Shown: piece by piece, positions 1 to 64,000 of the stretch
Position numbering within the stretch: the first letter of the stretch is position 1
Layout of the letters: every line of letters starts with the position of its first letter
Source: Chloroflexota bacterium
GTDB taxonomy: Bacteria > Chloroflexota > Limnocylindria > QHBO01
Direction: 5' to 3'
Length of the DNA: 64,000 bases
NCBI GenBank assembly: GCA_025699005.1
Contig: JAILWI010000002.1
Coordinates: 217,778-281,777 of the forward strand
Position numbers and translations under genes: made by a program
The notes under the pieces: model-generated
Told to the model about the DNA's origin: nothing
The model's input: the letters and a program-made list of their open reading frames with translations, nothing else
Databases searched by the model: none

Positions 1-324
1 GACGACCGATGACGCTCATGGCCGGGGTCCGACAGTGGATCCAGCGTCTCCGCCACCGGGGCGATCCCGCATCCGGAGACCGTCGCGTGCTCGACGCGGA
101 GCGGGACCAGACGCGGACCGACGCCATCGTCGCCGCCGGGCGCATCCGGTACGGCGGCCGCATCGGCGGGTCGTCCGTGGAGGACGAGCCCGGCCGGCGA
201 CGGGACCCTCGCCGCCACTGATCACACCCGGGCGCGTCGCCGGTCGTCTCCACGCGATCGCGCCGTCATCGCCGATCCTGCGCTGTCTACACTGGCCGTC
301 ACCCTGCTTGGAGATGGATCGCCG

Positions 325-2457
325 ATGGCAGCCCGCGCCCCGCGCCCCGAGGACCTCTACCAGCTCCGTGTGCCGACCCAGGTCGAGCTGTCACCGGACG
401 GGCGCTTCGTCGCGTTCACGGTCAAGTCGGTCGCGCCGGGCAAGGATGGCTATCGCAGCTCGCTGTGGATCGCGCCGGCCGACGGGTCGTTCGACGCGCG
501 CCAGCTCACCGTCGGCGCGCGCAACGACACCACGCCGCGATGGAGCCCGGACGGCCGCACCCTCGCCTTCCTCTCGGATCGCGGCGCAGTGCTCCAGGCC
601 GGCGGCGGGGGAGCGAAGCCCGGCAAGGCAGAGGCTCCGAAGGAGGGTGGCACGCAGGTGTGGCTCCTCCCCTTTGCCGATGGCGGCGAGGCTCGCCAGC
701 TGACCGATCTGCCGAAGGACGTCGGCGGGCTGTCGTGGTCACCGGACGGGAAGCGGCTCTGCGTCGTCAGTGACGCGGCCTCGACCGAGCCCCAGAAGCC
801 GAAGGATCGGGCGCCCGATGACCCTCCGGCGCCGGACACGCGGCTCATCGACACCCTGGCCTACCAGTTCAACGGCGCGGGCTTCGTCCACGACAGGTTT
901 CAGCGCCTCTGGCTGGTCGACGCCGCCAGCGGAGATGCCGAGCTCCTGACGCGTGGAGACCACCACGACCGCGATCCCCGATGGTCGCCCGACGGGCGGC
1001 GCATCGCCTTCGTGTCCGATCGCCATCGAAACGCCGATCTCGGCTGGCGGACCGACATCTACCTCGTCGACGTCGCTCGCGGGACCCTGAGCCAGCTGTC
1101 GCCCGGACGAGGACGCCAGTCGTGGGGTGCTCCGGCCTGGTCGCCCGACGGGCGCTGGGTGGCCGCGGTCGGCAACCGCGACTGGAAGGTCGGCGAGATT
1201 CAGCAGGCCTCGATCTGGCGCTTCCGAGTGCGCGACGGGCACGCGGAGGATCTCATCGGCAGCGCGGACCTCGAGGCCGCCGCCGCGATGAACAGCGACC
1301 TGCTCGGTGGCGGGGAGGCATCGCTGCACTGGATCGCGGACGGGCGCTGGATCGTCTTCGGGGCGCCGATCGAGGGACGGTTCGAGCTGTGGAGGGTCGA
1401 GCTGGAAGGCGGGCGCCTTGAACGGCTCACCGCCGACCGGCACCACCTGAGCCGCATCTCGACGGTCGGGACGGCGCGCGGGGGCACTCGCGTGGCGGCG
1501 GTCCGAGCGACGCCGACCGACCCGCCGAACGTCGTCGTGGGCGACATCCCCGCCGGCCGCCTGACCGGCAGTGACCGGGTCACGCTGCGGCGCGTCAGCA
1601 ATCTCATGGCCGATGCGTGGCGCGACATCCGGATCGTGAACCCGGTCGAGCGCTGGCACGAGGTCGACGGCCGTCGGATCCAGGGCTGGTTCATCGAGGC
1701 TCCGGCGAGCACGAAGCGCAGTCCGGCTCCGGTCGTGCTCGAGATTCACGGCGGGCCGGGCACGCTCTACGGCTCGTCCCTGATGTGGGAGTGGCAGCTT
1801 CTCGCGTCGTCGGGAATCAGCGTCTATGCCTGTAACCCCCGCGGCTCGCAGGGCTACGGGGCTGAGTTCCTCACCGCGAACATGCAAAACTGGGGCGACG
1901 GTCCGATGCGCGACGTCATCGGCGGGCTGGACGCGCTCATCGCGGACGGCCGTGTCGATCCCGACCGCATGGGCGTCACCGGTGGGTCGTACGGTGGCTA
2001 CCTCACGAGCTGGATCGTCGGGCACACCGATCGCTTCAAGGCCGCCGCCACCTGCCGCAGCGTCAACGACATGGTCAGCCAGATGCTGTCCGGCGACATC
2101 GGCGGCCCGACGTTCGGCCTCTACGAGTACGGCGTCCAGCCGTGGGACGACTGGGACCTCTACCGCCGCCACTCGCCGCTGACCTACGCCACCGAGATGA
2201 CCACGCCGCTCCTCATCCAGCATTCGGAGAAGGATCTGCGCTGCACGATCACCCAGGCGGAGGAGCTGTTCTCGGTCCTGCGCTCGCTGCGGCGCACCGT
2301 CCGGCTCATGCGGGTTCCCGAGGAGTCGCACGAGCTGACGCGATCCGGGACGCCGTTCCGCCGCGTGGACAACCTGCGCCTGATCCACGAGTGGTTCGTC
2401 CACTTCCTGGTCGAGGGCAAGACGCGGCTGCCGAAGGTGAACCCCGCGCGCGGCTGA
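325..2457 (+). CDS. S9 family peptidase (prolyl oligopeptidase / acylaminoacyl-peptidase-like). N-terminal beta-propeller (WSPDG repeats), C-terminal alpha/beta hydrolase
   Basis: 710 aa ORF. Repeated W-SPDG propeller motifs. GGSYGG nucleophile elbow near the C-terminus, typical of S9 peptidases. Confidence 0.85.
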   Translation: MAARAPRPEDLYQLRVPTQVELSPDGRFVAFTVKSVAPGKDGYRSSLWIAPADGSFDARQLTVGARNDTTPRWSPDGRTLAFLSDRGAVLQAGGGGAKPGKAEAPKEGGTQVWLLPFADGGEARQLTDLPKDVGGLSWSPDGKRLCVVSDAASTEPQKPKDRAPDDPPAPDTRLIDTLAYQFNGAGFVHDRFQRLWLVDAASGDAELLTRGDHHDRDPRWSPDGRRIAFVSDRHRNADLGWRTDIYLVDVARGTLSQLSPGRGRQSWGAPAWSPDGRWVAAVGNRDWKVGEIQQASIWRFRVRDGHAEDLIGSADLEAAAAMNSDLLGGGEASLHWIADGRWIVFGAPIEGRFELWRVELEGGRLERLTADRHHLSRISTVGTARGGTRVAAVRATPTDPPNVVVGDIPAGRLTGSDRVTLRRVSNLMADAWRDIRIVNPVERWHEVDGRRIQGWFIEAPASTKRSPAPVVLEIHGGPGTLYGSSLMWEWQLLASSGISVYACNPRGSQGYGAEFLTANMQNWGDGPMRDVIGGLDALIADGRVDPDRMGVTGGSYGGYLTSWIVGHTDRFKAAATCRSVNDMVSQMLSGDIGGPTFGLYEYGVQPWDDWDLYRRHSPLTYATEMTTPLLIQHSEKDLRCTITQAEELFSVLRSLRRTVRLMRVPEESHELTRSGTPFRRVDNLRLIHEWFVHFLVEGKTRLPKVNPARG

Positions 2458-2460
2458 CGC

Positions 2461-4041
2461 GTGCCGGGCCGGTACACTTCCCCGATGTCCACCGATTTCG
2501 AGACGACGCTCGCCGCCGGCTACGGTTTCGATGCGCCGGCGGTCACCTTCGGCGCCGGCATGCAGGGCGAGGAGGCCCTCGCCGCGGTCCAGGTCCGCGT
2601 CCCGCTGGCGATGATGAACCGCCACGGGCTCGTGGCCGGCGCCACAGGAACGGGCAAGACGAAGACCCTCCAGGTCCTGGCCGAGCAGCTCAGCGATGCC
2701 GGCGTGCCGGTGTTCATCAGCGACATCAAGGGCGACATCAGCGGCCTCGCCGCCCCCGCGGAGCTCAACGAGAAGCTGAGCGGGCGCGCGAGCGCCATCG
2801 GCTTCGCCGACTATGCCCCGAAGGCGTTCCCGGTCGAGTTCTTCACGCTCGACCGCAGCGGCAAGGGGGTGCGCCTGCGCGCATCGGTCTCGAGCTTCGG
2901 GCCGATCCTCATGGCCAAGGTGCTCGACCTCAACGAGACGCAGCAGTCGGTCCTGGCGCTGGCCTTCAAGTACGCCGATGACAAGCAGCTGCCCCTCCTG
3001 AACCTCGACGACCTGCGCGCCCTCCTCAACCATCTCAACTCGGACGAGGGGAAGTCCGAGATGGCCGAGTACGGAGGCGTGGCGACGGCGACGGTCGGCG
3101 TGATCATCCGCAAGATCGTCGAGCTCGAGCAGCAGGAGGCCGATGCGTTCTTCGGCTCCCCGGAGTTCGACGTGGACGACTTCCTGCGCCTCGCCGATGA
3201 CGGCCGGGGGATCATCAGCATCCTCGAGCTCGCCGACATGCAGGACCGGCCCGCCCTGTTCAGCACGTTCATGATGTGGCTGCTCGCGAACCTGTACGAG
3301 TCGCTGCCCGAGGTCGGGGACCCGGACAAGCCGAAGCTCGTCTTCTTCTTCGACGAGGCGCACCTCCTGTTCCGCGACGCGAACAAGACGTTCATGGGGC
3401 AGATCGAGCTCATCGCGCGCCTGATCCGCTCGAAGGGCGTCGGGGTCTTCTTCGTGACCCACTCGCCGACCGACGTCCCCTCGGCGGTCCTCGGGCAGCT
3501 CGGAAACCGGGTCCAGCACGCGCTCCGGGCGTTCACGCCCGATGATCTCGAGACGGTCCGTGCCACCGCCCGCACCTTCCCGACGACCGAGTTCTACGAC
3601 GTCGAGGCTGAGCTGACGAAGCTCGGCACCGGCGAGGCCCTCATCACGGCGCTCGACCTCAAGGGGCGACCGATGCCGACGGTGCGCACGATGCTCCGCC
3701 CGCCGATGTCGCTGATGGCGCAGGTCGATCCCGCCGTCCTCGACGCGGTTGCCGCGGCATCGAGCATCGCGCCGACCTACGCCACCGACACCGATCCCGA
3801 GTCGGCGAAGGAGATGCTCGCCGCGCGCATGAAGTCGGTCACCGACGAGGCCGCGGCGGACGAGAAGCCGGACGGCGCGAAACCGACGTCGCCCGCGGAT
3901 GGCAAGATGCGCCCGACCCGGGCACCGGAGCGCGGTCTCGACTGGGGCAACGTCGCGGAGGAGGGCGCCCGGTTCGCGCGCTCCGGAACGTTCAACACGA
4001 TCCTGCGATCGGTGCTCGGAATCCTGTCGAAGAGGCGCTGA
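2461..4041 (+). CDS. HerA-like / DUF853 (YjgR family) P-loop NTPase
   Basis: 526 aa. Walker A GATGTGKTKT, Walker B-like FFFDEAHLLF. Overall resemblance to YjgR/DUF853 ATPases. Starts 3 nt after the S9 peptidase stop. Confidence 0.7.
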   Translation: MPGRYTSPMSTDFETTLAAGYGFDAPAVTFGAGMQGEEALAAVQVRVPLAMMNRHGLVAGATGTGKTKTLQVLAEQLSDAGVPVFISDIKGDISGLAAPAELNEKLSGRASAIGFADYAPKAFPVEFFTLDRSGKGVRLRASVSSFGPILMAKVLDLNETQQSVLALAFKYADDKQLPLLNLDDLRALLNHLNSDEGKSEMAEYGGVATATVGVIIRKIVELEQQEADAFFGSPEFDVDDFLRLADDGRGIISILELADMQDRPALFSTFMMWLLANLYESLPEVGDPDKPKLVFFFDEAHLLFRDANKTFMGQIELIARLIRSKGVGVFFVTHSPTDVPSAVLGQLGNRVQHALRAFTPDDLETVRATARTFPTTEFYDVEAELTKLGTGEALITALDLKGRPMPTVRTMLRPPMSLMAQVDPAVLDAVAAASSIAPTYATDTDPESAKEMLAARMKSVTDEAAADEKPDGAKPTSPADGKMRPTRAPERGLDWGNVAEEGARFARSGTFNTILRSVLGILSKRR

Positions 4042-4086
4042 GCGCGGACGTGGTCACCGCCGTCTGATCGGCTGCGATGCCGGTGG

Positions 4087-4845
4087 TCAGGCTCCCGCCG
4101 GGCCGAGTGCCTCTCGCGCCACGTGCGGCACGTCGGTCACGAAGCCCCACAGCCCGCAGGCTGCCAGGTGCTGCATCTGGGCGGGATCATTGACGACGTA
4201 GCAGCCGATCTCGCGACCGAAGGCCGTGGCGCGGGCGATGAGCGGCAGGGGATCCATGCCCAGGTCGCCCTCCCACGGGAACACGCCGACGTGGCCGTGC
4301 TCCGTCGCCCACACCAGCGCCGGTTCGATCGGCTCGGTCGGTACGAGCAGATAGCCGGTCTTGATGTCGGGGTCGAGCTCGCGGACCCGGTCGATGGACG
4401 CCTCGTCGAAGCTGATGACCGCCAGGCGGCCCGAAGCGCGGACCGCATGGTCGGCGACCGCGGCGACGACCGCATCGGCGGCGGCCCGCGCCTTGATCTC
4501 GATCACGAGGCCGACGCCCTCGGGCAGCCAGGCCAGCACCTCGTCAAGGGTCGGGACCTTCAGCCCGCGGTCGGCGAACGGGCGGTTGCCGGCGGGGTCA
4601 ACGTACGACGCTCCGGCATCCGCCTCGCGGACCTCGTCCATGGTTCGGAGTGCGACCGGCCCGACCCGGTCGGTGGTGCGGTCGAGGGTCTCGTCGTGGA
4701 TCACCGCCAGCTGGCCATCGGCAGTGAGATGCACGTCGAGCTCGATGGCGTCCGCGCCATCCTCCACGGCCAGGCGGAACGCCTCCAGGGTGTTCTCCGG
4801 CGCTCGCGTCGACGCACCACGGTGCGCCACGATGGTCGTCATCAC
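4087..4845 (-). CDS. glycerophosphodiester phosphodiesterase (GDPD family)
   Basis: N-terminal VAHRGAS...PENTLEAF...DGADAIELDVHLTADG motif block of GDPD/UgpQ enzymes. Confidence 0.85.
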   Translation of the reverse strand: MMTTIVAHRGASTRAPENTLEAFRLAVEDGADAIELDVHLTADGQLAVIHDETLDRTTDRVGPVALRTMDEVREADAGASYVDPAGNRPFADRGLKVPTLDEVLAWLPEGVGLVIEIKARAAADAVVAAVADHAVRASGRLAVISFDEASIDRVRELDPDIKTGYLLVPTEPIEPALVWATEHGHVGVFPWEGDLGMDPLPLIARATAFGREIGCYVVNDPAQMQHLAACGLWGFVTDVPHVAREALGPAGA

Positions 4846-4901
4846 TCAGCTCCCGATGCGTGACTGGCAGCGATCACGGCGCCGATGATAGCCCCTGCCG
4901 A

Positions 4902-5519
4902 TCAGCTCCTCAGCGGGAGCCCCACGAGGCCGATGACGGCTCGGCGCACGAGGTCGGGGTCGAAGCGATCGCCGCTCTCCGCCTGGTGCGCGACGACGCC
5001 GTCGAGCAGCATCGCGACGGCCAGACTGTGCTCCTCGACGTCGAGATCGGGTTCGATCTCTCCCCGGGCGATCGCCTCGCGCACGAACATCGCCGCGAAC
5101 GCGCGGATCTGGTCGCATCGGCGCCGGAGCATGTCGCGGAGCGCCGGCCGGATGTCGGCCTCCGCCCAGCCTGCGGTGACGATCGGGCCCCAGCGCTCGG
5201 CCTCGAGGCTCTCCACGAAGAAGCCCACCGCGCTCTCGAGGCGCTCCCTCACGTCGCGGATGTCCGACATCTGGATCGCGAGCTCGTCGAGCTGAGACTG
5301 CGTCACCGCGTCGCACATCGCGAGGTACAGCTCTTCCTTGCTGGCGAAGTAGCGGTAGAGGAGGCCGACGCTCACGTCCGCCTCGGCGGCGATCGCCGGC
5401 ATCGTCGTCCCGCGGTACCCGCCCGCCAGCATCGCCCGATGCGCTCCATCCAGGATTCGCTGCCGCATCTCGGCAGCGTGCGCGGCGGTGGCACGTGGCA
5501 TCGGTGTCGCGGTCCTCAC
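4902..5519 (-). CDS. TetR/AcrR family transcriptional regulator
   Basis: N-terminal HTH with characteristic G(Y)xxTTMxxIAxxAxVSxGxLYxYF pattern. Divergent from the MMPL gene. Confidence 0.85.
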   Translation of the reverse strand: MRTATPMPRATAAHAAEMRQRILDGAHRAMLAGGYRGTTMPAIAAEADVSVGLLYRYFASKEELYLAMCDAVTQSQLDELAIQMSDIRDVRERLESAVGFFVESLEAERWGPIVTAGWAEADIRPALRDMLRRRCDQIRAFAAMFVREAIARGEIEPDLDVEEHSLAVAMLLDGVVAHQAESGDRFDPDLVRRAVIGLVGLPLRS

Positions 5520-5523
5520 TGCG

Positions 5524-5539
5524 GTGAATCGTCGTTCAC
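5524..5539. promoter_or_regulatory. inverted repeat GTGAA-N6-TTCAC in the TetR/MMPL divergent region (candidate TetR operator)
   Basis: Sequence gtgaatcgtcgttcac read directly. A second TGAA-N6-TTCA element (tgaacggtcattca) lies just upstream of the MMPL start. Confidence 0.4.
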
Positions 5540-5608
5540 TTTACGCTTGACGTCGGCCGGTCCGCAACACTACGCTGATCGGGATCACGCTGAACGGTCA
5601 TTCATTCC

Positions 5609-8083
5609 ATGCGCCGTCCCCTCATCGCCGGCGGCATCGTCGCCGCCCTCGCCGGACTGTGGCTCGCGCTGCGCGGCCGAAGCCCGGCGGTCGACGTTCC
5701 GGGCGAGTTTCCCGCCGTCGACCCGGCTCCCGGACCGGTGCTGCGCGGTCCCGACGATCGGATCGCGCACAACGGCATCTTCGCCGCGCTCGGACGCGGA
5801 ACGTATCGGGCCCGTCGCTGGCTGCCGATCGTCGGGCTGCTCGTGGTCGTGGCACTCAACGTGTGGAGCGCGACGGCATCCGGCCGGCTGAGCCAGGGCG
5901 GGTGGCAGGTCCCCGGATCGGAGGCCGCCGCGGCGGAGGCGCTCCTCGCCGATCGCTTCGGAGAGCAGGCCACGAGCATGATCGTGCTCTTCACCGACCC
6001 CGGTGGTGACGCGGCCTCACCCGCCTTCCAGGAGGTCGTGGCCGGCGCCGTGGCGCCGCTGGCCGGCGAGCCGATCGTCGATGACATCATCACGTACGCG
6101 GAGGTCGACGACGCGTCGTTCGTCAGCCGCGATGGCGACAAGACGTTCGCGCTCGTCCGGCTGAACGAGGAGCTCGACGACGCGGTCGACGACGCCGAGC
6201 ATCTCGCCTCGCTCGTCGACCGGCCCGAAGGGGTCGACGTCACGGTCACCGGCATCCCGATCGTGCAGCACGAGTTCAACGAGGCCGTGGAGCGGGACCT
6301 CGTGCAGGCCGAGCTCATCAGCCTCCCGATCGCCATGCTCATCCTGCTGGCCGTCTTCGGCACCGTCGTCGGCGCGGTCCTGCCCATCGTCATCGCGGCG
6401 CTGGCCCTGCCGAGCTCGATGGCCGTCATCGGCCTCCTGGCCGGCGTGACCGAGATGAGCATCTTCGTCACGAACGTGGCCACGATGATCGGCCTGGCGC
6501 TGTCGATCGACTACTCGCTGTTCACGGTGTCGCGCTTCCGCGAGGAGCTCCGTCACCGATCCGTCGCCGATGCGGTCGAGCACACGATGGCGACCGTGGG
6601 CAAGGCCGTCGCCATCAGTGGCATCGCCGTCGCGATCGGCCTGTCGAGCCTCACTGTCTTCGAGTCGCCCGCGCTACGGAGCATGGGCATCGGCGGCGTC
6701 GTGACCGTGCTCTCCACGCTCATCTTCGGGCTGACCGTGCTTCCCGCGCTGCTCGGCATGCTCGGCCCCCGCGTGAATCGCCTGCGCGTGCCCCTTCCCC
6801 GTGGGCTGCGCCTGGCGGAAGACGACCCGGCCGCGGCCGCTGCTCGCCAGGGCCATGGCGTCTGGGGACGGGTTGCTGGCGCCGTCATGCGACGTCCGAT
6901 CCTCATCGCCTCGCCGGTGCTCATCGTGCTCATCCTGGCCGGGCTGCCGTTCTTCGGGATCCAGCTGTCGACGGGCGGCAACCTCGACGACCTCCCGCCG
7001 TCTGACGGGGTCGCCGGCTTCCGGACGATCGGCGACGAGTTCCCGGGCGGCGGAACGGATCCGATCGAGGTCGCCGTGCGCGCCGAGGACCCGATTCTCG
7101 TCGACGGCGCGCTCGAGCCGGCCTGGATCGAGTCGATCGATGCGTACGTGGCGGATCTCGCGGCACTCGACCGCATCAGCGAGGTCCAGAGCGTGCTCGA
7201 CCCGCCGGCGGGCATGGATGCGGCGACCTACCGGCAGCTCATCGCGCTGCCGGCGGATCAGCGCCCCGAGCAGGCCGCCGGGATCGCCGCGTGGCTGGAG
7301 CAGTGGGTCGCGAACGACGTCGTGCGGTTCGAGGCGTTCAGCACCGCCCTCGCCGACTCCGCCGCGGGACGCGAGGTGGTGGATGCCGTCCGGGCCCTGC
7401 CGCCGCCGGACGGCGCGAGCGAGACGCTCACCGGCGGTCTCTCGTCGCGGTCGCGAGACTTCATGAGCAGCTTCACCGAGTCCGTGCCGGCCGCCGTCGC
7501 GGTCGTCGTCGGGGTGACCGGTGCCGTGCTGTTCCTGACCTTCGGGTCGGTCTTCCTGCCGCTCAAGGCCGTGCTCATGAGCCTGCTGAGCATCACGGCC
7601 AGCTTCGGGGCGCTGGTCTGGATCTTCCAGAACGGCAACCTGTCCGGCCTGCTCGGGTTCGATCCGTCCGGGACGATCATCGCGAGCACGCCCATCCTCA
7701 TGTTCGCGATCCTGTTCGGGCTGTCGATGGACTACGAGATCTTCCTGCTCTCCCGCATCCGGGAGCGGTACCTCGCCACCGGCGACAACACGCGAGCCGT
7801 GGAGGAGGGGATCGGCATCACCGGCGGCATCATCACCGGCGCCGCGCTCATCATGGTCGCGGTGTTCGGTGCCTTCGCCCTGAGCTCGGTCACCGTGATC
7901 AAGTCGCTCGGCTTCAGCATGGCCCTGGCCGTGCTCATCGACGCGACGGTCGTGCGCGGCGTGCTCGTGCCGGCGTTCATGCGCGTGATGGGATCGGTCA
8001 ACTGGTGGGCTCCCCGCTGGGTGCAGCGCGGCGTCGCGCGGCTCGGTCTCTACGAGGGAGCGCCACAGCCCGCCAGGGGCTGA
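5609..8083 (+). CDS. MMPL family (RND superfamily) membrane transporter
   Basis: 824 aa. Two transmembrane bundles separated by soluble loops. Typical MMPL/RND architecture and motifs. Confidence 0.85.
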   Translation: MRRPLIAGGIVAALAGLWLALRGRSPAVDVPGEFPAVDPAPGPVLRGPDDRIAHNGIFAALGRGTYRARRWLPIVGLLVVVALNVWSATASGRLSQGGWQVPGSEAAAAEALLADRFGEQATSMIVLFTDPGGDAASPAFQEVVAGAVAPLAGEPIVDDIITYAEVDDASFVSRDGDKTFALVRLNEELDDAVDDAEHLASLVDRPEGVDVTVTGIPIVQHEFNEAVERDLVQAELISLPIAMLILLAVFGTVVGAVLPIVIAALALPSSMAVIGLLAGVTEMSIFVTNVATMIGLALSIDYSLFTVSRFREELRHRSVADAVEHTMATVGKAVAISGIAVAIGLSSLTVFESPALRSMGIGGVVTVLSTLIFGLTVLPALLGMLGPRVNRLRVPLPRGLRLAEDDPAAAAARQGHGVWGRVAGAVMRRPILIASPVLIVLILAGLPFFGIQLSTGGNLDDLPPSDGVAGFRTIGDEFPGGGTDPIEVAVRAEDPILVDGALEPAWIESIDAYVADLAALDRISEVQSVLDPPAGMDAATYRQLIALPADQRPEQAAGIAAWLEQWVANDVVRFEAFSTALADSAAGREVVDAVRALPPPDGASETLTGGLSSRSRDFMSSFTESVPAAVAVVVGVTGAVLFLTFGSVFLPLKAVLMSLLSITASFGALVWIFQNGNLSGLLGFDPSGTIIASTPILMFAILFGLSMDYEIFLLSRIRERYLATGDNTRAVEEGIGITGGIITGAALIMVAVFGAFALSSVTVIKSLGFSMALAVLIDATVVRGVLVPAFMRVMGSVNWWAPRWVQRGVARLGLYEGAPQPARG

Positions 8084-8105
8084 CGCCGTCGCGTACGCTG
8101 CGCTC

Positions 8106-8702
8106 GTGAGCACTCCACCCGCCTGGGCGACCGAGCTCGTCGCGCGAGTCTGCGCCGATGCGGACGTCGCCGAGCCGCGGTTGGCCTGGCGGCGGCGCCT
8201 GGCCGAGCACTCGACCGGGGTGACCCGACGCCAAGAGGGAGCCATCGCCGTGCGGGCGGGCACCGACGAGACGGACCAGCGACTCACGCTGCTCCACGAG
8301 CTGGCCCACTGGCTGGCGCCGGCAGCGCGGCGCGGTCGCCGATCGGACCACCACGGACGGGCGTTCTACGCGACCGCCTTCGACCTCTATCGGCGCCACG
8401 GTCTCGCCGATGCCGACGCCCTGCGTCTCGAGGCGGCGCGCTACCGGAGCGCGCTGCGCCACGCAGTCGACCTCGGTGTCGAGGGCGCCGTCGCCGCACG
8501 CGACGCCCACCGCGCGGCGATCCGCGAGCGGCCACGCCGCCGATGGCGCGTGCTCGTCGCCGAGCACCGTATCCGGCTCGAACGCGATGGTCGCTGGACG
8601 GTCTGCTCGATCTGCGGACAGAAGGTCGTCGGCATCACGCTCGCGCGCGTGCGGCGCGCGAGGCGGCCGATGCGCCACGTGCTCATGACCTCGGCGTCCT
8701 GA
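8106..8702 (+). CDS. hypothetical protein with HExxH motif (putative SprT/WLM-like metallopeptidase fold) and C-terminal CxxC
   Basis: LLHELAHWL motif, CSICGQK near the C-terminus. No confident family assignment. Confidence 0.4.
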   Translation: MSTPPAWATELVARVCADADVAEPRLAWRRRLAEHSTGVTRRQEGAIAVRAGTDETDQRLTLLHELAHWLAPAARRGRRSDHHGRAFYATAFDLYRRHGLADADALRLEAARYRSALRHAVDLGVEGAVAARDAHRAAIRERPRRRWRVLVAEHRIRLERDGRWTVCSICGQKVVGITLARVRRARRPMRHVLMTSAS

Positions 8703-8704
8703 CC

Positions 8705-9610
8705 TCAGACCGGGGTGGCGAGGCCCAGCTTCTCCCGGGCCAGCGCGGCCGCCTCGGCGAGGCGCCGGACCGAGTCGGGGTTCGGCGGGAAGACATGGGC
8801 GATGAGGTGCTTCGCATCGACGCTCGCGTAGGCCGCCAGGGCGTCGGCGATCTCCTCGGTGGAGCCTCGGATCGCGCGCTCCGGGGTGTCCGCGCCGGCG
8901 CCCTCGAAGGCGACGAGGATGCCCACGGTGACGTCGAGCGTCGCCGGATCGCGCTCCGCACGCTCGAGCGCGCCGCGCAGGTTCCGCAGCCGCGTGTGGA
9001 GCTCATCGGCCTGGTCGGGATGCCCGAACCACGCCGCGTTCCACTGATCGGCGTGACGCACGACGAGATCGAGCATCCGCGGCTGCTTCCCGGCGATGAG
9101 GATCGGCGGCCCGCCGTCGCGGATCGGCGCGGGCAGCAGCTGGACATCGGTCGCGCGATGGTATCGGCCTTCGAAGGTCACCTGGCCCTCCCGGAGGAGC
9201 GGGAGCAGGATCTGGAGCGCCTCCTCGAACCGGGAGACGCGGTGGTCGAACGGGAAGTCGAAGGCGTCGAACTCCGGCTCGTGCCAGCCGCAGCCGACCC
9301 CCATGATCAGGCGTCCGCCACTCACCTCGTCGAGCTCGGCGGCCATCTTGGCCGTGAGCGCGGGGTTGCGGAACGGGAGCGCCAGCACGAGCGGGCCGAT
9401 CTCGACGCGCGACGTGATCGCGGCGAGGGCCGAGAGGACGGTCCAGCACTCGTGGATGCCCTCCGTCTCGCCGTCCATGCGGAAGATCAGGTGGTCGGCA
9501 CCCCAGATCGAGTCGAGCCCTTCCTCCTCCGCCGCGAGCGCTATGTCGCGAAGTCCCGCGTAGCCGTTGCTCTCGTCGTCCCCGAAGGGCAGCATCAGAC
9601 CGATCTTCAT
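8705..9610 (-). CDS. LLM class (luciferase-like) flavin/F420-dependent oxidoreductase
   Basis: MKIGLMLPF...DSIWGADHLIF N-terminus typical of the LLM family. Start refined to the ATG at 9610. Confidence 0.8.
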   Translation of the reverse strand: MKIGLMLPFGDDESNGYAGLRDIALAAEEEGLDSIWGADHLIFRMDGETEGIHECWTVLSALAAITSRVEIGPLVLALPFRNPALTAKMAAELDEVSGGRLIMGVGCGWHEPEFDAFDFPFDHRVSRFEEALQILLPLLREGQVTFEGRYHRATDVQLLPAPIRDGGPPILIAGKQPRMLDLVVRHADQWNAAWFGHPDQADELHTRLRNLRGALERAERDPATLDVTVGILVAFEGAGADTPERAIRGSTEEIADALAAYASVDAKHLIAHVFPPNPDSVRRLAEAAALAREKLGLATPV

Positions 9611-9660
9611 GCGGTCAATGCTAGCGGCGCGCGTGCCAGCGCCCCGGCTACCCTCCCGGA

Positions 9661-10785
9661 ATGAGCGCACCACCTCTCGACGGCATCCGGGTCATCGACG
9701 CCAGTCGCGTGCTCGCCGGTCCGTTCGCGACGATGCTCCTCGGCGACCTGGGCGCCGACGTCATCAAGGTCGAGCCGCCCGACGGCGACGAGACGCGCGC
9801 CTGGGGACCGCCCTGGTGGGGCGACCCGGCGGACCGACGCAGCGCCTACTTCGCGTCCGTGAACCGCAACAAGCGGAGCATCGTCCTCGACCTGCGGTCG
9901 TCCGACGGGCGTGACCGCATGGACCGGCTGCTCCAGGGCGCCGATCTGCTGATCCACAACTACCGGCCATCCACCGCGGGGCGGCTCGGCCTGGACCCGG
10001 ATCACCTCGCGGCTCGGCACCCGCGGCTCGTGACGGCCACGGTCGGCGGTTTCCCCGGCGCCGATGCCGAACGCCCCGCCTACGACCTGCTGGCGCAGGC
10101 GGTGAGCGGCCTGATGTCGGTCACGGGCGAGCCGGACGGACCGCCGATGAAGGTCGGGGTTGCGTTGCTCGACCTCCTGGCCGGGCTCGAATGCGCGGTC
10201 GGGGTGCTCGCCGCCCTCGTCGGCCGTGGCGAGGGGCGCCCGAGCCGGATCCACGTGAACCTTGTCGAGACCGGCGTCACCTCGCTCGTCAACGTGCTCG
10301 GCAACCACCTCGCCACCGGTGCCGACGCGGCACGGCACGGGAATGCGCATCCGAACATCGCGCCGTACGAGGCGTTCGCCGCTCGCGACGGGCACGTGGT
10401 GGTCGCCGTCGGCAACGACGCGCAGTTCGCCCGCCTGCTCGGGGTGCTGGGCCTCGAGGATCCCGACGGACGCTTCGCCACGAACCCGATGCGGGTCGTC
10501 GCTCGTCCCCAGCTCGCCGCGTGGCTCGGCGAGCGAATCGCTACCTGGGATCGCGCGTCGCTGACGGCGGCGCTCCGCGATGCCGACGTGCCGGCCGGTC
10601 CCGTGAACAGCGTGGCGGAGGCCGTTCGGGCCATGGGCGAGGGATGGACGGAGCGGCTCGGTGGCGTCGAGCTGGCGCCGAGCCCGATTCGCATCGGCGA
10701 CCAGCGCGCGCCCCTCAGGCGGCCACCGCCCCGGCTCGGGGAGCACACCGACGAGGTCCTCGCCGAGCTTCAGCCGCGCGGCTGA
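9661..10785 (+). CDS. CaiB/BaiF family III CoA-transferase
   Basis: GIRVIDASRVLAGPFATMLLGDLGADVIKVEPP signature N-terminus. Confidence 0.85.
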   Translation: MSAPPLDGIRVIDASRVLAGPFATMLLGDLGADVIKVEPPDGDETRAWGPPWWGDPADRRSAYFASVNRNKRSIVLDLRSSDGRDRMDRLLQGADLLIHNYRPSTAGRLGLDPDHLAARHPRLVTATVGGFPGADAERPAYDLLAQAVSGLMSVTGEPDGPPMKVGVALLDLLAGLECAVGVLAALVGRGEGRPSRIHVNLVETGVTSLVNVLGNHLATGADAARHGNAHPNIAPYEAFAARDGHVVVAVGNDAQFARLLGVLGLEDPDGRFATNPMRVVARPQLAAWLGERIATWDRASLTAALRDADVPAGPVNSVAEAVRAMGEGWTERLGGVELAPSPIRIGDQRAPLRRPPPRLGEHTDEVLAELQPRG

Positions 10786-11801
10786 CCGACCCGGAACCTG
10801 ACCCGCTCGACGACGTTGTTGCCGTAGCCGCCCTCGTTCCAGATCGGCGCATCCGGCTGGGTGGCTCCGGTGGCGTCGGTGGCACGGACCGAGATCTCGT
10901 GATCGCCTCCGGTCGCCGTCCAGCCGAGCTCCCAGCGCACCCCGACCTCGTCCGCGAGCGGCTCGACGACGTCGGCCGCGTGCCAGGTGCCATCCACGCC
11001 GATCTCGACGGCATCGATCGGCGCCGATCCCGACCAGGCGAGGCCGCGCAGGCGCACCGGACCCGCCTCGAGCGTCTCGCCCCGCGCAGGGTGGGTGAGG
11101 AGCGCTCGGACACGCATGCGGTCCACCGGCGTCTCGTCGGGAACGCCCTCCTGTCCGCGGTAGCGGTACTTGCGCGGGAAATGGAGGTCCGGCCTGGAGT
11201 CCTCCACGGCGTCGATCCGCGTGAGCCACTTCACCGAACGCATGCCGTAGTGACCGGGCACGACGAGTCGGAGCGGGTAGCCGTGCTCGGGTGGCAGCGG
11301 CTCACCGTTCATCGTCGAGGCCAGGATCGGATCGGCGAGCGCGACCTCGGCGATCGGCAGATCGAACTGGTAGGGGATCGTGCCGTCCGGCTTGACGGTC
11401 CCGGCGTCGGCACCGGTGAAGACGAGCGTCCGCGCGGATTCACCGAGTGACGCATTCGCGAGAACGTCGGATAGCCGCACTCCGGAGAACCGGGCGATGC
11501 CCACCGCGCCGACGCCCCACGGCGTTCCGGCCGGCACGGGCGACATGAGCGTGCGGCCGTTCCCCGCGCATTCGAGGAGCACCGTCCGCTCGACGGAGGG
11601 GAGTGCTCGCAGGGCATCGAGGCTCCATGAGCGCGACCGATCGAACCCGGCCCCCAGCTCGAGCCTCCAGCTCCCGGCGTCGATCCGCGGGACCGGGAAG
11701 TTGCAGCGCACGTAGAAGCGGTCGATCGATGGCGCCTCGGCATCCAGGTCGGCCGGGTCGGCCTCGAGGTTGAGCGGCTCCTCGCTCAGCTGCCGCCGCA
11801 C
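10770..11801 (-). CDS. sulfite oxidase-family molybdopterin oxidoreductase (SUOX/YedY-like)
   Basis: Moco-binding block RFYVRCNFPVP...LLECAGNGR and dimerisation/Ig-like C-terminus. The long N-terminal extension of the ORF overlaps the malic enzyme and is discarded. Probable GTG start 3 nt after the malic enzyme stop. Confidence 0.7.
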   Translation of the reverse strand: MRRQLSEEPLNLEADPADLDAEAPSIDRFYVRCNFPVPRIDAGSWRLELGAGFDRSRSWSLDALRALPSVERTVLLECAGNGRTLMSPVPAGTPWGVGAVGIARFSGVRLSDVLANASLGESARTLVFTGADAGTVKPDGTIPYQFDLPIAEVALADPILASTMNGEPLPPEHGYPLRLVVPGHYGMRSVKWLTRIDAVEDSRPDLHFPRKYRYRGQEGVPDETPVDRMRVRALLTHPARGETLEAGPVRLRGLAWSGSAPIDAVEIGVDGTWHAADVVEPLADEVGVRWELGWTATGGDHEISVRATDATGATQPDAPIWNEGGYGNNVVERVRFRVGQPRG

Positions 11802-11803
11802 GC

Positions 11804-13489
11804 TCAGGCGTCCGCGGGAACGTACGGGACGTAGGCGGGCCACCACATCGCCGACTCGATCTCGGCCTCGAGGTCCCCCGACGCCTCGGCGACGCCACTG
11901 GCCACGGCCTGTCGCGCAACCGCCAGGGCCACGTTCCGCGCGACCGACCGCAGGCCCGACACCGGCGGATAGAGGACGCCCTCCGCCAGGCGGTCGGGTG
12001 TCACCGCGTCGGCCAGTGCGCGGGCCGCGGCGACGACCATCGCGTCGTCGATCCGACGCGCGCCGGAAACGATCGCCCCGAGCCCGAGGCCAGGGAACAC
12101 GAAGACGTTGTTGGCCTGCCCGATCTCGCGGCCGTCGACCGGGGGGAACGGGCTCCCGGTGGCCACGATGGCCCGTCCGTCGGACCATGCGGCGATGTCG
12201 ACCGGGCGTGCCTCGGCCATGACCGTGGGATTCGAGAGCGGGAGGATGACGGGGCGCTCGCAGGCGGCCGCCATCGCTCGGACGACCGCCTCGCCGAACG
12301 TGCCGGCCACGCCGGTCGTGCCGACCAGGATGGTCGGCCGGAAGGCCGTGACGACGCCCTCGAGCAGTCGATCCGGGACATGCACCAGGACCTCGCCGGG
12401 TGTCGCCAGCGAGCGCTTCGCCTCGTCGAGGTCGTCCCGTTCCGCATGCACGAGGCCGCGCGAGTCGACGAGCGCCAGCGCTGCGGCGATCTCGCGTTCC
12501 GACATGCCGTCCTCGATCATCGCCGCGCGCAGCAGACGCGCGATACCGATCCCCGCGGCCCCCGAGCCGACGAGCAGGATCCGGTGCGACCCCAGCGGCT
12601 GCCCGAGGTGCCGGGAGGCCGCGAGCACGCCGGCGAGCACCACCGCGGCGGTCCCCTGGACGTCATCGTTGAAGCTCGGCACACGATCGCGGTAGCGATC
12701 GAGGATGCGCAGCGCGTTGTGCTGCTTGAAGTCCTCCCACTGGATGACGCAGCCGGGCCAGGTCTCGGCCACGGCTTCCACGAACGCGTCCACGAGGGCG
12801 TCGTACTCGGCACCCCGCAGCCGTGGCGCGCGGTGGCCGATGTACAGCGGATCGTTCAGCAGCTCGGCGTTGTCGGTGCCCACGTCCAGGCTCACCGGCA
12901 GCGTCACGCCGGGGTAGATGCCACAGGCGCCGGTGTAAAGGGCGAGCTTGCCGATGGGGATCGCCATCCCGCCGGCGCCGAGGTCGCCGAGCCCCAGGAT
13001 GCGCTCGTTGTCGGTGACCACGATGAGCCGGACGTCATCGTACGGACCGTTGCGCAGGATCTCGCCGATGCGGTCGCGGTCGTGCGGCGTGATCCACGCC
13101 CCTCGCGTGCGCCGCAGCACGTGGCTGAACTCCTGGCAGGCGAGGCCGACCGTCGGGGTGTAGACGATCGGCAGCAGCTCCTCGAGGTTCTCCGCCAGCA
13201 CGCGATAGAAGAGCGTCGCGTTCCGGTCCTGGAGCGCCGCCAGGCCGATGTACTGCTCGAGCGGGTCGTCCTTGCGTCGCAGGCGAGTGAGCTCGAGCTC
13301 GACCTGCTCCTCGATCGTCATGACCCGATCCGGAAGTAGCCCCTGGAGGTCGAACGCCTCGCGCTCATCGGCGCTGAAGGCGAAATCCTTCGTCAGGAGC
13401 CGATTTCCGAGGAGCATCGGCCCGCGCTGCTCGATCGTCGCGGGCCTGCCGGCCACGATCGCGTCGAAGGGAGCGGGAAGGGGGCGCAT
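11804..13489 (-). CDS. NAD-dependent malic enzyme (malate dehydrogenase, oxaloacetate-decarboxylating)
   Basis: 561 aa. VYTPTVGLACQEFSH and GTAAVVLAGVLAA Rossmann motifs. Collinear with E. coli MaeA/SfcA-type enzymes. Confidence 0.9.
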   Translation of the reverse strand: MRPLPAPFDAIVAGRPATIEQRGPMLLGNRLLTKDFAFSADEREAFDLQGLLPDRVMTIEEQVELELTRLRRKDDPLEQYIGLAALQDRNATLFYRVLAENLEELLPIVYTPTVGLACQEFSHVLRRTRGAWITPHDRDRIGEILRNGPYDDVRLIVVTDNERILGLGDLGAGGMAIPIGKLALYTGACGIYPGVTLPVSLDVGTDNAELLNDPLYIGHRAPRLRGAEYDALVDAFVEAVAETWPGCVIQWEDFKQHNALRILDRYRDRVPSFNDDVQGTAAVVLAGVLAASRHLGQPLGSHRILLVGSGAAGIGIARLLRAAMIEDGMSEREIAAALALVDSRGLVHAERDDLDEAKRSLATPGEVLVHVPDRLLEGVVTAFRPTILVGTTGVAGTFGEAVVRAMAAACERPVILPLSNPTVMAEARPVDIAAWSDGRAIVATGSPFPPVDGREIGQANNVFVFPGLGLGAIVSGARRIDDAMVVAAARALADAVTPDRLAEGVLYPPVSGLRSVARNVALAVARQAVASGVAEASGDLEAEIESAMWWPAYVPYVPADA

Positions 13490-13518
13490 GGGAAGCGAGG
13501 ATACGCATACTGCGCGTC

Positions 13519-13854
13519 ATGCGACGCATCGTGGCGTTCCTCGTCCTGGGCATTCTCGCGGTCGGCCTCGTGGCCGCGGTCTTCCTCGGGGGGTCGATCG
13601 ATGCGCCGTCCGGCGTCGATCCGGATGTGACGGTGCGCTGCCCCCGAGCGTTGTCGGTCGATGCCTGCACCACGTGGGGAGATCGGATCATCGAGGACGG
13701 TCCTCCGTCGACCACCTTCGAGATGCAGGATGTCGTGCGCGTCGAGCTGGCGCGCGGCCCCTTCGGCTGGGTTGGCGCATGCGAGGTGCGCTACTTCCTG
13801 GGCCGATACCCCGATGACGCCGTCTGGCACGAGGAGGTCGCCTGCCCCGCCTGA
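13519..13854 (+). CDS. small exported/membrane-anchored hypothetical protein (4 Cys)
   Basis: N-terminal hydrophobic helix, 111 aa, no recognisable family. Confidence 0.4.
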   Translation: MRRIVAFLVLGILAVGLVAAVFLGGSIDAPSGVDPDVTVRCPRALSVDACTTWGDRIIEDGPPSTTFEMQDVVRVELARGPFGWVGACEVRYFLGRYPDDAVWHEEVACPA

Positions 13855-13892
13855 TCCGGGACGTCCGGCACGCGGCATGCGACGGGCCAGCC

Positions 13893-15278
13893 ATGCGGAG
13901 ACTCGACGAGCCCGCGGCCGTGAGGGCGGCGCTGCTCTCACTGCTCCTTCCCGGCCTGGGGCAGCTCGCTGATCGGAGGTGGCGTGCGGCCGTCCTCTTC
14001 GGCGCCCCCGCCGCGCTGATGGGCGTCGCAGCGCTCGGTGTCGCCCTGACCGGCGGCCCCGGCCTGGCCGTTCTCCTCGCCCCGCCGGTCCTCAGCGGCC
14101 TGCTCCTGCTGAGCCTGCTCGTCCTCGTCTGGCGCCTGGCCGCCGTGTTCGAGGCATTCCGGTGGCATGCGCCGCTCACGGGGCGAAGGCCGGTCTCGGC
14201 CGTGCCGTGGCTGCTCGCCGGAGTCATCGCCGTGACGCAGCTGGCGCCCACGGCCTACGCCGCGCAGCTCATCGGCGCTGCCGACCGGATCGCCGGTGCG
14301 GACATCGACAGCGACCTCTTCGGTTCCGCGGCGCCGGTGGCGCCGAGCGTCTCGGGCGACCCGGTCGCCACCCGCTCGCCCGCGGGGACGTCGGTCCCGG
14401 AGCCATCTCCGTCAGCCGCTGTGGCGGGCGGCACGCCCACCGCCGAGCCCCCGGCGCGGCTGGCCGAGCGGGTGACGGTGCTCCTCATCGGCACCGACGA
14501 TCTGGCGTCACGGGATCATCGGCTCACGGACACGTTGATGGTCGTGAGCCTCGGCGCGGAGCGGCGGCGGCCGATGATGATCTCGGTTCCGCGGGACCTC
14601 TACGGCGCGCCGCTGCCGGACGACCTCGTCTACAACGCGAAGCTGAACTCACTCGCGAGCTATGCGCGCGCCCGCCCCGATGACTTCCCCCTCGGCGGCG
14701 TCGGTACGCTCCGCGCTTCGATCGAGCTCCTCCTCGGCATCGGGATCGACCACGTTGCGGTGATCGACATGCTCGGACTGGTCGACATCGTCGACAGCCT
14801 CGACGGAGTCACCCTGAACGTGGAGGAGCCGATCGCCGATCCGCGCTACGCACCTCCGACCGGCGGTGCGCGTGGGTTCTTCATCGAGCCCGGAGAGCAC
14901 CACGTCGACGGGCTGACGGCGCTCGCCTACGCCAGGTCTCGCCTCGGGCCGAACGGAAACGACTTCGTCCGCGCCTCCCGTCAGCAGCAGCTGCTCAGCG
15001 CCATCCGAGCACGCGTGCGGGAGCTCGGGCTGGTCTCGACACTGCCGACCCTGCTGGACGTCGTCGAGGCCAATGTCCGGACCGACATCCCGCGCGACCA
15101 GCTCGGGGAGCTGGCGCAGGCGGTCGTCGACGCGCGCTGGGACGAGCTCGATCGGCTCGTGCTGGATCCGCCCGTCTATGTCGAGCCGGATTTCACCGAC
15201 GGTGGCGCATACATCCTCAGGCCGAACGAGACGGCGATCCGGGATGCCGTCGAACGGATGGTGATCGGGCCGGAGTGA
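13893..15278 (+). CDS. LCP family protein (LytR-CpsA-Psr cell-envelope phosphotransferase)
   Basis: N-terminal TM segments. LCP core block RVTVLLIGTDD...DTLMVVSL...ISVPRDLY. Confidence 0.8.
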   Translation: MRRLDEPAAVRAALLSLLLPGLGQLADRRWRAAVLFGAPAALMGVAALGVALTGGPGLAVLLAPPVLSGLLLLSLLVLVWRLAAVFEAFRWHAPLTGRRPVSAVPWLLAGVIAVTQLAPTAYAAQLIGAADRIAGADIDSDLFGSAAPVAPSVSGDPVATRSPAGTSVPEPSPSAAVAGGTPTAEPPARLAERVTVLLIGTDDLASRDHRLTDTLMVVSLGAERRRPMMISVPRDLYGAPLPDDLVYNAKLNSLASYARARPDDFPLGGVGTLRASIELLLGIGIDHVAVIDMLGLVDIVDSLDGVTLNVEEPIADPRYAPPTGGARGFFIEPGEHHVDGLTALAYARSRLGPNGNDFVRASRQQQLLSAIRARVRELGLVSTLPTLLDVVEANVRTDIPRDQLGELAQAVVDARWDELDRLVLDPPVYVEPDFTDGGAYILRPNETAIRDAVERMVIGPE

Positions 15279-15281
15279 GGT

Positions 15282-15357
15282 TGGAGCGGGAGACGGGGAT
15301 CGAACCCGCGACATGCAGCTTGGAAGGCTGCCGCTCTGCCAGCTGAGCTACTCCCGC
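15282..15357 (-). tRNA. tRNA-Gly (anticodon UCC)
   Basis: Reverse complement reads GCGGGAGTAGCTCAGCTGGCAGAGCGGCAGCCTTCCAAGCTGCATGTCGCGGGTTCGATCCCCGTCTCCCGCTCCA. Clean cloverleaf with 7-bp acceptor stem, anticodon loop CUUCCAA, TTCGATC T-loop, encoded CCA. Confidence 0.85.
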
Positions 15358-15497
15358 ACCGGCGTCGTCCAGAGCGCGACGGTCCGTGGCCCCTCACGTC
15401 GGCAGCCGCATCGTAGCGCCTTCGTCGCCGTCGGGCCATCTGGCGTTCGGCGACGTGGGGGCCGGAGGCCGACCAGCCGACGATCTATCATTGGTGG

Positions 15498-16454
15498 GTG
15501 AGCCCGAAGCCGTTCGCGTCGTCCGCTGACCTGGCCGAGAAGGAGGCGACGCTCGAGCCGCTGGCCGATGGGGTCTACGCCTACACCGCGCAGGGCGACC
15601 CGAATGTCGGCGCCATCGTGGCAGACGACGCGATCCTCGCGATCGAGGCGCGGGCCACGCCGCTCATGGCACAGCGCTGGATCGACGTCCTCCGTGCCGA
15701 GGTCGGGCCCCTTCCGTTCGGTGATCTCGTCCTCACCCACTACCACGCCGTCCGCACCCTCGGCGCATCGGCGTTCGACGCGCGTCGCATCGTGGCGCAT
15801 GCGGGAACCGCAGCGCTCATCGAGGAGCGCGGGATGGAGGACTGGGCGAGCGAGCAGGGCCGCATGCCGCGCCTCTTCACCGGCGCGGAGACCATCCCGG
15901 GCCTCACCCGCCCGACGGTGACATTCGACGAATCGATGACCCTCGACCTCGGGAACCGAAGTATCGAGCTGCGCTGGCTGGGCCGCGGGCACACGTCGGG
16001 CGACCTCGTGGTGTGGCTGCCCGACGAGCGCATCTGCTTCGCCGGGGATCTGGTGGAGGCGCAGGCGGCACCGTACATGGGTGACTCCTACCCGGAGGAA
16101 TGGTCGACCGGCACGCTCGACGCCGTCGCGGCGCTCGGTGCCGAGCACCTGGTCGGTGGGCGCGGGAGCGTCGTCCATGAACCGGCGGTCGCGACGGCGA
16201 TCGAGGACACGCGCGCGTTCGTCCGGACGACGATCGAATCCACGCGCGAGGTCCGCGACGGGGGCGGCGGACTGCGCGAGGCCTTCGAGCTCGCGCACGA
16301 GCGGCTGGCGCCCCGGTATGCGGGCTTCCCGATCTTCGAGCACACCATGCCGTTCAACGTGCAGCGCACGTGGGACGAGCTCGCCGGGATCGAGGAGCCG
16401 CGGATCTGGACGGCGGAGCGTGACCGGGAGGTCTGGGACGCCCTCACCGACTGA
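15498..16454 (+). CDS. MBL-fold metallo-hydrolase
   Basis: THYHAV...GHTSGDLVVWLPDE blocks characteristic of the metallo-beta-lactamase fold. Confidence 0.75.
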   Translation: MSPKPFASSADLAEKEATLEPLADGVYAYTAQGDPNVGAIVADDAILAIEARATPLMAQRWIDVLRAEVGPLPFGDLVLTHYHAVRTLGASAFDARRIVAHAGTAALIEERGMEDWASEQGRMPRLFTGAETIPGLTRPTVTFDESMTLDLGNRSIELRWLGRGHTSGDLVVWLPDERICFAGDLVEAQAAPYMGDSYPEEWSTGTLDAVAALGAEHLVGGRGSVVHEPAVATAIEDTRAFVRTTIESTREVRDGGGGLREAFELAHERLAPRYAGFPIFEHTMPFNVQRTWDELAGIEEPRIWTAERDREVWDALTD

Positions 16455-17922
16455 GCCCCCCACCGCGCCAGCCGTCGCCGTCATCGGTGCCGGCGCGGTC
16501 GGCCTGACGCTGGCAGGGCGGCTCGCGCAGCACGGCGCCGAGGTGACCCTGTTCGAGTCCGAGCCGGCCACCGCCCGCATCGGCTCCCGGGCCATCTGCA
16601 TGCAGCGGGAGACCCTCGAGATCTGGAGCCGGCTCGGCATCGGGCGGGCCGTCGCGGCCCGAGGCGTCCAGTGGCGGATCGGCCGCACCTACGTCCGCGG
16701 TCGCGAGCTCTTCCACGTGGAGCTGCCCACCACCGACGAGCACGTTCCGCCGTTCGTGAACATCAGCCAGTCCGAGGTCGAGGAGATGCTCGAGGCGCGC
16801 GTCCGCGCGCTGGGCGTCGAGATCCGGCGCGAAACGCGTCTGGTCGGGCTGGACCAGGATGCCGGCCAGGTCGTGGCTCGCATCGAAACGAGCGCAGGCG
16901 TCGAGGAGCGCGCGTTCGGCTACCTGGTCGGCGCGGACGGGGCCCACTCTGCCGTGCGACATGCCGTCGCCACGGGGTTCGACGGCCACACATTCCACGA
17001 CCGGTTCCTCATCGCCGACATCCGTGTCGAGCTGCCCTTCACGCAGGAGCGCCACTTCCACTTCGATCCGCCATGGAACCCCGGACGCCAGGTGCTGCTG
17101 CATCCTCAGCCGGACGGGATCTGGCGCATCGACTGGCAGGTCGCACCGGAGACCGATCTCGACGCCGAGCGTCGATCCGGCCGGCTCGACGAGCGGATCC
17201 GGCAGGTCGTCGGTCCCGAGACACCGTACGAGGTGGTGTGGGTGACCTCGTACCGGTTCAGCCAGCGCCTCGCCGATGCCTTCCGCATCGGGCGGGTCTT
17301 CCTCGCGGGTGACGCCGCGCATGTGATGTCACCGTTCGGCGCGCGGGGGTTGAACTCCGGGGTGGCCGATGCGGAGAACCTTGCGTGGAAGCTCGCTGCC
17401 GTCGTGCGCGGCGCGGCCCCGGAAGCACTCCTCGACACGTACGACCGCGAGCGCCGCGCGACGGCCCGCGAGAACCTCGCCGCGACCGGCTCGACGATGC
17501 GCTTCCTGGCGCCCCAGGGGCCGGTGCGTCGAGCGTGGCGCTGGCTGGTGCTGACGGGAGCGGAGCGGTCGGCCTGGCTGCGACGCCACGTCGACTCGGG
17601 CCGGCTCGCGGAGCCGGCCCGCTACGCGGCACCGAGCGGATCCGATGGAAGGCTCCCGATCGGGAGCGTGGCGCCCGACTGCGAGCTTCCGGGAGGTGGG
17701 CGCCTCCGCGATCGGCTCGGTAGGGAAATCGCTCTCGTCGTCCCCGAGGGCCATCGCGGCATCGCCTCTGCCATCGAGGTCGGATCGTCGTCACCCTATG
17801 GCACCGACCGCGCATGGCTCGTGAGGCCGGACGGCTACCTGGCTGGCTCGGCACCACTCGACGAGGTGGACGTCTGGATCGGTCCCGCGATGCAGCGCCT
17901 TGTCGTAACCGGCTGGGCCTGA
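16420..17922 (+). CDS. FAD-dependent monooxygenase / oxidoreductase (PheA/TfdB-like)
   Basis: Rossmann VAVIGAGAVGLTLA near the N-terminus, DG motif GADGAHSAVR, GD motif LAGDAAHVMSPFGARG. The first ~125 codons of the 613 aa track ORF overlap the MBL gene and are not part of it. GTG at 16420 is a tentative start. Confidence 0.7.
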   Translation: MTGRSGTPSPTEPPTAPAVAVIGAGAVGLTLAGRLAQHGAEVTLFESEPATARIGSRAICMQRETLEIWSRLGIGRAVAARGVQWRIGRTYVRGRELFHVELPTTDEHVPPFVNISQSEVEEMLEARVRALGVEIRRETRLVGLDQDAGQVVARIETSAGVEERAFGYLVGADGAHSAVRHAVATGFDGHTFHDRFLIADIRVELPFTQERHFHFDPPWNPGRQVLLHPQPDGIWRIDWQVAPETDLDAERRSGRLDERIRQVVGPETPYEVVWVTSYRFSQRLADAFRIGRVFLAGDAAHVMSPFGARGLNSGVADAENLAWKLAAVVRGAAPEALLDTYDRERRATARENLAATGSTMRFLAPQGPVRRAWRWLVLTGAERSAWLRRHVDSGRLAEPARYAAPSGSDGRLPIGSVAPDCELPGGGRLRDRLGREIALVVPEGHRGIASAIEVGSSSPYGTDRAWLVRPDGYLAGSAPLDEVDVWIGPAMQRLVVTGWA

Positions 17923-18015
17923 AGCGGACGGCGGGCTTGACCGCGGGCTCCGGTGCATCGGCGCACCGCGCTACGGGCACGGATCGGCACGTTGGGGTAC
18001 GGTCGGTGGTGACCC

Positions 18016-18035
18016 GTTCGACGAGCTCGTCGAAC
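18016..18035. promoter_or_regulatory. 20-bp perfect palindrome GTTCGACGAGCTCGTCGAAC immediately upstream of the S1 protease gene
   Basis: Read directly. Self-complementary over all 20 positions. About 20-40 bp upstream of the protease ATG. Confidence 0.4.
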
Positions 18036-18056
18036 TCCCCTGGCATGGAGAATCAG

Positions 18057-18953
18057 ATGCTTCGAAGGATCTCACTCGTACTCGCCATGGTCGCCAGTCT
18101 CGTCTTCGCCGCCCCGGTGGCGGCCATCACGAACGGCGCGCCGGACAATGGCGCTCACCCGCAGGTGGGCCAGCTCCTCTTCTACGTCCCGGATGTCGAG
18201 AGCTCGCGCTTCGATGATCCGGGTGGCTGGTTCAACTGCACCGGCACGCTGCTCGACGCCACGACGGTGCTGACGGCGGGCCACTGCACCTTCGGCGTGG
18301 GAAGCGATGGCGAGGAGACGACCCCGACGGGGGGCTCGGGCGGTAACGACGTCTGGCTCAGCTTCGCGGAGGTGCCGAACTACGACATCCTGCCGCCGAG
18401 CAGCACCTTCACCTCGAACGCGGAGCGGTACGCGGCCTGGACCGCGGCTCTGGAGGCGAGCCCCGAGTGGACTCGCGGCGTCGCCACGTCGCACCCGGAC
18501 TACTCCGACGCCGCGTTCTTCCTCCACGATCTCGGCGTGGTGGAGCTCGTCGCGCCGGCACCGGTCGGCGGTGCCGTCCAGTACGGGACCCTGCCGACGC
18601 TCGGCCAGCTCGACGCCCTGTACGGGGTGAAGGGACAGACCTACACCGCGGTGGGCTACGGCCTGGAGGAGAAGCTCGGAGGAGGCGATACCCGTCGCGT
18701 CGCGACGCTGAAGCTGAACAACCTCAACGGCGTCTACGGTGCCGGCAAGGGCATCGCCGCGAACTTCTCGAGCAACGCCAGGGGCGGGACCTGCTTCGGC
18801 GACAGCGGCGGTCCGGTGTTCGCCGGGACCGGCACGACGATCGTCGCGGTGACCTCGTTCGGGATCAGCCCGCAGTGCACGAACGGCGGCTACTACCGCG
18901 TGGACCAGCCCGACGACCTGGCGTTCCTCGCCACGTTCGGGTTCGCTCCGTAG
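18057..18953 (+). CDS. secreted trypsin-like (S1 family) serine protease
   Basis: Signal peptide MLRRISLVLAMVASLVFAAPVAA. TAGHC catalytic His block and GDSGGP catalytic Ser block. GGAGA RBS 6 nt upstream of the ATG at 18057. Confidence 0.8.
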   Translation: MLRRISLVLAMVASLVFAAPVAAITNGAPDNGAHPQVGQLLFYVPDVESSRFDDPGGWFNCTGTLLDATTVLTAGHCTFGVGSDGEETTPTGGSGGNDVWLSFAEVPNYDILPPSSTFTSNAERYAAWTAALEASPEWTRGVATSHPDYSDAAFFLHDLGVVELVAPAPVGGAVQYGTLPTLGQLDALYGVKGQTYTAVGYGLEEKLGGGDTRRVATLKLNNLNGVYGAGKGIAANFSSNARGGTCFGDSGGPVFAGTGTTIVAVTSFGISPQCTNGGYYRVDQPDDLAFLATFGFAP

Positions 18954-18965
18954 GACCGCAGTCGA

Positions 18966-19000
18966 CCAGCCCCGCTGCGCCCTGCGCGCGGCGGGGCTTT
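18966..19000. terminator. GC-rich hairpin (AGCCCCGC...GCGGGGCT) followed by TTTCTC between convergent genes. Candidate bidirectional terminator
   Basis: 8-bp perfect stem read directly. T-rich tract after the hairpin. Confidence 0.4.
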
Positions 19001-19001
19001 C

Positions 19002-19949
19002 TCATGTCCCGGCCAGGCGCTCCACGACCGGGGCCATCTCGTCCAGCGTCCCGATCATGACCGAGCTGATCCTGAGCTCTGCCCTCAGGTGGGTCAGCTT
19101 CTCCACGAATCCGTCGACGGTGTTGATGAAGATGTGGGGTGACGCCAGCAGGTCCTCCGCTGTGACGGCCACGCCGCTTCGGGACTCGAGCCGCGCGGCC
19201 TCCTCGCGCGCCTCCGCGAGCGGGCGATCCGTGATCCGCGGTGCCACCATCGACGGGTAGACGTTGAGCTCCAGCGCATCGAACCGCGCGCCGGCAGCTT
19301 CTCGAACCCAGTCGATCTTCTCGGCCGTGGCGGCGACCGTGATCGAGCTCGGATCGCCGACCGCGTTCGGCAGGATGCGCGGCGCCAGGCCGACGACGTT
19401 CGCCTCGCGGGCGGCGAGCTCGAGGGTGCGCCGACCTCCACCACCGATGAGGAACGGCGGATGCGGCGCCTGCACCGGCTTGGGATGGGCGTCGTGGTCG
19501 GTGATCGTGTAGTGCTCGCCGGCGAAGCTGAAGGGTCCCTCGGAGAAGCAGCCCTTGAGGACGGCGATGGCCTCCGCGAGCCGCGCCTGCCGGATCGGCG
19601 TACGGTCGAAGGCCAGGCCGATCGCGTCGTACTCGGGCCGGTTCCAGCCGGCGCCGATGGCGATGTCGACCCGTCCCTCGCTCAGGACGTCGAGGCTGGC
19701 GAGGTCCTGGGCCAAGACCGCGGGATGGCGCAGGTCGTTGTTGAGGACGAACGAGCTCACCCGGAGCCGATCCGAGAGGGTCACGATCGCGGCCATGGTC
19801 GGGATCGGCGCCATCTGGGGGATGAGGTGGTCGGGGATGACGAGCGTGTCGATGCCGATCGATTCGGCCCGTCGCACCGTCTCGGTGAGCTCGCGAACGG
19901 TGGCGATGTCGCGCGCGTCGGCGAGAAAGCGGAATGGTCGAGTCACCCC
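19002..19949 (-). CDS. LLM class F420-dependent oxidoreductase
   Basis: Luciferase-like TIM-barrel blocks (IGIDTLVIPDHL, IGAGWNRPEYDAIG). The N-terminal ~60 codons of the track ORF are low-complexity and are probably not translated. Start is approximate. Confidence 0.65.
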   Translation of the reverse strand, partial: GVTRPFRFLADARDIATVRELTETVRRAESIGIDTLVIPDHLIPQMAPIPTMAAIVTLSDRLRVSSFVLNNDLRHPAVLAQDLASLDVLSEGRVDIAIGAGWNRPEYDAIGLAFDRTPIRQARLAEAIAVLKGCFSEGPFSFAGEHYTITDHDAHPKPVQAPHPPFLIGGGGRRTLELAAREANVVGLAPRILPNAVGDPSSITVAATAEKIDWVREAAGARFDALELNVYPSMVAPRITDRPLAEAREEAARLESRSGVAVTAEDLLASPHIFINTVDGFVEKLTHLRAELRISSVMIGTLDEMAPVVERLAGT

Positions 19950-20071
19950 GGCATTGTGGTGGATTCGTGCGTCTGGGCGCGTTCCTGGGCCCCCGCGTGG
20001 TGCGGTCCGGTGGGGTCCGGTGCGGTTTCGGCGGCTTGCTGGGTCCTGCTGCGCGATGGTCCAATCGGGGC

Positions 20072-20758
20072 ATGACTGCCCGGGACCGAGCCCCGAGCCG
20101 TCGGACGGACCCGGGGAACCGACACGATCCACTCTCGATCGCGGTCGACCTCATCCGCCGCGGCGAGACGGTGCTCACGCTCATCGACCCACGTGCGCGG
20201 GGACGCGACCCCGATGCGTTCAGCCAGTGGCTGCGTGCCCGCCTCACGATCGCCGAGCTGCCGCGCCTGATCTTTCCCGAGTGCGACGCGCGCTGTGCGG
20301 CGGTCGAGCACGACCCGGACATGCACGTCGTCCTGAGTGACATCGCTCTCGATCCGGCGGCGCCGCGCCGTCCGTCATGGTGGGCGGATTGGAACGACTC
20401 GCTCGAGCAGCTTCATCAGTCCGGGCAGGTCTGGTATGCCGGGGCGCCGGCCATGCCGGTCACGCCGCTGTATCGGCGCCTGGCGATCGGCACGCGCCTG
20501 CGGCGCATCGCGAGCACCGATCCCGCCTGGGTTGCCTACGACCGTACGCCGCAGGAAACGCTCTATCACGTCGAGGACGGCCCGCGCGCGGGGAGCTCCC
20601 TCGTCGCGGTGACCTTCGGGCCCGCGCCCCTCCTTCCGACGTTCGCGGGCGTCCTCATCGCCCCCGACCATCCGCCGGTGCACGACGCACGGATCGCGAT
20701 CCGTCTCCTCGCGGCGGGCTGGTCGGCCGTCGAGCGCGGTCTCCCGTACGAGGAGTAG
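20072..20758 (+). CDS. hypothetical protein
   Basis: 228 aa ORF with coding-like composition. No family recognised. Confidence 0.4.
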   Translation: MTARDRAPSRRTDPGNRHDPLSIAVDLIRRGETVLTLIDPRARGRDPDAFSQWLRARLTIAELPRLIFPECDARCAAVEHDPDMHVVLSDIALDPAAPRRPSWWADWNDSLEQLHQSGQVWYAGAPAMPVTPLYRRLAIGTRLRRIASTDPAWVAYDRTPQETLYHVEDGPRAGSSLVAVTFGPAPLLPTFAGVLIAPDHPPVHDARIAIRLLAAGWSAVERGLPYEE

Positions 20759-20764
20759 CCGGCC

Positions 20765-22783
20765 TCAGCGAGCGCGCTTCGTCGCGCCGTCGGCCCGCGC
20801 CGGCGTGTCGACCCGCTCCGCACCGTTGCCGGACCTCCCCTTCTCGGGAGTCTGCGGCGTGAGCGGCGCCGAGCGCTCGGGCGCCGACCCCTTCTCGGCC
20901 TGGATCACGTGCATGACCGCGTTGATGAGCGAGAGGTGCGTGAACGCCTGCGGGAAGTTGCCGAGATGGCGCCCCGTGTCCGGGTCGAGCTCCTCGCCGT
21001 ACAGGCCCAGGCTGCTGGCGTAGGAGAGGAGCTTTTCGCAGAGGCGCGCCGCGCGGACGACCTCGCCGACCTCGACGAGCGCGGAGACGAGCCAGAAGGA
21101 GCAGATCGTGAAGCTGCCCTCCTCGCCGGACAGGCCGTCATCGGTGAGATCGGTCCGGTAGCGGAGGACGAGGCCGTCGTCGGTGAGCTCGTCGGCGATC
21201 GCGAGAACGGTGCGTCGGATCCGCGGATCCGTGGGCGGAAGGAAGCGGACGAGCGGCATGAGCAGGGCCGACGCGTCGAGCGCATCGGTCTCGTAGTGCT
21301 GGGTGAAGACGCCGCGCTCGTCGACGCCGTTCTCACAGACGTCGGCGTGGATCTCATCGGCGCATGCCTGCCATTGCTCGGCGAGGTCGTGCGCCTCGCG
21401 GATCCGCGCCAGGCGCGCCCCGCGGTCGAGGGCGACCCAGCACATCACCTTCGAGCTCGTGAAGTGCTTCGGCTCGCCGCGGACCTCCCAGATTCCCCGG
21501 TCGGGCTCACGCCAGTGGGCCTGGGCCGCCTCGACCTGCCGCACCATGATCGGCCAGATCCGCTCGTCGAGATGGTCGCGTGACTTCGTGTGGAGGTACA
21601 CGGAATCGAGGACCGCGCCCCACATGTCGTGCTGGCGCTGGCCGTACGCCCCGTTGCCGATGCGGACGGGGCGCGCACCCTCGTAGCCGGAGAGGTGGGG
21701 GAGCTCCTCCTCCTGGAGCGCTTTCTCGCCGTCGACGCCGTACATGATCTGGAGGGCCTCGTCGCGCTCGGCGACATCGGCGATGAAGTGGAGGTAGTCG
21801 TTGGCCTCCCAGTCGAACCCGAGGGTGTAGAGCCCCCACAGCGCGAACGTCGAGTCGCGGATCCAGCTGTAGCGGTAGTCCCAGTTCCGCTCGCCGCCCG
21901 GCGTCTCCGGCAGCGACGTCGTGGCGGCGGCGACGACCGCGCCCGTCGGCGCGTAGGTGAGGCCTTTCAGCGTCAGTGCCGAGCGTTCCAGGTAGGAGCG
22001 CCACGGGTGGTCCGGGAAGGTGCCACGTGCGAGCCAGTGCTGCCAGTGATGGGCCGTCCAGACCAGCCGGCCGTAGGCATCATCGGTCGTCCGTGGCGCG
22101 GCGGCGCCATTCCAGGAGAGCGCGCAGAAGCGGGTCTCGCCCTCCTTGATCAGGGTCCGACCCACGGCCTTGGGTCCCTCGAAGCCGATGTTGATGTCGC
22201 TCGTGAGCACGAGCTCGACGTCGCTGCCGTCCGCCGTGACCGCCCCCTGCTGATACCCGTCCTCGGTGTAGCGCCACGTCCCGAAGCGGCGGCCATAGTC
22301 GAACACGGGCTCGCAATCGAGGATCAGCTGCATCTCGCCGTTCACGCAGCGGACCATTCGCAGCAGGATGTGGCTCGTGTCGTAGTCGGTCGGTGGGCGG
22401 CGCTGGGTCTTCGAGCGTGTGTCACCGTGGCGCCAGGGCCCGATGAGCAGCACGTCACGGACGATGATCCAGCCCTTCGGCGAGCCCCAGGTCGTCTCGA
22501 GCACCATGGTTCCCGGCAGGTAGCGCCGCGCTGCGGGCACCTGGAGGTCGGAGGGCCCGAAGCGGAATCCCCCGGCGTCGCGGTCCAGGATGGCACCGAA
22601 GACGCTCGGGGAGTCCATGCGCGGCAGGCACAGCCACTCGACGTTGCCGCTCGGCGCGACGAGCGCGGTCGTCTCGCAGTCGGAGAGGAATCCGTACTCG
22701 CCGATGGGCGGGAACGGGGAGGTCTTGAACCGGGTCCGCGGCGCAGCATGGTCGCGCCCCTCCGGTCGTCCGTTCGTCGACAT
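20765..22783 (-). CDS. glycoside hydrolase family 15 protein (glucoamylase/trehalase-like, (alpha/alpha)6 barrel with N-terminal beta domain)
   Basis: 672 aa. Collinear with actinobacterial GH15 family proteins (EYGFLSDCETTALV N-terminus, conserved catalytic-region blocks). Confidence 0.85.
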   Translation of the reverse strand: MSTNGRPEGRDHAAPRTRFKTSPFPPIGEYGFLSDCETTALVAPSGNVEWLCLPRMDSPSVFGAILDRDAGGFRFGPSDLQVPAARRYLPGTMVLETTWGSPKGWIIVRDVLLIGPWRHGDTRSKTQRRPPTDYDTSHILLRMVRCVNGEMQLILDCEPVFDYGRRFGTWRYTEDGYQQGAVTADGSDVELVLTSDINIGFEGPKAVGRTLIKEGETRFCALSWNGAAAPRTTDDAYGRLVWTAHHWQHWLARGTFPDHPWRSYLERSALTLKGLTYAPTGAVVAAATTSLPETPGGERNWDYRYSWIRDSTFALWGLYTLGFDWEANDYLHFIADVAERDEALQIMYGVDGEKALQEEELPHLSGYEGARPVRIGNGAYGQRQHDMWGAVLDSVYLHTKSRDHLDERIWPIMVRQVEAAQAHWREPDRGIWEVRGEPKHFTSSKVMCWVALDRGARLARIREAHDLAEQWQACADEIHADVCENGVDERGVFTQHYETDALDASALLMPLVRFLPPTDPRIRRTVLAIADELTDDGLVLRYRTDLTDDGLSGEEGSFTICSFWLVSALVEVGEVVRAARLCEKLLSYASSLGLYGEELDPDTGRHLGNFPQAFTHLSLINAVMHVIQAEKGSAPERSAPLTPQTPEKGRSGNGAERVDTPARADGATKRAR

Positions 22784-22866
22784 GGCAGTCCTCCCACCTG
22801 GGGCCGCACAGTCTCACACGTCCGCGCAACGCGGCCAACCCCCGAAGGTCCCGGTCGGGTCCCGGG

Positions 22867-23727
22867 TCAGATGTCGGCGGCGAACGTGTCGCAGGCAGAT
22901 GCAGATCCGGCCTCGAGGCCGATCTGGAACCACTCCTGTCGCTGCTCGGATGATCCGTGCGTCCAGGTTTCGGGGTTCACCTGGCCCTGCGTCTGCTCCT
23001 GGATGCGGTCGTCGCCGATGACGCTCGCCGCATCGAGCGCCTGGGCGATCTGCTCGCGGGTCAGCGGCTCGAGGAACCCTGTCGCGACGGCGTTGCCGCC
23101 CCATACGCCGGCGAAGCAGTCGGCCTGGAGCTCGGTGCGCACCGCGCCACCCTCGGCGCCCGCGTCCCGGCCGGCCTCGAGCAGGCCCAGCAGGTTCTGG
23201 ATGTGGTGGCCGTACTCGTGGGCCATGACGTACATCTCGGCGAATGGCCCGCCCTCGGCACCGAAGCGGCTCTCCAGCTGGTCGTAGAAGCCGAGGTCGA
23301 TGTAGATCGTCTGGTCGAGCGGGCAGTAGAACGGCCCGACGGCGCTCGTCGCGTTGCCGCACTCGGTGCTCACGCCATCGTTGAAGACCACGACCTCGGG
23401 CTGCCGGAAGGACCCCTGGCCTTCGAACGCACCGGACCAGTACGCGTCGAGGCTCTGCACCGCGCCGAGCAGCCGGCAGTCCTGGCGCTCGTTCGCGTCC
23501 TGTCCCGTCTCGCACTCGCTGATGGCCTGGCTGCCGACCGGACCTTCCTGGATCCCGCCGCCCAGGCCGCCGAGGCTGCCGAGATCGCCGCCGAGCAGGA
23601 CCACGGCCGCGATGAGGATGAGGGTGCCGAGGCCGCCACCGACCGCGATCCCGCCGCCGCGGATGCGGCGGCCACGTTGATCGCTGACCCGGCCGGGATC
23701 GAGGTCGACGTCGCGTCTGAAGGTCAT
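22867..23727 (-). CDS. YpfJ-like putative neutral zinc metallopeptidase (Zn_peptidase_2)
   Basis: N-terminal TM helix. HEYGHHIQ zinc-binding motif and downstream conserved Glu. Confidence 0.8.
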   Translation of the reverse strand: MTFRRDVDLDPGRVSDQRGRRIRGGGIAVGGGLGTLILIAAVVLLGGDLGSLGGLGGGIQEGPVGSQAISECETGQDANERQDCRLLGAVQSLDAYWSGAFEGQGSFRQPEVVVFNDGVSTECGNATSAVGPFYCPLDQTIYIDLGFYDQLESRFGAEGGPFAEMYVMAHEYGHHIQNLLGLLEAGRDAGAEGGAVRTELQADCFAGVWGGNAVATGFLEPLTREQIAQALDAASVIGDDRIQEQTQGQVNPETWTHGSSEQRQEWFQIGLEAGSASACDTFAADI

Positions 23728-23780
23728 CGGCTGCGGCTCTCCGTGCTGCTGGTCGGTCGGCGGGTGGGCATCCGCTCGCC

Positions 23781-25961
23781 ATGGTCACCATAGCGTGCAG
23801 CGTGCCAGAGGACCCGGGCAGGACCATCAGGGCATGGTCGATGACGATCCGTCGCGCCACGATGCAGCCGATGACGGGTGTGACCCGGGGGGACCACGCT
23901 TTGCTCGACGGCCCCCGGCTGGCGGCCGCGCTCGCTCGTGCTCGGACGCGGTTCCTCGGTGACCCGTACCTCTTCTACACGGCGAGCCTCGTGCCGGTCG
24001 CCGTGCTCGTCGCGTTCCTCGGCCAAGAATCCGGACACGTTCCAGGGGCGCTCGGTGCCGGCGCGCTCGCGGTGCTCGCCCAGGGCCTGCTCGGCTTGCT
24101 CGGCCGCCGGCGGCGGATCCAGGACCGCGTCATGTGGCAGCTGATTCGGCTGGCGCCGCCCCTCGCCTTCGTCGCCTTCGCGTCGCGGTTCATCGGCGGG
24201 GATTCGCTGCCGCTCATCTCGCTCTACATCCCGGTGGTCGCGGCGGCTGCGGCAGCGGGCACCGTCCAGGGCATCGTGGCCGGGTCGATCGCGGCAGCGA
24301 TCCTCGTCGGTCCGGAGCTCGGTGACCTTGGATCGCCCAGCGCCGTTGCGCTGCGAAGCGTCACGATCGCGGGCGTCACGCTCGTCGTCGGACTGGGAAC
24401 GCGACGCATCGTCCGGGCGCTCCAGAACGCGATCGCGTCGGCGCACGCCGCGGTCATCGCCGAGCGCCGCCGGGCGCGCCAGATCGACGCGCTCGAGGCG
24501 GTCGGCAACCTGCTGGCCGCGGGCGGGCCGACCCCCGAGCTGCTCGGCCAGGTCGTGGACGTCATCGGCCGCCGGCTCGGGTACCCGCACGTGTCGATCT
24601 ATCTCGGCGACCGGAGGCGCATGCGCCTGGTGGCGAGCACCGGCTATGCGTCGGCGATCCCCGAGTTCGACCCATCCACCGGCGTCGCGGGCCGCGTGAT
24701 GCGGTCGGGCGAGCTCGCATTCGTGCCCGACATCGGCGAGGACCCCGACTACGTCCTGGGGGAGCTGGCGGCCACGAGCCTGATCTGCGCGCCGCTTGTC
24801 GTCGACGAGGAGCTGCTCGGGATCCTCAACGTGGAGACGAGCGGGCGTCGCCGACTCGGGCCCACGGACCGCACGCTCGTGTCGATCATCGCCGGTCGCA
24901 TCGCGACGGCCATTGCCCTCGGCCAGGACCGCCAGGCGCTCTCGGCGCGGGCGGACCTGTTCCGTGACCTCGCCGCATTCGGGCGTGACGTGTCGAGCTC
25001 CCTCGCGGTCGAGCCGCTGGCCGAGCTCGTCGTGGCTGCGGCCGAACGCGTCGTCCGTGCCGACGCGCTTGCCGTCACGCTCCTCGAGCGAGGGGACGGA
25101 CGCTACACGGTGCGCGCAGCCTCGGGCCTCCCGCCGGCCGTCCTCGGTCGCGAGATCGTGGTGGGGGAGGGCCTTGCCGGCCGCGCGATGCGCGATCGGG
25201 CTACGGTCATCGAGGCTGGCTTCGCCTCGGAGAAGTTCCCGCGGTCCGTGCGCGCGATGGGCGTGCCGGACTTCGTCCACGGCATCGGCCTGCCGCTCGT
25301 CCGTGACGGCGTCGTCATCGGCGCGTTCACGGTCGGACGCACCGAACCGGACTCCCAACCCTTCAACGACCTCGAGATCGAGGGCCTGCAGCTCGTGGCG
25401 ACGAGCGCCGCCCTTGCCGTCGCGAACGCCTTTCTGCATGCCGACATGGCCGAGCTCGCCATCCGCGACCCGCTGACGGGCCTCTACAACCGCCGCCACT
25501 TCGACGAGGCCCTCGACCGCATGCTGGCCGCGAACCGTCGCGAGCGCCTCGGGTCACCGCGACCGCTCAGCGCCATCGTGTTCGACCTCGACCGTTTCGG
25601 GGCGTTCAACAAGGAGCACGGGCACCAGGTCGGCGACGAGGTGCTCAAGGCGTTCGCATCGGTGCTCGACGGCCGGTTCCGGGCAAGTGACCTGGTCGCC
25701 CGACTGGGCGGCGAGGAGTTCATCGTGGTCCTCGACGGATCGGACCGGGAGCAGGCCGTTCGGATCGCCGACGAGGTGCGGGCGCTGCTCGCCGACCGGG
25801 TCGTGCCGGCTGCGAACGGCGACGAGCTGCGCGTGACGGTGTCGGCCGGCTGCGCCGAGCTCGACCCCGCGAACGCGACACGAGAGACGCTGCTGCGGAC
25901 CGCCGACGTGGCGCTGTTCATGGCCAAACGAGCCGGCCGCGACCGGGTGGTCGCCGCCTAG
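23781..25961 (+). CDS. membrane-anchored GAF-GAF-GGDEF diguanylate cyclase
   Basis: Multiple N-terminal TM helices, two GAF-like regions, C-terminal GGDEF domain with RLGGEEF active-site motif and RxxD I-site-like region. Confidence 0.8.
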   Translation: MVTIACSVPEDPGRTIRAWSMTIRRATMQPMTGVTRGDHALLDGPRLAAALARARTRFLGDPYLFYTASLVPVAVLVAFLGQESGHVPGALGAGALAVLAQGLLGLLGRRRRIQDRVMWQLIRLAPPLAFVAFASRFIGGDSLPLISLYIPVVAAAAAAGTVQGIVAGSIAAAILVGPELGDLGSPSAVALRSVTIAGVTLVVGLGTRRIVRALQNAIASAHAAVIAERRRARQIDALEAVGNLLAAGGPTPELLGQVVDVIGRRLGYPHVSIYLGDRRRMRLVASTGYASAIPEFDPSTGVAGRVMRSGELAFVPDIGEDPDYVLGELAATSLICAPLVVDEELLGILNVETSGRRRLGPTDRTLVSIIAGRIATAIALGQDRQALSARADLFRDLAAFGRDVSSSLAVEPLAELVVAAAERVVRADALAVTLLERGDGRYTVRAASGLPPAVLGREIVVGEGLAGRAMRDRATVIEAGFASEKFPRSVRAMGVPDFVHGIGLPLVRDGVVIGAFTVGRTEPDSQPFNDLEIEGLQLVATSAALAVANAFLHADMAELAIRDPLTGLYNRRHFDEALDRMLAANRRERLGSPRPLSAIVFDLDRFGAFNKEHGHQVGDEVLKAFASVLDGRFRASDLVARLGGEEFIVVLDGSDREQAVRIADEVRALLADRVVPAANGDELRVTVSAGCAELDPANATRETLLRTADVALFMAKRAGRDRVVAA

Positions 25962-25963
25962 GT

Positions 25964-27031
25964 TCAGGAGCCGGGAGCCAGCAGCTCCGCGAGCCACGCC
26001 AGCGCATCGGGGTATCGCCAATCGATCCCGGAATGCGTGCCGTCGAACAGCTCGAAGCGCACGCGGTCGTCGTCCACGCCGAGCTCGAGCAGCGCATCGC
26101 GGAAGGCGATCGCGCCGAGATCGAGGTAGAAGTCGTCACTCCGCCCGGCGTCGATCCAGATGGCGCGCAGCCCGCGGAGCGCATCGGCGCGCTCGGCCGC
26201 CATGCGGACGGGATCCCAGGCCAGCCATCGCTCCCAGATCTCGGGAACGTCGCGACCGGTGCGGATGTCGAAGGGGAGGCGGACCGTGCCGTCGGCATCG
26301 GCGGAGTAGCACGCCGCCATGCACCAGACGTTGAGCAGCGCGCCGTCCGTGGACCGGGATCGCCCGCGGCGGGAGCGGAAGTCGTCCCAGAAGCGGTCGT
26401 ACGAGCCCTCGTAGTGGTCGCGTAGCGCTCGCGCCGCCTCGCGGAAGTCGGGGGCGTAGCAGACCTCGAACAGCGCATCCCCGGCGTGCGTGACCAGTCC
26501 GCCGAAGAGGTCGGGCCGGAGCATTGGCGTGATCATCGCGCCGTAGCCGCCGGAGCTCTTGCCCGCCACCCCCCGGTGCGCGGCATCGGTGAGGGTGCGG
26601 TACCGGCGGTCGACGAACGGGACGATCTCGTCGCAGAGGTAGGTGTGGTATCGCCCGGTCGCTGCGGAGTCGACGAACTGGGACCCGCCCAGGCTCGTCC
26701 ACGCGTCGACGAACACGATGATCGCCGCCGGCGACTCGGCCGCCGAGAAGCGACGGTCGATCGCCTCGGGCGTCGTCGGGCTGAATGCCTTCCGTCCCCG
26801 CCACATGTCGACCTGGCCCGTCAGGCCCTGGAGGACGTAGATCGTGGGATATCGCCGATCGGGCTCGTCGTCGTAGCCGGGCGGTGTGTACACGAGCAGC
26901 GGACGCCGGTGCGGGTCGCCCAGCGGGTTGGAGGTCAGCGCCTCGGAGTCGATGACGAGGTCGTCGAGGCGTCCGCGCCAGGCGTGACCCCACGGGGGAG
27001 GAAGGTCCATGCCGGTCACGGTAGCAGCCAT
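25964..27031 (-). CDS. esterase-family alpha/beta hydrolase (putative esterase, PF00756-like)
   Basis: PTIYVLQGLTG and GKSSGGYGA nucleophile elbow. Resembles enterochelin esterase / S-formylglutathione hydrolase-type esterases. Confidence 0.7.
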   Translation of the reverse strand: MAATVTGMDLPPPWGHAWRGRLDDLVIDSEALTSNPLGDPHRRPLLVYTPPGYDDEPDRRYPTIYVLQGLTGQVDMWRGRKAFSPTTPEAIDRRFSAAESPAAIIVFVDAWTSLGGSQFVDSAATGRYHTYLCDEIVPFVDRRYRTLTDAAHRGVAGKSSGGYGAMITPMLRPDLFGGLVTHAGDALFEVCYAPDFREAARALRDHYEGSYDRFWDDFRSRRGRSRSTDGALLNVWCMAACYSADADGTVRLPFDIRTGRDVPEIWERWLAWDPVRMAAERADALRGLRAIWIDAGRSDDFYLDLGAIAFRDALLELGVDDDRVRFELFDGTHSGIDWRYPDALAWLAELLAPGS

Positions 27032-27053
27032 GCCGGGCGTCGAGCCGGCGGGA

Positions 27054-27782
27054 TCACCCGGTCTCGCCGCGAAGCTCCACCATGGTCAGCCGCCGGATGG
27101 CGAGCGCCGTGGCCAGGACGACGACGGCGCCGCCGATCAGGAGCGCCACGCTCAGCGCGAGCTCCGCGCTCACCGCGCCTTCTCCGACGATCGCATCGCC
27201 CACGGCCAGGGCGTGCTGGCGCACGGACACGATGCGAGTCCCGGCGAACAGTCCCGCGACGACGCCCTCCCACACCACGACGTACGCCAGCCCGACGACG
27301 AGCGCGCGCGACGTCACGAGGGAGAGGGCCAGGAAGACGGCGGCGTATTCGAGGGCTCCGAGCGCCGCGGCGACGGCGTAGCCGATGCCGATCTCGGAAT
27401 CGCCAGCGGTGCCCACCAGGCCGCCGATGAGGATCGGCACGGCCACGAGAAGGGTCGCGACCAGCCACGTGACGGCCAGCTTGACGAGGACGATGAGCCA
27501 GCGCGGCAGCGGGCGGGCGAGGAGGTAGACGATCGTGCCGTCGTCGAGCTCCGACCCGACGGCCGCCGTCCCGACGATGACGGTCACGAGCGGCAGGAGC
27601 ACCGCCAGCCCGAAGTCCGCCGCCAGACGTCCCGTGAACCGGGTCGCCTCTGCCGTCGACGGGTCGCCGAGGCGGAAGATGCCGGCGACCAGGACGAGGA
27701 GCCCGCCGAGCGCGGCCAGCAGGAGCGTTCGACGGCGATTCAGGAGCGCTCGGAACGTGAGCGACACGAGGGCGGCGGTCAT
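27054..27782 (-). CDS. ABC-2 type transporter permease
   Basis: 6-TM hydrophobic protein. ATG overlaps the stop of the upstream ATPase (ATGA). Confidence 0.7.
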   Translation of the reverse strand: MTAALVSLTFRALLNRRRTLLLAALGGLLVLVAGIFRLGDPSTAEATRFTGRLAADFGLAVLLPLVTVIVGTAAVGSELDDGTIVYLLARPLPRWLIVLVKLAVTWLVATLLVAVPILIGGLVGTAGDSEIGIGYAVAAALGALEYAAVFLALSLVTSRALVVGLAYVVVWEGVVAGLFAGTRIVSVRQHALAVGDAIVGEGAVSAELALSVALLIGGAVVVLATALAIRRLTMVELRGETG

Positions 27783-28690
27783 CGGCGCACCAGGTAGCTG
27801 AAGACCGATTCGAGCGACTCGTCGGCGGGACGGAGCTCGTAGAGGGTGACGCCGGCGCGACGTGCCGCGGAGGCGATGCCGCGCGTGAGGGCACCGTAGT
27901 CGGCGGTACGCAGGGTGAGACGGCCGTCGCGGAGCTCCACCGACTCTACGTCGGGCGCCGCCATGAGCTCGACCGCCAGCCGCCGATCGTCGCTCGAGCG
28001 GAGCGTGAACTGGTGGGGCCGATCGGTCATGAGGCGCCGGATGCGGCGGAAGTCGCCCGCGGCGGCGAGCCGGCCCGCGACGACGACGAGCACGCGGTCC
28101 GAGAGCCGCTCGACCTCCTCGAGGATGTGGCTCGAGAACAGGATCGTGCGCCCATCGGCGGCCATGGCGCGCAGGAGGTCCATCATCGAGAGCCGCTGGC
28201 GGGGATCCATGCCATTGAAGGGCTCGTCCAGGATCAGCGTCGGCGGATCGTGGACGAGCGCGGCCGCCACCTTCGCGCGCTGGCGCATGCCCTTCGAGTA
28301 GCCGCTCATGCCCCGGTCGGCCGCGTCGGCGAGGCCGACCGTCGCGATGGCGCGTTCGGTCGCGGCGCGTGGATCGGCGACTCCCGAAAGCCGCGCCGAT
28401 GCCTCGACGAACTGGCGGGCGGTCAGGAAGGGGTAGAACGCCTCGCGTTCCGGCACGAATCCGATGCCCCGATAGACCTCGGGATGTCGCCACGTCGGCG
28501 TCCCGTCGAGGTCGACCGTTCCGGCCGACGGGGCGAGGAAGCCGGCCATGAGGTGGAGCAGCGTGGTCTTGCCCGCGCCATTGGGGCCGAGCAGGCCGGT
28601 GATGCCCGGACCGACCTCGAAGCTCACATCGTTGACGGCCACCACGTTGCCGTACCAGCGGGAGACACCGGCGAGCGCCAGGACGGTCAC
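27779..28690 (-). CDS. ABC transporter ATP-binding protein
   Basis: Walker A GPNGAGKTT, signature SGYSKGMRQR, Walker B LILDEP. GTG start overlaps the stop of the upstream permease (GTGA). Confidence 0.85.
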   Translation of the reverse strand: MTVLALAGVSRWYGNVVAVNDVSFEVGPGITGLLGPNGAGKTTLLHLMAGFLAPSAGTVDLDGTPTWRHPEVYRGIGFVPEREAFYPFLTARQFVEASARLSGVADPRAATERAIATVGLADAADRGMSGYSKGMRQRAKVAAALVHDPPTLILDEPFNGMDPRQRLSMMDLLRAMAADGRTILFSSHILEEVERLSDRVLVVVAGRLAAAGDFRRIRRLMTDRPHQFTLRSSDDRRLAVELMAAPDVESVELRDGRLTLRTADYGALTRGIASAARRAGVTLYELRPADESLESVFSYLVRR

Positions 28691-29580
28691 GTCGACACGC
28701 CCCGGTAGCGAACGGCGAGCGTCGCCAGCGAGGCTCCCAGCAGGACGGCCGTCGCGAGGCCATAGATCGGCAGAGCGACGCCGGCGCCGGTCACCGGCGA
28801 CTCGGCCACTCCGCCTCCGAAGAGCCACTGGCGCGTTCCGTCCAGGATCGCGAGCGGGTTCGTGAAGGGGGCGATCGACTCCAGCCCGCCACCGACCTCC
28901 TGGAGCGTCCCGCTGATCACGCCGCCGATGAGGAAGACCGCGAGCACGGCGCCCGCCGCGTAGGCCCGGCGTCCGGCCAGCGAGCAGATGGCGAGCCCCA
29001 GGCTGGCCAGCACGAACGCGTGGATCAGGCCGCTCCCGAAGATCGCCGGGAGCGCGCCGATCTCGTCGCCGAGCGCGCCGAGCAGGTCCTCGGCGGCGAG
29101 CACGCGGCCGGCGAACAGCACGAGGACCGGCAGCAGCGTGAGTCCCAGGACCGCCAGGCTCAGCGCCGCCAGCTTCGCCGCGACGTAGTCGGCACGCCCG
29201 ATCGGCCGGCTGAAGTAGAGGGGCAGGACCCGGTGCCGCAGGTCGTTCACGACCAGCTCCGGCGCCTGGGCGGCGATGAAGATCGGCAGCAGCGCGCCGA
29301 TGCCCCACACGTAGTTTTCGTAGCTGTAGAGCTCGACGATGTCGCCGACCAGGACCCGGATCGCCACCGCCACGCCGGCGGGAAGGAGCCCCAGCACGAG
29401 CGTCCCCCACGGAATGATCTTCGAGCGCCCGCCCCGTCCGAGGCCCAAGGTGGCGCGGAGCCCCGCGCCGACGATGGCGCCGATGGCGCCTCGTCGGCCG
29501 AGCCGTGGGCCCTCGTAGCGCCGGTACCCGAGGTCGTAGATCGTGCTGGCCGAGTCAGGCGACGTGGACATCGGCCTCAC
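28687..29580 (-). CDS. ABC-2 type transporter permease
   Basis: IYDLGYRRYEGPR N-terminal motif followed by 6 TM helices. Confidence 0.7.
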   Translation of the reverse strand: MRPMSTSPDSASTIYDLGYRRYEGPRLGRRGAIGAIVGAGLRATLGLGRGGRSKIIPWGTLVLGLLPAGVAVAIRVLVGDIVELYSYENYVWGIGALLPIFIAAQAPELVVNDLRHRVLPLYFSRPIGRADYVAAKLAALSLAVLGLTLLPVLVLFAGRVLAAEDLLGALGDEIGALPAIFGSGLIHAFVLASLGLAICSLAGRRAYAAGAVLAVFLIGGVISGTLQEVGGGLESIAPFTNPLAILDGTRQWLFGGGVAESPVTGAGVALPIYGLATAVLLGASLATLAVRYRGVST

Positions 29581-30487
29581 CCCGGAACAGATCCTCGAGC
29601 TGATGCCGCCGCGCCTCGAGCCGGACGAGCGCGAGATCCAGGGCGACGACCTCGGCGAGCACCGCGTCGTACACCCCCGTCTCGGTCACCGTCTCGCCCG
29701 TCGCCAGGTCCACGATGACGACGCGGCCGTCGGCCGTGGCTTCGATCCCGCGCGCAGCGAGACGGCGTGCGAGCTCGTCGGCGGGCTCCTCGAGCTCGAC
29801 GAGCAGCTGTCCCGTGCGCTCGGTGAACGTCGCCAGCGGCGCGGTCCGCAGCAGCCGGCCGGCGTCGATCGCCACGAGCCAGGTGGCGACCCGCTCGATC
29901 TCGCCGAGCAGGTGGCTCGCCACGATGACCGCGATGCCGAACTCGCGTCCGATCCGCTCGATGAGGGCCAGCATCTCGTCGCGCCCGGCCGGGTCGAGGC
30001 CGTTCGTCGGCTCGTCGAGGAAGAGGAGCCGCGGGTCGTGCACGAGGGCCTGGGCCAGCTTCACGCGCTGCTTCATGCCCGTCGAGTAGCCGCCGATCGG
30101 CCGGTAGCGCTCCTCGTAGAGGCCGACGTGGCGCAGGACGTCCGCGGTCCGTTCGCGCGCCGCACCGGCCGGAAGGCCCGAGACGCGGCCCATGTGCGCG
30201 ACGAACTCGGTGGCCGAGACGTCGGGCGGCAGGCTCTCGTGCTCCGGCATGTACCCGACGAGCTGGCGGATTGCCGGGCCCTGGGTCTGGCTGTCGAGGT
30301 CGAGGACCGTGGCCTGGCCATCGGTCGGTGGCAGCAGCCCGAGCAGGATCTTGATGAGCGTGCTCTTGCCGGCGCCGTTCGCTCCGACGAGGCCGATGAT
30401 GCCCGGCTCCAGCTCGACGCTCAGGGCGTCGAGCGCGGTCACGCCGGGATAGCGCTTCGTCAGCGCTCGGGTGCTGATGAGGGGCAT
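29555..30487 (-). CDS. ABC transporter ATP-binding protein
   Basis: Walker A GANGAGKST, signature GYSTGMKQR, Walker B LFLDEP. Confidence 0.85.
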   Translation of the reverse strand: MPLISTRALTKRYPGVTALDALSVELEPGIIGLVGANGAGKSTLIKILLGLLPPTDGQATVLDLDSQTQGPAIRQLVGYMPEHESLPPDVSATEFVAHMGRVSGLPAGAARERTADVLRHVGLYEERYRPIGGYSTGMKQRVKLAQALVHDPRLLFLDEPTNGLDPAGRDEMLALIERIGREFGIAVIVASHLLGEIERVATWLVAIDAGRLLRTAPLATFTERTGQLLVELEEPADELARRLAARGIEATADGRVVIVDLATGETVTETGVYDAVLAEVVALDLALVRLEARRHQLEDLFRGEADVHVA

Positions 30488-30557
30488 GCCGGCTCAGTGT
30501 ACGGGGGGAGGCCGGTTTGCTCGCCCCGTCCTGCACCGGCTGCGCCATCGGCACCCG

Positions 30558-30752
30558 CTACATGTGCGGTTCGTACGACGGGTCGAAGTACCTGGCGGGA
30601 TCCTCGGTGAAGTCCAGCTTGCAGCCCTTGCCGCAGAAGAAGTAGGTCTCGCCGTCGTGCTCGGCAGTCAGGCCCTGTGCCGCCGCGATCTCGCGGTTCA
30701 CGTCCATGCCGCACACCGGATCCTTGGCCGCGGCCATCTCGAGCTCGTTCAT
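30558..30752 (-). CDS. YHS-domain (TRASH-like) metal-binding small protein
   Basis: 64 aa. DPVCGMDV...YFFCGKGC conserved YHS cysteine pattern. Immediately downstream of copA on the same strand. Confidence 0.7.
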   Translation of the reverse strand: MNELEMAAAKDPVCGMDVNREIAAAQGLTAEHDGETYFFCGKGCKLDFTEDPARYFDPSYEPHM

Positions 30753-30777
30753 CGATCGATCTCCATCTCGCAGGGAT

Positions 30778-33036
30778 TCACGCGGCGCGGAACGCCCGCA
30801 GCCGCAGGGAGTTGGTGACCACGCTGACGCTCGAGAGCGCCATCGCGCCGGCCGCCAGGGCCGGGTTCAGCAGGAGGCCTGCCAGCGGGAAGAGGAGGCC
30901 GGCGGCCACAGGGATGAGCAGGATGTTGTAGCCGAAGGCCCAACCGAGGTTCTGGCGGATCGTGCGCATCGTCGCGCGCGACAGCCGGACCGCGGCGGGG
31001 ACGCCTCCGAGGTCGTCGCCGACCAGCGTGATGTCGGACGCCTCGAGCGCCACGTCGGCGCCCGTGCCGATGGCGATGCCGAGATCGGCCTGGGCGAGCG
31101 CCGGAGCATCGTTCACGCCGTCCCCGACCATCGCCACGACCCCGCCGGCCTCCTGGAGCTCCGCGACGCGCGCCGCCTTGTCGCCCGGCAGCACCTCGGC
31201 GAGGATTCGGTCGGGCGTGATGCCGACCTCCGCGCCGATGGCCTCGGCGGTCGCCCGCCGGTCGCCGCTGATCATCCACACGTCGAGCCCGGCCGCCTGG
31301 AGGCGCCGGATCGCCGTGGCCGACGCAGGCTTCACCGGATCGGCGAGACCGAGGGCGCCGATGTACTGCCCGTCGCGGGCGACGTGGACGGCAGAGCCGA
31401 GGCCGACGTCGACCCCCTCGCCCCCCGGGAGCTCGATGCCGGAATCGGCGAGGAAGCTCGGCGTTCCCGCGAGAACCGCCTGGGCGTCGACCATGCCGCT
31501 GACACCACGGCCGGCGACGGAGGCGAAGTCGGCCGGCTCGCCGATCGGCACTTCGAGCTCGGTCGCATGCCGCACGATGGCCTCCGCCAGCGGATGCTCG
31601 CTCGCCCGTTCCAGGGTTGCCGCGATGCGCAGCAGGTCGCGCTCGTCGACGCCGGCCATCGGCTCGATGGCGGTGACCGCCGGCTCGCCGCGCGTGATCG
31701 TGCCGGTCTTGTCGAGGACAACGGTGGTGATCCGCTGCGCGTGCTCGAGCGCGGCGCCGTCCCGGATGAGGATCCCGTTCTCGGCACCCTTGCCGGTGCC
31801 GACCATGATCGCCGTGGGCGTCGCCAGGCCCATCGCGCACGGGCAGGCGATGATGAGCACCGCGATGGCGCTCGTCAGGGCGTAGGTCAGCTTCGGCTCC
31901 GGGCCGAAGATCATCCAGCCGATGAAGGTGAGCGTCGCAATGCCGATCACGACCGGCACGAACCAGCCAGTCACCCGGTCGGCGACGCGCTGGATCGGCG
32001 CCTTCGAGCCCTGGGCGCGCTCGACGAGCGCCACGATCTGGGCAAGGGTCGTGTCCCGCCCGATGCGCTCGGCACGGAGCACGAAGGACCCGCTCGTGTT
32101 CATCGTCGCGCCGATCGCCCGATCGCCGGTCCGCTTCTCCACCGGGAGAGACTCACCGGTGAGCATCGACTCGTCGACCGCCGACGCCCCGTCGATGATC
32201 ACGCCATCCACCGGCACGCGGTCTCCCGGGCGGACGCGGACGAGGTCACCGACGACGACCTGGTCGACCGGGATCTCGCGTTCGCCGCCCTCGCGCAGGA
32301 CGCGCGCCGTGTCGGGCCGGAGCTTGAGCAGCGCCTTCACCGCACCGGCGGCCTGGCCCTTGGCCCGTGCCTCCAACCAGCGGCCGAACAGGATGAGGCC
32401 GATGATGATCGCCGCGGAGTCGAAGTAGGTCTCGTGACCGAGACCGGAGGCCATGACGACATCCGGGAGGAGGGTCACGAAGACCGAGTACCCGTAGGCG
32501 GCGAGCGTGCCCATCGCCACGAGCGTGTTCATGTTCGCCTCGAAGTGGCGAGCGCCGCGCAGTGCCGCGACGAGGAAGCGACGGCCGTAGACGAACTGGA
32601 CGATCGTGGCGGGGATGAGGAACCAGCGGTTGACGTCGATCATCGGCCACGGCGTCCCACCCGGCCAGAACATGATCGCCATCATCACGGCTCCGACGCC
32701 CAGCGACGCGATCGCCCCGGTCAGGAGCTCGCGACGCTCGCCGGCACGCTCCGCCTCGTCCGTGGCCTCCGACGCATCGGCCGTGGCCGAGCTGGCTGCG
32801 GCCTCCCGGCCGACTTCGTAGCCGGCGGCCTCGATGGCCGCGACGATCCGGCCGCGGTCGATGCGTGCAGGGTCGAATCGAACCGTGGCGCGCTCGGTGG
32901 CGAGATCGACCGATGCCTCCGCTACGCCATCGGCTCGATTCAGGTGACGCTCGATGCGGTTGACGCAGCTGGCGCAGGTCATGCCGACCACGGGCAGGGT
33001 GATCTCGTCGGGTGCGGTCGAGGGGGTCGCGGTCAT
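30778..33036 (-). CDS. copA: copper-translocating P1B-type ATPase
   Basis: N-terminal HMA domain [15 protein letters not shown] motif in TM6, DKTGTIT phosphorylation site, [10 protein letters not shown]. Start refined to the internal ATG at 33036. Confidence 0.9.
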
Positions 33037-33044
33037 GGTCGCAG

Positions 33045-33063
33045 TATACTGTAGGGGAGTATA
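33045..33063. promoter_or_regulatory. CsoR-type operator-like palindrome TATACTGTAGGGGAGTATA just upstream of copA
   Basis: ATAC-N9-GTAT with internal GGGG tract, read directly. Resembles known CsoR operators (ATACCCTACGGGGGTAT type). Confidence 0.4.
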
Positions 33064-33129
33064 CCGGCCAAGCCCGTCCATGCGTGCTGGCTTGCGTGCG
33101 GGCACAGCCCTTGCACCGGCTGCGGCGAA

Positions 33130-33609
33130 ATGTCTCAGCGGATGTACATCTTGCCCTCAGGCGATTCAGGCGATTCCGGCTCCGATCCACGCTCGTCCGA
33201 CGCGATGCGTGCGTCGGCGCCTGCCGCCTTCATCGTCGACGACGACCCGATGACGCTCGAGCTGCTGTCCGAGGTGGCGGCCGACGCCGGGTGGATCGTG
33301 CACCGCTTCACGCGGCTCCAGGAAGTGCGGCGCCGTCTCGAGCACGAGCTGCCGACGCTCCTCATCCTCGACGATGACCTGCCGGATGGTCGGGGTGGCG
33401 ATCTCGCGCGGGAGCTCCGCCGCAATGCCCGGATGGCGGGCACGCCCGTGCTCGTCTGCACGGCCGCGCAGCCGATCCGCCAGGCCGAGATCGGCTCGTG
33501 GGCGCCGGTCGTGTCGAAGCCGTTCGACCTCGCCGAGATCGACGCCTTCCTCGAGGCATCGGCGCGCCTGCATCGGCGATCCGACTCGTTCGGTGAGCGG
33601 GCAGGGTAG
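33130..33609 (+). CDS. single-domain response regulator (CheY-like receiver only)
   Basis: [13 protein letters not shown]...[13 protein letters not shown] receiver motifs with phospho-acceptor Asp. No output domain. An alternative ATG at 33205 would give a 134 aa product. Confidence 0.65.
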
Positions 33610-33618
33610 TGTGAGCGC

Positions 33619-34821
33619 GTGCGCGCGCTCTTCCTGACCAACGAGTTCCCGCCCTCCATCTACGGGGGCGCCGGCGTCCACGTCGACGAGCTCACCCGTC
33701 ACCTGCGCGCCTATCTCGAGCTCGACATCCGCACCTTCGGAGATCACGACGCGCTCGAGGACGGGTGGCGTGTCCGCGGCTACCCCGTGGCGCACGACCT
33801 CGCGACCGCCGACGATCGGCTGCGACCGATGCTCTCCGCGCTGTCCCGCGACATCGCCATGGTGGCGGACCTGGTCAGCGCCGACGTCGTCCACGCCCAC
33901 ACCTGGTACACGCACCTCGCCGGCATGCTCGTGCGGCTGGCGTACGGCATCCCCTTCGTGCTGACGGTACATTCGCTCGAGCCGCTGCGACCCTGGAAGC
34001 GCGAGCAGCTCGGCGGGGGCTACGACGTGAGCTCGTGGGTCGAGCGAACGGCGATGGAATCGGCGGACGCGGTCATCGCGGTGAGCGAGGGGACCCGCCA
34101 GGACGTGCTGCGGCTGTTCGAGGTGGCGCCCGAGCGGATCCACGTCATCCACAACGGCATCGACCCGGAGTTCTATCGCCCGGACGGCGCGACCGATGCG
34201 CTGCGGCGGCACGGCGTCGATCCCGACGTCCCCTACGTTCTCTTCGTGGGGCGCATCACGCGACAGAAGGGCATCGTCCACCTCGTCCGCGCCATCAGGC
34301 ACCTGGATCCGGGGATCGGGGTCGTGCTCTGCGCCGGGCAGCCCGACACGCCGGAGATCGGCCGCGAGATGGAGGAGGGCGTCCGCGCCGCGCAGGCGGA
34401 GCGGAACAACGTGGTGTGGATCGGCGAGATGGTGAGCCGCACCGACGTCCGCCAGCTCTACAGCCACGCCGCCGTGTTCTGCTGCCCCTCGGTGTACGAG
34501 CCCTTCGGCATCATCAACCTCGAGGCGGCCGCCTGCGAGACGCCGGTCGTGGCATCGGCGGTGGGTGGCATCCCGGAGGTGGTGGTCGACGGCGAGACCG
34601 GCCTGCTCGTCCCCGTCGAGCTGGATATCGAAGACCCGATGTCACCGGTCGACGCTGATCGCTTCGAGCGCAACCTCGCCGGCGCGATCAACGCGCTGAT
34701 GGCCGACGCGGGGACGCGCGACGTCATGGGACGGGCGGGCCGCCGGCGCGCGGTCGAGCACTTCAGCTGGGATGCCATCGCTCGCCAGACCGCCGATCTC
34801 TACCGCACGCTCGTGGAGTGA
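33619..34821 (+). CDS. glgM: GT4 glycosyltransferase of the Corynebacterium-type glycogen synthase family (GlgM-like alpha-maltose-1-phosphate synthase)
   Basis: N-terminus MRALFLTNEFPPSIYGGAGVHVDELTRHL is near-identical in pattern to mycobacterial GlgM / Corynebacterium GlgA. GT4 E-x7-E region. GTG start. Confidence 0.75.
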   Translation: MRALFLTNEFPPSIYGGAGVHVDELTRHLRAYLELDIRTFGDHDALEDGWRVRGYPVAHDLATADDRLRPMLSALSRDIAMVADLVSADVVHAHTWYTHLAGMLVRLAYGIPFVLTVHSLEPLRPWKREQLGGGYDVSSWVERTAMESADAVIAVSEGTRQDVLRLFEVAPERIHVIHNGIDPEFYRPDGATDALRRHGVDPDVPYVLFVGRITRQKGIVHLVRAIRHLDPGIGVVLCAGQPDTPEIGREMEEGVRAAQAERNNVVWIGEMVSRTDVRQLYSHAAVFCCPSVYEPFGIINLEAAACETPVVASAVGGIPEVVVDGETGLLVPVELDIEDPMSPVDADRFERNLAGAINALMADAGTRDVMGRAGRRRAVEHFSWDAIARQTADLYRTLVE

Positions 34822-34916
34822 CGTTCCGGCACTGTCGGCGGAGTGCTTTCCCCGTATATTCGTCGCGTGGTACTTCATCGCATCCTGAACGCCGGCATCG
34901 GCGTGGCGGCGTCCGC

Positions 34917-35117
34917 ATGCTGAACTGGCTGCGCCGCCGATTCCGCAAGCTCGAGCGCCGGTGGATCCCCGACGAGGAGCATCGAACGGCGCACGAGGAG
35001 CGCGTCCGTGACCGGCTCGCCGAGCCCACGCGTCGGCCGGCCGATCCGGCTGCCGACCGCTCCGGTGAGATCGACGCGACGGACACCACGGAGACCGACG
35101 CCGACGAGGGTCGATGA
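34917..35117 (+). CDS. small hypothetical protein (66 aa, Arg-rich N-terminus, acidic C-terminus)
   Basis: ATG at 34917. Stop overlaps the start of the next gene (ATGA). Confidence 0.35.
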   Translation: MLNWLRRRFRKLERRWIPDEEHRTAHEERVRDRLAEPTRRPADPAADRSGEIDATDTTETDADEGR

Positions 35118-35473
35118 CGGCGACCGCCCTCATCCTGCGGGCCGAGGCGGTCGTCCTCTTCATCGCCGGGGTTCTCGTCTACCTCCAGCTCAACGGCCAT
35201 CCGCTCCTCCTGCTGCCGCTCCTGCTGGCCCCTGACATCTCGATGCTCGGCTACCTCGGCGGGCCGCGCCTGGGGGCCATCACCTACAACCTCGCCCACA
35301 ACCTCGCCACGGCGCTCATCGTGCTGGCCGTCGGATGGTTCGCCGCGGTCGCGCCGCTGGCGCTGGCCGGCGCATTGCTCGTCGCGCACGTCGGGATGGA
35401 TCGGTCCCTGGGGTACGGCCTGAAGCTGTCGACCGGCTTCCGCGACACGCACCTGGGGCGGATCGGCCGATAA
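35114..35473 (+). CDS. small integral membrane protein (DUF4260-like)
   Basis: 119 aa, 3-4 TM helices, conserved YNLAHN-like motif. Confidence 0.5.
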   Translation: MTATALILRAEAVVLFIAGVLVYLQLNGHPLLLLPLLLAPDISMLGYLGGPRLGAITYNLAHNLATALIVLAVGWFAAVAPLALAGALLVAHVGMDRSLGYGLKLSTGFRDTHLGRIGR

Positions 35474-35480
35474 TCGACCG

Positions 35481-36875
35481 ATGCACGGCCACGCGCATCA
35501 GATCACCCGCCGCCGGCTGCTCGTCATGGGTGCGACGGCGTCCGCCGCCGGTCTGGCTGCCTGTGCGACGCCGATCCCGAGCCTGACCGTGAGACCGTCG
35601 GCATCGGCGGCTCCGACGTCCTCGGAGCCCACGCCGAGTCCGTCGCCGGCCTCCGAGCCGACCTCGCGGCCGTCACCGGCCCCGGCAGGGCGGACGCTGT
35701 ACCGCGATGCCGCACTGGCCGACGGCCGTTCGGCCGAGCTCCAGCGGAACGTCAGCATCCTCGTCGAGGACGGGCGCATCGCGTGGATCCGGCCGCGCGA
35801 CGGCGAGGAGGATGCGTCGGGAGCCGAGGTCGTGGACTGCGCCGGGGCGACTGCCGTCCCGGGCATGGTGGACTGCCACAGCCACGTCACCGGGCCCGGT
35901 GGCGCGAACTGGATCGAGCGCTTCAACGATCCTCCCGAGACGCTGCTCGGGGTCGCGGAGCACAACGGGCGCATCGGCCTTGCGGCTGGCGTGCGCTGGA
36001 TGCGCGACGTGGGTTCGCCGATCGGGGTGGACCCGACGGATGGTGTCGAGCGAGCCCTGGCCCTCGCCGTGCGCGACCGCTGGGCCGGCCGTCGCGACCG
36101 TCCGTACCTGCGCGCTGCCGGTTCGTGGATCTTCAAGCGCGGCGTGAATCCGATGCGCTCCGCGATCGAGGCCGAGACCGCCGACGAGCTGCTGGCCGCC
36201 GCCGTCGGGCAGCTCGATGCCGGCGCCGATCTTGTCAAGCTCTACATGGACGGGCCCGACGTGAACACCTCGCCGTGGACCGCCGCGGAGGTGGAGCGAG
36301 TCGTCGAAACGGCCCATGCCCGCGGCGCTCGCGTCGCGGCGCACTCGGGGCGATTGTCGGGGGCTCGGGAAGCGGTGCTGGGCGGCGTCGACTCGGTCGA
36401 GCACGGGTTCGACCTCGACGCGGCAACGGCCTCGGAGATGGCGGCGCGCGGCACGACCCTCGTCAGCACCCTCTCGGTCATGCGGTCGTGGCTGAGCTTC
36501 GGAGCGACCACGACGATGGACCGATTCGCCGGAGAGGCCGGCCGAGCCTCCATCCAGGCCCGGCTCGAGCAAGGCGAGGCGTCGGTGCGCACCGCGCGGG
36601 ACGCCGGGGTTCGGATCGCCACCGGCAGCGACTTCGGGGGCGGCTCGCTGCGGGCGAACCAGCTCGCCTGGGAGGTCACGAGCCTCGTGGCCGCCGGCCT
36701 CGAGCCGGTCGATGCCGTGGCTGCGGCGACATGGCGCGGCGGCGAGCTCATCGGCGAGCAGGACGCCGGCCTGATCCGCGAGGGTGGCCCGGGTGACTTC
36801 TTCCTCGTCCATGGCGACCCGCTGAGCGACCCGGAGTCGCTCTGGCGCGTGTGGCGCACGTCCTGGGGCGCCTAG
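35481..36875 (+). CDS. amidohydrolase-family metal-dependent hydrolase, Tat-exported lipoprotein
   Basis: RRRLLVMGATASAAGLAAC twin-arginine signal plus lipobox. VDCHSHV metal-binding HxH motif, downstream His/Asp blocks. Confidence 0.8.
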   Translation: MHGHAHQITRRRLLVMGATASAAGLAACATPIPSLTVRPSASAAPTSSEPTPSPSPASEPTSRPSPAPAGRTLYRDAALADGRSAELQRNVSILVEDGRIAWIRPRDGEEDASGAEVVDCAGATAVPGMVDCHSHVTGPGGANWIERFNDPPETLLGVAEHNGRIGLAAGVRWMRDVGSPIGVDPTDGVERALALAVRDRWAGRRDRPYLRAAGSWIFKRGVNPMRSAIEAETADELLAAAVGQLDAGADLVKLYMDGPDVNTSPWTAAEVERVVETAHARGARVAAHSGRLSGAREAVLGGVDSVEHGFDLDAATASEMAARGTTLVSTLSVMRSWLSFGATTTMDRFAGEAGRASIQARLEQGEASVRTARDAGVRIATGSDFGGGSLRANQLAWEVTSLVAAGLEPVDAVAAATWRGGELIGEQDAGLIREGGPGDFFLVHGDPLSDPESLWRVWRTSWGA

Positions 36876-36914
36876 CCGCCGGTTGCGCGCGCCGCTGCCG
36901 GACCCGGCCGTCGC

Positions 36915-37157
36915 TCAGCCGTCGAACACGGAGCAGCTCATCCGCGGGCTGCGCTCCTCGTCCACTGTCTCGAGGAGGTGGCAGCCAAGGCAATCGTCGA
37001 CGGCCACGATCCCGCCCAGGGGACAGATGACCTCCGACTCGGCCGTCCATCGGAGCTGATGGTGGCACTGCACCCATGAGATGCCCGTCCGCGGCGGGGG
37101 AGGGAGGTGATCCGTTGCAGGCGCCGACGCGCGGCGATCCGTGCGCGCCACGGTCAC
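36915..37157 (-). CDS. small Cys/His-rich hypothetical protein (possible metal-binding)
   Basis: 80 aa ORF whose ATG overlaps the stop of the upstream CBS gene (ATGA). Cys pattern C-x13-C-x10-C-x2-CH. Confidence 0.3.
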   Translation of the reverse strand: MTVARTDRRASAPATDHLPPPPRTGISWVQCHHQLRWTAESEVICPLGGIVAVDDCLGCHLLETVDEERSPRMSCSVFDG

Positions 37158-37570
37158 ATCTCCGCGGCGAGCGCCACGAAGTCCATGGCGGACAGGACGC
37201 CCACGGGCCGGCCGTGGTCGTCGACGGCCACCAGGCGATGGAGGTGCTCGTCGTGCATGAGGCGGGCCGCGTCCCGGAGCGTCGCACCGTCGTCGATGGT
37301 CACCGGCGGCGCGCTCATGACCTCGCCGATCAGGACATGGGGGGCCCGGTGCCGGATGAGCTCCTGGACGGATGGCATGGCGAGGTAGAGGAGATCGGTC
37401 TGGCTGATGACGCCGACGAGGTGGCCCTCGGCGTCGGTGACCGGGAGTCCGGTGATGCGGTGCGTTCGCATCATGTCCTCGGCCTCGGTCAGCGAGGCGT
37501 CGGCGCGGATGCAGATCGGATCGATCGTCATGAGGTCAGCGACCCGCAGGTCGGTGGTGATGAGCGTCAT
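37154..37570 (-). CDS. CBS-pair domain protein (hypoxic-response-protein-like)
   Basis: 138 aa, two CBS motifs. GAGGAG RBS upstream of the ATG at 37570. Confidence 0.8.
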   Translation of the reverse strand: MTLITTDLRVADLMTIDPICIRADASLTEAEDMMRTHRITGLPVTDAEGHLVGVISQTDLLYLAMPSVQELIRHRAPHVLIGEVMSAPPVTIDDGATLRDAARLMHDEHLHRLVAVDDHGRPVGVLSAMDFVALAAEM

Positions 37571-37659
37571 CGGAGACTCCTCGCGCGGTGGATGTATGCC
37601 GCCAGCCTCCTCCGCGGCCGGCCGCGCGGCGATGGCCGTCCGGCCCGATCGCCGATGAC

Positions 37660-37742
37660 GAAGGTCCCGATCGGGCTTCCGGCTTCCCGTCGCGCCGGAG
37701 CGATCGTGACCACGGTCCCGCGAGGTCGGGCCGTTCGGCCGA
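37660..37742. promoter_or_regulatory. two copies of a GGTCCCG-N(4-7)-CGGG(C) palindromic motif in the divergent promoter region between the two CBS genes
   Basis: cgAAGGTCCCGATCGGGCttcc and caCGGTCCCGcgaggTCGGGCc, read directly. Confidence 0.4.
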
Positions 37743-37820
37743 TCCGCAACCCGGCAGGAAGGCGGAACCATGGTGCCGATTCGATCCCATCGGACCGACC
37801 CAGCCCGCAGGAGGTGCACC

Positions 37821-38243
37821 ATGACCATCCAGGCAGCCGAGCTCCGCGTCGGCAACCTCATGACCCTCGATCCGGTCACCGTCGAGCCCGACGCACCGAT
37901 CGCCGAAGCCGAGCAGCTGCTCAAGACGTACCGCGTCTCGGGCCTGCCGGTCGTTCGTCAGCGGGAGGTGGTCGGCGTGATCAGCCAGTCGGACATCATG
38001 GTCGCCCGTGGCAGCGAGCTCATCGGACCTCGCTGGGACCGGGTGCAGGTGCGACACCTCATGACGGCGCCGCCGGTCACGGTCCACGCGACCGCGACGG
38101 TCGAGTGGGCCGCGCGGCTGATGCTTCGCCGCCACATCCACCGCCTGGTCGTCCTCGCCGATGACGGCACGCCGGTCGGCGTCGTGACGCCACTCGACCT
38201 GCTGCGGTCGCTGGTCGGGGACACCGGGGATGTGAGCGCCTAG
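37821..38243 (+). CDS. CBS-pair domain protein
   Basis: 140 aa, two CBS motifs. GGAGG RBS 7 nt upstream of the ATG at 37821. Confidence 0.8.
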   Translation: MTIQAAELRVGNLMTLDPVTVEPDAPIAEAEQLLKTYRVSGLPVVRQREVVGVISQSDIMVARGSELIGPRWDRVQVRHLMTAPPVTVHATATVEWAARLMLRRHIHRLVVLADDGTPVGVVTPLDLLRSLVGDTGDVSA

Positions 38244-39340
38244 CCGAGGAACGGGGCCACGGCGTCCGCGATGACGAGGTCCTCGCGGGCCGCCACCACG
38301 AGCACCGCCGGCGGACCGATGGCCGCGACCCGGTCGGGTCCGCCGGTCGATGCCGACGTCGGCGCGCCGAGGTTCGAGAGGCGCGCCAGGATCTCGTCTC
38401 GCACGCGGGCGGAATGCTCGCCGACGCCGCCGGTGAACACCAGCGCATCCAGCGACGGCAGGGCGGTCGATGCCGCGCCGATGGCTGCCGCCGCACGTCG
38501 TGCGTACATCGCGATCACGAGGGCCGCCTGCGCGTCGCCGTCCGCGGAGCGCTGCTCGATTTCTCGCAGGCTCGGTGTGCCCGCGAGCGCCGCCAGGCCC
38601 GAGTGATGGGCGAGGCCATCGGCGAGCGTCGCGGGCCGTTCTCCGTTTCGTAGCAGATGGAGCAGGATGCCGGGGTCGATCGCCCCCGCGCGCGTCCCCA
38701 TCATCAGCCCGTCGAGGGGCGTGAATCCCATGCTCGTGTCGACCGAGCGGCCACCGTCGACGGCGGTGACGGAGCTGCCCGAGCCGAGATGCGCGACCAC
38801 GAGGCGGATCGACTCGGGAGCGCGGCCCAGCAGCTCGGCGCTGCGACGTGCGGACCATGCGACGGAGAGGCCGTGGAATCCGTAACGCCGGAGCTTCCAG
38901 CGGTCCACCCATGCCGCGGGCAGGGGATAGCGCCACGCCTCCTCGGGGAGCGTCTCGTGGAAGGCCGTGTCGAAGCATGCGACATGCGGGACATCCGGCA
39001 GAGCTCGTCGTCCCGCTCGCATCAGGGCCGCAGCGCGGCGGTTGTGGAGCGGCGCGAGCGGGTCCAGGTCCTCGATCACGGCGACGACCTCGTTCGTCAC
39101 CTGCACCGGGCGGCGGAGCCGATCGCTCCCGTGGACCACGCGGTAGCCGACGGCGTCCGGCGGGGCGCTGGCGCGGGCGACGACCGACGTCACCAGCCCG
39201 TCCGGATCCGTGGCGGAGTCCGCCGCCGGCCAGTCGGCGCTCGTCGTGTCCGCCTCCCTCGACCCCTCGGTGACCAGGCTCGTCTTCAGGGAGCTCGAGC
39301 CGGCGTTGAGGACCAGGATGCGCAACGCGTCCCGGCTCAC
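38240..39340 (-). CDS. ackA: acetate kinase
   Basis: [13 protein letters not shown]-terminus, HLGSGSS and acetate-kinase C-terminal blocks. GTG start overlaps the xfp stop (GTGA). Confidence 0.85.
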
Positions 39341-41745
39341 GCCGGCCAGGTCCAGTCGCGGACCTCGGGGATGTCCTCGCCGTGCTCGCGGGTCCACGCC
39401 CGGGCGGCAAGCCGTCGATCGGCCATCTCCTGGCGCACGTGGCCTGCCGTGACGGCGAGGCCGGGCACGCGGTCGATGACGTCCATCACCAGGTGGTATC
39501 GGTCGAGGTCGTTGAGCATGACCATGTCGAACGGCGTCGTCGTCGTGCCCTCCTCCTTGTAGCCGCGCACGTGGAGGTTGTCGTGGTTCGTGCGCCGATA
39601 CGTCAGCCGGTGAATGAGCCACGGGTATCCGTGGTAGGCGAAGATGATCGGCCGGTCGGCGGTGAACAGCGCATCGAAGTCGGCATCGGGGAGGCCGTGC
39701 GGATGCTCGCGCTCATCCTGCAGGCGCATGAGGTCCACGACGTTCACGACGCGGACCTTCAGATCGGGAAGGTGGCGTCGCAGCAGATCGGCGGCTGCGA
39801 GCGTCTCGATCGTCGGCACGTCGCCCGCGCACCCGAGGACGACGTCGGGCTCCTCGTCGCCGGCGCTGCCGGCCCATTCCCAGATGCCGATACCGCGCGT
39901 GCAGTGCATCACGGCCTCGTCCATGGTCAGCCACTGCGGGGAGGGCTGCTTGCCGGCGACGATGACGTTCACGTAGTTCCGGCTCCGCAGTGCGTGGTCG
40001 CTGACGCTGAGCAGCGTGTTGGCATCCGGCGGCAGGTAGACGCGGATGATCTCGGCCTTCTTGTTCACGACGTGGTCGATGAACCCCGGGTCCTGGTGGC
40101 TGAAGCCGTTGTGGTCCTGCCGCCAGACGTGGCTGCTCAGCAGGTAGTTCAGCGAGGCGATCGGGCGCCGCCACGGGATCTCGCGGGTCGTCTTCAGCCA
40201 CTTGGCGTGCTGGTTGAACATCGAGTCGACGATGTGGATGAAGGCCTCGTAGCAGCTGAAGAGTCCGTGACGGCCGGTGAGCAGGTATCCCTCGAGCCAG
40301 CCCTGGCACGTGTGCTCTGACAGGATCTCGAGCACGCGACCGTCGGGCGCCAGGTGCTCGTCGGTCGGCAGGCGTTCGGCCATCCATGCCTTGTCGGTCA
40401 CGTCGAACACGGCCGAGAGGCGGTTCGAGGCCGTCTCGTCCGGTCCGAACAGCCGGAACGTCTCCGGGTTGAGGCGGATCACGTCCCGCACGAGCTCCCC
40501 GAGCACGCGCGTCGCTTCGGCCACGACGGCGCCCGGCCGGGGTACGTTGACGGCGTAGTCCCGGAAGTCGGGAAGCCGCAGGTCACGGAGGAGGAGTCCG
40601 CCGTTCGCGTGCGGATTCGCGCTCATCCGCCGCGGCCCGGCAGGGGCCAGCTCGGCGACCTCCCGTCGAAGGACGCCGGCGCCGTCGAACAGCTCCTCGG
40701 GACGGTAGCTTCGCAGCCACCGCTCGAGCATCTCGAGGTGGGCGGCGTCGTCGCGGACGTCGGACATCGGCACCTGGTGCGCGCGCCAGGTGCCCTCGAC
40801 CGGGACGCCGTCGACGGCCGCGGGACCGGTCCAGCCCTTGGGAGTGTGGAGGACGATCATCGGCCACCGTGGGCGCCCGGGCTCGGGGTCGCCGGCCGCA
40901 CGGTTCCGCGCCCGCGTCTGGATCTCGGCGATCGTGTCGAGGCAGGCATCCAGGACGTCGGCCATCTGCCGATGGACATCGGCCGGATCGTCGCCGGCCA
41001 CCACGTGCACCTCGTGCCCGAACCCGGTCAGCATAGCCGTGAGCTCGTCCTCGGGGATCCGTGCCAGCACGCTCGGGTTCGCGATCTTGTAGCCGTTGAG
41101 GTGCAGGATCGGCAGCACGGCACCATCGCGCGTCGGATCCAGCCACTTGTTCGCATGCCAGCTCGCGGCCAGCGGCCCGGTCTCGGCCTCGCCGTCGCCG
41201 ATCACGCAGGCGACGAGCAGGTCCGGGTTGTCGAATGCGGCTCCATAGGCGTGGGACAGGGCGTAGCCGAGCTCGCCGCCCTCGTGAATCGAGCCGGGCG
41301 TCTCGGGGGCGACGTGGCTCGGGATGCCCCCGGGGAAGCTGAACTGGCGGAACAGGGCGCGCAGGCCGTCCAGGTCGCGGCCGATGGACGGGTAGACCTC
41401 GGTATACGTCCCCTCGAGGTAGGCGTTCGCGACCAGTCCGGGTCCGCCATGGCCCGGCCCGGTGATGTTGATGACGTCGAGGTCGCGCTCGCGGATGACG
41501 CGGTTGAGGTGGGCGTACACCAGGTTGAGCCCGGGAACGGTTCCGAAGTGGCCGAGGAGGCGTGGCTTGATGTGCTCGGGTCGAAGGGGCTCGCGCAGCA
41601 GCGGGTTGTCGAGCAGGTAGATCTGGCCCACCGAGAGGTAGTTCGCGGCACGCCAGTACGCGTCGAGACGGGTGAGCTCATCGCGTGTCGCGCCCGCGGT
41701 GCGCGCCGCCTCGGTCGCCGCGGGCATGCTCGGTGGTCGCGTCAC
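39337..41745 (-). CDS. xfp: xylulose-5-phosphate/fructose-6-phosphate phosphoketolase
   Basis: 802 aa. [16 protein letters not shown]-terminal block, TPP-binding GPGHG and EGGELGY motifs characteristic of XFP. Confidence 0.9.
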
Positions 41746-41760
41746 GGTACGAGCGTACCG
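41745..41760. promoter_or_regulatory. inverted repeat CGGTACG-AG-CGTACCG at the 5' end of xfp
   Basis: 7-bp perfect arms read directly. Confidence 0.35.
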
Positions 41761-41793
41761 CGGGCGGGAAGGGGCACCCTCATCCGCGTCCGG

Positions 41794-42531
41794 TCAGCGA
41801 TGCATCGCTCGCGGGTGCTCACGGGCCGAGACCGACGCGGCGCCGGGCTCGCGCTCGCGACTGTCGGCGGGCTCGAACTTCGAGTCGTCGAGGTCCCAGG
41901 CGAGCGTGCTGCGCACCTGGGCGACGCCGTCCACCAGGCCGACGAGCTTCTCGATGATCGTGGCCGTGGACCGACGGTCGACGCGACCGCCGATGTCGAC
42001 CACGCCCTCGCTGACGGAGATGCGGAACAGCGTCGGATCCAGCCACATCGTGTGACGCAGGATCTCCTCCCGGATGACGTGCTCGATCTCGGAATCCATG
42101 CGCAGGTACGCGCGCACGAGATCCGCCCGCGTCACGATTCCCACGACGCGACCGCCGTCGACGGCGGGCAGCCGGTTCACATGTCGCTCGATCATCAGGT
42201 TCGCCGCCTCGCGGATCGGACGGTCGGCGTCGATGGTCACGGCCGGCGTGCTCATCGCGTGGCCGGCGGTGAGGGCCGCTCGGCGACGTTCGTGCTCGGG
42301 ATCGGGATCGGCGCCGAAGACCCACTCGAGTGGGTGGCGACGGGCGACCGTCGGTCCTGCCTCCTTGGCCAGCAGATCGGCCTCGGAGATGATGCCGACG
42401 CAGGCATCGCTGGAGTCGACCACGGGAGCTCCCGAGATCCGCCGCTCGGTGAGGAGCGTGGCCACGTCCCGCAGTGTCGTGTCGGTGCGAACCGTTGCCA
42501 CATTGCTGGTCATCACGTCTCGGACCTTCAT
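41794..42531 (-). CDS. CBS-pair plus BON domain protein
   Basis: Two CBS motifs followed by a BON-like C-terminal segment (VSEGVVDIGGRVDRRSTATIIEKLV). ATG overlaps the stop of the upstream USP gene (ATGA). Confidence 0.75.
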   Translation of the reverse strand: MKVRDVMTSNVATVRTDTTLRDVATLLTERRISGAPVVDSSDACVGIISEADLLAKEAGPTVARRHPLEWVFGADPDPEHERRRAALTAGHAMSTPAVTIDADRPIREAANLMIERHVNRLPAVDGGRVVGIVTRADLVRAYLRMDSEIEHVIREEILRHTMWLDPTLFRISVSEGVVDIGGRVDRRSTATIIEKLVGLVDGVAQVRSTLAWDLDDSKFEPADSREREPGAASVSAREHPRAMHR

Positions 42532-43529
42532 CGGGATATCCCTTCGTGCTGCGACTGGAGTGGGGTGGTCGGCGACGTGACCGGTGTGGGCCGCATCACC
42601 AGGACGGAGCAATCAGCGTGGGTGAGCACGTTGCGAGCAACGCTTCCGAGGAGCAGCCGCTCGAGGCCACGCAGGCCGCGGGAGCTCACGACGATGAGGT
42701 CCGCGTTGCATGCGTCAGCGGTGGCGAGGATCTCGTGCGCTGCGTCGCCGGCCGGCGCGTGGGTCGTGACGGTGGTTCCGAGGCCGCTGAACGCCGCGGT
42801 CATCGCGTCGAGCCCGGCGCGCTGATGCCGCTGGAGGTCCTCGTGGAGCTGCGCCAGCCGTTGGTCACCCACCGTGTACAGGCCGGTGTAGAGCGAGAAG
42901 AGGGACGGAGCGGGCACAAGCACCGAGACGATGTCGGTCGGCACGTCACGCGCGAAGCTCCACGAGTCGAGCTGCGCGGGGATGGCTCCTGCGCTCGATG
43001 AACCGTCGGTCGCCACGAGCACGCGCCCGATCGCCGGACGACGAGCGACGAGCACGGCGCAGGGCGCCTCGGTGGCCACTTCCGCGGCGACCGAGCCGAG
43101 GAGGAACGCCCGCAGAGGGCTGTTGCCTCGCGATCCGACGACGATCAGATCCGCGCCGATGCGCTCGGCCGTCTGGAGAATCGCCGTCGCCGGTCGTCCG
43201 CGCACGACGTGGTACTCGACGCTCAAGCCGCGGTCGACGAGGGGGTCAGCCGCCTCACGGAGCTCTTCACTGAGCTCGTCTCGGTACTGGTCCTCGGCAT
43301 CTCCGATCCAGTCCATCGTCGCGCCCACGCCGCCGGTCCAGTCGGCGGGAACGTAGTACGCCGTCACCAGATGTACCGTGCTGCCCGCCGGCCAGCGCGC
43401 AGACGCGACGAGGTCACGGGCGGTCAACGACCGGGGAGATCCCTCGATCCCGAGCAGGATGGTGAGGCCGCGCGGTTTCTCGCCGGCGCCATCGCCCGGA
43501 ACGGTGGGGGCACGGGGTGTGGTGGCCAT
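42528..43529 (-). CDS. tandem universal stress protein (two UspA domains)
   Basis: Two USP domains each with the ATP-binding G-x2-G-x9-G(S) motif (VVGSRGNSPLRAFLLGSVA, VVSSRGLRGLERLLLGSVA). Confidence 0.8.
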   Translation of the reverse strand: MATTPRAPTVPGDGAGEKPRGLTILLGIEGSPRSLTARDLVASARWPAGSTVHLVTAYYVPADWTGGVGATMDWIGDAEDQYRDELSEELREAADPLVDRGLSVEYHVVRGRPATAILQTAERIGADLIVVGSRGNSPLRAFLLGSVAAEVATEAPCAVLVARRPAIGRVLVATDGSSSAGAIPAQLDSWSFARDVPTDIVSVLVPAPSLFSLYTGLYTVGDQRLAQLHEDLQRHQRAGLDAMTAAFSGLGTTVTTHAPAGDAAHEILATADACNADLIVVSSRGLRGLERLLLGSVARNVLTHADCSVLVMRPTPVTSPTTPLQSQHEGISR

Positions 43530-43601
43530 GGCACCAGCCTGCCCGCGGAGGGGGCGCCGAGCATCTGCCGAACGGCCCGTCCGGATGGCCCAAGCGGCCC
43601 G

Positions 43602-46241
43602 CTAAAGGGGTCCCAGGCGAGCGCGCACCAACCGTGTGACGGCGAGACCGGCCGGGAAGCCGATCACCGCGCCGGCCAGCACGATGCCCCATCCCGCGAG
43701 ACCCAGCGGTGCGACGCCGAAGAGACCCGCGAGCGGCGAGTACAGCACCACCGCCTGCAGGAGCAGGCTGCCGGCCACCGCCACGACGAGCCACCGGTTC
43801 GCGAAGAGGGACAGTCCCTCGTGCACGCGGATCACCGCGAGACGCAGGTACTCCTGCACCACGAGCGCGGTGAACGTCAGCGTCTGGGCGGTCTCCAGGT
43901 CGAAGAGGGCCAGGCCGATAAAGAACGTGCCCACCACGATCGTCGCGATCACCGCGCCGACACCGGCGACGAGCGCGAGCATCGCCCGACCGATCACCGG
44001 GCCGTGACGTGGCGGTCGCGCCATGAGCCCGGGAGCCGGTGGGTCGACCGAGAGCGCGATCGCCGGCCCGCTGTCCGTCACGAGGTTGACCCACAGGATC
44101 TGGATGGCGGTCACCGGCAGGTAGCCGAACAGCGAGCCGATGAGGACGACGAGGACCTCGGCCACGTTTCCGGTGAGCAGGTAGTTGAGGAACTTCCTGA
44201 TGTTCGCCGCGATGCGCCGGCCTTCCTCGATGGCCGCCACGATCGTCGCGAAGTTGTCGTCGAGCAGCACCATGTCGGACGCGTCGCGCGCGACGTCGGT
44301 GCCGCGCACGCCCATGGCGATGCCCACGTCGGCGCCCTTCAGTGCCGGCGCGTCGTTGACTCCGTCGCCGGTCATGACCACGACGTGGCCGCGCTGCCGG
44401 AACGCGTCGAGGATGCGCAGCTTGTGGCCGGGCTCGACCCGCGCGAAGATCTCGCCGCGCTCGACCACGTCGTCGTCGGTCAGCGCCTCGAGCTCGCGCC
44501 CCTCGATGGCCGTCGCGGCCAGGCCGATCTCGCGGCCGACGGCCTCGGCCGTTCGCGGGTTGTCGCCGGTGATCATCACCACCCGCACGCCGGCATCGGC
44601 CGTGGCCCGGAGCGCGGGCGCGGCGGCCTCGCGGGGCGGATCGGCCATGCCGGCGAGGCCGTAGAACGTCAGGTCCGACTCGTCGTCGTCGCGGACGGCC
44701 CCGTCGTCGGTACGGCCGGCGAGGGCCAGCACGCGCAGCGCCTCGTCGGCGAGCGCGTCGACGGCTCGGCCGATCTCCTCCCGGTCGGCGTCGGTGATCG
44801 GTCGCTCGCCCCCGTCGGCGTCGAGGTGCGTGCAGCGCGGCAGGATGACCTCAGGGGCTCCCTTGACGAGCACGAGCCGCCGCTCACGATCGTGCGCCAC
44901 GACGCTCATCCGCCGCCGCGCGGACGAGAAGGGATGCTCGGCGGTCCGCTGCCATGCGGTCGGGTCGATGCCGCTCTTCAGCGCGCCGACGAGCAGGGCG
45001 ACCTCGGTCGGGTCGCCGCGGAGCGTGCCGTCGGCATCGCGCGCCGCGTTGTTGCAGACGGCGCCCGCCAGCAGTGCCAGGTTGTCGCGCTGGTCTGTCG
45101 GCTGACCATCGAGCGTGACATCTCCGTCGGTGGCCTCGGGCCCTCCGCTCACGGAGAGCACGCGTCCGCGCCACCAGAGGCGTCGCAGGCTCATGCGGCC
45201 CTCGGTGATCGTGCCGGTCTTGTCGGTGCAGATCAGGTCGGCGGCTCCGACGATCTCGACGACCGGCAGGGAGCGGACGAGGGAACGCCGGTCCAGCATG
45301 CGGCGGGTCCCGAACGCGAGAGCCAGGGTGAGGACGACGGGAAGGCCCTCGGGGATCGCGGCGACCGCCAGGGCGACGGCGGTCACGAACGTCTCGAGCG
45401 GCGGGCGCCCGCCGATCGTCAGCTGGAGGATGGCAATGAGGACGATGAGGATCCCGACCACGGCGGTGACGCGCCGCCCGAGCTCCCCGATCTCGCGCTG
45501 GAACGGCGTCGGTCCCTCCCGGACCGACTGGACCGCGCGCGCGATGCTGCCGATCTCGGTCGCCATGCCGGTGGCGGTGACCACGAACCGACCCCGGCCG
45601 CTCGCCACCGAGGTGCCGAAGAAGAGCATGTCCGCTCGCTCGGCCAGCGGCGTGTCGGCGGCCATCGCCTCCGCGTGCTTGGTCACCGGGAGGCTCTCGC
45701 CCGTCAGCGATGCCTCATCGACACGGAGGTCGTTGGCGACGAGGACCCGCCCGTCGGCGGGGATGCGATCTCCCTCCTCGACGAGGACGACGTCACCCAT
45801 GACGAGCTCGGCGGCATCGACCTGCGCCGGGCCGCCGTCGCGCAGCACGCGGACCCATGCGGTCTCGAGACGCCGCAGGGCCTCGATGCCCCGCTGCGCA
45901 CGGTAGTTCTGCACGAACCCGAGGGCGCCGTTGAGCAGAACGATGACAGCGATGAGGATGGCGTCGCCCCAGCGCGCGTCGGCCGGCTCGGCCACGCTGA
46001 CCGCGATGAGCACGCCGATGGCTCCCAGGAGGACGAGCACGAGAGGATTCCTGACCTCGTCGAGCACGAGATGCCAGGCGGGAATCCCGGGCTGCTGCTG
46101 GAGCTCGTTCCTCCCGTCCCGCGCGAGTCGCCGTGCGGCCTCGTCGGACGCGAGCCCGTCCCGCCCGCTCCCGACGGCACCCAGCACATCGCCGGCGTCC
46201 CGGGCATGAGGGTTGCTCAGGCGCCGTTCCATAGCACCCAC
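43602..46241 (-). CDS. cation-transporting P2-type ATPase (CtpF/Ca2+-ATPase-like)
   Basis: 879 aa. Cation_ATPase_[25 protein letters not shown], 10 TM helices. Confidence 0.9.
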   Translation of the reverse strand: MGAMERRLSNPHARDAGDVLGAVGSGRDGLASDEAARRLARDGRNELQQQPGIPAWHLVLDEVRNPLVLVLLGAIGVLIAVSVAEPADARWGDAILIAVIVLLNGALGFVQNYRAQRGIEALRRLETAWVRVLRDGGPAQVDAAELVMGDVVLVEEGDRIPADGRVLVANDLRVDEASLTGESLPVTKHAEAMAADTPLAERADMLFFGTSVASGRGRFVVTATGMATEIGSIARAVQSVREGPTPFQREIGELGRRVTAVVGILIVLIAILQLTIGGRPPLETFVTAVALAVAAIPEGLPVVLTLALAFGTRRMLDRRSLVRSLPVVEIVGAADLICTDKTGTITEGRMSLRRLWWRGRVLSVSGGPEATDGDVTLDGQPTDQRDNLALLAGAVCNNAARDADGTLRGDPTEVALLVGALKSGIDPTAWQRTAEHPFSSARRRMSVVAHDRERRLVLVKGAPEVILPRCTHLDADGGERPITDADREEIGRAVDALADEALRVLALAGRTDDGAVRDDDESDLTFYGLAGMADPPREAAAPALRATADAGVRVVMITGDNPRTAEAVGREIGLAATAIEGRELEALTDDDVVERGEIFARVEPGHKLRILDAFRQRGHVVVMTGDGVNDAPALKGADVGIAMGVRGTDVARDASDMVLLDDNFATIVAAIEEGRRIAANIRKFLNYLLTGNVAEVLVVLIGSLFGYLPVTAIQILWVNLVTDSGPAIALSVDPPAPGLMARPPRHGPVIGRAMLALVAGVGAVIATIVVGTFFIGLALFDLETAQTLTFTALVVQEYLRLAVIRVHEGLSLFANRWLVVAVAGSLLLQAVVLYSPLAGLFGVAPLGLAGWGIVLAGAVIGFPAGLAVTRLVRARLGPL

Positions 46242-47251
46242 AGCATCACGAAGTAGGCGCCGAGGAGCAGGATCGCGTCCGGCTCACCGCGCTGGAAGCG
46301 CGTGCGCTCACCGTGCACGACGCCGCCGAGCGCGATCGACATCAGGAGCAGGGCCCCCAGGCCGGCCACCATCGCCTGCGATGTCGAGACGGCGGCCAGA
46401 ATCGGTCCCGAGGTCGTGGCGGCATCGGCGGCGAAGACGACCGTCGTGTTGAGGGCGTTGCTGCCGAACAGGTTGCCGACGGCGAGGTCGTAGGCGCCGA
46501 TACGGATCGCGGCAAGGGACGTGGCGAGCTCCGGCAGCGAGGTGGCGAGGGCGAGCAGCGTCACGCCCACGAAGGTCTGGGCAACGCCGAGCTCGTCCGC
46601 GATGGCATGCGCGCTGAGCGCCATGAGCGGGGCAGCCAGGAGGACGACGAGGCCGGCCCCACCGAAGACCAGGGCGTTCCTCCGCAACGGACGAGCGGCG
46701 GTCCCGGGGTCGGCCGGGATCGGCACGATCAGCTCACCGTCCGGAGCCGCCGGCCCCCGCTCCGTCTGGGCCCGACGGATCCACGCGGTGGCGAGCACCC
46801 AGCCGACGACCAGGACGATCGTCTCGAGCCCGATCCATCCGATCGCGAAGCGGACCGGCGTCACGATCCCGAGCAGAAGGATCGCGGTGAGACCCATCGC
46901 AATCGATGCCACGCGGGCGTGCCCGAGACCGATCGCCGGCCACACGCGACCTCGGTGCAGCAGGTCGATGATGGCGAGGATCGCCATGTTCGCCATGCTG
47001 CTGCCGAGAAGGTCGCCGATGGCCAGGTCGGGAGCCCCCGCCATCGCGGCGGTGACATCGGTCGCGATCTCCGGCAGCGATGTCGCGCCCGCCAGCAGCA
47101 GCATGCCGACGAACAGGCCCCCGAGCCCCGACTGGACCGCGATCGCGTCGCCGGTCCTCGCCAGGATGATGCCGGAGACGACCACCACGGCGGCGGCGGT
47201 CGCGAAGATGGCGGTCAGCAGGACGAGGGGCAGGTCGCCGAAGAGCGGCAC
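46217..47251 (-). CDS. Ca2+/cation antiporter (CaCA family, YrbG/NCKX-like sodium:calcium exchanger)
   Basis: Duplicated alpha-repeat motifs GATSLPEIATDV and ATSLPELATSLAA. The N-terminal ~85 codons of the track ORF are not membrane-like. Start is approximate (GTG about 47251). Confidence 0.7.
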   Translation of the reverse strand: MPLFGDLPLVLLTAIFATAAAVVVVSGIILARTGDAIAVQSGLGGLFVGMLLLAGATSLPEIATDVTAAMAGAPDLAIGDLLGSSMANMAILAIIDLLHRGRVWPAIGLGHARVASIAMGLTAILLLGIVTPVRFAIGWIGLETIVLVVGWVLATAWIRRAQTERGPAAPDGELIVPIPADPGTAARPLRRNALVFGGAGLVVLLAAPLMALSAHAIADELGVAQTFVGVTLLALATSLPELATSLAAIRIGAYDLAVGNLFGSNALNTTVVFAADAATTSGPILAAVSTSQAMVAGLGALLLMSIALGGVVHGERTRFQRGEPDAILLLGAYFVMLWVLWNGA

Positions 47252-47342
47252 GATGCTGTTCCCGTGCGTTGCGGGGAAGGTACGTGATTGGATGCCGTTC
47301 GCGCGAGGGGCCGCGCGTCGGGCACGGGCGCAGCTCCGGGCA

Positions 47343-47660
47343 TCACGGCTCCACGGAGCTCCGCTCCGCGGAACCGGGCACCGTTCCGCTGCCGACGAGG
47401 AGCATCCGCGTCCCGTACTCGTCGTCGAGACGATCGACGATCCGGATCCGCGCGTCGACGTGACCGCCATCGGCCGTCGTTGCCTCCATCCGGCGGATGG
47501 CGCCACTGGGCGTCATCTCATCCGGCGCGATGGCGCATGCGAGGTCGACGGTCCAGTCGGCATCCGGCGCCTCGCCCCAGAGGCGCAGCGTGGCCGATCG
47601 ACGGTGCATCCGATGTCCGTCGATCTCGACTCGGTCGAGGTGGATCGATCGTTCGTTCAT
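47343..47660 (-). CDS. hypothetical protein (105 aa)
   Basis: ORF with coding-like composition. No family recognised. Confidence 0.35.
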   Translation of the reverse strand: MNERSIHLDRVEIDGHRMHRRSATLRLWGEAPDADWTVDLACAIAPDEMTPSGAIRRMEATTADGGHVDARIRIVDRLDDEYGTRMLLVGSGTVPGSAERSSVEP

Positions 47661-47911
47661 GGACCATTCCTTCCCGGATGCGACGACGGCCGGCGCTGTC
47701 GCCGGCCGTCGTGCGTGGGTGCCTCGTCAGCCGAGCACGTAGCGCAGAGCGGGAGTTCGCTTCACGTCCGATACCAGCGTGCGCGGTCGGAACGTTACGG
47801 ACACCTGCCGGCGGCCCCGAACTCTGCGGGACAGATGGCCCCCTCCGTGCGGGACCTTGAGCCCTCGCCGCCGTCGTCATCTGCGATCACCGTCGAGTCG
47901 TGCGGAGAGCA

Positions 47912-48448
47912 ATGAACGCCCAGACGACCGAAGCCCTCGCCCATCCACGCGTCGCCGACCTCGCCGACGATGGCGAGGCCTTCGTGCCGCTCGCGGTGAC
48001 CGGTCGCCTGCATGGCGACCCCGACCGCGTGGCAGCGATGCTCGATGCCGGCAGCGCTTCGTGGCTTCGCGGCATGCGCGCGCGCCCCGCGGCCGGGGGG
48101 ATGCGGCGCTACGAGGTCGATCTGCGCCTGCGCGTCGGAGTCGGACAGGCGGCCGTCAGCACGTTCCGCAAGGCCGCGTACCTCGACCTCGGTCCGGCCG
48201 TGGAGACGCCCGACGGGTGGGAGCTGGACATCAGCTGGCGTGCCGCATCCGCCGCTCCACTCTTCCCGGTGTTCGCGGGATGCCTGGTCATCGGGCCGCG
48301 TGACCTGCGCATCGAGGGCCTCTACGCGCCGCCCGGAGGCCCCGTCGGCCGAGCCGCGGATCGGCTGCTGCTCCACATCGCGGCGAACGCCACGGCGCGC
48401 TGGCTGCTCGCGGAGATCGACCGCGCCGCGCTCGGAGCCGCGGGCTAG
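47912..48448 (+). CDS. hypothetical protein (178 aa)
   Basis: ORF convergent with the DosR-like regulator. AAGGTCCCG motif copy about 55 bp upstream. No family recognised. Confidence 0.4.
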   Translation: MNAQTTEALAHPRVADLADDGEAFVPLAVTGRLHGDPDRVAAMLDAGSASWLRGMRARPAAGGMRRYEVDLRLRVGVGQAAVSTFRKAAYLDLGPAVETPDGWELDISWRAASAAPLFPVFAGCLVIGPRDLRIEGLYAPPGGPVGRAADRLLLHIAANATARWLLAEIDRAALGAAG

Positions 48449-49122
48449 GTGCCGGCCGGGGGCTCGCCGACGCGACGCTTCGCCACGAAGGCGGCGGCCT
48501 GCGTTCGCCGCTGGAGGTTGAGCTTCGACAGGATGCTGCTGACGTAGTTCTTCACCGTCTTGTCGGAGAGGAACACCTCGCCGGCGATCTCCTTGTTCGT
48601 CTTTCCCTCCGCCACCAGCAGGAGGATGCGGCGCTCCTGCTCGGTGAGCTCCGACAGCTCGTCGGTGACCCCGCCGCTCGCGGCCTGTCGGACCCGCTGG
48701 AGCACCTTTTCGGTCACCGCCGGGTCGAGGAGGGAGTCGCCGCGCCCCACCGACTCGATCGCGGCCACCAGGTCGCGTCCGCGGACCTGCTTGAGGAGGT
48801 AGCCCGAGGCGCCCGCGATGATCGCCGAAAGCACGGCCTCTTCGTCGGGGTAGCTCGTGAGCATGACCACCCGCGTCTCGGGCCGAGCCGCTCGGATCTC
48901 GCGGCACGCCTCGATGCCCGATCCATCCGGCAGGCGGACGTCCATGACCACCACGTCCGGCTCGAAGCGCGCGGCCTGGGCGATTGCCTCGCGCACGGAG
49001 CCGGCGTGGGCCACGACGTCGATTCCGGCGCGACGATTGAGCAGCGCGACGAGTCCCTGCCGCACCACCTCGTGGTCGTCGACGACGAGCAGGCGCAGGG
49101 GGGCGTTCGGTGCGTCAGTCAT
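48445..49122 (-). CDS. dosR: NarL/LuxR-family response regulator, DevR/DosR-like
   Basis: Receiver plus LuxR HTH. Blocks LLVVDDHEVVRQGL, MDVRLPDGSGIEACR, MLTSY, IIAGASGYLLK, LTEQERRILLL, KTNKEIA, LSDKTVKNYVSSILSKLNLQRRTQAAAFV closely parallel M. tuberculosis DevR. Confidence 0.8.
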   Translation of the reverse strand: MTDAPNAPLRLLVVDDHEVVRQGLVALLNRRAGIDVVAHAGSVREAIAQAARFEPDVVVMDVRLPDGSGIEACREIRAARPETRVVMLTSYPDEEAVLSAIIAGASGYLLKQVRGRDLVAAIESVGRGDSLLDPAVTEKVLQRVRQAASGGVTDELSELTEQERRILLLVAEGKTNKEIAGEVFLSDKTVKNYVSSILSKLNLQRRTQAAAFVAKRRVGEPPAGT

Positions 49123-50626
49123 GCTCTGGCTCCGGGCTTCTCGGGCGGGTCTCCGGTACGGACATGATGATACGGGTGCCGTGGGTCGGCGAGCTCTCGA
49201 CGCCGAAGCGGCCGCCGAGCGCCTCGATGCGAGCGCGCATGTTCGCGAGGCCCTGGTGGCCCTGCCGCGAATGCTCCGCGGCGTCGAAGCCGCGCCCATC
49301 GTCGGTGAGCACCAGCCGCAGATCGGCACCGTCGCGGTCGAGCTCGATGCGAGCCTGGGTGGCGCCGGCATGGCGCGCGACGTTGCTGAGCCCCTCGCGC
49401 GCCACGGCAAGGAGATCGGCGACCGTCTCGATCGGCAGGGCGAGCTCGGACTCGTCCACGCCGACCCGGACCTCGACGGTGACTCCGCTGCTCCGGCGGA
49501 GCTCACCACCGAGCGCGTGCAGGCCCTCCGTGATCCCGCCGGCCTCGAGCAGCACGGGGCGGAGGCCGAAGATGAAGTTCCGGATGTCGCGGATCACGGC
49601 ATGCAGCGCGTCGATCGCATCGTCGACGCGTCGCGCGGCCGCCTCGGGCTCGCCCGGAATCATCTCCGGGACGTCGTCGAGCGCCAGCGTCTGGGCGTAG
49701 ATCGCCTGGATGACGCTGTCGTGGAGATCGCGGCTGATGCGGTCACGCTCATCGACCACGGCCAGGCGCCCGACCTGGTCGTGGAGGCGGGCGTTCTCGA
49801 TGGCGATTCCCGCGTGCAGGGCGAACATCTCGACCAGCGCCTGGTCGTCCGCGCTGAACTCCGCGGCGCCGATCTTGTTCGTCAGGTAGAGACGCCCGAC
49901 GGTGTTGCCGCCGACCGTGATGGGCATGCCGAGGAACGAGCGCATCTCGGGATGGTGGGCCGGGAAGCCGAAGCGCTCCGGATGTGCGCCGATGTCCGGG
50001 ATGCGGTAGGTGCGCGACTCACGGATGATGAGGCCCAGCAGCCCGTGGCCGCGCGGCAGGTCACCGATCCGAGCCCGGTCCTCGCCGCTGATGCCGCTCG
50101 TGATGAACTGCTCGATCCCACCCTGCGAATCCACGATCCCGATGGCGGCGTACTGGGCCGGCGCCAGGTCACGCACGCGATCGACGATGACCTGGAGCAC
50201 GCGGGCGACGTCGAGCACGCCGCCGATGCCGCGGACCGCCTGGTCGAGCGCGACGAGCTGTCGGTCCGTGCGCTCCGCGGCCGCCCGGGTGCGCGCGCTG
50301 GCGATGGCGAGCTCGAGCATCTCGGCAAAGGCTCGGGCGTCATGCGGATCTCCGCCGATGCGGGCCCATCCCACCGGTCGAGCCTCGCCCGGCATCCGCA
50401 GCGCGATCTCGGCCCCTTCGATGCCACCACCCACGTCGAGCTCGAGGTCGGGGAGGGGAGGCGCGGTGGCTCGCAGGCGCCCGACGGTGAGCCCCATCGA
50501 CGCCGCCGCCGCCCCGATCGCAGCACTGAGATCCGTCATGGCGTCCGCCGAGGCATCCGCACGCCATCGTTCCATGGCCTCGAGCACCGGACGGATCGAG
50601 GCGACTCGTCGAATCTCGGGTTGCAT
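49115..50626 (-). CDS. dosS: GAF-domain sensor histidine kinase (HisKA_3 / HATPase_c), DosS/DosT-like
   Basis: GAF domain closely resembling DevS GAF-B (HPERFGFPAHHPEMRSFLGMPI...GRLYLTNK). H-box ERDRISRDLHDSVIQ. HATPase G-boxes. Overlaps the regulator by 8 bp. Confidence 0.8.
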   Translation of the reverse strand: MQPEIRRVASIRPVLEAMERWRADASADAMTDLSAAIGAAAASMGLTVGRLRATAPPLPDLELDVGGGIEGAEIALRMPGEARPVGWARIGGDPHDARAFAEMLELAIASARTRAAAERTDRQLVALDQAVRGIGGVLDVARVLQVIVDRVRDLAPAQYAAIGIVDSQGGIEQFITSGISGEDRARIGDLPRGHGLLGLIIRESRTYRIPDIGAHPERFGFPAHHPEMRSFLGMPITVGGNTVGRLYLTNKIGAAEFSADDQALVEMFALHAGIAIENARLHDQVGRLAVVDERDRISRDLHDSVIQAIYAQTLALDDVPEMIPGEPEAAARRVDDAIDALHAVIRDIRNFIFGLRPVLLEAGGITEGLHALGGELRRSSGVTVEVRVGVDESELALPIETVADLLAVAREGLSNVARHAGATQARIELDRDGADLRLVLTDDGRGFDAAEHSRQGHQGLANMRARIEALGGRFGVESSPTHGTRIIMSVPETRPRSPEPEHD

Positions 50627-50676
50627 CGTCAGCAGAGGCTACTGCACGGCGGGCGGGCCGAACATGGAGAGTTGTC

Positions 50677-50688
50677 CCTATCGAACAC

Positions 50689-50699
<11 letters not shown>
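50677..50699. promoter_or_regulatory. SOS (LexA/Cheo-type) box TCGAAC-ACTT-GTTCGA within a 22-bp palindrome CTATCGAACACTTGTTCGATAG, between the kinase gene and lhr
   Basis: Read directly. Perfect match to the Gram-positive/mycobacterial SOS box consensus TCGAAC-N4-GTTCGA. Overlaps the annotated TTG start of lhr. Confidence 0.45.
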
Positions 50700-55194
<4,495 letters not shown>

Positions 55195-55971
55195 CCGATC
55201 CGGCGCGATCGTTCGCGCCCACTCGCGGATGAGCTCCCAGTCGCGGAAGTCACCGTCGGGCGAGCGGACCATCCGCGTGATGATTCGCTCGGCGAAGTCC
55301 AGGTTCTCGCCATCCACGCGCCCGGCGAAGACCCGGTGGTCGCGTGCCCCCAGCTCCCGTGCCCACCGGACGGCGTCGGAGGGCGGCTCGTCGGGCGTCA
55401 ACGGCGTTCCGATCGGCCCGCTGGAGAACAGCCAGACCGGACGCTGCCGCAGCGCGGTCCGGTGGCGCTCGCCGAAGCGGCGCGCCGACGGCATCCAGCG
55501 TCCGCCGTACACCGCGCTGCCGAGGACCACGGCGTCGTACGCACTGCAGTCGCGCACCAGGTCCGGCTCGGCGATGTCCACGTCGTTCCCGGCGCGTCGC
55601 AGCTCGTCGGCGATGGCCTCCGCGATCTCGCGGGTCGCCCCGTGCTTCGAGGCGGTCGAAACGAGGATGTGCATCTGACGGTCACGGTGCGGGTTGGGCG
55701 CCGAGCATGCATCGGGCGTCGGCGCCGGGTCGTGGGCCGGTCGTCACGATTCCGCGGGTCGGTCGGCCCGCAGCGGGCGGCGCCAGCGCGGATCGATCGG
55801 TCCGAATGGCCTGCGGCAAGAGGTCCCTCGGCATCTGGCCGCGATGGCGCGCCGGGTCGACGATGCGGATCGGGAGCGGGTGAGGCCCTGGAGCTTCGGA
55901 GCCCGAAGCGCAGGTGCCCATGCAGCTTCGCCCGCTCCCGGCTACCAGCCTCTGCCTCTGAGGAGCTCGCG

Positions 55972-56931
55972 ATGACCCGGATCGTGATCGGCGTTGATGG
56001 TTCCCCCCACTCGCTCGTGGCCGTCGAGCTCGTCGCCGGCATGAGCTGGCCGCGGCCGACGCACGTGCACCTCGTCCTGGGCCATGAGCCGCCCACCGAT
56101 TGGGCCGCCCGGATGCCCGGCGGCGACTGGTTTCCGGGTCAGGATGCCGAGACGCGACGCGCCCTCGAGCGAACGCTCGACGGCATCGCGGAGGTTCTCC
56201 ACCGGGGCGGGCGAACCGTCTCGGTGCACGTCGCTCCCGAGCCACCTGCGCGGGCCCTGCTCGAGATGGCCGCGTCGGTGGCAGCGGACCTCATCGTGGT
56301 CGGGAGCCGCGGTCGCGGACCGGCAGCCACCGCACTGCTCGGCTCAGTGTCCGCAGCGGTCGCCGACCATGCGCCGTGTCCGGTGCTGGTGGCTCGCTAC
56401 CCGGAGGTGACCCGGCTGCTGGTTGCCACCGATGGGTCCCCGGAAGCCGCCCGGATCCCGGAGGTGCTGGATCACTGGCCCGCGCTCCGTCAGCTCCCGG
56501 TGGACGTCGTGACGGTGTCCCGCCCGCCCTCGCGCGACGCGTCGGCGTTCGTCACGCCGTGGTCGTTTCCCGAGCGCGAGGGCGCTGGCTCACCGGCACT
56601 CCATCGATCCGCGCCAGCCATCCGTGTGGCGAACCAGCTCCGTGCTGCCGGGTGGCGCGTGGGCGCGACGATCTCGCGCACGGGCGACGCGCCGGCCGAG
56701 ATCCTCCACGCGGCACACGACCACGGGTGCGACCTCATCGTGACCGGATCGCGCGGGCTCGGAGACCTGCGCCGTGTGCTCGTCGGCAGCGTCGCGCACG
56801 AGGTGATGCTTCGGGCCCAGCAGTCCGTCCTCATCGTCCGTGGCCACGTGCCGGCGGACGCTCCGGTGCGGGACACGGTTCCGGTCACCCACGGGGTTGG
56901 TGCCGTCGAGGCTGGCTCGTCCGGAGGCTAG
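55972..56931 (+). CDS. tandem universal stress protein (two UspA domains)
   Basis: MTRIVIGVDGSPHS... and VVGSRGRGPAATALLGSVS / VTGSRGLGDLRRVLVGSVA ATP-motif blocks. GAGGAG RBS upstream of the ATG at 55972. Confidence 0.8.
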   Translation: MTRIVIGVDGSPHSLVAVELVAGMSWPRPTHVHLVLGHEPPTDWAARMPGGDWFPGQDAETRRALERTLDGIAEVLHRGGRTVSVHVAPEPPARALLEMAASVAADLIVVGSRGRGPAATALLGSVSAAVADHAPCPVLVARYPEVTRLLVATDGSPEAARIPEVLDHWPALRQLPVDVVTVSRPPSRDASAFVTPWSFPEREGAGSPALHRSAPAIRVANQLRAAGWRVGATISRTGDAPAEILHAAHDHGCDLIVTGSRGLGDLRRVLVGSVAHEVMLRAQQSVLIVRGHVPADAPVRDTVPVTHGVGAVEAGSSGG

Positions 56932-57956
56932 GGCCCGTCGACGGCCACGGCGGACTCGACGACCATCTGCGCGCGGCAGTCGAGCACGGCTCGCTCCGGG
57001 CTGGCGGGATCGTCGGCGACGTCGGCGGCATCGTCGCAGTCTTCGGCGGCGGGGTCGTCGAGGTGGACCCGCAGCTCGATCCACGTCCCGCGGGGAGGCA
57101 TGGCGACGCCCGATGCCGGGTCGATGGAGACCGTGGTGCCGACGTCGGCCTCGTCGATCGTGACGTAGGCGTCATTGGTGCTCTGGCAGTACAGCCAGCC
57201 ACTCGGCTCGGCCTGCGCCGCGCAGCTTCCGCCCGTACCGGCATCATCCGGCAACTCGGGCCAGAAGGCGCGGAACGTGATCGGCTCCGCTCCGAAGCAC
57301 GCCAGCCGCTCGAGATTCGTGCGCCCGAGGATCACCGTGCCGGCCGTCAGCGGAGCCGCCGGACACTCGAGCGCGTGCGCTGCGAGCCACGCGTCGCCGT
57401 TCTCGCTTCGCCCGGCGAGCCAGCCGAACCAGGCCGGGCAGTTGTAGGGGTCGGTGGTGAAGGGCCCGGCACACCCGGAGTTCGGCGGCAGGCCCATGGC
57501 GGACACCAGGTACCACGAGAACCCATCGGCCTGGACCGGACCGTCGACGACGAATCCGACAGTTCCCAGCTCCACGCTGCCCAGCCGCTCCGCGTCCACC
57601 GACGGCCCGCCGCGCACCGAGATTCGTTCGACGGTCGTCTCGACCACCGTGTCCCGGGGGATGGCGTCGGGTGCCGTCGACGGCGTCGAGCTACCGGAGG
57701 GGGCTGCCGACGATGTGCCGGCCGATGGAGCGGGAGACGACGGCAACGCCGATGGCGACGAAGAGGTCGCCGCAGACGGGGAGCCCGAAGCGGACGCCGT
57801 GCCGGGATCGCCGCCCCCGAGCACCGCGAACGCGAGCACGATGAGCAGGAGCACGAGCAGCACGATCCCGAGGATCATCGGCAGGGGGGTGCGCTCACGA
57901 TGGCGCCGCCGCAGAGGGCGCTGGGGGCGAAGCGGGGGATACGGCGCGTCGCTCAC
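56928..57956 (-). CDS. membrane-anchored exported hypothetical protein with Ser/Pro/Ala-rich linker
   Basis: N-terminal TM helix, low-complexity SASGSPSAATSSSPSALPSSPAPS linker, Cys-containing globular domain. Confidence 0.5.
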   Translation of the reverse strand: MSDAPYPPLRPQRPLRRRHRERTPLPMILGIVLLVLLLIVLAFAVLGGGDPGTASASGSPSAATSSSPSALPSSPAPSAGTSSAAPSGSSTPSTAPDAIPRDTVVETTVERISVRGGPSVDAERLGSVELGTVGFVVDGPVQADGFSWYLVSAMGLPPNSGCAGPFTTDPYNCPAWFGWLAGRSENGDAWLAAHALECPAAPLTAGTVILGRTNLERLACFGAEPITFRAFWPELPDDAGTGGSCAAQAEPSGWLYCQSTNDAYVTIDEADVGTTVSIDPASGVAMPPRGTWIELRVHLDDPAAEDCDDAADVADDPASPERAVLDCRAQMVVESAVAVDGP

Positions 57957-58166
57957 GCTTGCCTCCGACCGGTGGCCGTGCGTTCACCGAGCATAGAAGT
58001 GTCCCGAAGGAACCACGAGACCCGTTGATGCAATCTCTGGGTCCACGGACTCCTCCGGGACGAGAACTACGATACGGACGGCGGCGTGCCCTGCCAAGAG
58101 GGGTTGTCCACGAAAATCCGTCGTCGGCCGGCGGTTATCCACCGCCTGTCCACTCCGCCGGGTGCG

Positions 58167-58925
58167 CTAGAGGCGACCGGCCTCGATGATGCGCTGGAGA
58201 AACTCCCGCGTTCGCGCCTCGGCCGGCTCCCGGAACATGCGGTCCGGCGGTCCGTCTTCGAGGACGCGTCCCTCGTCGAGGAACACGACGCGGTTCGCGA
58301 TGTCGCGCGCGAAGCCCATCTCGTGCGTGGCGATGACCATCGTCATCCCCTCGCCCGCCAGCTCGCGGATCACGGCCAGCACCTCCGCGATGAGCTCGGG
58401 GTCCAGGGCGCTCGTCACCTCGTCCAGCAGCAGCAGCCGTGGCTCCATGGCCAGCGCTCGCACGATCGCGACGCGCTGCTGCTGTCCACCCGACAGGCGG
58501 TCGGGGTAGTCCAGACGCTTGTCGGCCAGGCCGAACCGCTCGAGCAGCGCGGTCGCACGCTCCTCGGCGGCCGGCCGGTCCGTTCGCAGGACACGTCGCG
58601 GTGCGAGAGTCACGTTGTCGAGGACCGACATGTGCGGAAACAGGTTGAATGCCTGGAAGACGATGCCGATGTGGCGGCGAATGCGGTCCACGTCGACCCC
58701 ATGCGCCGTGATCTCCTCACCGGCGACGAAGATCCGCCCGTCGTCGATCGGCTCCAGGAGGTTGATGCAGCGCAGCAGCGTCGATTTGCCGGAGCCCGAT
58801 GCGCCGATGAGGCACACGACCTCGTGCTCGGCCACGGCGAGGTCGATGCCCTTGAGCACCTCGAGGTCGCCGAACGACTTGTGCAGCGCCTCGATGCGCA
58901 GGGTCGGCGCGCTCACGGTCGTCAT
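58167..58925 (-). CDS. polar amino acid ABC transporter ATP-binding protein (GlnQ/HisP-like)
   Basis: Walker A GASGSGKST, signature LSGGQQQRVAI, Walker B LLLDE. Confidence 0.85.
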   Translation of the reverse strand: MTTVSAPTLRIEALHKSFGDLEVLKGIDLAVAEHEVVCLIGASGSGKSTLLRCINLLEPIDDGRIFVAGEEITAHGVDVDRIRRHIGIVFQAFNLFPHMSVLDNVTLAPRRVLRTDRPAAEERATALLERFGLADKRLDYPDRLSGGQQQRVAIVRALAMEPRLLLLDEVTSALDPELIAEVLAVIRELAGEGMTMVIATHEMGFARDIANRVVFLDEGRVLEDGPPDRMFREPAEARTREFLQRIIEAGRL

Positions 58926-59788
58926 CCGCCGCCGCCGAGGAACCGGCCACGCCGGCCTCGCTGGCCGGTCGCGCGCACCGAGGTGGCGTAGCGGCGGTCC
59001 TTCTCACGCGCCACGAGCCAGTCCGTGATGCGCGCCAGCGGGATGGTGAGGAGCACGAAGACGAGCGCGGTGGCGAGGTACGGGGTGAAGTCGAACGTCG
59101 CCGAGGAGCGGATCTGGGACTGCCGGAAGATCTCGACCACGCCGATGAACGACACGAGCACCGTGTCCTTCTGGAGCCCGATGAAGTCGTTGAGGAGCGG
59201 CGGGATCACGCGGCGAACGGCCTGGGGCAGCACGACGAAGCGCAGGGCCTGGGCCTGCGACAGGCCGAGCGAGCGGGCAGCCGCCGCCTGGCTCGGATGG
59301 ACCGAGTCGATCCCGGCGCGATAGACCTCGGACACGTACGCGGAGTAGACGAGGGTGAGCGCCACGACGCCCCAGAAGAACGGGTCATTCGGGACGCCCG
59401 GCAGCCGCAGTCCGGGGACGCCGAAGCCGAGGACGTAGATGACGAGCAGCCCGGGCACCGCCCGGAACAGGTCGGTGTACGCGGTGGCCAGGAGCCGCAG
59501 CGGGAAGAGCACCGGGCCGGGGAGGCCGCGCAGGACGGCGACGAGCAGCCCGAGCGTCAGGATGAGCACCTCGGCGATGAGGAACAGCCTGACGTTGACC
59601 TCGAAGCGGGCCACGATCCCGGGCGCCGATGCGAAGAAGTTGTCCCAGTTGAAGAACTGGCGGCGCACCTGGTCCCACCCGGGCGCGTTGACGACCAGGA
59701 AGGCGATCAGCCCGAAGAAGACGACCGTGCTGACGAACGCGATGAGCAGGGCCCGACGGCCGGACCCGCCGACCGTCAGGCGCGCCAT
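58922..59788 (-). CDS. amino acid ABC transporter permease (His/Glu/Gln/Arg/opine family)
   Basis: EAA-loop region ARSLGLSQAQALRFVVLPQA, 5-6 TM helices. Confidence 0.8.
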   Translation of the reverse strand: MARLTVGGSGRRALLIAFVSTVVFFGLIAFLVVNAPGWDQVRRQFFNWDNFFASAPGIVARFEVNVRLFLIAEVLILTLGLLVAVLRGLPGPVLFPLRLLATAYTDLFRAVPGLLVIYVLGFGVPGLRLPGVPNDPFFWGVVALTLVYSAYVSEVYRAGIDSVHPSQAAAARSLGLSQAQALRFVVLPQAVRRVIPPLLNDFIGLQKDTVLVSFIGVVEIFRQSQIRSSATFDFTPYLATALVFVLLTIPLARITDWLVAREKDRRYATSVRATGQRGRRGRFLGGGG

Positions 59789-59804
59789 GTCCGCGTGGAC
59801 CCCG

Positions 59805-60764
59805 CTACTCGAGAACCGGGACGTCCACGGCCTCGGACAGCCACTCCTCCGTGATGGCCTCGAGCTCGCCGCTCTCGTCGAGCGCGGCGATCGCCTCGTT
59901 CACGCACTCGGTCAGCGGGCTGTCCTGCTCGAGGACCAGGCTGAAGTACTCCTGCTCGTCGGCTGCCGCCGGGAACTGCCCGACGACCACGCCATCGTCC
60001 ATCTGGACCGCGGTGATGAAGAACGCGGTCGGCAGGTCGACGACGATGCCGTCCACCTGGTTGGCGTTGAGCGCCGCGATGGCCGCGTCGTTCGAGTCGT
60101 AGACCGACGGGTCGGCGCTCGGCTGGATCTCCTCCTGGATGTAGGCCAGGCTCGTGGTGCCGACCTGCACGCCCAGGCGGAACCCGGCGACGTCGGCGAT
60201 CGACGATGCCTCGGTGATCGGGGTACCGGCGTTCGCCACGAGCGCCTGGTTCGAGAAGTAGTAGCCGTCGCTCATGTCGACGACCTCGGCCCGCTCGTCG
60301 GAGAAGCTCACCTGGGCGAGGTAGAAGTCGAAGTCCTTCTCGCCCGGCGCGAACGAGTTCGCGAACGGCACGGGGATGAACTCGACGCTCTCCTCGTCGT
60401 AGCCGAGCTCCTCCGCGACGGCCCATGCCACGGCGCCCTCGAAGCCGCGCTGGTTCGTCGGGTCGCCGAGCTCCCACGGGTCGGTGGCGGTCTCACCGTC
60501 GCCGGGCGGATCCCAGTAGGGCGGGAACGCGGGATTATCGGTCCCGATCGTCAGCTGGCCCGCGGTCTTCGTCTCGAGACCATCGGGCGAGCATGCCTCC
60601 GGGGCGGCCGACTCGGAGGGCGCCATGCTCTCCGGCGCCATGCTCGGGGAGGTTGCCTCGGTGGGGGAGCCGACCCCGCCGGTTCCGGTGACGTCGCCGC
60701 TGGTGCAGGCCACCACGAGGGCGGCGACCGCCGACAACGTGGCTGCTCGGAAGACCCTGGACAT
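59805..60764 (-). CDS. amino acid ABC transporter substrate-binding lipoprotein (SBP family 3)
   Basis: Lipobox LVVACTSG, then a low-complexity linker and a periplasmic binding-protein fold. Start refined to the ATG at 60764. Confidence 0.75.
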   Translation of the reverse strand: MSRVFRAATLSAVAALVVACTSGDVTGTGGVGSPTEATSPSMAPESMAPSESAAPEACSPDGLETKTAGQLTIGTDNPAFPPYWDPPGDGETATDPWELGDPTNQRGFEGAVAWAVAEELGYDEESVEFIPVPFANSFAPGEKDFDFYLAQVSFSDERAEVVDMSDGYYFSNQALVANAGTPITEASSIADVAGFRLGVQVGTTSLAYIQEEIQPSADPSVYDSNDAAIAALNANQVDGIVVDLPTAFFITAVQMDDGVVVGQFPAAADEQEYFSLVLEQDSPLTECVNEAIAALDESGELEAITEEWLSEAVDVPVLE

Positions 60765-60828
60765 CTGCTGCTGAGCTCCTACGGTGAATGTGCCGATCGA
60801 GCGGAGTGTACTTCCTCGCGCCCCGGAC

Positions 60829-61659
60829 TCAATCCCCGCGCTCGAGGCGGACGGACGCACCCCGGGTGGCCCCGACCCGGGCCGCCAGGTTCCCCTGGTT
60901 GTCGGCCATCGCGAGATCGCCCGTCGAGTCGACGTAGAGAAGGGTCTGGCCCTCGGCCACGTGCCCGAAGCTCGGCGCGAAGGTCACCGACGCCAGCTCC
61001 ACGTCGCCGACACGCGCGGCGAGCCTCGATCCGACGGGGAGCTCGCCCAGGGCGGAGGTCACGGCGTGCGCGTCGCCCGCCAGCCGAAGGTTGCCGAAGC
61101 TGTCGACGTACGTCACCTCCGTCTCGAGCCCGCCGTCCCTGGTGACCGCCTCGGGCAGAGCCAGCGCGACGAGGTCGGCGGGCTCGATCGCGGGACCGAT
61201 CGCGTCGAAGCCGGCATCGGCGCAGGCGAGATGAGCCGCGACCGGCGCGAAGATGTCGCGACCGTGGAACGTCGAGCTCGTCACCGGCAGCCACAGCTCG
61301 CGGTTCGCCAGCTCCCGGACGTCCGCGATGCCGCCGAGGCGCTCGGCGCCGGGCACCAGGAGGCCGTTGTCGGGGCCGATGAGAACGTCGCCGCGGCCGG
61401 TCCGGATGCCGATCGGCCGGCGGGTGGTGCCGACTCCGGGATCCACGACCCCAACATGGACGCCGACCGGCATGTACGGAAGCGCGGCGCGCAGGAGCAT
61501 CGCGCCGTCGGGGATCGCGTACTTCGCGACGGTGTGCGAGACGTCGACGATGCGCGCCGTCGGGCAGATGCCGAGCATCACGCCGCGGCACGTGGCCGCG
61601 GCACCGTCGAGCCCGAAGTCGGTCAGGAACGAAATGAACGGTGGGCGTTCTGCGCTCAC
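60829..61659 (-). CDS. SAM hydroxide adenosyltransferase family protein (DUF62; fluorinase/chlorinase superfamily)
   Basis: PFISFLTDFGLDG N-terminal block and conserved DUF62 C-terminal beta-domain. GTG start overlaps the stop of the upstream MBL gene (GTGA). Confidence 0.7.
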   Translation of the reverse strand: MSAERPPFISFLTDFGLDGAAATCRGVMLGICPTARIVDVSHTVAKYAIPDGAMLLRAALPYMPVGVHVGVVDPGVGTTRRPIGIRTGRGDVLIGPDNGLLVPGAERLGGIADVRELANRELWLPVTSSTFHGRDIFAPVAAHLACADAGFDAIGPAIEPADLVALALPEAVTRDGGLETEVTYVDSFGNLRLAGDAHAVTSALGELPVGSRLAARVGDVELASVTFAPSFGHVAEGQTLLYVDSTGDLAMADNQGNLAARVGATRGASVRLERGD

Positions 61660-63176
61660 CCCAACGTCACCGTCTGCCGATGCTTCGGGATCACCGCCTC
61701 CATCCCGAGCTCCTTCCGCACCCGCTCGGCGAAGGCCTCGGCGGCGTCCGGGTCGCCGTGAACGATGAACACGGTCTTCGGCTTCCCGTCGCCGGCGAAG
61801 TGCCCCAGCCAGGTCTCGAGCTCCTCCTGGTCGGCGTGGGCCGAGAAGCCGGAGATCGATCGGATCCGGCACTTGACCTCGATCTCCTGGCCGTCGATCC
61901 GCGCCGTCTTCCCGCCGTCCTGGAGATGGCGTCCGAGCGTTCCCTGGCCCTGGTAGCCGATGAACAGGAGCGTGCAGGACGGGTCGGGAAGGAAGTCCTT
62001 GAGGTGATGCATGATCCGGCCGCCGGTGAGCATGCCGGACGAGGCCACGACCATGATCGGACGCTCGGCCGTGCGGATCGCCTTCGACTCGTCGACGGAG
62101 TCGGTGAACTGCTGGCCGGGGTAGCTGAGCGGCGACTCGCCGGAGCGAAGGAGCTTCGCGGTCTCGTCGTCGTAGATCTCCGGGTGATCGAGGTAGACGT
62201 CGGTGGCGCGGGATGCCATCGGCGAATCGAGGTAGAGCGGGACGCGAGGGATGCGACCGTCGCGCGCAAGGTCGTCCAGGACCCAGATGAGCTCCTGGGT
62301 CCGGCCGATGGCGAAGGCCGGCACGAGGAGGACGCCGCGATCGTCGCGGACCTCGCTGATCGCGGCCACGAGCTCCTCGATCGCGTCGTCGTGTGACGCG
62401 TGCTCGCGGTTGCCGTAGGTGGACTCGATGACGACGTGGTCGGCGTGTGCGATCGGCGTCGGGTCGCGGATGATCGGCGACCCGTCGCGGCCGAGGTCTC
62501 CGGAGAAGATGATCGTGCGCTCGTCGTCGCCGTCACGGACCCGGAGCTCGATGATCGCCGAGCCGAGGATGTGGCCCGCGTCGTGGAGCACCGCGGTCAC
62601 GCCGTCGGTGACCGCGATCTCGGCGCCGTAGTCGGCACCCTGGAAGAGGGTCATCGTCCGCTCGACGTCCTCCTCGTCGTAGATCGGCTCGCGCGTCTCG
62701 GTTCGGCCCTCCGGGCGCGCGTTCCTCATGCGCTCCGGGAGCGTCTCGTCGTCGACCTCGAGCGCCTCGGCCTCGTTCTCGAGATCGGCCTCCCTCTCGT
62801 CCGCCTCCTTCGCGGCGGCCTTCTTCGCCTGTCGACGGTTCCAGCGCTCCGTGAACTCCACCTGCAGCTTCGCCGAGTCGCGCAGGACGATCTCGGCGAG
62901 GTCGACCGTTGCCCCCGTGGCGTGGATCGGCCCGTCATACCCGGCCTTGACGAGCGCGGGCAGCCGTCCGCAATGGTCGAGATGGGCATGCGTCAAGATC
63001 ACGGCGTCCAGGGCATCGGCGTCGAAGGCGAACGGCAGCCGGTTGCGCGCAACCTCCTCCGGCGAGCCCTGGAACATGCCGCAGTCCACGAGCACGCGAC
63101 GGTCGGCGACGGTGACGAGGAACTGCGAGCCGGTCACGCCACCGGCCGCGCCGAGGAACTGGATGCTGATGCTCAT
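61656..63176 (-). CDS. MBL-fold beta-CASP family ribonuclease (CPSF/RNase J-like, RNA-metabolising metallo-beta-lactamase)
   Basis: HAHLDHCG motif 2, beta-CASP motifs and C-terminal RNA-specificity region. 506 aa. Confidence 0.8.
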   Translation of the reverse strand: MSISIQFLGAAGGVTGSQFLVTVADRRVLVDCGMFQGSPEEVARNRLPFAFDADALDAVILTHAHLDHCGRLPALVKAGYDGPIHATGATVDLAEIVLRDSAKLQVEFTERWNRRQAKKAAAKEADEREADLENEAEALEVDDETLPERMRNARPEGRTETREPIYDEEDVERTMTLFQGADYGAEIAVTDGVTAVLHDAGHILGSAIIELRVRDGDDERTIIFSGDLGRDGSPIIRDPTPIAHADHVVIESTYGNREHASHDDAIEELVAAISEVRDDRGVLLVPAFAIGRTQELIWVLDDLARDGRIPRVPLYLDSPMASRATDVYLDHPEIYDDETAKLLRSGESPLSYPGQQFTDSVDESKAIRTAERPIMVVASSGMLTGGRIMHHLKDFLPDPSCTLLFIGYQGQGTLGRHLQDGGKTARIDGQEIEVKCRIRSISGFSAHADQEELETWLGHFAGDGKPKTVFIVHGDPDAAEAFAERVRKELGMEAVIPKHRQTVTLG

Positions 63177-63949
63177 GGGGCCTCCGTTGCTTCAGTGTCC
63201 GCGACGAGGGCCAGGCCCTCGATCGCACCGTCGCGCATGCGTCCGAGGAATCGGCCGGCGCGCGACGTCTCCACCGAGGCAGGATCGATGCCGAGCACCT
63301 CGGCGAAGCCATCGCACGACCCATCCACGCCGTCGCACAGCCGGGCTTCGCCGTCCTCGACGGACAGCGTGCCGTCGAGCCAGATCCAGCCCGGCGGCTC
63401 CTGGTCGGCCGCCACGGACGGGTCGAACACCTCGCCCGGCTCGGGGCCGTGCGCCGTCGTCCCGCCCGGGCACGCGTCGTCGACCGACGTCGTGTCCCCG
63501 CGCACGCCGCGCGCCTCGGTCTCCGATCCCACGATGAGGGACGTTGGCTTGTCGATCGTCTCCGACCGCAGGGCGTAGGCGAGCAGGCCGGTGCCGCCGT
63601 CGCCGGCCAGGAGCCGGCCATCGGCGGCATAGACGGCCCTCGTCATCGGGTCGATGAAGCGCCGCGCGTCGGGACACCAGGCCACGAGCGAGCGAAGCCG
63701 TCCTCGCGGTCCGGGCGCTTCGGCGTCGAGGACCCAGGGACGAGCCCCGTCGTCGACCACGACGAACGCGGGGCGCCCGTCGTCGAGCCGGATGGCGGCG
63801 GCGGTGCCGCGCTCGGGGAGTGCCACGGTACCGAGGTCGCCTCCGGGCGGGGTGGCGATCCCCCCGAAGATGTAGGCATAGCCGACGACCATGGCGCCGG
63901 TGGCGAGCGCCGCGATTCCGATGAGCAGGCGCCGGCCGAGATCACGCAC
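63173..63949 (-). CDS. exported/membrane-anchored hypothetical protein
   Basis: N-terminal TM/signal segment, 258 aa. Stop overlaps the start of the MBL nuclease gene. Confidence 0.45.
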   Translation of the reverse strand: MRDLGRRLLIGIAALATGAMVVGYAYIFGGIATPPGGDLGTVALPERGTAAAIRLDDGRPAFVVVDDGARPWVLDAEAPGPRGRLRSLVAWCPDARRFIDPMTRAVYAADGRLLAGDGGTGLLAYALRSETIDKPTSLIVGSETEARGVRGDTTSVDDACPGGTTAHGPEPGEVFDPSVAADQEPPGWIWLDGTLSVEDGEARLCDGVDGSCDGFAEVLGIDPASVETSRAGRFLGRMRDGAIEGLALVADTEATEAP

Positions 63950-64000
63950 GCGGCCGATGATGCCACGAAGTCCCTCTATGATCGGGGCATGCCCTTCCCG

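Follow-up and report, generated by a model that had tools for sequence, protein, structure and literature searches.

The window, a 64-kb stretch of DNA that was analyzed over its whole length, has a base composition of approximately 71% GC. Two genes for stand-alone CBS-pair proteins face away from each other across a spacer of 250 bp (37571-37820). These are CBS(-) on the minus strand (37154-37570; 138 amino acids; Pfam CBS E = 2.4e-31) and CBS(+) on the plus strand (37821-38243; 140 amino acids; Pfam CBS E = 2.3e-31). A 'Chloroflexi bacterium' MAG encodes a protein that is 100% identical to the CBS(+) product, whose relatives carry the label Candidatus Limnocylindria. A scan of genome contigs with the CBS protein as query yielded distant relatives only. 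Orthology of the CBS proteins to Rv2626c/Hrp1 was also considered. Rv2626c was absent from the PDB sequence matches, and we therefore claim a shared architecture alone for these proteins.

The gene picture of the original prediction was borne out by Pfam. On the minus strand a GH15 gene (20765-22783) was recognized, followed at higher coordinates by genes for acetate kinase, phosphoketolase, a CBS-BON protein and a tandem USP (together 38240-43529), a P-type ATPase (43602-46241) and a Na/Ca exchanger (46217-47506). The genes between 38240 and 43529 lie on a common strand and overlap or are separated by short gaps; thus, they likely form one operon. A hypothetical gene with the start codon GTG at 47900 is located on the plus strand (47900-48448). 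A flavodoxin gene (55123-55674, minus strand) and a second tandem USP gene (55973-56931, plus strand) were also identified by Pfam. Outside this region a tRNA gene was found at 15285-15357 on the minus strand (Rfam RF00005, 68 bits).

Next to the hypothetical gene the minus strand carries a DevR/DosR-like response regulator of the NarL type (48445-49122; Pfam and structure matches) and a DevS/DosT-like sensor kinase with the domain order GAF-HisKA_3-HATPase (49115-50626; Pfam). The best solved-structure match of the regulator is M. tuberculosis DevR (3c3w, E = 4.5e-63), followed by VraR (3.6e-44), and NarL was matched at 2e-32. The recognition helix DKTVKNYVSS aligns with EKTVKNYVSR of DevR; consequently, K179, K182 and N183 are conserved. 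In Limnocylindria metagenomes the regulator has many homologues with 83-90% identity, several of which JGI annotated automatically as DevR. The GAF domain of the kinase (residues 139-284), the only one recognizable by Pfam, is closest to the haem-binding GAF-A domain of DevS (E = 3e-35), and the histidine in its 'HHPEM' motif aligns with that in 'YHPPM' of DevS. The short spacer upstream of the kinase-regulator operon contains a 24-bp AT-rich, near-perfect palindrome CCTATCGAACACTTGTTCGATAGG (50677-50700) which overlaps the predicted start of a plus-strand gene for a protein of 1555 amino acids. A further regulator might use this palindrome as its operator. In the related locus L093 a gene for an Rrf2 regulator is situated directly upstream of the kinase gene.

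Four boxes in the spacer between the CBS genes

The spacer had drawn attention through two strings with the half-sites GTCCC and TCGGG, both of which indeed lie between CBS(-) and CBS(+). The original prediction regarded them as copies of a palindromic operator that differs from the canonical Dev box by its swapped half-sites. We compared the spacer with the sites of OsdR (SCO0204) from S. coelicolor, the Streptomyces orthologue of DevR, for which the consensus AGGGCCGATCGGCCCT was reported (Urem et al. 2016, PMC5069765). The OsdR sites include AGGGACCTTCGGCCCC and GGGGCCGAACGGCCGT (PMC5069765). A scan matrix was built solely from these published S. coelicolor sites.

The spacer contains four boxes of 14 bp with the half-sites in canonical order, GGGMC-N4-GKCCC. 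In front of each of the two divergent CBS genes, a strong, proximal box (P) lies on the side of the gene, and a weaker, distal one (D) is located 22 bp further upstream. The P box of CBS(+), GGGCCGTTCGGCCG (37728-37741, plus strand), is the primary box and scored 14.2 bits with the OsdR matrix, which places it in the top 0.002% of all 14-mers of the window. It matches the OsdR consensus and is thus a canonical-order box of the DevR/OsdR type. The secondary D box of the same gene, GTGACCACGGTCCC (37706-37719, plus strand), starts 22 bp upstream of P, scored 3.4 bits (top 0.23%) and includes the GGTCCC of the second string. The two boxes are separated by an 8-nt spacer, and 24 nt downstream of P a predicted -10 hexamer AACCAT follows (37766-37771, plus strand), whose nAnnnT pattern is kept in orthologues. 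Transcription of CBS(+) is predicted to start near 37778.

The CBS(-) promoter has the mirrored layout. On the minus strand the D box GGGACCTTCGTCAT (37655-37668; 5.1 bits, top 0.1%) is followed after 8 nt by the P box GGGCCGGACGGCCA (37633-37646; 10.5 bits), the start of which lies 22 bp further downstream. The predicted -10 hexamer GAGGCT (37604-37609) lies 23 nt past the P box, and the corresponding transcription start is predicted near 37597. The D box GGGACCTTCGTCAT is the reverse complement of the first of the two strings, ATGACGAAGGTCCC. In an independent repeat search the mirror layout of both promoters appeared as a 40-nt inverted repeat (37634-37673 and 37701-37740).

The first string (copy A) may also be read as a plus-strand duplicate of the second (copy B), that is, as a direct repeat D1 with 71% identity. 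This reading was set aside in favour of the minus-strand reading. Copy A belongs to CBS(-) since the CBS(-) orthologue in locus L007 keeps the exact layout away from any CBS(+) gene. In this locus the CBS(-) orthologue lies in another context, behind acetate kinase, and is preceded by GGGACCTTCGGCAC, 8 nt, GGGCCGGAAGGCTG, 23 nt and GATCCT.

Canonical-order boxes (GGGCCGTTCGGCCG, GTGACCACGGTCCC, GGGACCTTCGTCAT and GGGCCGGACGGCCA) thus occupy exactly the positions for which swapped half-sites had been proposed. The swapped appearance arises when the right half of one box is read together with the left half, including its flank, of the box that follows. In the CBS(+) promoter GGTCCCG-cgagg-TCGGGCC consists of the right half of D and the left flank and half of P. 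Similarly, the 8-mer AAGGTCCC is the reverse complement of GGGACCTT, which represents the left half and the centre of a box.

We also counted the proposed words in the window. AAGGTCCC occurs four times (22845+, 37661+, 47858- and 4560-), three times in intergenic DNA. The near-identical copies that had been postulated outside the spacer exist with regard to this 8-mer; those at 43603 and 55815 have GGTCCC alone in common with it. GGTCCCG was found 28 times versus 34.5 expected and is not enriched. The gapped form GGTCCCG-N0-8-TCGGG was observed three times versus 0.82 expected, a number that was reached by 6 of 100 shuffles. Consequently, the word itself is not special but a GC-rich word that is equally common inside genes.

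Conservation of the boxes in orthologous promoters

Orthologous loci were gathered by protein look-ups and a metagenome scan. For CBS(+) this resulted in 18 upstream regions (protein identity 57-78%), 16 of which were combined in alignment A2. The CBS(+) orthologues keep a TGAC and, 21-23 bp downstream, the block GGGCC(G/A)TTCGGCC(G). TGAC and GCC-TTCGGCC are invariant across the 16 aligned regions. The P box was found in all 18 regions and is nearly invariant; an nAnnnT hexamer resembling a -10 element follows 23-24 nt past it in 18 of 18. Orthologues also have a second box, 21-23 bp upstream of the first. Every half-site retains its third G and its C, including those that read GTGAC. In contrast to the invariant TGAC, the D box as a whole reached at least 2 bits in only 4 of the 18 regions, and the TGAC could have another role. 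The GTCCC of the original motif definition falls between the conserved blocks. It belongs to the right half of D, which varies as GNCCC (GTCCC, GGCCC, GACCC), and is the least conserved part of the element.

The conserved blocks might also be taken for the -35 (GTGAC) and -10 (GGGCCGTT or CGTTC) elements of a promoter for a sigma factor of the ECF or SigB/SigF type. The distance between GTGAC and GGGCC varies by one base either way (21-23), as is usual for promoter spacers, and the element always points toward the gene. On the other hand, the distance of 20-21 nt between TGAC and CGTT exceeds the spacing of ECF promoters, the palindrome that makes up the proximal block matches OsdR sites, and the other promoters of the window carry GGGAC or GGGCC instead of GTGAC as the upstream block. 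The reading of GTGAC...GGGCCGTT as an ECF/SigB-like promoter was rejected on account of the separate -10 element conserved further downstream. This element, present 23-24 nt downstream in 18 of 18 regions, together with the OsdR-like palindrome renders the participation of an alternative sigma factor very unlikely.

A structured RNA, such as a leader, an attenuator or a terminator hairpin, was considered as well, since the region contains local inverted repeats (such as GCCCGATCG / CGATCGGGC) and a GGCC-GTTC-GGCC mini-hairpin. Folding resulted in z-scores of 0.19, -0.02, -0.84 and 0.44, however, and the alignment fold showed four invariant pairs only and no covariation. Neither an Rfam match nor a T-tract was found. 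An origin as GC-rich words generated by chance is excluded by the conservation together with the composite statistics given below. Taken together, explanations by RNA structure or chance appear extremely unlikely.

The copy proposed upstream of the GH15 gene (22843) corresponds to a box-like sequence GGGACCTTCGGGGG (22839-22852, minus strand) which scored 0.8 bits and is not accompanied by a second box. A strongly conserved extended -10 element GTGTGAGACTGT (22810-22821, minus strand) is found 23 nt downstream of it; the element is invariant in all six orthologues and directly precedes position 1501 in L088-L092. In the window, the GH15 promoter contains an insertion of approximately 23 nt with two GGGAC words that is missing from the other five promoters (L088-L092). 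Thus, the GH15 copy, whose segment is lacking in the five orthologous promoters, is doubtful.

These observations bear on the question whether swapped half-sites, GTCCC-N-TCGGG, are recognized as one unit distinct from the Dev box. GGTCCCG-N-TCGGG is indeed present at 22847, 37663 and 37714, and the upstream region of the hypothetical gene orthologue in L007 contains a perfect GGGTCCCGA-GCCG-TCGGGACCC. Neither a fixed spacing nor conserved arms were found for such a unit. The gap between GTCCC and TCGGG varies (2, 2 and 6 nt), and 6% of shuffles contain as many as the three occurrences (0.82 expected). Orthologues conserve the flanking canonical halves but not GTCCC, and the copy at 22847 is absent from the five GH15 orthologues. 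Every instance is accounted for by the inner half-sites of two adjoining canonical boxes and their flanks (GTCCC-GA and TC-GGGMC). The L007 locus demonstrates how the pattern arises: the hypothetical gene orthologue is preceded by three tandem boxes, and the perfect palindrome is formed by inner halves of adjoining boxes. We therefore assign hardly any likelihood to a swapped unit. The case illustrates that two adjoining palindromic boxes can pass for one new swapped motif.

Predicted promoters with the same layout in the window and in relatives

Single boxes are not enriched in the window. With the OsdR matrix 21 matches of at least 7 bits were found versus 19 expected in this 71% GC sequence, and several of the top matches are intragenic, such as that at 28015 within a gene for an ABC ATPase. 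With a GC-rich motif in a genome of 71% GC, the case for the boxes rests on geometry, position and conservation. The box-like sequence GGGACCTTCAGCCC at 4553-4566 (plus strand) lies inside the coding region 4087-4845 (minus strand). It possesses neither a partner box nor a -10 hexamer and is therefore probably a chance intragenic copy.

In order to search for the complete arrangement, composite criteria were used: a box according to the OsdR matrix had to be accompanied by a second one (at least 2 bits) 21-23 bp upstream and by an nAnnnT hexamer 23-24 nt downstream. This larger element, which overlaps the coordinates of the originally proposed word, is far more frequent than expected by chance, with five matches in the window versus 0.08. 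Among 300 sequences simulated with a first-order Markov model none contained five, and the highest number was two. This test is not fully blind because the geometry had been read from the CBS(+) orthologues and the window beforehand, while the matrix is independent. The five composite promoters belong to CBS(+), CBS(-), the tandem USP gene, the flavodoxin gene and the hypothetical gene. All five are intergenic and oriented toward the gene, with the start codon 0-43 nt from the predicted transcription start. Their second boxes, located 22-23 bp upstream in five of five promoters, belong to the top 0.01-0.23% of the 14-mers of the window. P boxes with 10.2-14.2 bits (OsdR matrix) correspond to the top 0.002-0.016%.

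The USP promoter on the minus strand consists of the D box GGGCCGCTTGGGCC (43600 to 43587; 5.2 bits with the OsdR matrix), the P box GGGCCGTTCGGCAG 8 nt past it (43578 to 43565; 10.2 bits with the OsdR matrix) and a predicted -10 hexamer CAGGCT (43536-43541), which was located by the composite scan. With a matrix trained on orthologues excluding the window the P box reached 18 bits. The copy that the original prediction had placed at 43603, GGGACCCC, is not a box but lies just upstream of the real USP boxes (43565-43600). In the promoter of the hypothetical gene on the plus strand the D box GGGACAGATGGCCC (47828-47841) and the P box GGGACCTTGAGCCC (47851-47864) scored 7.6 and 5.9 bits as a tandem pair, and the predicted -10 hexamer CACCGT (47888-47893) lies 23 nt downstream of P. 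Here, the copy proposed at 47849 proved to be real and is identical with the P box. The predicted transcription starts coincide with the first base of the start codon in both cases, the A of the ATG at 43529 and the GTG at 47900, respectively; the mRNAs of the USP and the hypothetical gene are therefore predicted to be leaderless.

The flavodoxin promoter is likewise located on the minus strand. The D box GGGCCGACCGACCC (55769 to 55756) and, after an 8-nt spacer, the P box GTGACGACCGGCCC (55747 to 55734) scored 11.2 and 11.9 bits as a tandem pair. A predicted -10 hexamer CATGCT (55709 to 55704) follows 24 nt downstream of P, and transcription is predicted to start near 55697, which leaves 23 nt to the start codon (55674). 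A further box AGGCCATTCGGACC (55799-55812, minus strand; 10.9 bits with the orthologue-trained matrix) starts 43 bp upstream of the flavodoxin D box. A copy at 55815 had been postulated for the second USP gene. Its GGTCCC is not a box; it adjoins this third box, and the strong pair lies at 55734-55769. The boxes point to the flavodoxin gene instead, and a plus-strand composite for the second USP gene (55973+) was found neither by eye nor by composite scans.

In relatives the composite precedes genes for USP, flavodoxin, pyruvate:ferredoxin oxidoreductase (PFOR) and many CBS proteins. It was observed upstream of the USP orthologue in L007, of flavodoxin in L053 and of PFOR in L042 and L066. In L004-L006 it also precedes genes that encode a DUF8173 protein and a small membrane protein. 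The CBS(-), USP and hypothetical gene orthologues in L007 keep the layout in a different gene context; the USP orthologue shows the same tandem layout and is also predicted to be leaderless. In L094 four strong boxes precede a CBS gene beside the regulator orthologue.

Several other features were noticed in the related loci. In more distant lineages the sequence GGGAC-N4-CGACC, 8 nt, GGGCCGTTCGGCCC is located beside the start of a divergent PFOR-like gene with the 14+8+14 geometry kept (L071 302(-), L083 166(-), L084 334(-), L085 360(-), L049 3676(-) and L045 201(-)). A GC-rich hairpin-like element GGTGGGYGCCGGAGGGGACGCCCGGCGCCCACC recurs near box clusters (L066 downstream of 3904(-), L071 downstream of 260(-) and L042 upstream of 3882(+)); a comparison of this element with Rfam gave no match. 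Genes for a NiFe hydrogenase and its maturation are found close to the cluster of CBS, phosphoketolase and flavodoxin genes in L004 (19924-20181) and L005 (17853-20423). They recall M. smegmatis, which possesses a DosR-controlled hydrogenase.

Proposed regulation and comparison with known systems

We consider it quite probable that the spacer between the CBS genes contains two back-to-back activator-dependent promoters, each with a pair of DevR/DosR (OsdR)-type boxes, and that the neighbouring DevR-like regulator is the protein which binds them. The view that the element recurs within a regulon, and that this regulon is linked to the DosR-like two-component system nearby, is supported. The term 'operator' used for it is not, since the box is centred near -43.5 relative to the predicted start, a position that speaks for an activator site as in the case of DevR.

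The boxes could instead be bound by another regulator of the NarL/LuxR family encoded elsewhere, or could mediate repression rather than activation. Only 64 kb of the genome are in view, and in L005 and L006 a gene for a GerE-glyoxalase protein lies divergent to CBS(+). Furthermore, unlike devR and osdR with their clear autoregulatory sites, the kinase-regulator operon is preceded by a weak box only (50698-50711, 4.0 bits), and a second box is lacking. In L093 (2229-2360) a box GGGCCATCTGTCCC, which may be autoregulatory, is located upstream of the Rrf2-kinase-regulator operon; in the window, the reverse complement of this 14-mer forms the D box of the hypothetical gene (47828-47841). Against another binding protein, the adjoining regulator has the recognition helix of DevR, the five target promoters lie within approximately 12 kb of it, and the four strong boxes in L094 are found beside the regulator orthologue. 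Against repression, a box centre near -43.5 from the predicted start in a promoter devoid of a recognizable -35 element is the layout of a DevR activator site. We therefore regard a different regulator or a repressing function as unlikely.

Starting from the sequences, with their conservation, constant geometry and excess over chance, and from the homology found for regulator and kinase, we infer binding and activation, the start sites and the signal as follows. The haem-GAF kinase would sense O2, NO, CO or the redox state and phosphorylate the DevR-like regulator. Its sites would be 14-bp palindromes GGGMC-N4-GKCCC, or 18 bp including the flanks TC...GA, with the primary box nearest to the gene and centred approximately 43.5 bp before the predicted start and a degenerate secondary box 22 bp, or two helical turns, further upstream. 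Regulator dimers would occupy the P box (approximately -43.5), then load cooperatively onto the D box (approximately -65.5) and recruit RNA polymerase as in the DosR-RNAP complex (PMC13486717). Activation of the class II type by the phosphorylated regulator is most likely. The same layout would drive the tandem USP operon, probably including CBS-BON, phosphoketolase and acetate kinase, as well as flavodoxin and the hypothetical gene, and would define a hypoxia/dormancy-type regulon in a genome of Candidatus Limnocylindria (Chloroflexota).

Paired DosR/OsdR-type sites in front of stress genes look like a mycobacterium-style hypoxia/dormancy regulon outside the Actinobacteria. Chances are even that Limnocylindria, uncultured soil Chloroflexota, run a DevRS-type oxygen/redox dormancy regulon with the tandem-box logic of mycobacteria and streptomycetes. 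Partly via leaderless transcripts, it would be connected to fermentative ATP formation by phosphoketolase and acetate kinase as well as to electron carriers of low potential, namely flavodoxin and, in relatives, PFOR; genes for a NiFe hydrogenase are found nearby in L004 and L005. If so, the DosR programme would be an ancient or horizontally shared persistence module across phyla and not an actinobacterial speciality, and the DosR/OsdR dormancy paradigm would be extended beyond the Actinobacteria. For an abundant uncultured soil lineage this provides a concrete regulon model with box coordinates, predicted starts and target genes. A search for DosR in Chloroflexi or Limnocylindria found no linking paper in the searchable literature. 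The kind of site and the promoter architecture are already known, and the JGI auto-annotation already names DevR; novelty, as judged from the searchable literature, lies in the host phylum and in the content of the regulon.

Among known systems, NarL-type 7-2-7 heptamer sites are related insofar as a dimer of the same regulator superfamily binds an inverted repeat. Their sequence (TACYYMT) and geometry differ from those of the boxes described here, and NarL is a much weaker match to the regulator.

The resemblance to DevR (DosR) of M. tuberculosis is closer. All DevR promoters contain at least two tandem boxes, a conserved primary box and degenerate secondary ones, which are in phase on the DNA helix at a distance of about 21 bp between centres (Chauhan et al. 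2011, PMC3177182). The tgs1 boxes are located at -42.5 and -63.5, G5 and C7 of each half-site are essential, and the CBS gene Rv2626c has a two-box DevR promoter (PMC3177182). Like Dev boxes, the boxes of the window are palindromes that keep the essential G and C in each half, and they occur as tandems of one conserved and one degenerate box two helical turns apart, with the proximal box near -43 relative to the starts, which are predicted here. Divergent gene pairs with a common box cluster are found in both systems, and USP and stand-alone CBS-pair proteins are among the targets. The DNA-contact residues of the regulator are conserved, and both kinases have a haem-GAF domain. In contrast to the GGGAC/GTCCC core of DevR sites, the strongest sites of the window have a GGGCC/GGCCC core. 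The kinase has one recognizable GAF domain, whereas DevS has two, and the sequences of the CBS proteins are not closely related to that of Rv2626c.

The OsdR sites of S. coelicolor share a GC-rich core GGGCCG-NN-CGGCCC that is nearly identical to that of the window, and variants such as GGGACCTTCGG... are found there, too. The OsdR targets also include USP genes clustered around the regulator, with sites approximately 50-100 bp before the start codons. In the window, by comparison, the centre of the box is almost always TT, and the flanks are TC/GA instead of the A/T of OsdR sites. The host is a MAG of Chloroflexota (Ca. Limnocylindria) and not an actinomycete, and its regulon differs from that of OsdR in having phosphoketolase, acetate kinase and flavodoxin, and PFOR in relatives.
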